Source of the DNA: Macrostomum lignano
Lineage: Eukaryota
Direction: 5' to 3'
Assembly (NCBI GenBank): GCA_002269645.1
Contig: NIVC01001371.1
Span: 62,001 to 126,000, forward strand
DNA: 64,000 nt
This document shows, piece by piece, positions 1-64,000 of this stretch (position 1 is its first letter; each line of letters begins with the position of its first letter). The position numbers were made by a program, and so were the translations under genes. The notes under the pieces were generated by a model. It was not told the origin of the DNA and did not search any database. It was given only the letters and a program-made list of their open reading frames with translations.

Positions 1-295
1 CACTCTTCACCCGACTCACTCCTCACTCAACTCACTCCTCACCCACCTCACTCCTCACCCACCTCACTCCTCACCCACCTCACTCCTCACCCACCTCACT
101 CCTCACCCACCTCACTCCTCACCCACCTCACTCCTCACTCGCCTCACTCCTCACCCACCTCACGCTTCACCCGTCTCACTCCTCACCCACCTCACTCCTC
201 ACTCGCCTCACTCCTCACCCACCTCACGCTTCACCCGTCTCACTCCTCACCCACCTCACTCCTCTCCCACCTCACTCCTCACCCGCCTCACTCTG
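1..295. repeat. 16-bp minisatellite (CACTCCTCACCCACCT)n just downstream of the TRPM stop codon
   Basis: Direct reading. Confidence 0.95.
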
Positions 296-317
296 CACCA
301 ATCTCGTGCCCCAGCCC

Positions 318-1062
318 TCAAAAGTACGCTCCGTGCTGCTGCGCCACCAGCCGCAGCAGAGTGTTGTGCGACTGTCGCATCAGCCTCCGATTGGCCACGT
401 CGATCCAGGCAACGCGCTCGCCGCTGCCGCCCTCGCGCAGGCACTCGGTCACAACGTCGTCTTCAAAATTATAATTGAAGTGTTCGTGCAAATTAACCAA
501 GTCGGTCTCCAGCCAGGCGTTGTCGCCGTTCACCCTGTCGTCGAGCAAGCCGGTGTACACTGTGCTGCAGGCCGCGGCGGTGACCGCCTCCTGCTGAATG
601 TGCAGCCGTTTGGCGCCCAGCCTGCCAGCGTCCAGAGCCTCGATGCGCTCCCGCAGCCAGGCCCGCAGCAGGTTCTGCAGGCCGCACTGGCCAACTGTCG
701 ACGAAGAAGCCGATGAAGCTGACACGGAGGCTGGACCGATACAGCTCGGCAGGCAGTGCTTGACGTGATACCACGGCAGCTGCATGCCGCCCCGACGGTC
801 CAGCACCGCCGCAACCTGCAGCACCGGCCGTCCAGCCTTCTTGGCGATGTTCTGACGATCGTCTCGTCGCCAACGAGTGACGGCCAAGTGGAGGCAGTGG
901 TTGGGACCCCACAGCGGCAGCCGGTTGCGGTCCGGTGCCCCCGGCTTGCCGCTGGGGTTCATCGGGCGGCCGGCCTCGTCAGTCACGTAGCTGGGTGGCG
1001 GCGGCGGTGGGTGGGGTTCCAACTTCTTGTTGAAATTTGCTTCCAATTTCCGCTTCAAATTA
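318..1062 (-). CDS. TRPM-like gene, last exon: NUDT9-homology (ADP-ribose pyrophosphatase-like) domain
   Basis: GRPMNP....WGPNH..HLAVTRW, VYTGLLDDRVNGDNAWLET and VAWIDV...SHNTLLRLVAQQHGAYF* align with the NUDT9 motifs GRPRNP..WGPNH, VYKGYVDDPRNTDNAWMET and the C-terminal end. Confidence 0.92.
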
Positions 1063-4000
1063 CTGACTTAGTTTTAATTAACTCAAAGAGGCTCATGTAT
1101 ATTCTATTTATTGATATATTTTGTTTAACTCTGACATCGTCTAAATTCAAAACGAATGACAAATGAGCACTAAAGAAACAGTCGGTTAAAAATATTAAAT
1201 TAGCTGATTCCTGTAAAAGTGAAACTGAGTAGCTGCATCTTCTTTTGCTAGCGATGGTGTTGATATTTCTGATTATAAAATTTAATAACTTCAAATGGTA
1301 ATCCATCGACACTTCATTCTCAATTATTATAATTGTGAAATACATTCACAATGTAGTCACTACATTTTCTACCATTGTGCATTTAAATTTCGCCGCTATG
1401 CACAAATTTGGTCTTCGCCAAAAATTTTCAAATGCCCCTGGGACGAAAGTGTCCGATTGCCCCTCGGAAGATATGTTCCAGTAAGTCTGGGACGTAATGT
1501 CCGATTTCCCTGGGACAAAGTGTCACTGTACCACTCGGACGAGATGTCCGATTTCCCTGGGACAAAGTGTCACTGTACCACTCGGGACGAAATGTCCGAT
1601 TTCCCTGGGACAAAGTGTCACTGTACCACTCGGGACGAAATGTCCGATTTCCCTGGGACAAAGTGTCAATGTACCACTCGGGACGAAATGTCTTACCGCC
1701 CAGCATGCGAGCCCCTGTGGAACCCGCTGCTCGAGTCGAATCCGTTAAAAGCTCCGGCCGCCTCGGCTCTGTCCGGCCAGTCGGAGCTGCTCCAGACTTC
1801 AGGCATCTCGGCCACTCTGGCCGAGCCGGAGTCCAGCTGGTACGGCACTAGCCTGGCCAGCTGGTGGTGCTGCAGTTTGCCGCGCCAAACTCGCGGCCGC
1901 TGCTCCTCCTCGGTCGAGTCCTCGCTGCCCAGATGGACGCTCAAGTCGTCGTCCACCGCGACCGGCTGCGATGTGGTCCGGCGATCGCTGCGAGAGCCTC
2001 CGGACAGCGTCATGGCCTGGCGACGGGTGCGCTCCTCGGACTGCTCGTACTGGTTCTGGATGATGGTCACCATCTGGGGGGGGAGGGATCAGAATCCGAT
2101 CGTGAGCATGCATTTGCGAAGGCTGAGTTTGTAACCAACTGAATAATGCAAGCAGCTATTCAATAGCATTTTGATTCTTCACAGCAACAGAAAGTCTAGA
2201 AATTAGACAAAAAATATACTGAAATAGACCCAACAGTCACAAGAACAGACACAACAGACACTAGAACAGACACACCAGAGAGACACTAGAACAGACACAA
2301 CAGACACTAGATCAGACACAACAGACACTAGATCAGACACAACAGTCACTAGAACAGACACAACAGAGAGACACTAGAACAGACACAACAGAGAGACACT
2401 AGAACAGACACAACAGTCACTAGAACAGACACAACAGAGAGACACTAGAACAGACACACCAGAGAGACACTAGAACAGACACAACAGTCACTAGAACAGA
2501 CACAACAGTCACTAGAACAGACACAACAGTCACTAGAACAGACACAACAGTCACTAGAACAGACACAACAGACACTAGAACAGACACAACAGTCACTAGA
2601 ACAGACACAACAGACACTAGAACAGACACAGCAGACACTAGAACAGACACAACTGTCACTAGAAGAGACACAATAGTCACTAGAACAGACACAACAGTCA
2701 CTAGAACAGACACAACAGTCACTAGAACAGACACAACAGAGAGACACTAGAACAGACACAACAGTCACTAGAACAGACACAACAGTCACTAGAACAGACA
2801 CAACAGTCACTAGAACAGACACAACAGTCACTAGAACAGACACAACAGAGAGACACTAGAACAGACACAACAGTCACTAGAACAGACACAACAGAGAGAC
2901 ACTAAAACAGACACAACAGACACTAGAACAGACACAACAGTCACTAGAACAGACACAACAGTCACTAGAACAGACACAACAGTCACTAGATCAGACACAA
3001 CAGTCACTAGAACAGACACAACAGAGAGACACTAAAACAGACACAACAGTCACTAGAACAGACACAACAGTCACTAGAACAGACACAACAGTCACTAGAA
3101 CAGACACAACAGTCACTAGAACAGACACAACAGAGAGACACTAGAACAGACACAACAGTCACTAGAACAGACACAACAGAGAGACACTAAAACAGACACA
3201 ACAGTCACTAGAACAGACACAACAGTCACTAGAACAGACACAACAGTCACTAGAACAGACACAACAGTCACTAGATCAGACACAACAGTCACTAGAACAG
3301 ACACAACAGAGAGACACTAGAACAGACACAACAGTCACTAGAACAGACACAACAGTCACTAGAACAGACACACCAGAGAGACACTAGAACAGACACAACA
3401 GTCACTAGAACAGACACAACAGAGAGACACTAGAACAGACACAACAGTCACTAGAACAGACACAACAGAGAGACACTAAAACAGACACAACAGTCACTAG
3501 AACAGACACAACAGTCACTAGAACAGACACAACAGTCACTAGAACAGACACAACAGTCACTAGAACAGACACAACAGTCACTAGAACAGACACAACAGAC
3601 ACTAGAACAGACACAACAGACACTAGAACAGACACAGCAGACACTAGAACAGACACAACTGTCACTAGAAGAGACACAACAGACACTAGAACAGACACAA
3701 CAGACACTAGAACAGACACAACAGAGAGACACTAGAACAGACACAACAGACACTAGAACAGACACAACAGAGAGACACTAGAACAGACACAACAGTCACT
3801 AGAACAGACACAACAGAGAGACACTAGAACAGACACAACAGACACTAAAACAGACACAACAGACACTAGAACAGACACAACAGAGAGACACTAGAACAGA
3901 CACAACAGTCACTAGAACAGACACACCAGAGAGACACTAGAACAGACACAACAGACACTAGATCAGACACAACAGACACTAGATCAGACACAACAGTCAC

Positions 4001-7000
4001 TAGAACAGACACAACAGAGAGACACTAGAACAGACACAACAGAGAGACACTAGAACAGACACAACAGTCACTAGAACAGACACAACAGTCACTAGAACAG
4101 ACACACCAGAGAGACACTAGAACAGACACAACAGTCACTAGAACAGACACAACAGTCACTAGAACAGACACAACAGTCACTAGAACAGACACAACAGAGA
4201 GACACTAGAACAGACACACCAGTCACTAGATCAGACACAACAGTCACTAGAACAGACACAACAGAGAGACACTAGAACAGACACAACAGTCACTAGAACA
4301 GACACAACAGACTAGATCAGACACAACAGTCACTAGAACAGACACAACAGACTAGATCAGACACAACAGTCACTAGAACAGACACAACAGAGAGACACTA
4401 GAACAGACACAACAGACACTAGATCAGACACAACAGTCACTAGAACAGACACACCAGAGAGACACTAGAACAGACACAACAGTCACTAGAACAGACACAC
4501 CAGAGAGACACTAGAACAGACACAACAGTCACTAGAACAGACACAACAGAGAGACACTAAAACAGACACAACAGTCACTAGAACAGACACAACAGAGAGA
4601 CACTAGAACAGACACAACAGTCACTAGAACAGACACAACAGTCACTAGAATAGACACAACAGCTCCGACACTAACCAGCTGACACAATCCTTAGAAACAC
4701 AGGCTCGAGTCCCGGACTCACCTCGTAATGCCTCTCACCCATAGACTTGGCCAGATTGGCCACCATCTCCGCCAGCTCCTCAAGCCGTCGCTCAACATTA
4801 TCGATTCGCTTCACATTCACCTCGACTTCGCGAATCGAATCGCGAAACAGGTCGCCAAGGCCTTCCTGAACTGAGTCCAGCTCCTTCTTCATGTTGGTGG
4901 CGTTGCCGCCCACCCCGCCAGCCCGGACAATGGTCCTGGTGTCCGACTTGCGCCGTCGTTTCGGATCGTCCTGGCCGCGCAGAAACTCAACGGCACGAAT
5001 GTGCTCCCACTGCATCAGCTGACGCTCTCGCTGCCTGTTGCCAGAGTAACTGCGCTCTGGAATATTGAGATTGTTGGCCATAGACGTCTAAAAGCTAGGC
5101 GTCTGTATTGGAAGCTTAATTTTCCGAATCAAGGATCCCTCAGTCTGGGTAAGCTACTTAGTCTGACTTTAACCTCTATCTTACTGTTCTCTGATTGGCT
5201 GAGCCAGATTGGGCCCCCTCTCTAAGCTGGGCTTCGTCCGTCTAACTTTGACCTCTCTCGATCCTTACTGTTCTCTCATTGGCTGAGCTACAAGTAGATT
5301 GGGCCTGCCCCCTAGGCTGAGTTTCGTCCGTCCTGTGTTCACTTGTGTACATAGAGTTAAATGCCCGTACGCTCCTGAGGCCGAAAACCCGGAGGAAGGA
5401 AGGAAATTTTAGCTGCCACATCAACTTTAGGTGCCAATGTGCAGAAAACTACTGAAAAAGAGTAGACGTTCTGCTTTTCAATAACTTTACTTGAAAGTGA
5501 TATATCTGGCAGTCTACTCGTAGTATCACTGGTTGAAAGTTTGATGCACAAAAGGTTGGGAATATTAGTAGTAAACAGTGCTGTTACTGTCACCTTAGTA
5601 CTCCAAGCACTTACTAAATGGTCCGTTTTCGAATACCCGATGTCCGCGACAGCGCTGCACGAGCACGTACAGTACAAAGACCAGGTGCCACACTATAATT
5701 AGAGGCGGAGCTATCGGACTGCGTTCGGTGTATTCTCGCATGATCATGTACCGCTGCAGGGTCCAGTGCTGTGTGCTGGAGCTCTGTATCTCCTCGTAGG
5801 TGTGCCTGGTTGGGTTGGTGGAGTGTTGGTGGCTTTAGTAACGTGTCTGCGGCATTGAGTGGGGGTTATCCAGAATTTAGGTGGATAAGGGGGGTAGGCT
5901 ATCCACTACCCCAATGGATGGGGGTAGGAGTGTCTGCGGCTATCCACAATGGGGTAGGCTATCCACAATGGGGGGGTAGGCTATCCAGAATGGGGGTAGG
6001 CTATCCACAATGGGGGTTAGGCTATACACGATGGGGGGTAGGCTATCCATAATGGGGGTAGGCTATCCAAAATGGGGGGTAGGCTATCCACAATGGAGGG
6101 TAGGCTATACACGGTGGGGGTAGGCTATCCACAATGGGGGGTAGGCTATCCACAATGGGGGGTAGGCTATCCACAATGGGGGGTAGGCTATCCACAATGG
6201 GGGTTAGGCTATACACGATGGGGGGTAGGCTATCCATAATGGGGGTAGGCTATCCAAAATGGGGGGTAGGCTATCCACAATGGAGGGTAGGCTATACACG
6301 GTGGGGGTAGGCTATCCACAATGGGGGGTAGGCTATCCACAATGGGGGGTAGGCTATCCACAATGGGGGGTAGGCTATCCACAATGGGGGGTAGGCTATC
6401 CACAATGGGGCCGGGGGTAGGCTATCCACAATGGGGGGTAGGCTATCCACAATGGGGGGTAGGCTATCCACAATGGGGGGTAGGCTATCCATAATGGGGC
6501 CGGGGGTAGGCTATCTACAATGAGGGTAGGCTATCCATAATGGGGGGTAAGCTATCCACAATAGAAAACTCACGAAAACGTTGCGATCAGCAGGTTGAGC
6601 AGGAGCACATTGGTGAGCACAATGTGAACTCCGAGCAGAATCGGTGCCAGCCATTTGCCCCAGATGTCTGGACAGCCCACGCTTGAGGTTTTGCACTGCT
6701 CGGCTTAGAAATAAATTATTTGGCGTTATCAGTCAGTTTGGAATGTTGAGTAGGTAAGACAAATTCGGTGACTATTTTTGTATTCGGTGACTATTTGTAC
6801 TATCTTTGTGATAAGTACATGTAGCGTGATTATCTCTTTGTTATCTCAGTGTGATACTCCTGTCACTAGCATGATTATCTTTGTCATCTCAGTGTGATGC
6901 TCTTGTCACTAGCATGATTATCTTTGTTTTCTCAGTGTGATACTCCTGTCACTAGCATGATTATCTTTGTTTTCTCAGTGTGATGCCCCTGTCACTAGCA

Positions 7001-10000
7001 TGATTATCTTTGTTTTCTCAGTGTGATGCTCCTGTCATTAGCATGATTATCTTTGTCATCTCAGTGTGATGCTCTTGTCATTAGCATGATTATCTTTGTT
7101 TTCTCAGTGTGATGCCCCTGTCATTAGCATGATTATCTTTGTCATCTCAGTGTGATGCTCTTGTCATTAGCATGATTATCTTTGTTTTCTCAGTGTGATG
7201 CCCCTGTCACTAGCATGATTATCTTTGTTTTCTCAGTGTGATACTCCTGTCACTAGCATTATTATCTTTGATTTCTCAGTGTGATGCCCCTGTCACTAGC
7301 ATGATTATCTTTGTTTTCTCAGTGTGATGCTCCTGTCATTAGCATGATTATCTTTGTCATCTCAGTGTGATGCTCTTGTCATTAGCATGATTATCTTTGT
7401 TTTCTCAGTGTGATGCCCCTGCCACTAGCATGATTATCTTTGATTTCTCAGTGTGATTCCCCTGTCATTAGCATGATTATCTTTGTCATCTCAGTGTGAT
7501 GCCCCTGTCATTAGCATGATTATCTTTGTCATCTCAGTGTGATTCCCCTGTCATTAGCATGATTATCTTTGTCATCTCAGTGTGCTGCTCCTGTCATTAG
7601 CATGATTATCTTTGTCATCTCAGTGTGATGCCCCTGTCATTAGCATGATTATCTTTGTCATCTCAGTGTGATGCCCCTGTCTCTAGCTGATTATCCTTGT
7701 TATCGTGGCAATCGTACAAATAATATTCATGCTTTTTATTTACATATAGAAAATCACTTACTTAAAGTAGTCACTGAAAGGGGAAATTTGGAATGGATTA
7801 TAAAATTGGTTTGCTTTGTTTCCAGCTAATTACGCTCGTAAATTAATAATCTAGAAGTGGCTCACCATCCCCAGACATCATATCCACTTTGAGTTCGCCG
7901 AACACCTGAAAATATGACGTCTTCATTATTGCCATAAGTTCGCTCATTGACTCGGCGATTGACAGGCTGCTCTTAGGGAACAGGATGCTGGACCACATGA
8001 TGGCGTAGGCCAGGATAAACAGCAGAAAGATGACCAGAAATGGCAGCAGGTCTTTGACGATCTGTGCGCAACGCCAGGGGATTTGGACGAAGGAATCTCA
8101 GGAATCTTACGAGCTTTTGTACTCATTTAGAGTTATTTTGTGTCTATAACCCAGTTTTAATGACTCAATATGTCTATGACTTGATGTTTCTATGACTCAA
8201 TGTGTCTGACTCAATTTATCTATTACCCAATGTGTCTATGACTCAATGTGTCTATGACTTGATGTGTCTATGACTCATGTGTCTATGACTCAATGTGTCT
8301 ATGACTTGATGTGTCTATGACTCATGTGTCTATGACTCAATGTGTCTATGACTCATGTTTCTATGACTCAATGTGTCTGACTCAATTTATCTATTACCCA
8401 ATGTGTCTATGACTCAATGTGTCTATGACTTGATGTTTCTATGACTCAATGTGTCTATGACTCAATGTGTCTATGACCATGTGTCTATGACTCATGTGTC
8501 TATGACTCAATGTGTCTATGACTCATGTGTCTATGACTCAATGTGTCTATGACTCATGTGTCGGACTCAATTTATCTATTACCCAATGTTTCCATGACTA
8601 AATTAATCTATTACCTAATGTGTCTATGACCCTTTTTTCTATGACTCAGTATTTCTATGATCCAATATTTCTGTGAACCAATGTGTCTATGACATTATGC
8701 TTTAATGACTTAATGTGTCTTTGACGTAATTTGTCAATTATCTAATCTAATCTATTACCTAATTGATCCAATGCGTCCATGATTGAATTAATCTAATGCC
8801 CAACGTACCTCTGACTAAATCTGTCTATGACTCATTTGATTTATTAACTAATGTGTCTATGACTCAATGTCGATGACTTGTCTACGACTCAATGTCTATG
8901 ACTTATCTATGGCTTAATGTCTATGACTTGTCTACGACTCAATGTCTATGACTTGTCTATGACTCAATGTCTATGACTTGTCTACGACTCAATGTCTATG
9001 ACTTATCTATGACTCAATGTATATGACTTTTCTATGACTCAATTTATCTATTAACTAATTTGTCTATAACTCAATGTGTCTATGGCTCAATTTATTATCT
9101 AATTGGTCTATGATTGGTCAATGTGTTTATTATTCAGTGTTTCTATGACTCAATTTGTCTATGACTAAATTTGTCTATGACTCAATTAGTCTATGACTCA
9201 ATTAGTCTATGACTCAACTTATCTAACTGTTTATGATCTGTTCAGATTGCAGCAACCAGCACCAGCGCAGCACTCACCATATTCTGAATCATGACAACTT
9301 TGGGGCCCAAGCTGACGTGAATGGAGAACACCTGCAGTATACGAATATAGAAAATGAAGAGCGCTATGCACAGGCAGATTCGGCTCAACCGGATCAGCGT
9401 CTCCTTGGCGCTCTTCAACGCGGCAACGTCAGTGCCGGTGACGAACAGCTGCTGCACCACGCTGTCCATCGATCGCATTATGAAGAAACAGCTGCCGATG
9501 AGGAACAGCAGCACGGCCATAATGTCCATGATGTTCCACATGTCTGACACGTACGACCGGAACGAGGTCCCGGACAGGGCGGCCTGACGGATCTCCTCAA
9601 GGCCGAGGGACACCACCCAGACTAGGAGCAGCAGGTGGATCGCCGACCAGTTGTCCATGCCGTTGTCGAAAAGGAATAGCATGACGTAGGAGTAAATTCC
9701 CAGGAAGATCAGGTACGCCAGCTGCGTGCGAAGTGCGTGTAAGACTACTAGCGTTAAAGAGGGTGCAGCCCGTCAAATTATGGAAATTTTTAAATGCTCT
9801 AAACTTCACAAGCTCGAAACTACACCAGCTCGAAATTTCACAAGCTCGAAACTTCACAAGCTCGAAATTTCACAAGATCAAAACATCACAAGCTCGAAAT
9901 TTCACAAGATCAAAACATCACAAGCTCGAAGCTTCACAAACTCGAAACTCCACAAGCTCGAAGACTCACAAGTTTAAAACAACACAAGCTCGAAGACTCA

Positions 10001-13000
10001 CAAGTTTAAAACAACACAAGCCCGAAGACTCACAAGTTTAAAAAAACACAAGCCCGAAGACTCACAAGTTTAAAAAAACACAAGCCCGAAGACTCACAAG
10101 TTTAAAACAACACAAGCTCGAAGACTCAAAAGTTTAAAACAACACAAGCTCGAAGACTGAAAACTTCAAAAACGTCACGAGCGTCGACAATACAAAATAT
10201 CAAGTTTATGACGTTTCGATATTTTAAAGTTTCGAAACACATTGCCCATCAATTTTTTGTTATAGTAAACAGCGTCAAATCTCATTTTATGAGCGTAATA
10301 AAATTTCAAAACATTTCGCTCTTTAAATCTTGTCAGTAGAAGAATTCCTTCACTGCACTACTCACAGTAGAGTAAATGAATCGAACCACCGGAGCGAAGT
10401 AGAAATCCAGAATGCGAGTTGCGAATTCTCGGGGTGACAGGCAACGGCAGCGGCGACTTCTGCGAATCATGGTTTTGGTTGAAACAAATCCAGTTATAAT
10501 TCTGTCGGTTTGTAGGATTTTGAAATTTTGACATAATGACAGAGAAGGGAAATCAGGGATTTCTTTGTTCATTGCTCAATGTGTCTGCTTCCCAATGTGT
10601 CTGCTTCCCACCAATGTGTCTGCTTCCCAATGTGTCTGCTTCCCAATGTGTCTGCTTCCCACCAATGTGTCTGCTTCCCAATGTGTCTGCTTCCCAATGT
10701 GTCTGCTTCCCAATGTGTCTGCTTCCCAATGTGTCTGCTTCCCAATGTGTCTGCTTCCCAATGTGTCTGCTTCCCAATGTGTCTGCTTCCCAATGTGTCT
10801 GCTTCCCAATGTGTCTGCTTCCCAATGTGTCTGCTTCCCAATGTGTCTGCTTCCCAATGTGTCTGCTTCCCAATGTGTCTGCTTCCCAATGTGTCTGCTT
10901 CCCAATGTGTCTGCTTCCCAATGTGTCTGCTTCCCAATGTGTCTGCTTCCCAATGTGTCTGCTTCCCAATGTGTCTGCTTCCCAATGTGTCTGCTTCCCA
11001 ATGTGTCTGCTTCCCAATGTGTCTGCTTCCCAATGTGTCTGCTTCCCAATGTGTCTGCTTCCCAATGTGTCTGCTTCCCAATGTGTCTGCTTCCCAATGT
11101 GTCTGCTTCCCAATGTGTCTGCTTCCCAATGTGTCTGCTTCCCAATGTGTCTGCTTCCCAATGTGTCTGCTTCCCAATGTGTCTGCTTCCCAATGTGTCT
11201 GCTTCCCAATGTGTCTGCTTCCCAATGTGTCTGCTTCCCAATGTGTCTGCTTCCCAATGTGTCTGCTTCCCAATGTGTCTGCTTCCCAATGTGTCTGCTT
11301 CCCAATGTGTCTGCTTCCCAATGTGTCTGCTTCCCAATGTGTCTGCTTCCCAATGTGTCTGCTTCCCAATGTGTCTGCTTCCCAATGTGTCTGCTTCCCA
11401 ATGTGTCTGCTTCCCAATGTGTCTGCTTCCCAATGTGTCTGCTTCCCAATGTGTCTGCTTCCCAATGTGTCTGCTTCCCAATGTGTCTGCTTCCCAATGT
11501 GTCTGCTTCCCAATGTGTCTGCTTCCCAATGTGTCTGCTTCCCAATGTGTCTGCTTCCCAATGTGTCTGCTTCCCAATGTGTCTGCTTCCCAATGTGTCT
11601 GCTTCCCAATGTGTCTGCTTCCCAATGTGTCTGCTTCCCAATGTGTCTGCTTCCCAATGTGTCTGCTTCCCAATGTGTCTGCTTCCCAATGTGTCTGCTT
11701 CCCAATGTGTCTGCTTCCCAATGTGTCTGCTTCCCAATGTGTCTGCTTCCCAATGTGCCTATATCACAATGTGCTTATATCCCAATGTGCCTATATCACA
11801 ATGTGCTTATATCCCAATGTGCCTATATCCCAATGTGCTTATATCCCAATGTGCCTATATCCCAATGTGCCTATATCCCAATGTGCCTATATCCCAATGT
11901 GCCTATATCCCAATGTGCCTATATCCCAATGTGCCTATATCCCAATGTGCCTATATCCCAATGTGCCTATATCCCAATGTGCCTATATCCCAATGTGCCT
12001 ATATCCCAATGTGCCTATATCCCAATGTGCCTATATCCCAATGTGCCTATATCCCAATGTGCCTATATCCCAATGTGCCTATATCCCAATGTGCCTATAT
12101 CCCAATGTGCCTATATCCCAATGTGCCTATATCCCAATGTGCCTATATCCCAATGTGCCTATATCCCAATGTGCCTATATCCCAATGTGCCTATATCCCA
12201 ATGTGCCTATATCCCAATGTGCCTATATCCCAATGTGCCTATATCCCAATGTGCCTATATCCCAATGTGCCTATATCCCAATGTGCCTATATCCCAATGT
12301 GCCTATATCCCAATGTGCCTATATCCCAATGTGCCTATATCCCAATGTGCCTATATCCCAATGTGCCTATATCCCAATGTGCCTATATCCCAATGTGCCT
12401 ATATCCCAATGTGCCTATATCCCAATGTGCCTATATCCCAATGTGCCTATATCCCAATGTGCCTATATCCCAATGTGCCTATATCCCAATGTGCCTATAT
12501 CCCAATGTGCCTATATCCCAACTCCGTGACTCTCTTCATCACCTGTCAGGCAGCCGGTCTCCAGTCTCCGGGTCTACTTTGTTTTTCTTTAAGCCCGACT
12601 TTCGCCCAGTCGCCGTGGCGGCCGCTGCGGCGGCGGCGATGCTTTTTTGTCTGGCGGCACCGGCTGAGCCGCCGCCGGAGGTCTCGGAGGGGCGTTCGGG
12701 CGAGCCGCCGACGCCATCGAGCTCGTCGCAGCTGAACTTGATCACCAGTGCCAGCAGCGGAGGGCAGGCGAGGCCGCAGCCGAGACCGCAGAAAAACTGC
12801 GTGAGTTGAGCAGTTAAAATGTTTTTACGACTCAGAGTAGCTCAACGGTCGATTTGATACTGCCCCCCCATGAGCCACAGCATTTCAGCAATCCCCTTAT
12901 GAGTATTGACATCTCAGCAACTCAAGCACCCTCAAAATGCGTGCTCAGGGCTCAGCAGAATGGGGCGTGCATGACTGCACCGACCGCTGCCTTGATTTGC

Positions 13001-16000
13001 GGCAGTGCCCGAAGACCGAAAATTTGAAACGTTACAATGTCGGAAGCGATATCCCACTCTGCAGCTGCCAGCCTCACTCTAAGCGAGCTGTTCTTCTTCG
13101 TGGACAAATTGCCTTTCCAGATGATGTCCAGCATCTCCTGGCAGCAGCGATGGGAGATGAACTTGATTGAGCCGCCTTCGGCAGCCAGCACGAAACAGGT
13201 GCTCTGACCGTAGAAGGGCAGCTCGCGGACCAGGTTCTCCTGGGTGTTGCTCTGGTTGTCTCGGTAGCACTCCTCCAGGACGCCTTCGGCTCGGGCCTCG
13301 AATGCGCTGTGGAATTTGAAGTTGAGTACTGAGTAGAGAGTAGAGTAGAGTAGAGTAGAATGGAGTAGAGTAGAGTAGAGTAGAGTAGAGTAGAGTAGAT
13401 CCGAGATCCCGGGTCTCACTTGGCCAACGCCTCGAGCTGCTCTTTCTCTGTGAGATCGTCACTAAACGCTCTGGACTCTCTGAGCAGCATGGCCGCAAAC
13501 AGCGCCCCGGCAATGCACTCCTTCTCTAGGCTCCAGAAGAACTCGGCCAGTGCGGTACGCTGAGTGAGCAGGCTCCAGGTGAACAGGTCCAGCGCCGGTC
13601 GCTCCATGGAGATGTGGCTGCCCGCGTCTAGGTAGGGGGACATTTCGGGGTTAGCAGCTTCCACTGTGGGTCATCTGCACATTCCACTGTGGGTCATCTG
13701 CACATTTCACTGTGGGCCATCTGCACCTTCCACTGTGAGTCATCGGCACCTTCCACTGTGGGTCATCCGCACCTTCCACTGTGGGTCATCTGCACCTTCC
13801 ACTGTGGGTCATCTGCACATTTCACTGTGGGCCATCTGCACCTTCCACTGTGGGTCATCCGCACCTTCCACTGTGGGCCATCTGCACCTTCCACTGTGGG
13901 TCATCCGCACCTTCCACTGTGGGTCATCTGCACCTTCCACTGTGGGTCATCTGCACATTTCACTGTGGGCCATCTGCACCTTCCACTGTGGGTCATCCGC
14001 ACCTTCCACTGTGGGTCATCTGCACCTTCCACTGTGGGTCATCTGCACATTTCACTGTGGGCCATCTGCACCTTCCACTGTGGGTCATCCGCACCTTCCA
14101 CTGTGGGTCATCTGCACCTTCCACTGTGGGTCATCTGCACATTTCACTGTGGGCCATCTGCACCTTCCACTGTGGGTCATCCGCACCTTCCACTGTGGGT
14201 CATCCGCACCTTCCACTGTGGGTACTCTGCACCTTCCACTGTGGGTCATCTGCACATTTCACTGTGGGCCATCTGCACATTTCACTGTGGGCCATCTGCA
14301 CCTTCCACTGTGGGTCATCTGCACCTTCCACTGTGGGTCATCCGCACCTTCCACTGTGGGTACTCTGCACCTTCCACTGTGGGTCATCTGCACATTTCAC
14401 TGTGGGCCATCTGCACATTTCACTGTGGGCCATCTGCACCTTCCACTGTGGGTCATCTGCACCTTCCACTGTGGGTCATCTGCACCTTCCACTGTGGGTC
14501 ATCATTTATCCGTAGTTTGCCATCGCTCAAACCTACCAGATGTTTTTCTGTCAATCTCGTTCGAGCTGAATTTAACATAGGCGGCATTACTAAAGCCAAG
14601 ACCGCGTTTGCCTTTGGCCGAATCTGCAATGGGAGTCGATAAGATGCTGTACCGCCTTTATGACTTTAATTATATTTACTAACTTAGCAACAAAGAAAAT
14701 TTAATTTGTCACTCACCGCCAATTCGAAAGTCTCTCTGAAACTCTTTGCTGAGATAGAATGGCTTGTAGAATGAGCCCATCATGTGCAGCAGCACTCTGC
14801 CAATGTCTTCCATGGTGACGTTAACGACCCCCTGGAATAACAGGAGAATACTAGGTGAGTATGAAGTTCGTGACAAAATCTGGAGTGAAAAGCTTCGAAA
14901 CCGTAGATTTTTAGATCTAGAAATCTGGAATAGAAATTGCTGACTAAACCATGGAGTTTTAGACTTAGAATCTAGAGTGGAAACTGCTGACTAAACCATG
15001 GAGTTTTAGACTTAGAATCTAGAGTGGAAACTGCTGACTAAACCATGGAGTTTTAGACTTAGAATCTAGAGTGGAAACTGCTGACTAAACCATGGAGTTT
15101 TAGACTTAGAATCTAGAGTGGAAACTGCTGACTAAACCATGGAGTTTTAGACTTAGAATCTAGAGTGGAAACTGCTGACTAAACCATGGAGTTTTAGACT
15201 TAGAATCTAGAGTGGAAACTGCTGACTAAACCATGGAGTTTTAGACTTAGAATCTAGAGTGGAAACTGCTGACTAAACCATGGAGTTTTAGACTTAGAAT
15301 CTAGAGTGGAAACTGCTGACTAAACCATGGAGTTTTAGACTTAGAATCTAGAGTGGAAACTGCTGACTAAACCATGGAGTTTTAGACTTAGAATCTAGAG
15401 TGGAAACTGCTGACTAAACCATGGAGTTGTAGACTTAGAATCTAGAGTGGAAACTGCTGACTAAACCATGGAGTTTTAGACTTAGAATCTAGAGTGGAAA
15501 CTGCTGACTAAACCATGGAGTTTTAGACTTAGAATCTAGAGTGGAAACTGCTGACTAAACCATGGAGTTTTAGACTTAGAATCTAGAGTGGAAACTGCTG
15601 ACTAAACCATGGAGTTTTAGACTTAGAATCTAGAGTGGAAACTGCTGACTAAACCATGGAGTTTTAGACTTAGAATCTAGAGTGGAAACTGCTGACTAAA
15701 CCATGGAGTTGTAGACTTAGAATCTAGAGTGGAAACTGCTGACTAAACCATGGAGTTTTAGACTTAGAATCTAGAGTGGAAACTGCTGACTAAACCATGG
15801 AGTTTTAGACTTAGAATCTAGAGTGGAAACTGCTGACTAAACCATGGAGTTTTAGACTTAGAATCTAGAGTGGAAACTGCTGACTAAACCATGGAGTTGT
15901 AGACTTAGAATCTAGAGTGGAAACTGCTGACTAAACCATGGAGTTGTAGACTTAGAATCTAGAGTGGAAACTGCTGACTAAACCATGGAGTTTTAGACTT

Positions 16001-19000
16001 AGAATCTAGAGTGGAAACTGCTGACTAAACCATGGAGTTTTAGACTTAGAATCTAGAGTGGAAACTGCTGACTAAACCATGGAGTTTTAGACTTAGAATC
16101 TAGAGTGGAAACTGCTGACTAAACCATGGAGTTGTAGACTTAGAATCTAGAGTGGAAACTGCTGACTAAACCATGGAGTTGTAGACTTAGAATCTAGAGT
16201 GGAAATTGCTGACTAAACCATGGAGTTTTAGACTTAGAATCTAGAGTGGAAACTGCTGACTAAACCATGGAGTTGTAGACTTAGAATCTAGAGTGGAAAT
16301 TGCTGACTAAACCATGGAGTTTTAGACTTAGAATCTAGAGTGGAAACTGCTGACTAAACCATGGAGTTGTAGACTTAGAATCTAGAGTGGAAACTGCTGA
16401 CTAAACCATGGAGTTGTAGACTTAGAATCTAGAGTGGAAACTGCTGACTAAACCATGGAGTTTTAGACTTAGAATCTAGAGTGGAAACTGCTGACTAAAC
16501 CATGGAGTTTTAGACTTAGAATCTAGAGTGGAAACTGCTGACTAAACCATGGAGTTTTAGACTTAGAATCTAGAGTGGAAACTGCTGACTAAACCATGGA
16601 GTTTTAGACTTAGAATCTAGAGTGGAAACTGCTGACTAAACCATGGAGTTGTAGACTTAGAATCTAGAGTGGAAACTGCTGACTAAACCATGGAGTTGTA
16701 GACTTAGAATCTAGAGTGGAAACTGCTGACTAAACCATGGAGTTGTAGACTTAGAATCTAGAGTGGAAACTGCTGACTAAACCATGGAGTTTTAGACTTA
16801 GAATCTAGAGTGGAAACTGCTGACTAAACCATGGAGTTTTAGACTTAGAATCTAGAGTGGAAACTGCTGACTAAACCATGGAGTTTTAGACTTAGAATCT
16901 AGAGTGGAAACTGCTGACTAAACCATGGAGTTTTAGACCTAGAATCTAGAGCGGAAACTGCACTTTTCCTTCAGATTTCATGCCGATAGAGTGACTATCA
17001 AACAAGATTAGGAAAAAATTCGTACCGTCTTCCCGACCGCAACCTGCAGTCCGTTTCTCAGGATTCCAATTGTTTGACTCTGAAATTTTTTGCAACAACT
17101 TTTATTGCAAATTTTGTATTCAAGTCAGAAAGGCATTAGTCTGTCCTTCTGGCACAAAAAAGAACAGAGCGAGAAGTTTCTGCTTATCGGACTATTATTG
17201 TTTGACTAAGTTTGAACTGTCTGTTCACAGCTATTATCTAGCAATACTGGGAGCAGTTCCAGGGGTCCACGCGTTCGTAAACCCACCCCAGTTGTGACAT
17301 CCTCGGTGTACAAATCCTCCAGCAGCTGGATGGTGACGAACTGCTCCAGGCTGAAGCCCTGCTGTACAAACAGCTTCACGAAGGCCACCTTGTTGTCCCG
17401 CAGCGCGTCTCGCATGAAGTTGTCCAGGTCGCCTTTGCGCCATTTCTTGTTCTCGCCGAACACTTTCTGCTTGGCGACGTCGCTGCGATCCAGTGCCAGG
17501 GCGATCTTCAGCTGCGCTTTGTTGAACCGCTCCGACTCTTCGTGGCCGTCGGTGCCGGCCGAGTTGAGCAGAGAGGCCAGAATTTTCGCGTCCAAATCCG
17601 ACGGCGCGTCCTCGTCAAGGCTGAAGATCTCGATGCTCTGCTTCCGGCGGAGTATGTCGACAAGCGTGGCCACCTCCCGGTCGAGATCCGTGCCCAGCGG
17701 CAGGGTCCAGATGTCCAGCATGAGGTTGCGCAGCCGGTTGAACTCGAGAATGTCCTGCTCGCGTTCGATGTTCTTCTTCTTGTGCTTAGCGTGCTCAACT
17801 TCGGCGAGGTCATCGATGAGGACGGCTAGAAGGTCGGCGAGGCCGCCGGTTCCTTTGATGAGCACCAGCGGCACCTGGTTGCGGCACAGGCTGGCGTGGA
17901 CGCCCCGCAGTGCGTGCCGGCTGCCACCAGACAGCAGGCCGCAGATGGGCACTGTGCCTGAAGGATGGTGGAATTGGCACCTGTGTGCACCTACCCGTCA
18001 GCCAGTTTAAGCCATAGAATATACAGTAGATTCTGTACGCTGTAGGTTCTGTATACACTACAAACAGGCAATCCATGCCTTCCCCGCCTGTACGCTGTAT
18101 ATGCCTCGAGGCTGTTCTCATCTCAAATTTCTCGTCTTAACACTGGGTGATGCAATTTGCGTCACATAGGCCCCAGCTTAGGCTGGTGAGGAGAGAGTGG
18201 AGAGTTATGGCTTGGGCTGGATTAAAGCTGCTGCCACTTGCTGACCACTGGCTTCGGGGTGGAATCTTTAACATGTTGCTGAGTGTATGTGCACTGCATA
18301 AGTTGATAAGTTATTTCGAGCAACTGCTATGATGGCTTCTGAAGGCTACGATTTCGGTTTAGGTTTTCCATGAAACAAAACTTGCTGCACAAACCTAAAT
18401 ATACTAAATCTCTAATCAAATCTATCTTCTAATCTACGAGTATCTTCTTCTTCTTCTTCTTCTTCTTCTTCTTCTTCTAATCTTCTAATATATCTTTTAT
18501 CTTTTTACCTATACTAAATATGTTTGTCTGTCTGTAACATTTTAGAGATTGAACCGAAATATTCGAAAAACGAGTTTTCCCAATGCTTTTAATGGGAGAC
18601 CAAACCAAGTTGAATTCTTGACTGGCTGAATTCCAATTCCAATAATCATAACTGCGTTCCAATAATCATAACTACAGTCATGACTGCGTTCTGAATATTC
18701 CCGCTATAAATTGACTCTGAACTTTTTTATGTGGAGACGGTGTGCCAAGCATTGCGCATTCACTCTGGCGAAAGAGAAATCTGCCAGTGCAGTTGAAAAG
18801 TAATAAACTTATTGATTGTGTACAATACTCGTATTATGTACATTTATGGTCCTTTCCCTGTCTACAGAATTTTCGCTATATGGAACAGACTGAATGCCTG
18901 AACCAATTCTGATCGCGTTTTCTGCAAAAGATTTAAGATTTCTTTGGTTAAAATTTAGTCCGTCTGCTTAAATGTTCAGTGCTTTAAAAATTCGGAAACC

Positions 19001-22000
19001 TGTTTTTGCAAAGATCAAATTTGCTTGATGTGACTTGTGACTGTCTAAATCGCAATAAAGTTTATTGCATCACAGCTTGCAGAAAACTGCGTGAATTGGA
19101 GGGGCAGAGTGAAATGCTGACTGGGTGCAAAGGTGAGAAAAATAACCAATGGTCGCGTGTGTACATTCAGATTCTCTGACCCTGTCTGAATGGCAGTGAC
19201 TCAGCCAACTCATTAATGTGCAGCTGCCTTCACTGTACGTTGCAACTGTATGTAGGCAGATGGAGCAGCCTAAGCAGAAGATTGACAGTTCGAGTCTACA
19301 TTGAAGCAGAGAATTGATCTCTGCAACCTGTGACAATAATGGTTGTCTCCCGTGCAGATTCATGCAGATTTTTTTATCAATTCAATTTCAATTCATGCGT
19401 TAATCAGTGCAAAGCTGATATGAGTAAGTGCTAATTTACTGGGATAGTGCTAATCGGGGTGAGCAGCACTAATTTGAGGGAGCTGTGCTAATCGGGGTGA
19501 GCAGCACTAATTTGGGGGAGCTGTGCTAATCGGGGTGAGCAGCACTAATTTGAGGGAGCTGTGCTAATCGGGGTGAGCAGCACTAATTTGAGGGAGCTGT
19601 GCTAATCGGGGTGAGCAGCACTAATTTGAGGGAGCTTTGCTAATCTGTCTTGTACAGTAAAGTGATAAGTTCGAGAGGATTGCAAATCAATATTTAATTG
19701 CAAGTTGCAAACGTTTCAAATGATTTCGATTTATTGAGAAATATGTAGATTTGTGGCTATCTGCTCAGGGATTGTGGGAAACTGTGCTGGTGAATCATTG
19801 CTAAACTGTTAGTGAAATGTCGCAAATTTCTTAAATAAAAGCTATTTGTAAAGAGAAAACTCAATGAAAGCGATGTCAACCAAAAAAGCGCCCTGTCGAA
19901 TATGAGACTCATTGGGAATTGCTAAGATGTCAAGACAAATGGGGGGAATCTCTAAGAGTCAAGGCTTAGGGCGGAAATTGCTGAGATGTCAGGCTCATGG
20001 AAATAGTTACTGAAATTCTGTGGCTGTTGGGGGAATTGCTAAAATGTCAAGGCTTTTGTGCGGGGGTCGAACTGCAGAGTTGTTAGGTCTCATGGGGGAA
20101 TTATCTGGAATGCTTAGGCTCAAGGTCCATGGGAGCTGCTGAGATTCCAAGACTTATGTGGGGAATTACTGAAATGCTTTTGCTCATGAGGGAATGGCTG
20201 AAATGTTGAGGTTTCAGCAGGATTAGAGTTAAGTTAGGGCTAGGGTTAATCCATAAAAAATCCCTTGTCGACTGAATAAAAAAGTCTTATGCATGAGGGA
20301 ATTGCTATTGCCCAGTGGTCCAGCGCGGCGCTCTGATGTGCCAGCGGCCCAGGCTCGATTCCAAGTGCAGTCACATTAATTTGGGGCTAAACTGGAATTT
20401 CGGCTTGGCTCTGCTCGTGCAATTAACGCCCTTAAGGCCCAACCCCCAAGGCACAGTGAAGTGTACATGCCTAACGATAAATAAAGTTTTTGCCGCTGTA
20501 CACTCCTGTGTGAGTGCGTGCCTGTGCGTATGACTGCGTACGCATCCGCGCGCTTGCTTGCTCAGGGGAGTCGGCGGAATGGGCAGCAATGCCTCTCGCC
20601 GGTTGAGTGACAATGTCGCTTAAAGGGCGCCAGGGTGCACACAACCCCCTGCCTCTAATAAAAAATGGGTGGCAAAAATCTTTTCATTGTCAAAGCGACT
20701 TACTCGCACTAAATGACAAGGATGTTTAAAACTGCTTGGATATTATATTAGAGATTAAAACGACATTCTTGGTAACTCAAAGCATCTTCATAGCTTGTTT
20801 GTTTGCTATACCAAGAATATATAATTCGCCTTTTCTACGTTAAAAAACATGTGAAAAAGTCCCGCAAAATCTTTGCAAAATGAAATCACACTATTGCCAT
20901 TAGCAAGCAAACTTTGCAGGGCTTTCTTTATAGAATTTAGACAAGTCATTTTACTTCTTAGAAAAAAAATTATATCCAATATTAATTAATTGTTTTTCTC
21001 CACTGTTTGTTAATTTTCACACTCTTAAATTACTTAGTGGAACCTGATCTCGATACTGCAGTTGTAACCCATGCAGTTTTATACAGAATTGTAGTTAAAA
21101 TTGTGCAAATTCCGTTAGAGACAGTTTTTTCCCAATCCAAACCCAGGTTAGGCTTTATAATTTGAGCAAAATTCAGATCCGGTTGTAAAATTCAAATGAG
21201 CAATCCACATGCAGCAGCAACTTTACTTGTGAGAGTTGGCCTCCAGCATCGGGTTGGTGCGACATGCAAACATTGATCTTGGCAACTGCAAACTCTGATA
21301 TTTGAGGGAGTTGCTGAGACGTCAAGGCTTGGGGGGAATTGCTGAGACGTCAAGGCTTGGGGGGGATTGCTGAGACGTCAAGGCTTGAGGGGAATTGCTG
21401 AGACGTCAAGGCTTGGGGGAATTGCTGAGACGTCAAGGCTTGAGGGGAATTGCTGAGACGTCAAGGCTTGAGGGGAATTGCTGAGACGTCAAGGCTTGAG
21501 GGGAATTGCTGAGACGTCAAGGCTTGAGGGGAATTGCTGAGACGTCAAGGCTTGAGGGGAATTGCTGAGACGTCAAGGCTTGAGGGGAATTGCTGAGACG
21601 TCAAGGCTTGAGGGGATTGCTGAGACGTCAAGGCTTGAGGGGATTGCTGAGACGTCAAGGCTTGGGGGGATTGCTGAGACGTCAAGGCTTGGGGGGGATT
21701 GCTGAGATAGCAAGGCTTGGAGGGGAATTGCTAAGATATAAAGGCTGTGGTAAAAAGCTACATGTAATTTTTTATCATTATTGTACATTGTACATCTTGT
21801 ATACTTGGATACATCTTGTATACATCTTGTATATTGTACATCTTTGTTGGCTCCTTTGTGCGCTGATTGCTAGTCACTAAATCTTCAAAATATACTCTAT
21901 ATAAAATATACTGAATGCCTGAACCGATTTTTATCGAACTTTCTTTATTCAAATAGAAATTCTTGTGAAATTGTCTGGATCTCATTGTTTTGAAAAAGTC

Positions 22001-25000
22001 GAATGGAAAGATGATTAAATGTTCGAAAAACATGATTTTTGCAAAGGTCAAGCAAAATTCCTTATTTTAAATGCATTTTAAGAATCTCGACTGACTGATT
22101 TGCATTCCAATTGAGATTGCGCCACTTTTCTCTCTCCACAATGCTGGGCCTCAATGCTGGGCCTCAATGCTGGCTGCGTGTGTACATTCTGACCCTGGCT
22201 GACTGGCTGGCGGACTGCATAGACAATTGCTGTTTATAGATTTCACTCAACTGGCTTACTGGTGGAATTACTGAGATGTCAAGGCTTACAAGGGAATTGC
22301 AGGGGTATTGAGAGAAGAAGCTACACGTAGTTTATTTTAAAATTTGTATTGCATTCTTTGTTGGCCCCCCAAAGGGGGCGCTGATTGCTAGGGAAAGTTA
22401 AATTTCGCAGTTCTGTGATATAATAAAAAACAGCAGTTTATTCGAGCAAGTGTATTCGAACAGGAACTTGTGAATTGCTACAGAGAATGAAGAGAAAATG
22501 AGGAAACAGACACTCAAGCGGCATCGGCTTTGACTTCTATGGCTATGGCTTTTATGGCTATGGCTTCTACGGCTATGGCTTCTGCGGCTTTTATGGCTAT
22601 GGCTTCTGCGACTATGGCTTTTATGGCTATGGCTTCTGTGGCTATAGCTTCTGTGGCTATGACTTCTATGGCTATAGCTTTTATGGCTATGGCTTCTGCG
22701 ACTATGGCTTTTATGGCTATGGCTTCTATAGCTATGGCTTCTGTGGCTTTTATGGCTATGGCTTCTGCGACTATGGCTTTTATGGCTATGGCTTCTGTGG
22801 CTATGGCTTCTGTGGCTATGAATTCTTTGGCTATTGTTTTTTATGGCTATGGCTTCTATGGCTATGGCTTTTGCAACTACGGCTTTTGTGACTATGGCTT
22901 CCAACCCCAAGAACTCTCTTGCTTATTTGAAGGTCTTACACTGAAATCGAAACAGTCAAACTTGTAAACAAAAAACAGTACAGCTTTTGTTGAGCTATAA
23001 AAAACGGACACCCAAAGTTAAAAACCAATATAGTACAAAGACAGGTTAGGCCCTCGACAACAAGCAAATTTCAGAGTGAGAAACTCGACTGAAAGACCAG
23101 CAAGCCCAGGATTGGAAACCCAAACATGCAATTAATGGGCCACAGAGTCCTGCCAAGGACTGATGAGAGCCAGCACAATCCGTAGCACGGATGACTATCG
23201 GCTCGTTTAGCATGAGTTTGAATGCCCAACCCTAGGCTTGCAAGTCTCTCAGTCGAGTTTTTTAGTCAGAAATCTGCGTGCTGCGTGTTGTCTATGGCCC
23301 AACCTGTCTTTACTATCTATTGGCCTACAACCTTGGGTGTTACAGCTATGGATAAATACGACGTACAGACAGATACAGAAATTACAAAAATTGACGCAAA
23401 AAGCTAAAACACAAAAAACGCGGATTTACAAAATATTGTCACTAAGACCGTTACTTAACGTTGATGAGAAAATATTAAAATAATAATTTGACGGAATAAA
23501 CTAATTGGCAGGCTAAGCGCAAGGTTGGTGCTACGTGTAATATTGAAAAACTAAAAACGTTTTTGACGCATAGTCAATTCTAAAAAGAGCATTAGAAAAG
23601 TCCTCAGACACTATCGGCTCGCATACTCAAGACTTAAGCAGCGGCAGCAGGTACTCGAATTTCTTCTGAATCCAAATCACATCAGATTCTTTCATCGTCC
23701 TAGCGTCCAGCGCTTTCAAGGACACCGACTTCCACACAGTGTAGTTCCTGCTAGTGAAAAAGTCGATAATAAAGGCCCTGTCGTTGCCCTGCATGTGGCC
23801 GGAGAGGAACTCCATCTGCACTGCCGCTATGGTGAACTGGCTGAACAGGCAGCCGGAAGTTCTCAGGAAGTCGGCCTCACCGCCCTCGATGTCCAGCTTG
23901 ATGACGACGTTCTGCGTGCCGATGAGACCACACAACCGCTCGCTGCGTACCGGCATCACGGGAATCGAGTCGGTCACGGCCCGGCCGAACTTGGTCGCTC
24001 CGCCGACGTTGCAGTCCCCGGGGAAGTTGAGGTAGCTCAGCGTGTCTCCGGACCCGATGAAGTTCCACACAAGAGCAGCGTCCAGCGCAGACGCTTTTAG
24101 GCTCAGGCGGAGTCGAAGCAGGTTGCGGATGTTCGCGTCCAGCGACACGACGGGCAGGCCGAGCCTCGCCGCCAGCAGGCTGTACACGCCAATGTTGCAG
24201 CCAGCGTCCAGGAAGGTCACGTTCGGCACCCTCTGCACCAGTTTCATGGTGGCGTGGACCAGGTCCTTTTCCCAGTGGTGATTCTTCTTGATGGCCTCGG
24301 AGATCATGTCTCTGTCAGGGTAGACGAATATCTTCACCTTGGAATTGCTCGCGTCCAGCAGGTCCGCGGTGGCGCTGCCCGAGCGCACAACCCCGAGGAG
24401 TCTCTCGTCGAAGGGATTCCGCAGTTGGCACAATGGGAAGCGGTCGGCTGTCTTCTCGTACGCGTTGACCCCGCTGCACAGGACGCGCCGCAGAGCCGGC
24501 TGTTGGAAGTCCAGATCGCGCAGCTCTTTGAAGCTTTTGCATCCGGTTTCCACAGTTGAAGGCGGCAGGGTTTTCAGCGGCACCGTCAGGTTCGGGACCG
24601 TTGGCTCAGTTGTGATGACAGCAGCTGACCTGCCAGTAAGGACAGCTTGCTTAGCGAATGCGCCTTCAAGCTGGGTCGCGCTGGCCTCTTGAAGGTCCCT
24701 CAGAGCTTGCAGCTTTGCGAACAGCAGCCCGGCGGCTGTGCAGCCCAGCAGCAACAGCAGCAGCTTGACTTTCTGGTATTGGCGGTGCATCCTGTTTTCG
24801 TTTAATAGCTAACGAATAAGGCAATAAAGAGTCTCCTTGGCCGTGCGAGTCTCATTCTGTTCGTTATATTTATCGCGTCAATTCAGAACAATAGCTGGGG
24901 GATGGGAGCCTTTTAGGAAATATTCCTGTCTATTTTCCTAGGACCGGTTCTCTCCGGTTGCACTCAGTACAGTCACTGGTTGTCATGGAGACCGCATTTT

Positions 25001-28000
25001 ATTTACAATGTAGCTCATACTTCCCCACCACCCCAGCAGCGCTCCTGAAAGGGAGCAGCGCCTTGCAGACAGGCAGCGATCAATAAGCAGTAAAGAGTCG
25101 TGACTAAAATTCAAAACGCTGTTTACAGTCAAATTAGTCCTTCAATCCACGCGCGCTCACTTGTACGTGCCGCCAGCAGTAATTGCAATCTCGTATTATT
25201 TTGCTTTCCTCTGTCTGCAGTGCCTTTTGATTCAGATTTAGGCGCTATGAACGAATTCAAATGTTCATAGCAGTTGGCAAGGGGGATCACTGCCACCTGT
25301 GCCAGTTTGCGCTGATGATAGTGCACGTCCAGCTTCCCTCCCGATTTGAAACTTGCAAAACTAAACTGTTCTCAAACTTACTTGAGAGAACGGTAAGTGG
25401 CAGGTTGAGGATTTTAGTCCCACCTGTAAGGATTAATAAGCATATTTTAATTTCTGGGAAATACCTTTTGCCTTTTGGGTGGAACAGTGTAACCGGTCAA
25501 TAGTATCTGGAGGGGGCTCTAGCCTAGTGGTTAGAGCGTCGGAATCACGACTTGAAGGTCGGGGGTTCGATTTCCGATCCCACTCGGAACAATTTGTGTC
25601 CTTGAGCAAGACACTTAACTCTGCATTGCTTCAGTTCACCTAGCTGTAAAATGGGTGCCAGCATTAGCTGGGGTTATTGAGGGTGTGTGGCGACCCCCCA
25701 GTCCTCGGACTGAACAGCCGTACGCAGCCTTCAGATACGCCGCGCAATAGCTGCGGCTGAGCTGTCGGCTGCACATCCGCTCATCAGGGCAGGTGCAATG
25801 TATTATTACTATCATTATTATATAGCATTCGAAAAAAGATTCTGGACACCCACCATCATAAGCGCAAACTGGCAAATATTCTGATTCTGAAAAAAGCTGG
25901 GTCAACCACCTCCCTCGCTTTTTTAGGTCGTAGTTTGCTGCCTTCCCCATTGTTCCAATTTCTCCTTCCCTCCTCCTGCTTACTTCCCCCAAATTGCAAA
26001 TGGGGTGTGCGTGCCAAATAGGCATTATTTTCCATATTTGCGCATTTAATAAGTCCAGCGACACTCGACAATAGTATGCATTTCTACCCATATTCCTGTT
26101 TACTGCAAGATGCACCACTGAAGACGGCGTGATTTCTCATGCTCTTCTGCGCAAAGTTAATAAATAATAATCAGATATTTTGCAACATTCAGATATTTGG
26201 GAATATTTTTCATACATGATTTCAATTGCCGAATATAAATGAGAATCAGAGCGTGGATTAGACGGCTGATGCTGCAGGACTGGCAGGCCAACCCCCTAAG
26301 GCACAGTGAAGTGTACATGCCTAACGATAAATAAAATTAGGGCCGCTGTACACTCCTGTGTGAGTGCGTGCCTGTGCGTATGACTGCGTACGTATCCGCG
26401 CGCTTGTGTGCCTGCTCAGGACCGCTGGTAAAGTTCAAATGGACGGAAACCGGGGCCACATTAGCGTTCAATTTACTCCAGCTTCCAGTCCACCGTCGCC
26501 ATTTCAAGAAGTCCCTGAAAAATCCCGCCTCGCTAATGATGCTCTTGCTATTCTCCCCCAATCTTTTTCCCTGTCAGCCTCCCAGCATCTCTCCTCCCAG
26601 CGCTTTGCCCCTCTGCTCACTGACCATGTCTTCAGCACTGAGAGGCAGTGGCTGTGTGCACCCTGGCAACTGCATTCAACCATAGCTAGTAAAGGCAATC
26701 GCAGTGGATAATAATTTCTTTAAAAATCAGCACCAAGCTAGCAGTCTTGCGATAAGCAAGGAGCAAAAATTATTCATGGAAAACAATTAAAAAAGCACAT
26801 TTTCTTTTCTTAAGCGCATTTCCTTCTTTCCTTCTTCCTTCTCCAAGACAGCAAGAAAACATCCCCAAGACAGCAAGCATCCCCCCAGATAGCAAGCATC
26901 CCCCCAGATAGCAAGCATCCCCCGGATAGCAAGCATCCCCCAGATAGCAAGCATCCCCCAGATAGCAAGCATCCCCCAGATAGCAAGCATCCCCCAGATA
27001 GCAAGCATCCCCCGGATAGCAAGCATCCACCCAGATAGCAAGCATCCACCCAGATAGCAAGCATCCCCCGGATAGCAAGCATCCCCCCAGATAGCAAGCA
27101 TCCCCCGGATAGCAAGCATCCCCCAGATAGCAAGCATCCCCCCAGATAGCAAGCATCCCCCCAGATAGCAAGCATCCCCCGGATAGCAAGCATCCACCCA
27201 GATAGCAAGCATCCCCCCAGATAGCAAGCATCCCCCGGATAGCAAGCATCCCCCAGATAGCAAGCATCCCCCGGATAGCAAGCATCCACCCAGATAGCAA
27301 GCATCCCCCCAGATAGCAAGCATCCCCCAGATAGCAAGCATCCACCCAGATAGCAAGCATCCCCCAGATAGCAAGCATCCCCCGGATAGCAAGCATCCCC
27401 CAGATAGCAAGCATCCCCCGGATAGCAAGCATCCACCCAGATAGCAAGCATCCCCCCAGATAGCAAGCATCCCCCGGATAGCAAGCATCCCCCCAGATAG
27501 CAAGCATCCCCCGGATAGCAAGCATCCACCCAGATAGCAAGCATCCCCCCAGATAGCAAGCATCCCCCAGATAGCAAGCATCCTCCCAGATAGCAAGCAT
27601 CCCCCCAGATAGCAAGCATCCCCCAGATAGCAAGCATCCACCCAGATAGCAAGCATCCACCCAGATAGCAAGCATCCTCCCAGATAGCAAGCATCCACCC
27701 AGATAGCAAGCCTACCCCGGATAGCAAGCATCCCCCCGGATAGCAAGCATCCCCCCGGATAGCAAGCATCCCCCCAGATAGCAAGCATCCCCCCAGATAG
27801 CAAGCATCCCCCGGATAGCAAGCATCCCCCGGATAGCAAGCATCCCCCCAGATAGCAAGCATCCCCCCAGATAGCAAGCATCCCCCGGATAGCAAGCATC
27901 CCCCAGATAGCAAGCATCCCCCAGATAGCAAGCATCCCCCGGATAGCAAGTATCCACCCAGATAGCAAGCATCCCCCCAGATAGCAAGCATCCCCCAGAT

Positions 28001-31000
28001 AGCAAGCATCCTCCCAGATAGCAAGCATCCCCCCAGATAGCAAGCATCCGCCCAGATAGCAAGCATCCCCCAGATAGCAAGCATCCACCCAGATAGCAAG
28101 CATCCACCCAGATAGCAAGCATCCCCCAGATAGCAAGCATCCACCCAGATAGCAAGCCTACCCCGGATAGCAAGCATCCCCCCGGATAGCAAGCATCCCC
28201 CCAGATAGCAAGCATCCCCCCAGATAGCAAGCATCCTCCCAGATAGCAAGCATCCCCCGGATAGCAAGCATCCCCCCGGATAGCAAGCATCCGCCCAGAT
28301 AGCAAGCATCCCCCAGATAGCAAGCATCCCCCGGATAGCAAGCATCCACCCAGATAGCAAGCATCCCCCCAGATAGCAAGCATCCACCCAGATAGCAAGC
28401 CTACCCCGGATAGCAAGCATCCCCCCAGATAGCAAGCATCCCCCAGATAGCAAGCATCCCCCAGATAGCAAGCATCCTCCCAGATAGCAAGCATCCCCCG
28501 GATAGCAAGCATCCCCCGGATAGCAAGCATCCCCCAGATAACAAGCATCCCCCAGATAGCAAGCATCCCCCGATAGCAAGCATCCCCCAGATAGCAAGCA
28601 TCCCCCGGATAGCAAGCATCCCCCGGATAGCAAGCATCCCCCAGATAGCAAGCATCCCCCAGATAGCAAGCATCCTCCAGATAGCAAGCATCCTCCCAGA
28701 TAGCAAGCATCCCCCCAGATAGCAAGCATCCCCCAGATAGCAAGCATCCACCCAGATAGCAAGCATCCACCCAGATAGCAAGCATCCACCCAGATAGCAA
28801 GCATCCACCCAGATAGCAAGCATCCCCCCAGATAGCAAGCATCCCCCAGATAGCAAGCATCCCCCAGATAGCAAGCATCCACCCAGATAGCAAGCATCCA
28901 CCCAGATAGCAAGCATCCGCCCAGATAGCAAGCATCCACCCAGATAGCAAGCATCCCCCGGATAGCAAGCATCCCCCCAGATAGCAAGCATCCCCCCAGA
29001 TAGCAAGCATCCTCCCAGATAGCAAGCATCCACCCAGATAGCAAGCATCCCCCGGATAGCAAGCATCCCCCCAGATAGCAAGCATCCCCCCAGATAGCAA
29101 GCATCCCCCGGATAGCAAGCATCCCCCCAGATAGCAAGCATCCCCCAGATAGCAAGCATCCCCCGGATAGCAAGCATCTACCCAGATAGCAAGCATCCCC
29201 CCAGATAGCAAGCATCCCCCAGATAGCAAGCATCCTCCCAGATAGCAAGCATCCCCCCAGATAGCAAGCATCCCCCAGATAGCAAGCATCCACCCAGATA
29301 GCAAGCATCCACCCAGATAGCAAGCATCCACCCAGATAGCAAGCATCCACCCAGATAGCAAGCATCCACCCAGATAGCAAGCATCCCCCAGATAGCAAGC
29401 ATCCCCCAGATAGCAAGCATCCCCCAGATAGCAAGCATCCACCCAGATAGCAAGCTTCCCCCGGATAGCAAGCATCCCCCCAGATAGAAAGCATCCCCCA
29501 GATAGCAAGCATCCCCCAGATAGCAAGCATCCCCCAGATAGCAAGCATCCTGCAGATAGCAAGCATCCTGCATATAGCAAGAATCTACGAGTATAAATAG
29601 CAAGCATCCTGCAGATAGCAAGCATCCTGCATATAGCAAGAATCTACGAGTATAAATAGCAAGCATCCCTGGATAGAGAAATCCCATACATGTAGGTACA
29701 TGTAGCCAGTCCCCCCCTCTCCCTAATAGCAAGTAACCCCTCCCCCTCGAGAGCAAGCATCCCCCCGATAGTAAGCAACATCAGACAGCAAGTAGCTAGT
29801 GCAAATATTTCCTCCACTAATCCAACAATCGCTTTCTAAGGTCGTGCAATAATCCATACCTCAGCTAGCGCAAAATTCTCTTTTTCATCAGCGCAATAAT
29901 CCGCTTCTCAGCTAGTTAAATAATCATTCTCTCATCTGGTGGAATCATCCTCTCGTAGAAATGAAGTTCTGCGACCAAAATTTTTTATTAGAGGCAGGGG
30001 CTGTGTGCACCCTGGCGCCCTTTAAGCGACATTGTCACAACCGGCGAGAGGCATTGCTGCCCATTCCGCCGACTCCCCTGAGCAGGCACACAAGCGCGCG
30101 GATACGTACGCAGTCACACGCACAGGCACACACTCACACAGGAGTGTACAGCGGCCCTAACTATTTATCTTATTTATCTTTAGGCATGTACATTTCACAG
30201 TGCCTTGAGGGTTGGGCCTCAATGACGTTAATTGCACGAGCAGAGCCAAGCCGAGATTCCAATTCAGCCCCAAATTAATGTGACTGCACTTGGAATCGAG
30301 CCTGGGCCGCTGGCACATCAGAGCGCCAGGCTGGACTACTGGGCTACGGCACCCCTCTTTACCAGTGGTTCTTTTTACTTGTGGTCTCCTCATCAACAGC
30401 GATAGAGGCTATTGTCATGATCAATTCCATCGTTCGCTCGTACTTTCCTGGAAACTGCCCAATTCCCTCACAGGTTTTTCAGATTCAAGCAATGCCATTA
30501 AAATCACAGACCATCCAAATTCACGGAGCTGCCAATCCTGTCTGAGCTGGTCACCGAGGGCCAATCTTTGACTAATAGTTCGAATCGGCTGCGGAAGCTT
30601 CGGGCGTCGTCGATCGCGGCGTCGCCATAGCGACCGGAGTCCGGCAGGAGGAAGTGCGAATGGTTGTGGTCCAGGCTGATGCTGGATTGATCATCGCTCT
30701 CCATCAAGTACTTGGCCGGGTAGCAGCCCTACGAGTAATTTTTTTTGAAGATTGCAAATTTTTCCGCCTGTGGATGCATAGTCTACTGATGGTAAGTAAC
30801 AGCGCTAGAATTATATTTTCATTCTTTTCAGGCATATCTTAGCAATTTACCATTCAGGCGAGTCACATTGGGTACAGTTTCACAGTGTCCTCTCGAATCC
30901 ATAAAAGACAGTTTAAACAAAATAAACGAATCACACAGGAGTGAATATCGTTTAGTGAATCTCACAGTGGGGAATCTCACAGGGACCGAATCTCACAGGG

Positions 31001-33056
31001 ACCGAATCTCACAGAGACCGAATCTCACAGGGACCGAATCTCACAGAGACCGAATCTCACAGGGACCGAATCTCACAGGGACCGAATCTCACAGAGACCG
31101 AATCTCACAGAGACCGAATCTCACAGAGACCGAATCTCACAGGGACCGAATCTCACAGGGACCGAATCTCACAGAGACCGAATCTCACAGGGACCGAATC
31201 TCACAAGGACCGAATCTCACAGTTGCGAAAATAAGTAAGGCGATTCCTATGGTGCCAATCTCTCACCATGTAGGTGTCTGAAGCCAGGCTGGGCCTGTTG
31301 GCCACCCGGCCCCAAGGGCTGATGCCGATGGCCAAGATTGAGTCTTCGCCGTAGGCATCGCAATAATCTCGGACAGCCTGGCCGGACAGCTCGGACAGGC
31401 CGCCGTATCCGTCCGTGACGACCCAGGCGCCTTCGGGCAAGATCAGTTGCTACATGTAGACTTAGCTGATTTGAGTCTGAGACATGCAATGGCCAAGAAC
31501 TTGATTTCACATACCCGATCCACCGGCCGCCTTCCACAGGCCCTTCTGCCAGACGCTCTTGAAGGCAGTCTTGTCGATCTCAGTGCCATAGACGCTGATC
31601 ACCAGGGAGGGTTTGACGAGGCCCCAGTGCCCCGTTAGCACCGACATCAGGGCTTCGTCCGCTGTGCTCTGGCTGACTCGGAAGTACTGTAAAAAAGTAC
31701 GTTGCTTTTTGTTGCCATTTTGCTTTTTATAGAGTTATTAAACAATAGACTTTATTAAATTACCTCCCTTTCCCTCATCTGTCTTAAACTGTTCTCATTC
31801 TCTCTTACCTGTTCTCATACTCTCTCATCTGTCATCATACTGTCTCACCTGTTCTCATACTCTTTCACCTGTTCTCATAGTCTGTCACCTGTTCTCATAC
31901 TCTTTCACCTGTTCTCATAGTCTGTCACCTGTTCTCGTACTCTCTCACCTGTTCTCATACTCTTTCACCTGTTCTCATAGTCTGTCACCTGTTCTCGTAC
32001 TCTCTCACCTGTTCTCATACTCTTTCACCTGTTCTCATAGTCTGTCACCTGTTCTCGTACTCTCTCACCTGTTCTCATACTCTTTCACCTGTTCTCATAT
32101 CTGTCACCTGTTCTCGTACTCTCTCACCTGTTCTCATACTCTCTCACCTGTTCTCATACTCTCTCACCTGTTCTCATACTCTCTCAACTGTTCTCATTCT
32201 CTCTTCTCCTGTTCTCATACTCTCTCACCTGTTCTCATACTCTCTCACCTGTTCTCATACTCTCTCACCTGTTCTCATACTCTCTCACCTGTTCTCATAC
32301 TCGCTTATCTGTCATCATACTCTGTCACCTGTTCTCGTACTCTCTCACCTGTCCTCATACTCTCTCACCTGTTCTCGTACTCTCTCACCTGTCCTCATAC
32401 TCCTCACCTGTCCTCATACTCTCTCACCTGTTCTCGTACTCTCTCACCTGTCCTCATACTCCTCACCTGTCCTCATTTTCCCTCACCACTCTTATAAGTC
32501 AACCCCAACCCAATCACCAGAATATTTTTCTTTGGATTTTCCACCTCTCGCCCTAACTTTCACATTCCAATCCACACACCTGAGCTGTGTTACCCAATCC
32601 GGAGAATTCCATTTCGCCGAAGCAGTTGTTCACCAGCTCGACTGTGTCACCTTCGCGACTCCACGCGTGCCGGCTGGGCAGCTGAGAGGCTGGCAGCTCG
32701 TGCGTGTCCGCCGGCTGGCCGCACGGACACACCGGGGAGGTCGAGCCGTTGCTACGGGTGTCGTTAGTTGTATAACTCTGTTAGACCCGATAAGACACCC
32801 GTCCAGCACTCACACAGTCTCACGCAGACTCCATAAGACACCCATCCAGCATCCACACAGTCTCACGCAGACTCCATAAGACACCCATCCTGTAACAAAG
32901 TCTGTGTGGCTTGCAGAGAGAAAAAAACCTCTTAGAGCTGGCCAAGCCTAGCTCTCTCAATAAATACCAGTTTATTTTCCAGCCTGACTAGGCTGACCAA
33001 TCAGCCGCTACCTCTGGCGTGCTCGCGCTCCAGAGTATGCACATGCGCGAGTACAA

Positions 33057-33090
<34 letters not shown>

Positions 33091-33895
33091 CCCCCCATCC
33101 CCCACTCTGCACAGAAAGCGAAACGCAGTCACCACACATCCAGCATCCACACAGTCTCACGCAGAGCCCATAAGACAACCATCCAGCACCCACACAGTCT
33201 CACGCAGACCCCATCAGACACCCATCCAGCACCCACACAGTCTCACGCAGACTCCATAAGACACCCATCCAGCATCCACACAGTCTCACGCAGACACCAT
33301 CAGACACCCATCCAGCACCCACACAGTCTCACGCAGACCCCATGAGACGCCAATTCTACCTCCACTCCATTCTCAAACTCGTAAAGACAGCTTCTCTTAT
33401 GCTACTCATTCATTTTCTTCCTACTCACTCAAGGCCGGCCTCTAACAGCGGCTGCGGCGGCATCCGGTAGGTGCACACCAGCCGAGTCAAGCGCAGCTGC
33501 GCCGGCATCTGGGTCAGCAGGGCCCCAGTCTCCGGGCTCACCAGCTGACCCAGCAACTGAACGGCCGGATTTATCTCGCCACCATCGTCCGATCTTTCAT
33601 CCTCCAGATAATTGAGAATCGTTTTGCCTTCCTGCAATGCGGGTGATTGATTTGCAACAGTAATATTTAGGGTAGAGCAGTGAACTAACTAAACAACTAA
33701 CTGACTAACTAACTGACTGACTGACTGACTTACTAACTAACTAACTAACTAACTAACTCTAACTAACTAACTAACTAACTCTAACTAACTAACTAACTAA
33801 CTCTAACTAACTAACTAACTCTAACTAACTAACTAACTAACTAACTAACTGACTAACTAACTAACTAACTAACTGACTGACTGACTGACTGAATT

Positions 33896-33938
<43 letters not shown>

Positions 33939-33939
33939 G

Positions 33940-33990
<51 letters not shown>

Positions 33991-33991
33991 G

Positions 33992-34030
<39 letters not shown>

Positions 34031-34103
34031 GACTGACTGACTTACTAACTAACTAACTAACTAACTGACTAACTAACTAACTAACTAACTAACTGACTGA
34101 CTT

Positions 34104-34162
<59 letters not shown>

Positions 34163-35626
34163 GACTGTCTAACTAACTAACTAACGAACTAACTATCTAG
34201 TAAATGCTTAAGACTTTGTTAGACGCACCGAATCAGGCAAATCAAGCGGCAGCAGTCGAGCCTCGTCTGCAAGGCCGTCAGTGCCGGTTGAGCAGCTGCG
34301 GCAGCAGGCCAAGATCAGCTCAGCTACACAGGAGGCACTCTCGGCCGCCAGTGCCCAGTGCAGGGGCGTGCGACCGTGAGAACGGTCGGCCAAGGCTCGG
34401 CCAGCCGGCCTGGTTGCCGGGGCCAGCAGGCGCAAGGAGACCGGGTCTCCGGTGCGGCAGGCCACGTGCAACGGCAGCTGACCAGCCTGGATTGGTGGAG
34501 CGGATGCTGCTAATGCATGCATAGCGGGTATCGCGAAAGGGTAACTTTCTGTGCGCTAACAGGGGGTGAGAATTTTGTCTGTACCCTGTATTTCACCAGT
34601 TCGTTCTTAATGGCTGTCTCATGGGGTCTGCGTGAGATTGTATGGGTGCTGGATGGGTGTCTGATGGGGTCTGCGTGAGATTGTATGGGTGCTGGATGGG
34701 TGTCTGATGGGCTCTGCGGGAGACTGTATGGGTGCTGGATGGGTGTCTGATGGGGTCTGCGTGAGATTGTATGGGTGCTGGATGGGTGTCTGTTGGGCTC
34801 TGCGGGAGACTGTATGGGTGCTGGATGGGTGTCTGATGGGCTCTGCGGGAGACTGTATGGGTGCTGGATGGGTGTCTGATGGGGTCTGCGTGAGATTGTA
34901 TGGGTGCTGGATGGGTGTCTGATGGGGTCTGCGTGAGATTGTATGGGTGCTGGATGGGTGTCTGATGGGGTCTGCGTGAGATTGTATGGGTGCTGGATGG
35001 GTGTCTGATGGGGTCTGCGTGAGATTGTATGGGTGCTGGATGGGTGTCTTATGGGGTCTGCGTGAGATTGTGTGGGTGCTGGATGGGTGTCTTATGGGGT
35101 CTGCTTGAGATTGTATGGGTGCTGGATGGGTGTCTTATGGGCTCCCAATTACGCTCGGACCCTGTTAATTGGACACTCCTCGTTCCTCACAAGTCTTTGC
35201 GTCGATCCTTACCTGATCCACCTGATTGGAAAACTGCTCGTTCCGTTCAATTAGTCTACGGATCACGTGATAGTTCCGCGTGACGACGGCTGCGTGCATC
35301 AGCGGACAGTCGTCGAGGACAGCCGGCGGCGGCGATTGCGACCCCTCCGTCAGGGCTGGCGCGCCGCGGCAGGCGAGTCGCGCCCGTTCGTCCTCGGTCA
35401 GCTCTAGACGAAAGCTGGCGCCGGGCGACAGGAGTTGCTGTCGCTCGAGCTCCTGGAATGCATCGTTGTCTCCGCGAAGAACGCTGCCGATATCCGTTAC
35501 TGAGGATGTTGTTGTTTTTGTTGTTGTTGTTGTTGTTGCCGCGGCCTGGCGAGCGTTACTGCCGGTCAGAGCGGCGCTCTCGTTCAACTCCAGACTGTCG
35601 GTGAGACGAGTCTGAGAAGAATTCAT
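318..35626 (-). CDS. TRPM2-like (TRPM/TRPS superfamily) cation channel: ankyrin repeats + SLOG/MHR1-4 + 6TM + TRP box + coiled coil + NUDT9-H, ~1,900 aa
   Basis: Exons joined by GT-AG with matching phase: 35213-35626, 34229-34486, 33429-33631, 32580-32775, 31515-31686, 31267-31430, 30555-30728, 30363-30408 (tentative), 17287-17957, 14717-14831, 13420-13663, 13078-13306, 12543-12796, 10366-10501, 9278-9721, 7866-8061, 6574-6703, 5615-5805, 4722-5056, 1697-2073, 318-1062. Total 5694 nt, divisible by 3. TRPM motifs: CPCG..H, KAAGGSGAWVVTDG, LDHNHSHFLL, FYFAPVVRF, YIRILQVFSIHVSLGPKVVMI, YFQVFGE, NVLLLNLLIATFS, WTLQRY..REY. Exact orthology not established. Confidence 0.93.
1440..1693. repeat. 48-bp minisatellite (~5 copies) abutting the donor at 1696
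   Basis: Unit ATGTCCGATTTCCCTGGGACAAAGTGTCACTGTACCACTCGGGACGAA. Confidence 0.92.
2234..4662. repeat. 21/23-bp minisatellite (CACTAGAACAGACACAACAGT)n with higher-order duplications
   Basis: Direct reading. The variant pattern near 2274 recurs near 3924. Confidence 0.97.
4722..10501 (-). CDS. TRPM-like gene, transmembrane, pore, TRP-box and coiled-coil exons
   Basis: S1 FIYST|LAYLIFLGIYSYVML; S4 LFIFYIRILQVF; pore TSYFQVFGEL; S6 LTNVLLLNLLIATFS; TRP box HWTLQRYMIMREYTERSPIAPP; heptads RIDNVERRLEELAEMVANL. Confidence 0.93.
5890..6560. repeat. 21-bp G-rich minisatellite (GGGGGGTAGGCTATCCACAAT)n
   Basis: Direct reading. Confidence 0.96.
6840..7690. repeat. 43-bp minisatellite
   Basis: Unit GTCACTAGCATGATTATCTTTGTTTTCTCAGTGTGATGCCCCT. 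Confidence 0.96.
8160..9230. repeat. Degenerate ~16-bp minisatellite (CAATGTGTCTATGACT)n
   Basis: Direct reading. Confidence 0.92.
9800..10165. repeat. Degenerate minisatellite (ACAAGCTCGAAACTTC / AAGACTCACAAGTTTAAAAC)n
   Basis: Direct reading. Confidence 0.88.
10578..12520. repeat. Bipartite 16-bp minisatellite: (CCCAATGTGTCTGCTT)n, then (CCCAATGTGCCTATAT)n
   Basis: Sharp switch of unit at ~11755. Confidence 0.98.
13325..13398. repeat. (AGAGT)n microsatellite filling a short TRPM intron
   Basis: Direct reading. Confidence 0.93.
13659..14500. repeat. 23-bp minisatellite (TTCCACTGTGGGTCATCTGCACC)n overlapping a TRPM 3' splice site
   Basis: On the - strand each unit reads GGTGCAGATGACCCACAG|TGGAA. 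Confidence 0.97.
14935..16958. repeat. 47-bp highly homogeneous minisatellite (~43 copies)
   Basis: Unit GAGTT(T/G)TAGACTTAGAATCTAGAGTGGAAACTGCTGACTAAACCATG, with no spacers. Confidence 0.98.
19445..19645. repeat. 38-bp minisatellite (~5 copies)
   Basis: Unit GTGCTAATCGGGGTGAGCAGCACTAATTTGAGGGAGCT. Confidence 0.92.
20310..20666 (+). mobile_element. SINE family B (~350 bp, tRNA-like head, AATAAAAA tail), copy 1
   Basis: Near-identical copies at 26287, 29981, 57338 and 58945. B-box-like GGCTCGATTCC and an A-rich end. Confidence 0.8.
21300..22391 (+). mobile_element. Two Helitron-like non-autonomous 3' ends downstream of TTGCTGAGA(C/T)GTCAAGGCT minisatellite units
   Basis: Shared tail AAGCTACA(C/T)GTA...TCTTTGTTGG...GCGCTGATTG-CTAG at 21873 and 22391. 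The second copy has a GC hairpin (CCCCC-CAAA-GGGGG) ~10 nt before CTAG. Confidence 0.5.
21305..21735. repeat. 28-bp minisatellite (GGGAATTGCTGAGACGTCAAGGCTTGAG)n
   Basis: Direct reading. Related degenerate units at 19900-20220, 22265-22300 and 39100-40035. Confidence 0.95.
22530..22890. repeat. (CTATGG)-based compound microsatellite
   Basis: Direct reading. Confidence 0.9.
23627..24790 (-). CDS. FkbM-family (Methyltransf_21) SAM-dependent methyltransferase with N-terminal signal anchor, 387 aa, intronless, nested in a TRPM intron
   Basis: Uninterrupted ORF. Hydrophobic anchor KVKLLLLLLGCTAAGLLFAKL; motif I TFLDAGCNIGVYSLLAA; VVSLDAN; FkbM-type VIKLDIEGGE and VQMEF. Confidence 0.9.
   Translation of the reverse strand: MHRQYQKVKLLLLLLGCTAAGLLFAKLQALRDLQEASATQLEGAFAKQAVLTGRSAAVITTEPTVPNLTVPLKTLPPSTVETGCKSFKELRDLDFQQPALRRVLCSGVNAYEKTADRFPLCQLRNPFDERLLGVVRSGSATADLLDASNSKVKIFVYPDRDMISEAIKKNHHWEKDLVHATMKLVQRVPNVTFLDAGCNIGVYSLLAARLGLPVVSLDANIRNLLRLRLSLKASALDAALVWNFIGSGDTLSYLNFPGDCNVGGATKFGRAVTDSIPVMPVRSERLCGLIGTQNVVIKLDIEGGEADFLRTSGCLFSQFTIAAVQMEFLSGHMQGNDRAFIIDFFTSRNYTVWKSVSLKALDARTMKESDVIWIQKKFEYLLPLLKS
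25512..25700 (+). mobile_element. tRNA-derived CORE-type SINE
   Basis: A box TAGCCTAGTGG and B box GGTTCGATTTCC, followed by TGTGTCCTTGAGCAAGACACTTAAC...CTGTAAAATGGG, similar to the MIR/CORE central domain. Confidence 0.8.
26287..26420 (+). mobile_element. SINE family B, internal fragment
   Basis: Shares AGGCACAGTGAAGTGTACATGCCTAACGATAAATAAA...GCCTGCTCAGG with copy 1. Confidence 0.75.
26855..29700. repeat. 18-19-bp minisatellite (GATAGCAAGCATCCCCCCA)n, ~2.8 kb
   Basis: Direct reading. C-run length varies between units. Confidence 0.98.
29981..30354 (-). mobile_element. SINE family B, apparently full-length copy
   Basis: Reverse complement of copy 1, extending to the head GCCGTAGCCCAGTAGTCC. 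Confidence 0.8.
30955..31222. repeat. 16-bp minisatellite (ACCGAATCTCACAG(G/A)G)n
   Basis: Direct reading. Confidence 0.95.
31790..32475. repeat. 20-bp minisatellite (CTCACCTGTTCTCATACTCT)n
   Basis: Direct reading. Confidence 0.95.
32785..33345. repeat. Two blocks (32785-32890, 33135-33345) of a 43-bp minisatellite, inverted relative to 34620-35140
   Basis: CAGACACCCATCCAGCACCCACACAGTCTCACGCAGACCCC units. Confidence 0.92.
33429..35626 (-). CDS. TRPM-like gene, N-terminal exons encoding ~3 ankyrin repeats
   Basis: Spliced translation reads PLMHAAVVTRNYHVIRRLIE...DQ|AGQLPLHVACRTGDPVSLRLL...HGRTPLHWALAAESASCVAELIL...DS|EGKTILNYL, matching the ankyrin G-x-T-P-L-H-x-A consensus. Phases 0/0/2 join it to the MHR1 exon. 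Confidence 0.8.
33690..34195. repeat. (CTAA)n/(CTGA)n tetranucleotide microsatellite
   Basis: Direct reading. Confidence 0.97.
34620..35140. repeat. 43-bp minisatellite (~12 copies)
   Basis: Unit GATGGGGTCTGCGTGAGATTGTATGGGTGCTGGATGGGTGTCT. Confidence 0.96.
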
Positions 35627-38009
35627 CGCCTGTCCGATGTGAAACAAAAATTTTAAGCTCTGTTCATTAGTTTATTAACAGTTAATCACAGCAATACCAC
35701 AGCAACTATTTTCACCCGAGGTTTTGATACCCAACATCTCACCTCAACAACTGTTTACTTCATCAAACGCGCTAATACAGCATCTAAACTTGTCGAGCGA
35801 GTTTGACGAGTACAACGAGATGTTGACACAAATTTAAAAGAGAAGTTTTAAGAGTACATTGGCATCAATTACGATAGGATTTTGTAATCATGATGGACCA
35901 TTTAGAACCTTTAGTACTGTATCAGCGAAATTCATTTGGTTTCGCTCATGTGTAAAGTCAAGAGGGTGAACTTCCCATTGTTCTGCTTTAAAATATGCAT
36001 GCATTCACCCAAAACGTTGGGAAGAACTCACAGATCCGACCCGAATTCTTACGCGTGGTCCTCTCGTCCTCTGTGTCGGCTAAAATTTGGCTGCAAAAGC
36101 TATACCGAAGATGCTACCTGACGCCTTCCGCAGCAATCTATAGCCAACCAGTTGGGTCTCCGGTTAAGATTGACAGATCAGAGTCCAATATTCTCAGTAC
36201 TCAGCTGGATTTGCTCTGTATAAATAGGTATTTTATAGCTGGACCAATCGTTACTGGGTGCAGGTGGTGCGATGTCAGGCTAATTTTCTCTCAAAAGCAT
36301 TAGCAAGCCTAAATGGGAAGCAAATTTATCCATAATGGCGTGAGTACTCGCCCAAAAAATGCCTGTGCCCACAACAAACTGACTGGGGCCGCTTAGCAAC
36401 CAACGCAAGCCAGACACGGATTGAAGCCAGACAGAGCCAGAAAGAGTTTAGGGAGGCTTTGACTGATATTTGCACAGCAAATCAGTTGCCGATTATTAGT
36501 GAACTTTTTGGTCCAATTCAGCTAGCGGAGAAGCTACTCAGTTTTATTGCTTCGGCTGAAATAGCACCGAGCAACTCTGGCTCATTCGACAATTGTGTAC
36601 GAGTAGTCCAATGAGTAAGAGGACAATGTTTATGCGCACAATTTTGGCGATAAAGAGTTGAGGTCATTGTGAGCAGGATGCTATTACGACAACCATTGAT
36701 TGGATTGGGGTCAAGAACCGTTACTATATTTGTTTACGCTGAAAACAATGCATCACACCCTGTGACTGGCGCGAGTGTTCCGGCCATTGTTCAGCAAAGC
36801 TACATGCTGAACAAGTGCATTGCATAACGTTTGTATTTTGCCCAAAAATACAACAAAATACAATGCAAAGATAAGGAGGATTGAATTGGATAGTTAATAA
36901 ATGTAGGAAAGGAGTCACGTGATGAAATTTGTACTTGGGCCAAATTACATTAGGGCAGTTAAGTTAAGCGTAAAATCTCCGGGTTTTATAGCAAATTTAA
37001 ACTTGGGACCAAGTGAACTAACAAAACCGTAGTAGGGACCGCGGCGAAATTAATGCCACGACTGCAAAGTAGAGCGGACGTACTAACAGCCTAATGACGC
37101 GTATTGATTGATTTTTCAACTTGAAGGATTCCCTAGTCTACGGTAAGTGATTTAAGACTTAATGCATTGGCTCCGGCTGTGCAAACTGGAAAGTTTGAAT
37201 GAAAAAAAAAATAATTTCTACAAAAAAATTCAGAGACGAAGTGCTCTCTTCAAGCATTTTGTTTCAGATAGCGAGTGCATTCATTGGCATTTAATAAAAC
37301 CCAACTTGCTTTGCAAAGAACAGATATGAACTAATGGTTATAATACACTTGTTAACAATGATTGTAGCCTCATTGATAGCAATTAATTTCGGGTTAAACG
37401 GGCCTAGAGTGCACTTAGTTCGTCGTACCCAAATGGGACTTGATCTGGTGTCGCATATACTCAGGAAGATGTGAGCTGTACTCCACGAGGTATTCAGCAA
37501 TGTCGCAGTTCCCTGACAAGTGACAAAGTGTCTCTCTGAATAACTCTCTATTGTTTGCAAGTTTCTTTCCTTCAAATACAAAGTACATGAAGTTCTATGC
37601 CTGCAATCATTAATTTTAAAGCTGGTTAGATGATCATAATCAAAACTCAAAATTCTTTTTTTTCCATGTAAACTATACTAAAATGAGTGATTTGTCTGTA
37701 TCTATGCGACTGTATCAATCGATTTTCATGAAACTTGCACCGTTCGATCAGACGTTTTTTCTCGGTAACAGTACATGCGTCATGGCTAACGCGACTTGCT
37801 CTCGCATCACAATGGCTTGGTTGGATTCCATGTGGAGCCACATTAATTTGTGGCTTGTGCAGAAAAATGGCCTTACGGGTCTGTGCGATTCTCGCGCATG
37901 AGGGCCAAACTCCCAAGGTATCCGAGTGCGTGCTCAGGGGTCAGCGGAATGGACGTGACTGCGGGTCGGCTATCGCCTCACTAAAAAACAAACTTGTGAG
38001 CGTGCTGAG

Positions 38010-38630
38010 CGTTGCTGCAAGCGTCGGCCTGGTGCTCTGCGTTGCCGGACGACATCAAGGCTACGATTTTCTGCCGAGGTGCCGATGGGCAGGTGACGAA
38101 GCTTCCGCACTGTCAGCAGTTCGTCCACCTCGGCGGTCTGGTGCCTGACGTTTGCGAGGATCTGCGACGTCGCCGCGGACTTGCCTGGGCTGCCTTCCGT
38201 TCCGTGATGGCTGTCCTGCAGTCCGAGGCCCTTGTTCCAAGCGATGATCGAGACCGTCCTGCTGTACAACGCCGAGACCTGGACGCTGACAGACTCACTC
38301 GAGCAGCAGCAGGTTGATGTGGCTCACACTGGCCTGCTGCGCGCCGCCTTCAAGACCAATGCGGCACTCTAGCTATCGCCGCACCGGACTACCACATCCC
38401 AGCGAACTGTTGCGCCGTCGGCGACTGCAGCTGGCAGGCCAAATCATCCGCGCCGAGTCCTACTATACCCGCAGCTATCAATAGTTTAGGAGGTTCTGTT
38501 GCTGACGCTGCAGGCACCCTACCAGCGGGACAGGCGCGCACTAGGCGTTTCATCGACTGCCTGCTGGCTGATGCCGGCGCTCTGGTGCGGCCCTACATTC
38601 GCGACCAGGCCCTGAAACGCGCCCTGTTGA
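38010..38630 (+). mobile_element. Degenerate 3' fragment of an RTE-type non-LTR retrotransposon
   Basis: Frameshifted translation FVHLGG...LRRRRGLAWAAF...LFQAMIETVLLYNAETWTLT...LLRAAF matches the post-RT region of RTE/L2-like LINEs (YLG..RI..A..AF..VLLYG.ETW.LT). Stops and frameshifts are present. Confidence 0.8.
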
Positions 38631-39099
38631 CGTTTGTTGTCTTTGCCTCTCATGACTTGCTTGACTGGCTGATAGCGTATTTGGTTGCTATGGTTGTGTT
38701 ATTCTCATGGCTGAGAAATTGATCAGTGCTAATGGGATTAAATATTCCAAACAACATACATGCTTTTTGCGAAGATCAAGCAGAATTTTCGACTATGAAT
38801 GATGATTAACCGACTTGATGTAAGAATTGAATTATTATAAATGCTAAAATTCATATATGTTCATGAGAAGCCAGCCTAGATATGTTTTTTTCAACTGAAG
38901 CAGACTTGATGAAATAAGGAATAACAAAATCACTCAGGAGCAGTCAAAACCGCCACCCGAGAGAATTGGCAATCGATTTCAGCTCACTACACTGCAATGA
39001 CGCCAAGGTTTTCCAATTCTCGTTCAGGCGCACTGGGTCTGGGGTGGCGGTTTCGACTATTGCTGAGTGTGGATAAAGGAATCGTCATGCCAACCATAA

Positions 39100-40197
39100 A
39101 AGACTCATTAGGGAAGTGCTAAGATTTCGAGACTCATGGGGGAAATTGATGGAATTCTGTGGCTCAACGCTCATTGGGGGAACTGCTAAGATTTCATGGC
39201 TCATGGAGGGAATTTCTGAGTTGCCAAGACTCCAGGGGGGAGGTGGGAATTGCTGAAATTCCAAGGCTCATGGAATGAAATGCTGAAATTTTGTGGTCCA
39301 AGGGTCATGAGGAATTGCTACGATGCCAAATCTTATGAGAAATTGCTGAGATGCCAAGGCTCATGTGCGGATATACTGAGATTTTCAAGTTTCATGGTTG
39401 AATTGCTAAGATGTCAAGTCTCATAGGAAGGGGGTTGCTGAGATGTCAAGTCTCATAGGAAGGGGGTTGCTGAGATGTCAAGTCTCATAGGAAGGGGGTT
39501 GCTGAGATGTCAAGTCTCATAGGAAGGGGGTTGCTGAGATTTCAAGTCTCATAGGAAGGGGGTTGCTGAGATGTCAAGGCTCATGGGAAGGGGGTTGCTG
39601 AGATGCCAAGGCTCATGTGCGGATTTACTGAGATTTTCAAGTTTCATGGTTGAATTGCTAAGATGTCAAGTCTCATACTCGTAGGAAGGGGGTTGCTGAG
39701 ATGTCAAGTCTCATAGGAAGGGGGTTGCTGAGATGTCAAGTCTCATAGGAAGGGGGTTGCTGAGATGTCAAGGCTTGTGGGGGAGTTGCTGAAATATCAA
39801 GGCTTGTGGGGGAGTTGCTGAGATGCCAAGGCTTGTGGGGGAGTTGCTGAGATGTCAAGGCTTGTGGGGGAGTTGCTGAGATGCCAAGGCTTGTGGGGGA
39901 GTTGCTGAGATGTCAAGGCTTGTGGGGGAGTTGCTGAAATGTCAAGGCTTGTGGGGGAGTTGCTGAGATGTCAAGGCCTGTGGGGGAGTTGCTGAAATGT
40001 CAAGGCTCATGGAGGGGGGGGGGTTGCTGAGATGAGCTGAGATAGCTGGCTTACAGGGCGGATGCTTTTTTTGCTTTAAACATCATTTTCCTTGGGAAAC
40101 TAAAATAGTATACTGTACAAGGTCAAAACCTACATGTAGTTTATTAAAAAATGTTTGTTATTTTTGTTGCCTCCCCAACGGGGGTGTAGATTTCTTG
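39100..40197 (+). mobile_element. Degenerate TTGCTGAGATGTCAAG minisatellite with the same Helitron-like tail
   Basis: Array of ~26-31-bp units, then CCTACATGTAGTTTATT...TGTTGCCTCCCCAACGGGGG...CTTG|T. Confidence 0.5.
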
Positions 40198-40807
40198 TTA
40201 TTGGCTAAAATGTCAAAACATCCATGTAAATTAGATACACGAATACAGCAAGACTTGCATAGCAAAATGTTCCGTTCATACTGCTTTCAGTAGTCAATTC
40301 AGAAAGTAACCAATTCTCTCCAGCAAATAAGTTATTATTAGCATATCGGGTTATGGAAACTTGCACAGAAAAAATGCAATAAATACTAATTAAACGTTAA
40401 TGAAGAAGATTTCGACAACATTGGGATGCTGGGGAAGAAAGTTAGCGGATCATTTGTTTTCGAATCACGGAATAGCGTCATTACTGAATAGTCAACATAT
40501 TCAACGGATTTGTTTATCATGCAGTTGGAATCAGTTTTAAAATGTAAAACAATAACACTTAGAGACTATCAAATGGCAGTATGAGTCCACTTACGAGCTG
40601 GAGAACAATTAAAAGCATATGAGAACTCGAATACATGTATTATATCCATCATGATTTAAATAGACTGACCCGTCACCCATTACACTATTGATGGCTATTA
40701 CGAGTAAAATGATGAAGCTTTAATTTGAATGACATCAAATGACATCAAATGACAGTTTTTGACATTGATTAAAGGTTTTTATAGCCACTATCCAGCTAGA
40801 AGTTTTA

Positions 40808-42994
40808 TTAATCGAGCTTCCTGGTTGCTAGGGCGGCATACTTTCTGTGCGATTTGTACCACAGAGCCATGGGAATAGCGATCGAAGGCAGCGACATCAG
40901 GCCGAATGTCAGCCATTCGGTCTGAAATAAAAAAACCATTTATTAATAAATATAAAATGTTGATTAAAGCTTCTTTATTGAAGTCTGAAGCGATTCTCCC
41001 TTGCTCCACGGCATGGAAATAGCGAAAATTCAGTAAGCTTCGCATGATTCAGCAATTTCCACTGTGCACAGCTAACGCTTGAACTGAAAGCTGTGGGGTT
41101 TGAGGGCTCGGGGGGGGGGGTTGAAAATGTACACTCGCGGCAATGTACCTAGATAGAATTCTCTCATGGGGTGTGGGGTGTGAGTGTACATTGTTGGCAC
41201 GTGGCGGCATGCGTCCGCTACTTCGCTAGCTCACTTTTTTTGTCCTGTCCAGTTTAACAATAAGTGAGAGATCTGAGGATTTTCTTTACGCTGTATTGCC
41301 TCTTCCCTAATTCAGCTACGAGACCAAGCAAGGCTTATCTTGAGTTGGTGCGTACAGACATTGCTGTGGGAAACAATATTAAGCATTGTAAAAATGTAAC
41401 AACTGCATAATTCTTGGCTTGGCGTTGACCATATGTACCTTTAGGCATTATGAGCAGGGGCGTCACCATAGATTTTATGGTGGCGGTAACAAAGCCAATA
41501 TTCCAAGAATTCTACATGACCTAAATTCCTATATTTTTTGGGAATCGATGTTGTTAGCACTAATTTTGGCGCCGCAGACACTCATTTTGGCGCCATAGAC
41601 AGTCACTTGGCGCTACAGACAGGCACTCATTCTGACCCCAAAGGCGCTTATATTTTGGCGACCTGAAGCAGAACTATTGATTTCCATAAGGGTTACAAGG
41701 TGGGGTGGTGGGAGTGGGGACAAAGCATTAGCATGTATCCCCATAGCTTTTGATTGGAGGCATGTCCCCCTGTCCCACTATAGTTGTGACGCCTCTGATT
41801 ACGAGTAAGACACCTTAAAGCCTACAAATATGGGCATTAAAAGTAAAAAACAAAATTTTGAATCGATTGAAATGGGCTGTCATTAATGTGTGGTGTTGAG
41901 TGTGAGATTGAGATTAGAGTGTGTTGTCATTAATTTCGAAGAAAACCTTGGTTGAACTAGATGGGTCATTTGCACTATCTGTGTTGTATAGGCATCATAC
42001 ATATATTTTGCTAACTTGCTAACTAACAATCCGCGGGACATCCAGGTTCAGACCAATCCTAGAACTGATTTTAACTAGACAATAGATTTTAGTATAGTGG
42101 ATTCTCTAGGCCAAGCAGACTAAACGACAGATCCAGAATTTTTCCCCGAGGTGGTCACTCGACCCTTTTTGACCCCCCGTCCATAAAAACAGACAGCGAT
42201 AAAGACATGCATGCTCAGACGACTTAAAGAGAAAAATTATTAAAAGACTAGTGATAGATTTTTACAGCTATGAGGAAGTCACAATCCTGATTTTCTGGAG
42301 GGTCTTTTACTGACTTGATCTGTTATTGGTCAATGAGACGCAGAAGTCTCACTCACTGAGATTGGAGCCCCCCTATACATCATGACACTGAACTCACGGC
42401 ATGAGCGGAAAACTGTCGATCGTAAGCGGCTGTATCATAAATAACCACTTCTCCAAAGCCGCTAGTCTGACCAACTGTGAAGCCGCGAGAGTCCTCGCTG
42501 GCTCTGTAGCGAACAGTAGCCTGGCTAACATTGAACATGACACTTTGCAGCGGCGTCAGCACCACCGAGTGACTGACATTGGCGCCTGCCGGCAGACTGG
42601 CCCAACGGGCGCGCAGCAAGCCGGCCTTCAATTCGAAATAGTCGCTAGGGAAGCCCTCCTCTTCCAGCTGAAGATTCCGAGCAGCCCTGTATTCGCCAAG
42701 TAGGCATTGCTTTAAAGTATTAAAAATACAAATCTAGAATAACAATAAATGCAAATATCCAGCTACTAAGATCTGCATGCATGCACTCTGTTAAAAACAA
42801 TTTGAATGGAAGATTGACGAAACTTACTTTGAACCAACATTGTACAAATCGTATTGGACTGTAATGTCTTTTCCCTTGACAACTAAGTTGTTGAGAATTG
42901 TTTTGAGAGCCACAATTTGAGCCCTTTCTTCCGTGTCAGCCATGCAGGACATGACCATCATCAGCAGAACTAGAGCAGAACTGATTTTACACAT
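40808..42994 (-). CDS. SSR2: Translocon-associated protein subunit beta (TRAP-beta), 189 aa, 3 exons
   Basis: Exons 42828-42994, 42398-42686, 40808-40921 (570 nt). Signal peptide, then LKTILNNLVVKGKDITVQYDLYNVGSK, ANVSHSVVL.PL, YDRQFSAH, EWLTFGLMSLPSIAIPMALWYKSHRKY, collinear with human SSR2. Confidence 0.96.
41455..41797. mobile_element. hAT-type MITE (343 bp) in SSR2 intron 2
   Basis: TIRs CAGGGGCGTCAC / GTGACGCCTCTG. 8-bp target duplication ATTATGAG / ATTACGAG (7 of 8 identical), the hAT hallmark. Confidence 0.85.
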
Positions 42995-45280
42995 TGCAAC
43001 TTGCTGAAAAGTATTTAAAACATATAAAAAATTATTAAAGAGCAATCCTTGCTATCAGAGCAACGATTGTTTGATTCAAAAGCACAGTTGATACATTAAA
43101 TTCAGTTTGTGAAATTTCCTATTGTTTTTCTTTCAATACGAGTAAAAATAAAAGTTAAAGTAAACCTCATAGTGCCAAGTTGAATATGCAAGAGTTTTAA
43201 TTTCTTAATTATTTTTTTATAAAATTCATGCAATACAATTTATTAACGAAATAAAAATTTTAAATTTAAATTTTATTTTAAAAATTACTGAAAAGATTAT
43301 AATTTTATAGAAGAATGCCTAATGAATATTTTAAATGAACATAATATTTTTCCTATACTGAAAGTAAAAAATTTAAAAATTGACGGAAGTTTTTATAAAC
43401 TTTATAAATTCTAAAAAATTCTGACATGTGGAAAGCGATATTTTATTTGCACATATTCACGATAAAGTCACACAATAATTAAAATAAGTATTTGGTTTTG
43501 AATGTGACAAAAATATTTGGAGAGGGAGAGCGTGTAGTATAAATTTAAGAGTTCGCGTCGGCTCGGCATCGCCACTTGGTAAATGTCGAATTGGTGCCTA
43601 AAATTTCGTGACATAGAAAACAAATAAAAACTATCAAGCTAATGTAGCGCTTCTAATCCAAGTAGGAATAAAGTTTATCATGTGGTAACAAAAGTTTTTA
43701 TAAAAGTATAACTAGAGAAAGATTTGTTTGTAAGAACCAAAACGAAAATAGAAAAGGCACGATCCCGACACTAGTGACAGACTTTAGTGAACACTATTCT
43801 TAAATTCTGAAACTTTGAGTATGTTGTTTTATGTCTGTTTTATATTTATTATATATATTTTCATAATAATAGAATAAAGTTCCATCTCTTGGAACATATG
43901 GTATAAATGAATTCCTTTTTAATTCTATACAGTATATAGGCCTATATATTGCAAAAATTATTTAAAACCTTTAAAGAAGTCTTTAAGTACTGTATTTTGT
44001 TTGTATTGTGCATGATATTTTCAACCTATAACCAAGTCAGCTAGGTAGTCTAGTCCTATTCAACCATGACATATAAACATTTAATTTAATTGTAATTTAA
44101 TTTCTTTGTAGAAACTCCTTTGTTTCTTTTGTAGACATTCCTTTGTTTTCCTTTATAGAATATAGATAATTGTTATAGACTTTTGTCAGAGTGTTTCATA
44201 AAAACTAGTGAATGAAGACGCTGTTGTCTTCAAAGGTGGGACGATGGTATATATCCATTAAATATTGTTCTTAAAATTTTATATCAAAGATAATAGTATA
44301 TCAATTTCAGTATAGTTTTGCCTATCAAAATAGCAACTATTATCATAGATATTTCCAATGGCTTAATTGAAATAATTATCATAGGACACATGCATTTAAT
44401 CATAATAGCAGACTCCAATTTAGCCATTGGACTATTTTGTTATAGAATTTTTTTTAAATTAAAGCAATAAAGTAAAGATTAAACAATAATGAATAAACAA
44501 TGATTTTTTATAAAATGTATTATAATAATTAAATTTAGTTCAAAGATATCCTATGATATTTTATTAAACTAAACACATTTTGAAAGTACACACAGTTTTA
44601 AATATAAAAGGTAGCTATCTTATCTATATTTTTGAGATGGTTAAAATGCCAACAATTTCCAATATGCTATTGAACTTGGCTTAAGCATTATGAAACTTTA
44701 GCAATATGATTGTTATTATCTGCTATTATAGCTAGCAAATGGTTGTTCATCTACTGAGTAAGTTTGTATCATGGCTGCCCTTTAGGTAAAGTGTAACATC
44801 TTTCTTCAATATCAATGTATAAAAGTATTATGTGAAATAACTTGCTTAAAATATAAAATCATAAGTGTCACTCATAAGTTTACTTCTCTACCAATCCTTT
44901 TTGACTAGAACTAGATCTCTTTTTCTTGTCATTGTTGCATATTAAAATGTCTTGCCATTTTGCTTAAAATTCAAAACTTCAATGCAAATAGTTGAATAAA
45001 ACTTCCATTTGTGCTGCAGTGCCTAATGTTCAAAGTTGTTTGTTATGACTAAGTCATAGACTAAATTTCTATGGCAAAATTGGTGTCTGCTGTCAGAATT
45101 AAAGGCCTGTGACTATTGTTTCAATCAAGCCATAGACAGCAGTCACTGCCTTGATTAAAAATGATACATAGCACATGAAAGTTTTATTTCGTTAATGGTC
45201 CTCTTACTTTCATACTTTTCCATTGTTCTGACATAGTATCTCAAATTGTTACTGTAATTTACAAATTTACTTATCTGCAG

Positions 45281-48200
45281 GCGAGACCGGCGCCTCACTG
45301 TGCAACTAAGAATGCTCGCGCGCCATTGGACGCTGGCTGTCCAACAGACGCCGAGTTGGACGAATTGGAGGCCGAGGCTATTTATCCTCTGCCTAGAGTG
45401 TCGGACAGATTCCCGCGGGCCAAGTACCACTGCCGGGCCTGCGACTATCACTGCGACTCCCTGCCGAAGTGCTGGCAGCACGCCAGGGACCAGCGGCATC
45501 GCGTCAAATCCGACGCTACCCGGCTTGGCCGCCTGGCCAGCCTTCTGCCGGAGCCGACGCCAGACCATGCCGCGGCGCTTGGCGACCAGCTGGCAGCCCT
45601 AGCTGACACGGCCGCCTTGGACCCCGCCGAGGCTGCCAGACGTCGCCAACTAGCCGAAGTCGCCATGGCAGCCGTGTTGGCCGCCGCTCCTGGCGCCATC
45701 AGCGCCAACCTGTGCGGCAGCCTGGCTAGCGGCCTCTCCACCGCCCGCAGCGACGTCAACGTCTGCCTAGTGTTGAACCTGCGACAGCGCCAGGACGCAT
45801 TCGACCTGTGCTTATCGGCGCTGCACCGCAAAGGCTGCTTCGCCGTTATTCAACCGGACCTGGCCATGCCGGGCATCGTCTGTAGCGATCGGGCTGGCGT
45901 TGCCTATCGCTTCCTGTGCGCCTCCAGTCTGGCCAGGTATAAATCCAGATTAATATGAATTGGTCCAATTGTCTTTCAAGCATGGCTTTTTTAACCTTCA
46001 GACACATTTCACAGAGGAAGTTAAGATTTGTGTTAACAATGGCCCAACACACTGGCATAGACACATTTCACAGAGGAAGTTAAGATTTGAGTTAACAATG
46101 GCCCAACACACTGGCATAGACACATTTCACAGAGGAAGTTAAGATTTGTGTTAACAAAGGCCCGACAACACTGGCATAGACACATTTCACAGAGGAAGTT
46201 AAGATTTGTGTTAACAAAGGCCCGACAACACTGGCATAGACACATTTCACAGAGGAAGTTAAGATTTGTGTTAACAATGGCCCAACACACTGGCATAGAC
46301 ACATTTCACAGAGGAAGTTAAGATTTGTGTTAACAATGGCCCAACACACTGGCATAGACACATTTCACAGAGGAAGTTAAGATTTGAGTTAACAATGGCC
46401 CAACACACTGGCATAGACACATTTCACAGAGGAAGTTAAGATTTGAGTTAACAATGGCCCAACACACTGGCATAGACACATTTCACAGAGGAAGTTAAGA
46501 TTTGTGTTAACAATGGCCCAACACACTGGCATAGACACATTTCACAGAGGAAGTTAAGATTTGTGTTAACAATGGCCCAACACACTGGCATAGACACATT
46601 TCACAGAGGAAGTTAAGATTTGAGTTAACAATGGCCCAACACACTGGCATAGACACATTTCACAGAGGAAGTTAAGATTTGTGTTAACAATGGCCCAACA
46701 CACTGGCATAGACACATTTCACAGAGGAAGTTAAGATTTGAGTTAACAATGGCCCAACACACTGGCATAGACACATTTCACAGAGGAAGTTAAGATTTGT
46801 GTTAACAATGGCCCAACACACTGGCGTGCACAAATTTCACAGGGCCTCAGTTGCTCGCCTTATTGGCGCCTACTCGGGCCTCAGGCGCCGATGCCGTCGG
46901 CTCTGTTTGGCCCTACGCTTAGTAGCTGGGAGGGCTGGCCTGGCCTCTCCGGAGCGGAACGGCACTCTGCCGCCGCACGCCTTCGATCTGATGGTTGTGC
47001 ACTACATGCAGCTTACTGGCCACCTGCCTGTGCTCAATCGCCTAGCTGAGACTGCGCCGCCTCATCTGGGCCGAGTTGAAGGCGTCGGCGAGGACGGAGT
47101 TCGCCTAGTGTATCTGGACGCCGCTAGGGCCGACGGTCGTTTAGACGGAATCTGGCGCCGACCGCGCGGCGTCGGAGCCGGCGTCTGCGGCAGCGAAGGC
47201 CTCGGCCGGCAGTGGGTGGACCTGCTGCGCTACTATTCCATGCCCGGCCGGGAGACCGCAGTTGTCACAGTGACCAGCTCGGAGCCGTCTGCCCTGACCT
47301 GCTCTGACAAGGACTGGCCGCCTAGGCCAATTAATATCGAGGATCCGTTCCAGCCTAGGTGCAATTTAACACGAGCCGCAGCCACTGTTGAGCTCATTGA
47401 TTACACCCTGACCCAGCTGCGGGCCGCTTTCGCCTATTTTGCTGTGCCTCGAACTGCTCGGGGCCCAGTGTACGGCCGGCTGCGACTTGCTGCCACCGCC
47501 GATGCACCCGAATGTGCTGGCAGCGGCAGCAACGACACTAGCAGCTGCGTCCTGCGCGTTGTTATCAGCAAAGAGGAGGAGGAAGCTGCCGCTTTTGAAT
47601 GGGGCCGCTGGGCGACGGTCGCCGCCGAAGTCAAAACCAGAGCGGATGGCGGTGGCGAGCCTGCCCATTGCGGAGAAACTGACGGGAGAGGTGCTGAGGA
47701 CAAAAAAGGTAATAGCACGGAAGCTGATGACAAAGAACCTGAAGTCAAAGTAGCTGATGAAACTGATGACATCAAAGACAATGATGGAGACGCAGATTTT
47801 GAAGCTGACAGTGAAGAGGTTGATAATGGAGATGGCAATAGAGAGCTTGTTGATGCCGAGAATAACGTTGCCAGTACGAGGGCGGAGGCGGACTTTGCTG
47901 ACGATGAAGACAACGACGCTGAAGACGGAGCAGCGGTCGTCGCAGATGTTGAACAAGACAGCGAAAAAGTAAAGCTGACCAAGCCAGCTAGTACTGAGTG
48001 CCGAGCCATTGTTGACAGCGAAGATCCTGGCTACTACAACCGGGCCCTGGTGAACTCGGTGCCCAAGTCCGCCCTGCGATTCACCGCTCTGACAAAGGGT
48101 CGTTGCACTCTGGCTGTTGATCCACCGTTGAAATGTTCCGCCTGCCGAGGCTCTGGTCACCTGCGCGACACCTGCGGTTTATATGAGCTGCCTGTGCCAT

Positions 48201-51129
48201 CCTCAGCTACCGGGCCCGCCGCCGCCGCTGTTGCCGCCGCCGCCGCCGCTGCCGCTTCTTGGCATCTGCAAACTTCGCAGCAGAGGCTTCACTGGCTAGG
48301 CAAAGCGTTGATGTCGCTTCCGGATGAGCTGGCCGCCACGCCCGAGGAAGAGAATAGGCGAGAGAATGTTCGGCGAGAGATTCTGGGCCTACTTCGAGTC
48401 CATCTGACTGGCGTGACCTGCTGTCTGGAACTGTTCGGCTCCTGCTGCAACGGATTCGCGTTTCGGGACAGCGACCTGGACATGTGCCTGACGTTCTCTG
48501 AGTACTCCAGCCCATCCGCCCTGCCGCCGCGCCTTGTTGCGCCCGGCCTGATAGATCGGGTGGCCGCCATATTGAAAGGAGCGCCTGGCGGCAATTACGA
48601 CTCTGTGCTACCCGTACACAGCGCCAAAGTGCCTATTGTTAAATTTAAGCACCGACGCTTCGATATGGAAGGCGATTTGAGCTTGTACAATCTGCTGGCT
48701 GTGCACAATACCCGCATGCTCAGGGCCTATGCCGCTCTGGACCAGAGGGTCCGGCCACTGGGCTATGCTGTCAAGGTTCGTGTTTATTCATAACTGTTGG
48801 CCTCTAGTTCCTCTTCAAGTGGATCCTCAGATGGCCCCTACCCTCTTCAGGTGAATCAGATGGCCCTTACTCTCTTCATGTGAATCAGATGGCCCTTACT
48901 CTCTTCATGTGAATCAGATGGCCCTTACTCTCTTCATGTGAATCAGATGGCCCTTACTCTCTTCATGTGAATCAGATGGCCCTTACTCTCTTCATGTGAA
49001 TCAGATGGCCCTTACTCTCTTCATGTGAATCAGATGGCCCTTACTCTCTTCATGTGAATCAGATGGCCCTTACTCTCTTCATGTGAATCAGATGGCCCTT
49101 ACTCTCTTCATGTGAATCAGATGGCCCTTACTCTCTTCATGTGAATCAGATGGCCCTTACTCTCTTCATGTGAATCAGATGGCCCTTACTCTCTTCATGT
49201 GAATCAGATGGCCCTACCAACAGTTAATTTCAACAGTATTGACCTCTCGTTCGAAACCTCGCTTTCTTCTCGTTCCTGTCATTTTAGTTTGGCTTAGCAA
49301 GGCAGGCAAAATGAAATATCTTATATTCTTATCGGTAATGTTCTTAGATAACAGTTTTAGCTAGTTTTATACCTGCAAAGTTTTACGAATAGTAAGCTGA
49401 GTCTTAAATTTTCAAATCGTCATTTGCAGGAGAGGGGACGAGGTCATTGTCACTGTTATAGTGTGCACAATGTTCTCCCATGTTATTTGTAATCTGGCAT
49501 GCTATATTTAAACCTATATATCACATGTATAAGTCCCATTATTAGTCACGCAAATGGTGACAGTCACACAATGGTTAGCACACATGGTGACAGTCACACA
49601 ATCGTTAGTCACACATGGTGACAGTCACAATAGCTAGTCCCACATGGTGACAGTCACACAATGGTTAGCACACATGGTGACAGTCACACAATAGTTAGTC
49701 ACACATGGTGACAGTCACAATAGCTAGTCACACATGATGACAGTCACACAATGGTTAGCACACATGGTGACAGTCACACAATGGTTAGTCACATGGTGAC
49801 AGTCACACAATGGTTAGTCACATGGTGACAGTCACAAAATGGTTAGTCACATGGTGACAGTCACAATAGCTAGTCACACATGGTGACAGTCACACAATGG
49901 TTAGTCACGCATGGTGACAGTCACACATGGTGACAGTCACACAATGGTTAGTCATATGGTGACAGTCACACAATGGTCAGTCACGCACTCTGACTGTCAT
50001 ATAAATGCCCCCGCAGACTCTGGCCAGACTGTGCAGCATCGGTGATGCCAGCCGTGGCAGCCTGTCGTCCTATGCCTATCTAATCCTGCTCATCCACTAC
50101 CTGCAGTCGGAGGGCGTGCTGCCCTGCCTGCAGGAGCTGCACAGCGGCTCCCGCCGGCCCGAGCTGCTCATAGACGGCTGGAACGCCTGGTTTCAGGAGG
50201 ATCCAGCAGAAATTTCCCGACACTGGAAGCCGGCCTGTAGGAAAAGCCTGGGCGAATTGTGGCTAGGCTTCTTGCATCACTGCTTGTACTTTGACTGGGC
50301 AACCAGCGTGGTCACTATCAGGCAGTCAAGGCCGCTGCCCCGCCAGGAGAAGCTGTGGACAACTCCGCTAGCGATTGAAGATCCGTTCGATCTGAGTCAC
50401 AACCTGGCCAGCGGCATGACTAAAAAGATGGCCTGGTTCATTCTCACCACATTCCGCAACGCTCTGGCCCGCTCCTGCGGCCGGGCCAGGCCTCACCAGA
50501 TTAACGGGCCGCTATTGTCCGCCGATTTGCGACCGCAGGACGAGCCGAGAGATCGCGGCTGCCAGCGCTGCGGCCGGATCGGTCACGCTGGCCGGGACTG
50601 CGGCCGGGATCAGCGTCAGGCCGACCTGCTGTCGCCTGTCCGGACTCCGCTAGACGAACTGCAGCGCCAATTGAAGCTCATCGATCTGGAGGCGGCGTCA
50701 TCCGGCGCCGGATCGTCGGAGGCTGCCACTGCTGCTGCTCCACAGTCGCCGCAGTCGCCGGTGCCAACTCAGGCTCGGCAGCAGCCGCATCCGGCGCAGC
50801 AGTTTCCACCGCAGTTGCATCACTTGTTGCAGTTTCCGCAGCCGAATGTAACTCGCTATTTCTCGCCGCCTCAACAACAACAGCAGCCTCGTCATCAACA
50901 TCATCATCATAATCAAGGCTATGCTCAACTGGCGACACAGATACCGGTTCGCCTTCAGATGATGGCGCAGAGTCAGCAGCATCAGCAGCAGCAGCCACAG
51001 GTGTATCCCTATTCACCTGTCGGCGCTGGCTATTATATTCAATTCGGCGTGCCGCCCGGAGCCGCTTGGCCCGGCCCATTGCCGCCCCACACAGCGGCCT
51101 ATCAGCATCAGCAGCCGCCCTATTGGTAG
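45281..51129 (+). CDS. TUT4/7: Terminal uridylyltransferase TUT4/TUT7-like (ZCCHC11/ZCCHC6 family); start codon not located
   Basis: Exons 45281-45936, 46843-48775, 50017-51129, phase-compatible. C2H2 finger YHCRACDYHC...HARDQRH; inactive NTase GS..SDVNV; CCHC knuckles CSACRGSGHLRDTC and CQRCGRIGHAGRDC; active NTase FGSCCNG...SDLDMC..AKVPIVKF..GDLS; GSLSSYAY; IEDPFDLSHN with the U-selecting His. Confidence 0.94.
45998..46842. repeat. 59-bp minisatellite (~14 copies) ending at the TUT 3' splice site
   Basis: Unit contains ATTTCACAG. The last partial unit ends AAATTTCACAG|G at 46842. Confidence 0.97.
48825..49215. repeat. 29-bp minisatellite (GTGAATCAGATGGCCCTTACTCTCTTCAT)n
   Basis: Direct reading. 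Confidence 0.96.
49550..49985. repeat. ~30-bp minisatellite (ATGGTGACAGTCACACAATGGTTAGTCACAC)n
   Basis: Direct reading. Confidence 0.93.
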
Positions 51130-51539
51130 CCACGGCTCAGCAGTATTCCATGCGTGCTGCATCTCCCACCCCTCCCCCCAATCCTCCGCTTTAGACTCCA
51201 GAGTAGTGTTTCACTTCAGAGCTCGCCCTGTTCTCTCGCTTGACAAGTCAGAGTTCGCTTTGTACTGACAGATCATTCTTTGCACAGCTTAGGTACTGAC
51301 TAAAATAACCTTTTTAATAAATCTCCTCTATTGTATTTATTTTTGCCAAGTTTATTCATCTCTATTGCGTATTTTGTCCACTCCCCCTCAGTAAGAATGA
51401 ATGCTCCATTGCGCATATTGATGAAAGCATAATCTTCGCACAGTGGCAGTAGCTTTTTGGCTTGTATTTTTATGTCATTTATTTATTCATACGGCCAGAA
51501 TGAGGGCGCGAATCTTGATTTTTACTGGCTAGTTTAGAT

Positions 51540-52430
51540 TTTTGTTGCCCTTTCTCACCGTCCCCTCCCCCTGTTTCCCTCTCCCTGACTTCCCCTCCCT
51601 GTTCTCCCCTCTCCCTGACTTCCCCTCCCTGTTCTCCCCTCTTCCTGACTTCCCCTCCCTGTTCTCCCCTCTTCCTGACTTCCCCTCCCTGTTCTCCCCT
51701 CTTCCTGACTTCCCCTCCCTGTTCTCCCCTCTTCCTGACTTCCCCTCCCTGTTCTCCCCTCTTCCTGACTTCCCCTCCCTGTTCTCCCCTCTTCCTGTCT
51801 TCCCCTCCCTGTTCTCCCCTCTTCCTGACTTCCCCTCCCTGTTCTCCCCTCTTCCTGACTTCCCCTCCCTGTTCTCCCCTCTTCCTGTCTTCCCCTCCCT
51901 GTTCTCCCCTCTTCCTGACTTCCCCTCCCTGTTCTCCCCTCTTCCTGACTTCCCCTCCCTGTTCTCCCCTCTTCCTGACTTCCCCTCCCTGTTCTCCCCT
52001 CTCCCTGTTCTCCCTTCTCTCTGTTCTCCCCTCTTCCTGACTTCCCCTCCCTGTTCTCCCCTCTTCCTGACTTCCCCTCCCTGTTCTCCCCTCTTCCTGA
52101 CTTCCCCTCCCTGTTCTCCCCTCTTCCTGACTTCCCCTCCCTGTTCTCCTCTCTCCCTGACTTCCCCTCCCTGTTCTCCCCTCTTCCTGACTTCCCCTCC
52201 CTGTTCTCCCCTCTTCCTGACTTCCCCTCCCTGTTCTCCCCTCTCCCTGTTCTCCCTTCTCCCTGTTCTCCCCTCTTCCTGACTTCCCCTCCCTGTTCTC
52301 CTCTCTCCCTGACTTCCCCTCCCTGTTCTCCCCTCTCCCTGTTCTCCCTTCTCCCTGTTCTCCCCTCTCCCTGACTTCCCCTCCCTGTTCTCCTCTCTCC
52401 CTGTCTCCCCCTCCCTCTCTTCCACTTCCC
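51540..52430. repeat. 30-bp polypyrimidine minisatellite
   Basis: Unit CTTCCCCTCCCTGTTCTCCCCTCTTCCTGA. Confidence 0.96.
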
Positions 52431-53078
52431 GTCTTTCGTTCCCTTCTTTACCGCAATTGATTGTCAGCTCCAAGCGATTCTAAAGTTTTTACTTTGACAA
52501 GCTTTTTATAGTCCTAATTTATACCTTTATTAACGACATTTGCTTTCTATAATTAGATTTTATAACTATATTCTTACTGGATAGATAGTAAGAATCTATA
52601 ATTAGATTTTATATTACTTGCTGCCGTTCCCTTATCTGTGTGGGTCCTCGCTATTGCTATTAAAGAGTGAAATATTTATTTTTATAACTTCCTTTTTCTC
52701 AGTCATTTTGGTTTAAAACATTCGCCAGTTAGATATAAGGGAGATTAAGAGTAGTCGACTCTCAGCTCCTAGTGTCGCGTAGAGTTTTCTGTTTGATTGA
52801 GTATGATTGAGTGCACTCCAATTGGAAGTATTTTTCCCTCTATTCCATTGCATAATTGTTGACATTTTTCAGACACTTCTCTTACAAAATGTACTTTTAT
52901 TTCAGTAAAGTAATACAGCAGTTTTATTCTCCGATATTAGCAGGTCGAAAAGATGCCGCTTTTTTTAAACGAAAATCTCAACAATTAATTTTAATTACAG
53001 TCAGTCTTGCACCAGCCAGTTTGTGTTTTGTCTCTTCTATACACCTCTCTGCCAGCTAATGTTCAACTCTATTCTACC

Positions 53079-53112
<34 letters not shown>

Positions 53113-53384
53113 ACCCTTGAAAACAGCTGCTTTTGCCAGTTCCTTTTTGTTCGCTGGTAGCAACAGATCAGCTCTGTTGTGCGCGTGTTTAACTTTTTCT
53201 CGTCCAAGAGTGAAGTGCGGCTTTCTTCAACTAACTACAGTCTATTTTTTTCTGTTGTAAGCTAAAAACCAAGAAATTATTTGAAAAAACACTGCAGCTT
53301 TTGTCAAAGTCCCTTGTTATTATTTGAATTAAACCGTAGCGTTGAGTTCTGCTTTGTTTATCTATTTTTTATGAAAGATCAGCA

Positions 53385-54690
53385 GTATCAATTCATCAAT
53401 CATATCTAGCAGAATGATCATCAGTATCAATTCGTCAATCATATCTAGCAGAATGATCATCAGTATCAATTCATCAATCATATCTAGCAGAATGATGAGC
53501 AGTATCAATTTATCAATCATATCTAGCAGAATGATCATCAGTATCAATTCGTCAATCATATCTAGCAGAATGATCATCAGTATCAATTCATCAATCATAT
53601 CTAGCAGAATGATGAGCAGTATCAATTTATCAATCATATCTAGCAGAATGATCATCAGTATCAATTCATCAATCATATCTAGCAGAATGATCATCAGTAT
53701 CAATTCATCAATCATATCTAGCAGAATGATCATCAGTATCAATTCGTCAATCATATCTAGCAGAATGATGAGCAGTATCAATTCATCAATCATATCTAGC
53801 AGAATGATCATCAGTATCAATTCGTCAATCATATCTAGCAGAATGATCATCAGTATCAATTCATCAATCATATCTAGCAGAATGATGAGCAGTATCAATT
53901 TATCAATCATATCTAGCAGAATGATCATCAGTATCAATTCATCAATCACATCTAGCAGAATGATCATCAGTATCAATTCATCAATCATATCTAGCAGAAT
54001 GATGAGCAGTATCAATTTATCAATCATATCTAGCAGAATGATCATCAGTATCAATTCGTCAATCATATCTAGCAGAATGATCATCAGTATCAATTCATCA
54101 ATCATATCTAGCAGAATGATGAGCAGTATCAATTTATCAATCATATCTAGCAGAATGATCATCAGTATCAATTCATCAATCATATCTAGCAGAATGATCA
54201 TCAGTATCAATTCATCAATCATATCTAGCAGAATGATCATCAGTATCAATTCGTCAATCATATCTAGCAGAATGATCAGCAGTATCAATTTATCAATCAT
54301 ATCTAGCAGAATGATCATCAGTATCAATTCGTCAATCATATCTAGCAGAATGATCATCAGTATCAATTCATCAATCATATCTAGCAGAATGATGAGCAGT
54401 ATCAATTTATCAATCATATCTAGCAGAATGATCATCAGTATCAATTCATCAATCATATCTAGCAGAATGATCATCAGTATCAATTCATCAATCATATCTA
54501 GCAGAATGATCATCAGTATCAATTCGTCAATCATATCTAGCAGAATGATCATCAGTATCAATTCATCAATCATATCTAGCAGAATGATCATCAGTATCAA
54601 TTCATCAATCATATCTAGCAGAATGATCATCAGTATCAATTCATCAATCATATCTAGCAGAATGATCATCAGTATCAATTTATCAATCAC
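53385..54690. repeat. 33-bp minisatellite (~39 copies)
   Basis: Unit ATCAGTATCAATTCATCAATCATATCTAGCAGAATGATC-like; period 33. Confidence 0.97.
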
Positions 54691-54720
54691 ACAGCACCTA
54701 CGAAATCCAAATTACAGGCA

Positions 54721-55984
54721 ATGACGGGCGCCGCAGGCTTAGCCAGCTTTGACTCCCCGCTTGGGCCGCAGGACGCCGCCTACTGGCCGCTGTGGGTGAA
54801 CATCACCGTGCCGCTGCTGTCCGCCCTGGCATTCGCCGCCGTCCAAGCCCTGCTGCTGTTCGTTGACGATCCCGGACTCCGGTCGGCCAAGAGGGCCGGT
54901 CTGTACCCCCCGGCTCCGCGGCTCGCCCCCTCCGCCGCCACCGCCACCGCCACCGGCCAAGTGTCCGTGGAGCTTGGCGACCTAAATTCGTCTGGTCGGC
55001 GTAGTCGGCCAGCGAGAGCTCCGTCGCCAGAGGCGGCTGCTGAGGCTGGCGAGCTGTCCGCGTCCGGCACCGATGCGGCTGTGCAGTGCGACCTGCTCAG
55101 GCCGGCGGCCTCCACTTCACTGTTCAGGCCGCAGCAGCATCACCTGTACCAGGTCTGGTGGCATCTATCTATCTATCTATTTAACTAACTATCTATCTAT
55201 ATTCAGCAACATTTAAAGCTGCTACCCCAGACCCAGTGCGCCTGGGCGCGAGTTGAAAGACCTTGCGTTATATCAGTATAGTGAGCTGAAGTCAAGTGCT
55301 CGGCTAATGCTCAGCGCTGAGCTGTGTGCATGAGTGCGTGCCTGTGTACAGTATTGGCGCGCTTGCATGTGCTTAGGAGTCAGGCAGAATATTTATTCAG
55401 GCAGAACAGCCTTCCTTCGAATATTTATTTGTGCGTTTAGGTCGAGGCCCCCAGCTCGCTGATTTCCTAGCTCGCGATCTCAACGTTCATTTACTTCCGC
55501 ATTTACTCCGCACCAGGTGCACCCCAGTCAGCAGCAGAATACTCGCCAGAGAACCGTCAGTTTCGGCGCCTTACAAACTGGCGACATCGGCCATGCTGGC
55601 GGCGGCGGCCAGCGTCAGCGCAGCGACTCCGAGACGATGCGCATGCTTGAAGGCATGCTGCTCAGGCCCACAAGGCGGCACACGGCGCATTCTCATCAGC
55701 ACCTGACGCACTTGTCCGAGAACGACTCTCGAATCGGCGCTGGCGCTATTATCCAGGACAGCTCTTTAGCTCCGGCCACTCAGTCTCTGACTGGGCAGAG
55801 CGGTCAGCGCCTGCTGCACAGCGTCAATCACTACTATCAGCAGCACCAGCGGCTGCAGGCCAGGCAGATGCGCTATTCAACGCCTGTCCAGCCGAATTGG
55901 CGGCCAAACGCCGATGAGCCGGGCGTCCACGTCGACATGCCGGTGCCGCCGACGCCGCCGTCAAGCGATCGGGGAGACGATTGA
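54721..55984 (+). CDS. Uncharacterised single-pass membrane protein, ~299 aa, 2 coding exons
   Basis: Exons 54721-55152 and 55517-55984 joined in phase 0 (CAG|gtctgg ... caccag|GTG). Both are GC-rich like the other exons. Hydrophobic segment WPLWVNITVPLLSALAFAAVQALLLFV, then a low-complexity tail. No family recognised. Confidence 0.65.
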
Positions 55985-56109
55985 TTTTTAATAGCAGAAC
56001 ATTTTTGTGGTGTCTAAAAACTGAGGTGTCTATTTGGTACTCTGTTGGAAATTGCAAGAATTTTTTTCAAATCATAATAAGATTTGCCTTTTAAAATTAT
56101 TCAACAAAT

Positions 56110-56505
56110 TTTCTCTAGATCTCTAAATATCGCCTCTAGATTTCTTTGAGAAATCGCCTTCTAGATTTCAATGAGGAATTGCCCTCTAGATTTCTATGAG
56201 AAATCGCCCTCTAGATTTCTATGAGGAATTGCCCTCTAGATTTCAATGAGGAATTGCCCTCTAGATTTCAATGAGGAATTGCCCTCTAGATTTCAATGAG
56301 GAATCGCCCTCTAGATTTCTTTGAGAAATCGCCCTTTAGATTTCTATGAGGAATTGCCCTCTAGATTTCTATGAGGAATTGCCCTCTAGATTTCTATGAG
56401 GAATTGCCCTCTAGATTTCAATGAGATATCGCCCTCTAGATTTCTATGAGGAATTGCCCTCTAGATTTCAATGAGATATCGCCCTCTAGATTTCTATGAG
56501 AAATT
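56110..56505. repeat. 25-bp minisatellite (GCCCTCTAGATTTCTATGAGGAATT)n
   Basis: Direct reading. Confidence 0.95.
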
Positions 56506-57337
56506 TGAGAAACACAGCAAATATGAATAATGATAACTTAATTGATTTTTGCTTAAAATTCAGATTCCGATTCGAATCGCCTTGATTGCCTTGACATTGA
56601 TTTTCAATATTTTATTGCTTTACAATCAATAACATACCTGACTTAATTTGATTTTCTGATTTTAAACAGGCGTGTTGCACATTCCACTCGCCCATTCTAC
56701 TTTTAGTAGCACGTCAATGTTGTATTCAGAATTTTACTGTACCAATTAGTTTTGTTAGGGTCTTGATTTTGCAAAATCTTTTCTGGCTAAGAAATTTCTT
56801 TTTAACCAGCGTTTTATTGATTTCTAGTGCTTGGATTAATTCTTTTCAATTTTTATTAGGTCGAATAAATAATTAATACTGCCAGCATGCGATATGGAAA
56901 ATGTCGAGTCTTCCGCATAGAAACTGCTTGTTTGAATATAATTTCATAATTTCATTCATTTAAAATAACAGGTAACTAATAAAATAATTTGAGAGGGGGA
57001 GGGTACAAGTGCAATTTGTCTCAGAAATTTCAACGAGATTCTGTTATGTAACGTGACTAAAACTGCATCAATAGCTAGTCTGTCTGCACAGCTGCCTAAC
57101 ACAGGTGCAAAAATTATGCGATTCATATGGATACATTAAAGCAGCATCAATTAAGTGGATAGGTGGATATTTCTGCATCGCATATCTACAAGAGCTATCT
57201 ATACTAATAATATATTGCACTGTTGAGTAGTCAATTTTTCTCTAACTACGACTAAACTTTGACTGGTTTTGTTTACTAAATAATGGAGCCGCGCTTCTGA
57301 AGCTAATAAGAAAGTAAGGTTAAGGGTGTACGACCTA

Positions 57338-57683
57338 TTTTTTATTAGGGGCAGGGGGCTGCGTGCACCCTGGCGCACTTTAAGCGACATTGTCACAACC
57401 GGCGGGAGGCATTACTGCCGTTCCGCCGACTCCCCTGAGCAGGCACACAAGCGCGCGGATACGTACGCAGTCACACGCACAGGCACACACTCACACAGGA
57501 GTGTACAGCGGCCCTAACTGTATTTATCGTTAGGCATGTACACTTCACTGTGCCTTGGGGGTTGGCCCTCAAGCTGGGCATTAATTGTACGAGCAGAGCC
57601 AGGTCGAGATTCCAATTTAGCCCCAAATTAATGTGACTGCACTTGGTGGCGAGCCTGGGCCGCTGGCACATCAGAGCGCCGCG
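57338..57683 (-). mobile_element. SINE family B copy
   Basis: Reverse complement of copy 1 over ~345 bp. Confidence 0.8.
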
Positions 57684-58520
57684 TTCGGCTACTTAAAAGA
57701 GTATTCGGTTCCCTATCTCTGCAGTGTATTTTTTCAGCCAAAAGGCCTCATATAATTAATTGGCCTAATTTGGTAAACCACAGTTTACAGATGACAAAGG
57801 ACGACCAGATGACAACGGAGAGTGTCATCTCATTGGCTGAGAAAGACTCACTTAGCGTGTAGGAACCAATATATAGTATTTTTTGGCGTCCAATTCAAGA
57901 ACCGCGGTCTCTACTCTACGCTCTTAATTCCTTCGAGTGGGTAGATGTTTTCATGTACTTGTAAACCTTATCAACCTCACTGTTTCGAGTTTGTGTTGTA
58001 TAATCCTTAGGACTTGGACAACGATTCCTTGAATTGGAAGCAAATATAGCATTGTCCAAGCTATTTTAAAGACTTGCTTTTCACTGTCTATGGCTCAAAA
58101 AGGGGGTGGAGCAGCCAATTTGAGAATTTAAGTCCGAAATTAATCCTTCTTTTATTTGCTGAAGCAATGTCTGCAAACAGATGACACACAGATGAAACAA
58201 TCATGTAGTGTGTCTCAAAAGTAAAGCTGGACGGATTTTAGTTCAGAGAATCAGGTCGTACTTTCTGTTGATTATGCTGCAATCGGATTCTGCTCAATCC
58301 GGCGCATCTTGAACTGAAAAATGTTATTGTGTATGGTCCAAGGCTTGCTCAACAAACTGTGGAAAGAATAAATTGCGCACCTCAAATTCTTAAATACGCT
58401 GCTCAATAGACACCGTTGTTGGGCCATAGACAATAGTAATAGTTAATAGCTAATAGCTTGACTCCCCCACTAAGGATTAAACAGCTTGAAAAATGCTATA
58501 AATAAAGTGGCCTCCAACGC

Positions 58521-61500
58521 CTACAACGACGACTGCAGCAGTCCGGCCGCCTGTCCGGCCTGTCTGGCCTGTTCAACGGCGCTCTCGGCCGCCTGTCCGG
58601 CTCTGGCCAGCTGATCGGTCTGGCCCCGGATGATCCGGATGTTCCAAGCAAAATTAGCGGCCGCCTTGCCCGGACTGAGGCAAGGCCGGCAGCCGCCACC
58701 AACGCCACCGCAGCCGCTGCGGCCGCCGCACTCCAATCCGTTGTAGCGGCTCATGCAGGCCGCCTCGTGGACGCCGAGACGGGACAGCAGGCCGGGGCCT
58801 TCCTCAGACAGGCGTCTGGCCTCCGATATCATCTGCGGGGCGGGCGGGGGTTTGGGCTCTTTAATGTGGCTATACCTAGGAATACTTAGTAGCCATGGAT
58901 AACCGAGGGCCGAACCGAGCGCCCTCGGTTCCGAGGGCGCTTTCACGTGCCAGCATCACAGGCTCGCCACCAAGTGCAGTCACATTAATTTGGGGCTAAA
59001 TTGGAATCTCGACCTGGCTCTGCTCGTGCAATTAACGCCTGAGGGCCAACCCCTAAGGCACAGTGAAGTGTACTTGCCCAGGGTTGCTTTCATAAACGCG
59101 AAACTTCATAACCGCGAAACTTCACAACCGCGAAACTTCACAACCGCTAAAAAGACTGTTGTATATGAAAGTAAGTGCAAAAATTTTAGCGGATGTGAAG
59201 TTTCGCGGTTATGAAAGTAGATGACATTTAGCGGTTGTGAAGTTTCTCGTTTGTGAAGTTTCGCGGTTGTGAAGTTTCGCGTTTGTGAAACCCACCCCTT
59301 GCCTAACGATAAATAAAGTTAGGGCCGCTGTACACTGTGTGCCTGTGCGTATGACTGCGTACGTATCCTTGCGCTTGTGTGCCTGCTCAGGGGAGCCGGC
59401 GGAATGGGCAGCAACGCCTCTCGCCGGTTGTGTGACAATGTCGCTTAACAGAATTACTGCCTCTAATAATAGTATATGACCCATGGATACCCTGTGCTTT
59501 ACCCACGAATAAATAGTTTGAATGGGACCCAATGCAAAACTCGGGACTCGATCTGGGTCAGAGAGCTATTAAACTACAATCCAAATAAATGAAAAAATGT
59601 ACATGTTACATCGAATAAATAGTAAGATACTAATATAAGTTGGTGATTGCCCAGAACTTTCTGTTAATTTTATGAAGCGAAATGTTTGCACACATCAACA
59701 AAATCTTTAGTAAGCAATCTTTTCGTCAGTACTCTATCTTCAATAACAACAGGTGCCAAATAATTTCTTAATTGCAATATGAGCTACCCTCGTATAAAAA
59801 ATAGACAGCGCTCTTCACCTGCTCAAAGGCCGCCAGCCCTTTGCTGACCGAGTCAGGCAGACGCGGGCCCGCCGCCTCCAGCGGCTCCAGTCTCGGCCAG
59901 CCTCCGGCCGCCGTCTCCATGCGAAGGCCGGCGCAGCCAGCGAGGCCGCGAACGCAGCGCTTGACTGCGGGACCGCCGCCGCTGCCGCCGCCGCCGCCGG
60001 AGAGGCCGCAGACCTCGCGCAGCCGGTTCAACGCCTGGTCGAAGGTGTCTCGCAGTTGGGCAGCAGCCAGCAGGTCGGCCGCGGCCGCTTTGAACGCCTC
60101 GTCAGCTTCTGGTAGGCCAGTCGGCCTCAGGCGAGGACAGTCGTCGCCGCCTCGACGCTGCTGCTTGGCCGCCTTACCAGTCAGAGGCCGGCTGGTGCTG
60201 CTTATGTGCACGAGCAGACAGCCGCTCGGCAGCGGCTTGCCAGTCTGGCTGAGCAGGCGCACCTGCCGGTAGCCTAAAAATCAATATCAAAATTTGCAAT
60301 TCATTTAGTTCAAGAAAAACTAAGCGTACTTTATCGTATAAACCATCTCAGAACTGCTTCTAGATAAGTTAAGCTTAATTATATTTGCATCGTATTGAAG
60401 GTTAAAAGTATATTGGAGTGTTTTGACGGACCATGTACAACTGAAGTAGAAGGAGGCCTACATTAGATTTTCTTAGAAATGAGCTAGCATTTCCAGAGAA
60501 TTTAGTGTGCTCTAGAGAACGCATAGCGGCTGAATGGAGTAATGCCATAGACAAAATCGGTCGAGAAGAACCCGATTTCTCGAGAACACGGATTCTACAT
60601 GTATTAGATGGGCCCATGGATGAAGGAATACTGAAGGAATAATGGATGAATAGTAATAATGGATTATGGATGAAGGAAGGGCCACTCCAGCCGCCTAATC
60701 GCAGCGCGAAAACCCTGGGGTTTTGACCATAGACTGTTGTCAAGTCACGCCCAGTAAAAAATATGATAGAAGCACATCTTGCGCGTGCAATAATGCCATA
60801 GACACTCATGTGCTAACGTGTACTCGTGGAGCGACACAGCTAGGTAATGTAGAATCTGTGCTCGAGAGCATGCTGAATGCACTACTGCCCCCCCGTGGCA
60901 TCTGCCTCACCTGTCTGCAGGCAGTCCACCGGCACAGTCAGCTGACCGATGAACTCGTCGCCAATCGCGTCATCGTCCAGCACCAGGAAGCGCAGCAGGG
61001 CGAGCTCCGGCAGGCGGACGCGGAACTCGAAGGCCTCGTCGAACACCGGATCGAAGCCGTTGCCGCGCACTGTCCGGGTTCGCTCGGTGGCGCAGTCGCT
61101 GGCCAGACCGAACAGCTCGACCTGCGATTGAGGCAGGAGTGAGCAGTGCGGCTTCTGCTCATTTACTGCCAGGTGTGTCTAATTAATTAGCTGCTTACCC
61201 GTCATCATCATGATCCTCTAGTCATGATCCCCTTCCTACAGTTACTGTCTGTTACACCTTTTACTCTATCATTTGATGGCAGCTGCCTACCTGTAGGTGT
61301 TGTGGCCTGCGCCACAATGACCTTCTCCTCAACCTTTTTTTGGTGCATGCGAACCGCCCGGTCTGCCGCCCTAGCCGATTCTATCTGGTTTGAGCTGGTT
61401 CAGCCCGGTTTTGGTTTTGGGCAGCCGGCGTGTGCGCGGATTGGCTGGCTGGGCCGGCAGACCCTCTCTTTTCTACCCCCCCCCCTCGTGGAGCCTTACC

Positions 61501-64000
61501 CAGCGCGTGTTTTGATTGGCTGGACTAGGGTGGGGTGCTCGCAGGGTTCTGTTTTGTGTGTACTTGCGCTCAGGCCGGTTTGGCCCACTCCCCCATTTTT
61601 TCTGCATACTATTTATTAGCTGGCTTGGCGCCGGCCGGTGGCACGCGCTTGGTTTTCGGTTAGGGCTACACCAGCGACTGAGTAGGAAAACTATTATAAA
61701 AGTACAAAACTGCACGAGCCCAGTGAACTCTCGAACAGCGCACCACCAGCGAATCCGTGCCACCCGCCGTCTCCGAGCTACCAGAACAGTTATTAAAACG
61801 GCGCCACGCCGTATGAGTCGGTTTGACCCCGCCCGGTGAGCTTAAATTACGTTTGTTCAGGTTGCGTTCGCGTTTTTTGGGACTCTCTGCACGTGTCTTC
61901 CCTCCATCCTCGCCGCCTCATCTCTTCACCTACTCACCCCCTTGCTCACCTGCACTCTTCGATTGGCTTGGAGTGTCTGTACGCCCCAGCTAATCCATCA
62001 CCTCGTATCTCTTGATTGGTCCGGAGTGTCTATCCGCTCCGCTGACCGCGGCAGTACCCCGAGCCTTCCGTGACCGAGGAGTGCCTGTGCGCCCCGGGTC
62101 GCATCTCTCCCTCTTCCCCTCGGAGTGGCCATCCGCCTCGAGGAGCGCCAGTCATTCGTCTTCTGTCCATCCCTCCGCCGCGCGCCCGGGGCAGGCCCTG
62201 GCGCATCGATGGCGGCTTCAGCACAAATCCGCAGGCGCCGTTGCGCGAGAAATGGCCCCGGTCCAGGTCCAGGATGCGGCCAGTGGTCTGCCGGTTCAGG
62301 CACACCAGCTGGCAGCCGCAGCACCAGGCGTCGCGCGGGTTCGGGTTGCTCGAATCCACCCTGGCGACGCTGGGTCGCACCTGGAATGATTGGCTTGCTG
62401 ATGCCATTTATGATGCCTTACAGTATAGCGCTAGAAGCAGCAGTGCAGAGCTGTCCTTAACTAATTGCCTTTGTTAGTTAGTTTAGCTTTAGGCACTGGT
62501 GCAAATTAAGGCACACACAGGCACACGCCCTGAGCACACACAGGCACACGCCCTGAGCACACACAGGCACACACCCTGAACACACCCTGAGCGCACACAG
62601 GCACACACCCTGAACACACCCTGAGCGCACACAGGCACACACCCTGAACAGACACAGGCACACACTCTGAGAACACAGTGGCACACACCCTGAGCACACA
62701 CAGGCAAACACTCTGACCACACACATGTACAAACCCTGAGCACACACAGGTACACACTCTGAGCACACAAAGGTACACAGGTACAGTATACAGGTACAGT
62801 ATACAGGTACCCTGAGCACACACAGGTACACACCCTGAGCACACACAGGTACACACCCTGAGCACACACAGGTACACACCCTGAGCACACACAGGTACAC
62901 ACCCTGAGCACACACAGGCATACACCCTGAGCACACACAGGCACAGATGTTCAGCGCCCATAACTTCTCCTTAACCTTGTTCTGACCCAGACTTATTAAG
63001 GATACCGTTTCAAATTATTTTACTAACCTGTACAATTCGTTGCCGGCTGATGGTTGCCAACTCGTCCACATCAGCCTGGGCCATGCGCTGGCTCTGCGAC
63101 TCGCTGATTGGCCAGACAAACGGATGGGTCGGCCCAGATGCTGCGGTCCGATCGACAGGGAGTCGGTGCGAAACGAATCTAACCTTACCGAATCTAAACC
63201 CTACCGAATCTCAACCCTACTGAATCTAAACCCTACCAAGTCTAAACCCAAACGAATCTAAACGCTACCGAATCTAAACCCCTCAAACGAATCTAAACCC
63301 CCTGCTGAATCTAAACCCTACCGAATCTAAACCCCTCAAACGAATCTAAACCCCCTGCCGAATCTAAAACCTACCGAATCTAAACCCCACTGAATCTAAA
63401 CCCTACCGAATCTAAACCCTACCCAACTAAACCTTACCGACACTAAACCCTGAAGCTATTTGTTACATTGAACAGCACAATCGCTCACCGCTAGTTGGCA
63501 GGTGAGCATCGAACTCCAGACGGCTAACTTCTGGCAAGGTGATCAGATCGGATAGCTCCCTGCTGAGCCTGATTTTCCGACCGTGACCGACCTAGCAAAA
63601 TTTATTTGCATCGATTTAGTTGAGATCCCGAAAATTATAGTTCAAATTGCCCAAGTATAGTTGTTGGGGCGCCAAGGTGTGGGTGTTGGGCGCCAAAGCA
63701 TGGGCACTGCTCACCGGGAACTCACCCGCTTCTTTGTCTGGTCCCTCCGTACGTCAATTCTCTCATCGTCCTCGCTGATGTAGCCATAGCCATTACTTTC
63801 CTCTCCGCTGTTGCCGCCCCCGTTTTCACCCGTTGCCATAGGCAACGCGCGGCCCTTAATGAGGACTCGGCCGCGCAGGCCGCTAGGGCTGGCAAAGGCG
63901 CCACTTGCCCGAGCCGGCAGCAGGCAGTCGCCCAGCTGATCGCGAAGGTGCTGAGCGAGCGCGGATTGTTGGGCCAGACCGCAGTGAGTCTCCAAGCCGA
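58521..64000 (-). CDS. PLCL1/2: Phospholipase C-like protein (PLCL/PRIP type), 3' part; 5' exons lie beyond the window
   Basis: Exons 63726-64000+, 63489-63591, 63028-63140, ~62050-62380 (donor unresolved), 60911-61121, 59819-60273, 58521-58832. X-box end ETHC..QQ..LGD..SPSGLRGRVLIKG; Y-box IRLSRELSDLI and RVDSSNPNP..W.CGCQLV; C2 FDEAFEFRV.LPELALLRFLVLDDDAIGDEFIGQ; PLCL-type tail LREVCGL and NFAWNIRIIRGQ. Confidence 0.9.
58945..59470 (+). mobile_element. SINE family B copy interrupted by a MITE
   Basis: SINE sequence stops at GTGTACTTGCC (~59077) and resumes at TTGCCTAACGATAAATAAAG (~59299). Confidence 0.78.
59078..59298. mobile_element. ~220-bp MITE with long imperfect inverted repeats made of CGCGAAACTTCACAAC units
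   Basis: Left end GGGTTGCTTTCATAAACGCGAAACTTCA mirrors right end TGAAGTTTCGCGTTTGTGAAACCCACCC. Flanked by a duplicated (C)TTGCC that is single in the other SINE copies. Confidence 0.75.
62510..62950. repeat. 23-bp minisatellite (CCCTGAGCACACACAGGTACACA)n in a PLCL intron
   Basis: Direct reading. Confidence 0.94.
63175..63450. repeat. ~16-20-bp minisatellite (CCGAATCTAAACCCTA)n in a PLCL intron
   Basis: Direct reading. Shares CCGAATCT with the 30955 array. Confidence 0.9.

Follow-up and report, generated by a model that had tools for sequence, protein, structure and literature searches.

In the usual textbook account, TRPM is the TRP family that lacks N-terminal ankyrin repeats. The literature on TRPM evolution says the same: the family is called ankyrin-free in a large study that sampled no flatworms (PMC7306681), and a second study, also without flatworms, describes only divergent ankyrin-like repeats inside MHR3/4 (PMC13143021), in agreement with what a preliminary description of the present locus had taken as known. 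Its further mention of ankyrins in TRPS proteins is contradicted by Himmel et al., who searched TRPS for ankyrin repeats and found none. The nearest published case is a flatworm TRPM, the schistosome TRPM_MCLZ (Smp_333650), which has N-terminal 'ankyrin-like' repeats (PMC10788528, PMC11731825) and lacks SLOG/MHR1-2 and the NUDT9-homology domain (NUDT9H); its ankyrin-like modules have been likened to those downstream of SLOG in other TRPMs.

Among channels of known structure, TRPM2 (human 6PUS/6MIX, zebrafish 6DRJ, Nematostella 6CO7) has SLOG/MHR1-2, MHR3-4, six transmembrane (TM) segments, a TRP helix and a C-terminal NUDT9H, and is without N-terminal ankyrins. TRPA, TRPN/NOMPC, TRPV and TRPC place a cytosolic N-terminal ankyrin domain in front of the six TM segments of a TRP channel, with repeats that abut the pre-S1 linker, and are without SLOG or NUDT9H. 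The Macrostomum lignano protein PAA68780.1 shares the layout of TRPM2 but carries N-terminal ankyrins, lacks the Nudix box and has altered SLOG loops (TGG to YGT and TGG to TDG). Unlike TRPM_MCLZ, its ankyrins are canonical Pfam repeats that lie upstream of an intact SLOG, and in contrast to TRPA, TRPN, TRPV and TRPC it has a TRPM-type TM core and only about four repeats, which a long stretch of sequence separates from the membrane domain.

The window analysed here, a stretch of 64,000 nucleotides, wholly contains the encoding gene, Mlig025325.g2 (BOX15_Mlig025325g2), a minus-strand gene of 23 exons that extends from 35626 to 318. Translation of the exon chain is 100% identical to GenBank PAA68780.1 (1889 aa, M. 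lignano "hypothetical protein"), so that the exon borders given in the preliminary description agree with a public transcript-derived model, and its size estimate of ~1,900 aa was accurate. AG and GT flank all internal exon borders. Behind the GenBank model stands the Mlig_3_7 annotation, a short-read-based product of RNA-seq and transcriptome data (PMC5730564). The model includes a 12-nt micro-exon, the inclusion of which would be explained more easily by transcript evidence than by ab initio prediction. Two further copies, Mlig025325 g1 and g3, are near-identical (only 2 aa changes over 460-1273 aa), and both are without the N-terminus. Mlig003066 and Mlig009389 are paralogues of Mlig025325.

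The first exon, E1 (35213-35626, 414 nt, aa 1-138), belongs to an open reading frame that begins past a stop at 35671, with the ATG at 35626 being the earliest there, and encodes about 100 low-complexity residues followed by ankyrin repeat 1. E2 (34229-34486, 258 nt, aa 139-224) encodes repeats 2 and 3, and both of its flanking introns are phase 0 and located at repeat borders. A degenerate fourth ankyrin-like repeat, a linker and the beginning of the conserved Cys-rich TRPM N-terminus are encoded by E3 (33429-33631, 203 nt, aa 225-292), which terminates within the Cys-rich segment; E4 (32580-32751, 172 nt, aa 292-349) completes the phase-2 split codon and continues with the CPCG..H motif and the pre-SLOG motif NNCFGEMEFSGLGNTAQ, which includes NNCFGEMEF. 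Intron phases after E1, E2 and E3 are 0, 0 and 2, and there is no stop in the joined E1-E4 frame; the three ankyrin exons and the CPCG..H exon originally proposed to splice in frame are correct to the base, with borders, frame, Pfam matches and PAA68780.1 all in agreement. On the joined N-terminus Ank_2 matches at E=1.4e-11 (45 bits, with a cut-off of 27.3) over aa 109-196, and Ank, Ank_3 and Ank_4 likewise exceed their Pfam cut-offs, the Ank_2 and Ank_4 matches starting at aa 109-110; on our own gene model of the full protein Ank_2 scores E=6.9e-9. There are thus four repeats at aa ~105-256, three good and one degenerate, preceded by ~100 disordered residues and separated from SLOG by a linker of ~90-100 aa that includes the Cys-rich TRPM N-terminus. 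PAA68780.1 accordingly departs from the trait of 'no canonical N-terminal ankyrin repeats' (PMC7306681), which is descriptive and not a requirement for TRPM membership.

The SLOG exons E5-E7 come next. E5 (31515-31686, 172 nt; SLOG/MHR1) encodes ISVYGTE where an ISVTGG loop is usual, E6 (31267-31430) encodes WVVTDGYGG where a TGG loop is usual, and E7 (30512-30728) encodes the NHSHF motif and is followed by a 12.5-kb intron. The end of SLOG and MHR2/3 are in E8 (17287-17957), and MHR3 continues through E9 (17026-17079, 54 nt, a length also found for the corresponding exon of the M. lignano paralogue P0003) and E10 (14717-14831). These are followed by E11 (14537-14623, 87 nt), E12 (13420-13627; MHR3/4, part of the Pfam TRPM2-like domain), E13 (13078-13306; MHR4), E14 (12543-12796; the pre-S1 region with a low-complexity insert) and E15 (10366-10459; the pre-S1 helix). 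On our own gene model, Pfam identifies LSDAT_euk (SLOG; E=2.6e-34, aa 348-589), the TRPM2-like domain PF25508 (MHR3/4; E=2.6e-44, and 1.5e-51 on PAA68780.1) and Ion_trans (E=5e-12).

The membrane domain is of TRPM2 type. E16 (9278-9721) spans S1 to S4-S5, E17 (7866-8061) encodes S5 and the pore helix and filter (YFQVFGEL), and E18 (7762-7773) is the micro-exon, which lies between an AG acceptor and a GTAAGT donor, adds VTTL to the pore loop and is required for identity with PAA68780.1; E19 (6574-6703) supplies the pore-loop cysteines and S6. The nearest solved structure for the TM region is that of Nematostella TRPM2 (nvTRPM2, 6CO7; E=1.5e-45), and the alignment is continuous over nvTRPM2 residues 837-1142, taking in the HWTLQRY and PPL motifs. 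The TRP helix, encoded by E20 (5615-5805; HWTLQRY...REY), is canonical. Five of five TRPM Ca2+-site residues are identical, with E1147, Q1150, N1167 and D1170 (all in E16) and E1389, the fifth ligand (in E20), corresponding to nvTRPM2 E893, Q896, N918, D921 and E1110, which are the Ca2+ ligands of that structure in S2, S3 and the TRP helix. E21 (4722-5056) encodes the rib helix and a probable C-terminal coiled coil, recognised as a heptad-like stretch in the sequence at aa ~1483-1538, where Pfam TRPM_tetra has no match.

The C-terminus is encoded by E22 (1697-2073), with a linker and the N-terminal part of NUDT9H, and by E23 (318-990, stop codon at 320-318), with the NUDT9H core. Its nearest solved structure is human NUDT9 (1Q33; phmmer E=5e-21, query 76-328), with further matches to the NUDT9H domains of TRPM2. 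The motifs LWGPNH and DDRVNGDNAW persist, and the Nudix box, the catalytic REx2EE helix of NUDT9 and nvTRPM2, is absent, with CLPSCIGPASVSASSASSS, a Ser/Ala-rich stretch, in its place. Pfam finds no NUDIX match in our gene model, and the TRPM2-like protein P0005 scores 4e-8. For SLOG the nearest solved structure is human TRPM2 (phmmer E=9e-36).

The same layout is present in other flatworm proteins. It is found in the M. lignano paralogues P0003 and P0004 (43-47% identity) and in three fluke proteins named TRPM2, from Clonorchis sinensis (KAG5447154.1, Ank_2 1e-7), Opisthorchis viverrini (XP_009171463.1, 4e-9) and Schistosoma mekongi (KAK4474030.1, 1.8e-8), all three with the order Ank_2-SLOG-TRPM-Ion_trans as in PAA68780.1. 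These fluke proteins are the nearest non-Macrostomum relatives (~583 bits); their N-terminal halves are only ~25-28% identical to that of PAA68780.1, but they resemble it in layout, in derived SLOG loops and in intron positions over the ankyrin-SLOG junction. Pfam ankyrins N-terminal to SLOG and the derived loops W..TDG and (Y/H)G are common to PAA68780.1, P0003, P0004 and the three fluke proteins. Tapeworm proteins have ankyrin remnants, which are under the Pfam cut-offs and are matched by a clade-specific ankyrin HMM at 6e-6 and 1.8e-5. The occurrence of the layout in flukes and tapeworms indicates an old flatworm channel subfamily and no local accident.

Gene structure is shared as well. 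Five introns are at the same alignment column and in the same phase in Mlig025325.g2, P0003 and S. mekongi, at columns 59 (phase 0), 149 (0), 283 (0), 340 (1) and 396 (0), and the positions flanking E2 are common to all three genes; Mlig025325.g2 and S. mekongi have two further introns in common, at columns 223/226 (phase 2) and 487 (phase 1). E5 has the same size and phase in P0003 and S. mekongi. A single P0003 exon (exon 3) encodes the pre-SLOG motif as well as ankyrin-like repeat 4, and the first half of this exon is homologous to E3 of Mlig025325.g2. Extra introns in the S. mekongi gene make two of its ankyrin repeats single 99-nt exons. The chimera of ankyrins, SLOG, TRPM channel and NUDT9H put forward in the preliminary description is borne out by the transcript-derived GenBank model, the paralogues, the fluke orthologues and the common intron positions, and the same evidence supports the ankyrin and TRPM exons as parts of one gene.

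Several other candidates proved uninformative. An early homology search matched only P0001, from the same locus, and one bacterial ankyrin protein. P0001 (UniRef, ML2 assembly) is a frameshifted model with a retained intron and adds sequence from 38.6-37.9 kb; this region has neither a Mlig_3_7 annotation nor a Pfam match, and we therefore rejected P0001 as proof of extra 5' exons. P0263, with ankyrin and 'TRPM2-like' Pfam matches, is no ANK-TRPM: it is an ordinary ankyrin protein, and its repeats give weak matches to the MHR3 model. A profile search with the ankyrin-SLOG region was dominated by generic ankyrin proteins and returned no further orthologues, with none identified for S. mansoni or planarians.

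In a distance-based neighbour-joining tree (one alignment, Kimura distance, with one distance warning), PAA68780.1 groups with the ankyrin-bearing proteins, within a flatworm-only clade (bootstrap 97%) that is the 'nudix subclade' of NUDT9H-bearing TRPMs (PMC11731825) and is shared with the putative orthologues of TRPM_PZQ (Smp_246790). The ankyrin group including the cestodes has 80% bootstrap, the core group without cestodes only 30%, and the sister clade B with the PZQ-like proteins 99%, where PZQ-like is a label given from protein length and tree position only. PAA68780.1 is outside clade B and differs from its members in carrying ankyrins: the PZQ-like proteins scanned, from S. spindale (2242 aa) and Clonorchis (2116 aa), have no Pfam ankyrin match, and the clade-specific ankyrin HMM matches nowhere in the sister clade. 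These comparisons place PAA68780.1 in a flatworm-specific subfamily of predicted TRPM2-like (beta-type, 'nudix') channels carrying an ankyrin module, which is sister to a clade containing the proteins taken as putative orthologues of TRPM_PZQ, the praziquantel target. A single gain of the module is probable, through shuffling of phase-0 repeat exons and predating the split between Macrostomorpha and Neodermata. For the fuller scenario, in which a single ankyrin gain upstream of SLOG preceded the divergence of free-living and parasitic lineages, the SLOG loops and Nudix box were remodelled concurrently, and the group is sister to the PZQ-target clade, we put the chances at about even.

Taken as a whole, the observations are best explained by a real flatworm subfamily of ANK-SLOG-TRPM2-like proteins that would act as Ca2+-dependent cation channels with ankyrins docking a partner, a reading that we consider quite likely. 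PAA68780.1 would form a tetrameric non-selective cation channel and, like TRPM2, 4, 5 and 8, would depend on intracellular Ca2+ occupying its conserved S2-S3-TRP site. The activating ligand would probably be other than that of TRPM2, since the SLOG nucleotide loops are altered clade-wide. The short ankyrin module may be flexibly tethered at the edge of the cytosolic layer, where it would most likely dock a regulatory or scaffolding partner, and is unlikely to be a force-transmitting spring.

An alternative is that the protein is still a TRPM2-type channel gated by ADP-ribose or a related nucleotide, with the ankyrin module as a trafficking or anchoring accessory. The NUDT9H fold with its LWGPNH and DDRxNxDNAW motifs, the retention of a SLOG that is closest to that of human TRPM2, an intact site for the Ca2+ co-agonist and the naming of all the best non-flatworm relatives as TRPM2 are each in keeping with this, but the Nudix box is lost, both glycine-rich SLOG loops are changed across the ankyrin clade (TGG to YG(T/D) and TGG to TDG), and LSDAT_euk scores only 75-119 bits in that clade as against 263-285 in other TRPM2-like proteins. 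We regard nucleotide gating as unlikely, though worth keeping in view. With regard to the earlier suggestion that ADP-ribose may not gate the channel, loss of ADP-ribose hydrolysis is clear from the missing Nudix box, which does not extend to nucleotide binding; NUDT9H would be at most a binding or structural module.

The mechanical half of that suggestion fares less well, also when the ankyrin repeats are pictured as a gating spring or tether of the NOMPC/TRPN kind. NOMPC has 29 ankyrin repeats that serve as its gating spring, which is the precedent for such a role. PAA68780.1 has about four, its TM core and Ca2+ site are TRPM2-like, and in an AlphaFold model of aa 96-600 from six sequences the ~90-100 residues between the ankyrins and SLOG are at pLDDT <50. 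The same model (pLDDT 59.5) leaves the ankyrin and SLOG modules recognisable, and its low confidence makes their relative placement untrustworthy. With only four repeats and a flexible linker mechanical gating is unsupported, and we think it very improbable.

Another explanation is that this is a decaying or non-conducting paralogue, on its way to becoming a pseudogene or acting as a regulatory subunit. Recent polyploidy has given M. lignano many redundant copies (PMC5730564), and SLOG and NUDT9H are divergent, but the 23-exon open reading frame is intact, copies g1 and g3 have hardly diverged, conservation extends to the pore, the TRP helix and the Ca2+ site, and the subfamily has been kept in Macrostomum, flukes and tapeworms; decay or loss of conduction thus seems highly improbable. 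That transcript assembly alone has linked the TRPM gene to ankyrin exons of another gene upstream, or of a polycistronic precursor, is scarcely credible, for although trans-splicing does resolve polycistronic precursors in M. lignano (PMC5730564) and a splice-acceptor-like sequence lies directly before the ATG at 35626, the frame is open through every junction, E3 ends inside the TRPM Cys-rich N-terminus with a codon finished by E4, one P0003 exon covers both ankyrin-like and TRPM parts, two divergent paralogues carry the same fusion, as do fluke genomes whose annotation was made independently by others, and junction-spanning introns share position and phase with S. mekongi.

The preferred reading, a flatworm subfamily of ankyrin-bearing TRPM2-like channels, is of moderate value: it concerns a variant of domain architecture that is already annotated in databases, and no new kind of protein. 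The novelty that was first proposed stands in part. The TRPM evolution papers call the family ankyrin-free with flatworms unsampled, so that the layout of PAA68780.1 is an undescribed variant; the novelty is reduced in that public databases already list the gene with its Ank_2 match and that the gene is a member of a conserved flatworm clade and no one-off chimera.

The subfamily would break the TRPM rule across a phylum, with a fusion old enough for Macrostomum and Schistosoma to have intron positions in common. In the tree it is the nearest relative of the clade with the putative TRPM_PZQ orthologues, and a 2024 review counts its fluke members with the schistosome TRPM paralogues that still await deorphanisation (PMC11731825). 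As a harmless laboratory flatworm amenable to transgenesis and RNAi, M. lignano offers a system for probing the roles of the ankyrins and of the remodelled SLOG and NUDT9H. If this reading is right, the textbook statement that TRPMs are ankyrin-free would not hold for an entire phylum, gating or localisation of these channels may involve an ankyrin-bound partner in place of ADP-ribose, and a proven anthelmintic target would have a whole set of paralogues still to be explored.

The first four exons of the Macrostomum lignano gene Mlig025325.g2 lie on the minus strand at 35626-35213 (E1), 34486-34229 (E2), 33631-33429 (E3) and 32751-32580 (E4), E1 opening with the first ATG (at 35626) past an in-frame stop at 35671, and E4 encoding CPCG..H together with NNCFGEMEFSGLGNTAQ and running directly into the SLOG exons. 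When joined they have phases 0, 0 and 2, an open frame throughout and AG/GT at all internal borders, and the preliminary description of three ankyrin exons spliced in frame into the CPCG..H exon is fully confirmed. The window has the short exons, GT-AG introns and abundant intronic satellites of eukaryotic DNA. An initial 20-exon model of 1838 aa, assembled manually from open reading frames and scored splice sites, equals PAA68780.1 (BOX15_Mlig025325g2, an M. lignano 'hypothetical protein' of 1889 aa found by exhaustive profile search and cluster look-up) apart from three small exons of 54, 87 and 12 nt, and with these included the 23 exons spanning 35626-318 give a translation 100% identical to it, at this locus on contig NIVC01001371.1 of assembly GCA_002269645.1. 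M. lignano gene models derive from a genome-guided transcriptome (StringTie and TACO, a de novo assembly, and boundaries called from trans-splice and poly(A) sites; ORFs by TransDecoder; PMC5730564), so by this published method the chain of exons from ankyrin to SLOG comes from transcripts, not from ab initio prediction. The 12-nt micro-exon (7773-7762, minus strand; AG acceptor, GTAAGT donor) encodes VTTL in the extracellular pore loop that links S5 to S6 and is required for identity with PAA68780.1; in the ankyrin-bearing paralogue Mlig003066g1 the S5-pore exon (196 nt) is followed directly by the pore-S6 exon (130 nt).

The joined N-terminus matches Pfam Ank_2 at residues 109-196 (E=1.4e-11; 6.9e-9 on the whole protein), with Ank, Ank_3 and Ank_4 also above their cut-offs. 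Four repeats can be picked out by eye (DDCPLMHAAV..., AGQLPLHVACR..., GRTPLHWALA... and a degenerate EGKTILNYLE...), and both phase-0 introns fall exactly at repeat starts. An AlphaFold model of residues 96-600 from a six-sequence alignment (pLDDT 59.5, pTM 0.52) folds the repeats as helix pairs (pLDDT 56-78) and recovers the SLOG fold (65-86), with model residues 142-239 below 50; the two modules appear to be linked by a flexible tether. A 43-bp satellite is present in 12.4 copies in intron 1 (34610-35141) and inverted in intron 3 (33133-33354 and 32783-32890), giving arms of 222 nt, 88–92% complementary, that flank exons 2 and 3. Their pairing in the pre-mRNA could loop out these two ankyrin exons, which would then be skipped or back-spliced; together the exons total 461 nt, and skipping them would disrupt the reading frame.

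Nearly every long intron of the gene carries its own tandem satellite with units of 16–59 bp in up to 150 copies (2226-4662, 5938-6562, 6822-7704, 10577-12509, 13654-14503, 14898-16961, 26860-29644, 31789-32487 and 33683-34199; that at 26860-29644 is a 19-bp unit repeated 150 times), and several produce extended but spurious open frames in every phase. The 12.5-kb intron 7 contains a 393-codon open frame at 23630-24808, on the minus strand like the TRPM gene itself, with an N-terminal hydrophobic stretch, a weak FkbM methyltransferase match (PF05050, E=6e-4, below cut-off) and no GenBank annotation; it may be a nested gene, an ORF derived from a repeat, or a chance frame. Upstream, a GC-rich minus-strand segment at ~37973-38592 carries open frames that overlap across the three phases; an older UniRef model from the ML2 assembly, frameshifted and with one retained intron, links it to the ankyrin exons, and it has no gene in the newer annotation and no Pfam match. 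The upstream neighbor is translocon-associated protein beta (TRAP-beta; ~40808-43051, minus; PF05753, E=6e-22; annotated as 191 aa). At ~60885-62407 (minus) lie phosphoinositide phospholipase C exons (PI-PLC-Y E=6e-20, C2 E=5e-11) of a gene that probably extends past the high end of the window.

The ankyrin-SLOG fusion is real and old, on four lines of evidence. Two M. lignano paralogues, Mlig003066g1 and Mlig009389g3, are 43–47% identical to the window protein and have the same Ank_2-SLOG-TRPM-Ion_trans layout, with ankyrin regions that align to its own; the remaining M. lignano TRPMs examined lack the module. When Mlig003066g1 is threaded through its locus, introns 1 and 2 match those of the window gene in position and phase, and downstream exon sizes are the same (172, 164, 229, 444, 196 and 130 nt). 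Its exon 3 contains both a fourth ankyrin-like repeat and NNCFGEVEFPGLGNTAQ, so the junction in this paralogue is independent of any splicing inference. Among 1.84 billion representatives searched exhaustively, the nearest relatives outside Macrostomum are fluke proteins labelled 'TRPM2', with Ank_2 upstream of SLOG in Clonorchis sinensis (KAG5447154.1, 1e-7), Opisthorchis viverrini (XP_009171463.1, 4e-9) and Schistosoma mekongi (KAK4474030.1, 1.8e-8), and these three share the derived SLOG loop changes W..TDG and YG with the window protein. An HMM built only from the Macrostomum and fluke ankyrin regions matches tapeworm N-termini (Mesocestoides 6e-6, Anoplocephala 1.8e-5; Pfam Ank in Mesocestoides is slightly below cut-off at 4.4e-4) and nothing in the sister clade or outgroups. 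With the S. mekongi protein threaded through its 92-kb gene and introns mapped onto the protein alignment, the window gene, Mlig003066g1 and S. mekongi have introns in common at columns 59, 149, 283 and 396 (all phase 0) and 340 (phase 1), and the window gene and S. mekongi at 223/226 (phase 2) and 487 (phase 1). Two S. mekongi repeats are each a single 99-nt phase-0/0 exon, and single-repeat exons of this phase are a classic signature of shuffled repeats. The two M. lignano paralogues look near-identical by eye over roughly the first 430 aligned residues and then diverge, with 68% identity across the whole ankyrin-to-S6 stretch, a pattern suggestive of gene conversion, of a chimeric duplication, or of a chimera introduced by assembly or annotation.

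In a neighbor-joining tree of 144 relatives (970 trimmed columns; TRPS sequences not included), bootstrapped on a 31-taxon subset, 21 flatworm representatives form one clade (97%). The ankyrin branch of Macrostomum, flukes and cestodes has 80% support, and its core without cestodes only 30%. A sister branch (99%) comprises Macrostomum genes without ankyrins, a paralogue from S. rodhaini, and long proteins (1760–2328 aa) of S. spindale, Clonorchis, Paragonimus and Echinostoma that we take, by size and tree position, to be orthologues of the praziquantel target TRPM_PZQ. The best non-flatworm matches are mollusc and brachiopod 'TRPM2' proteins, and the family is thus beta-type. One PZQ-like TRPM of C. 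sinensis (KAG5451156.1) has an N-terminal vinculin-family domain (PF01044, E=4e-65), which most likely reflects a gene model fused to a neighboring gene.

TRPM and TRPS have been described as ankyrin-free, with TRPS searched explicitly for the repeats, in a sample of 14 phyla that does not include Platyhelminthes (Himmel et al. 2020; PMC7306681). A 2026 analysis of how TRPMs gained and lost domains, sampling molluscs and annelids and no flatworms, mentions only divergent ankyrin-like repeats inside MHR3/4 (PMC13143021), and the schistosome TRPM_MCLZ has 'ankyrin-like' modules and lacks SLOG (PMC10788528). A figure legend in a 2024 review names an 'ankyrin repeat domain' among those annotated in schistosome TRPM paralogues, and its text presents the other paralogues as SLOG plus channel, 'not yet deorphanised' (PMC11731825). 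We found no paper discussing an ANK-SLOG TRPM; the architecture is already visible in databases, and perhaps also in that review's figure as far as its legend indicates. The domain order proposed in the preliminary description holds, in Pfam matches, paralogues and flukes, and its uniqueness does not, or at least lacks support, the layout being conserved across a flatworm subfamily of which the window gene is an annotated but unstudied member. The gene is of moderate value.

Downstream of the ankyrin module, Pfam places LSDAT_euk (SLOG) at residues 348-589 (E=2.6e-34), the TRPM2-like MHR3/4 region at 699-964 (760-917 on the 1838-aa model; 2.6e-44 to 1.5e-51) and Ion_trans at 1106-1374 (1059-1323 on the 1838-aa model; E=5e-12). 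The nearest solved structure for the transmembrane region is Nematostella TRPM2 (6CO7, 1.5e-45), whose Ca2+ ligands we take to be E893, Q896, N918, D921 and E1110; the aligned residues are identical (E1147, Q1150, N1167, D1170 and E1389), the pore and TRP helix are conserved as well, and from its sequence the channel core with its Ca2+ site looks functional. SLOG is closest to that of human TRPM2 (9e-36), but its glycine-rich loops read ISVYGTE and VVTDGYGG rather than ISVTGGA and IITGGSHTG. The C-terminus matches human NUDT9 (1Q33, 5e-21) and retains LWGPNH and DDRVNGDNAW, with a Ser/Ala-rich stretch in place of the Nudix box and no Pfam NUDIX match on the window protein; judged by these residues, ADPR hydrolysis is certainly lost. 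That the channel is still nucleotide-gated is a serious rival reading, though a rather improbable one. Mechanical gating, as proposed earlier, is unsupported, the four repeats on a floppy linker being unlike the 29-repeat ankyrin spring of NOMPC. The window protein would instead be a tetrameric Ca2+-dependent cation channel activated by a ligand other than that of TRPM2, and its ankyrin module would serve to dock a partner.
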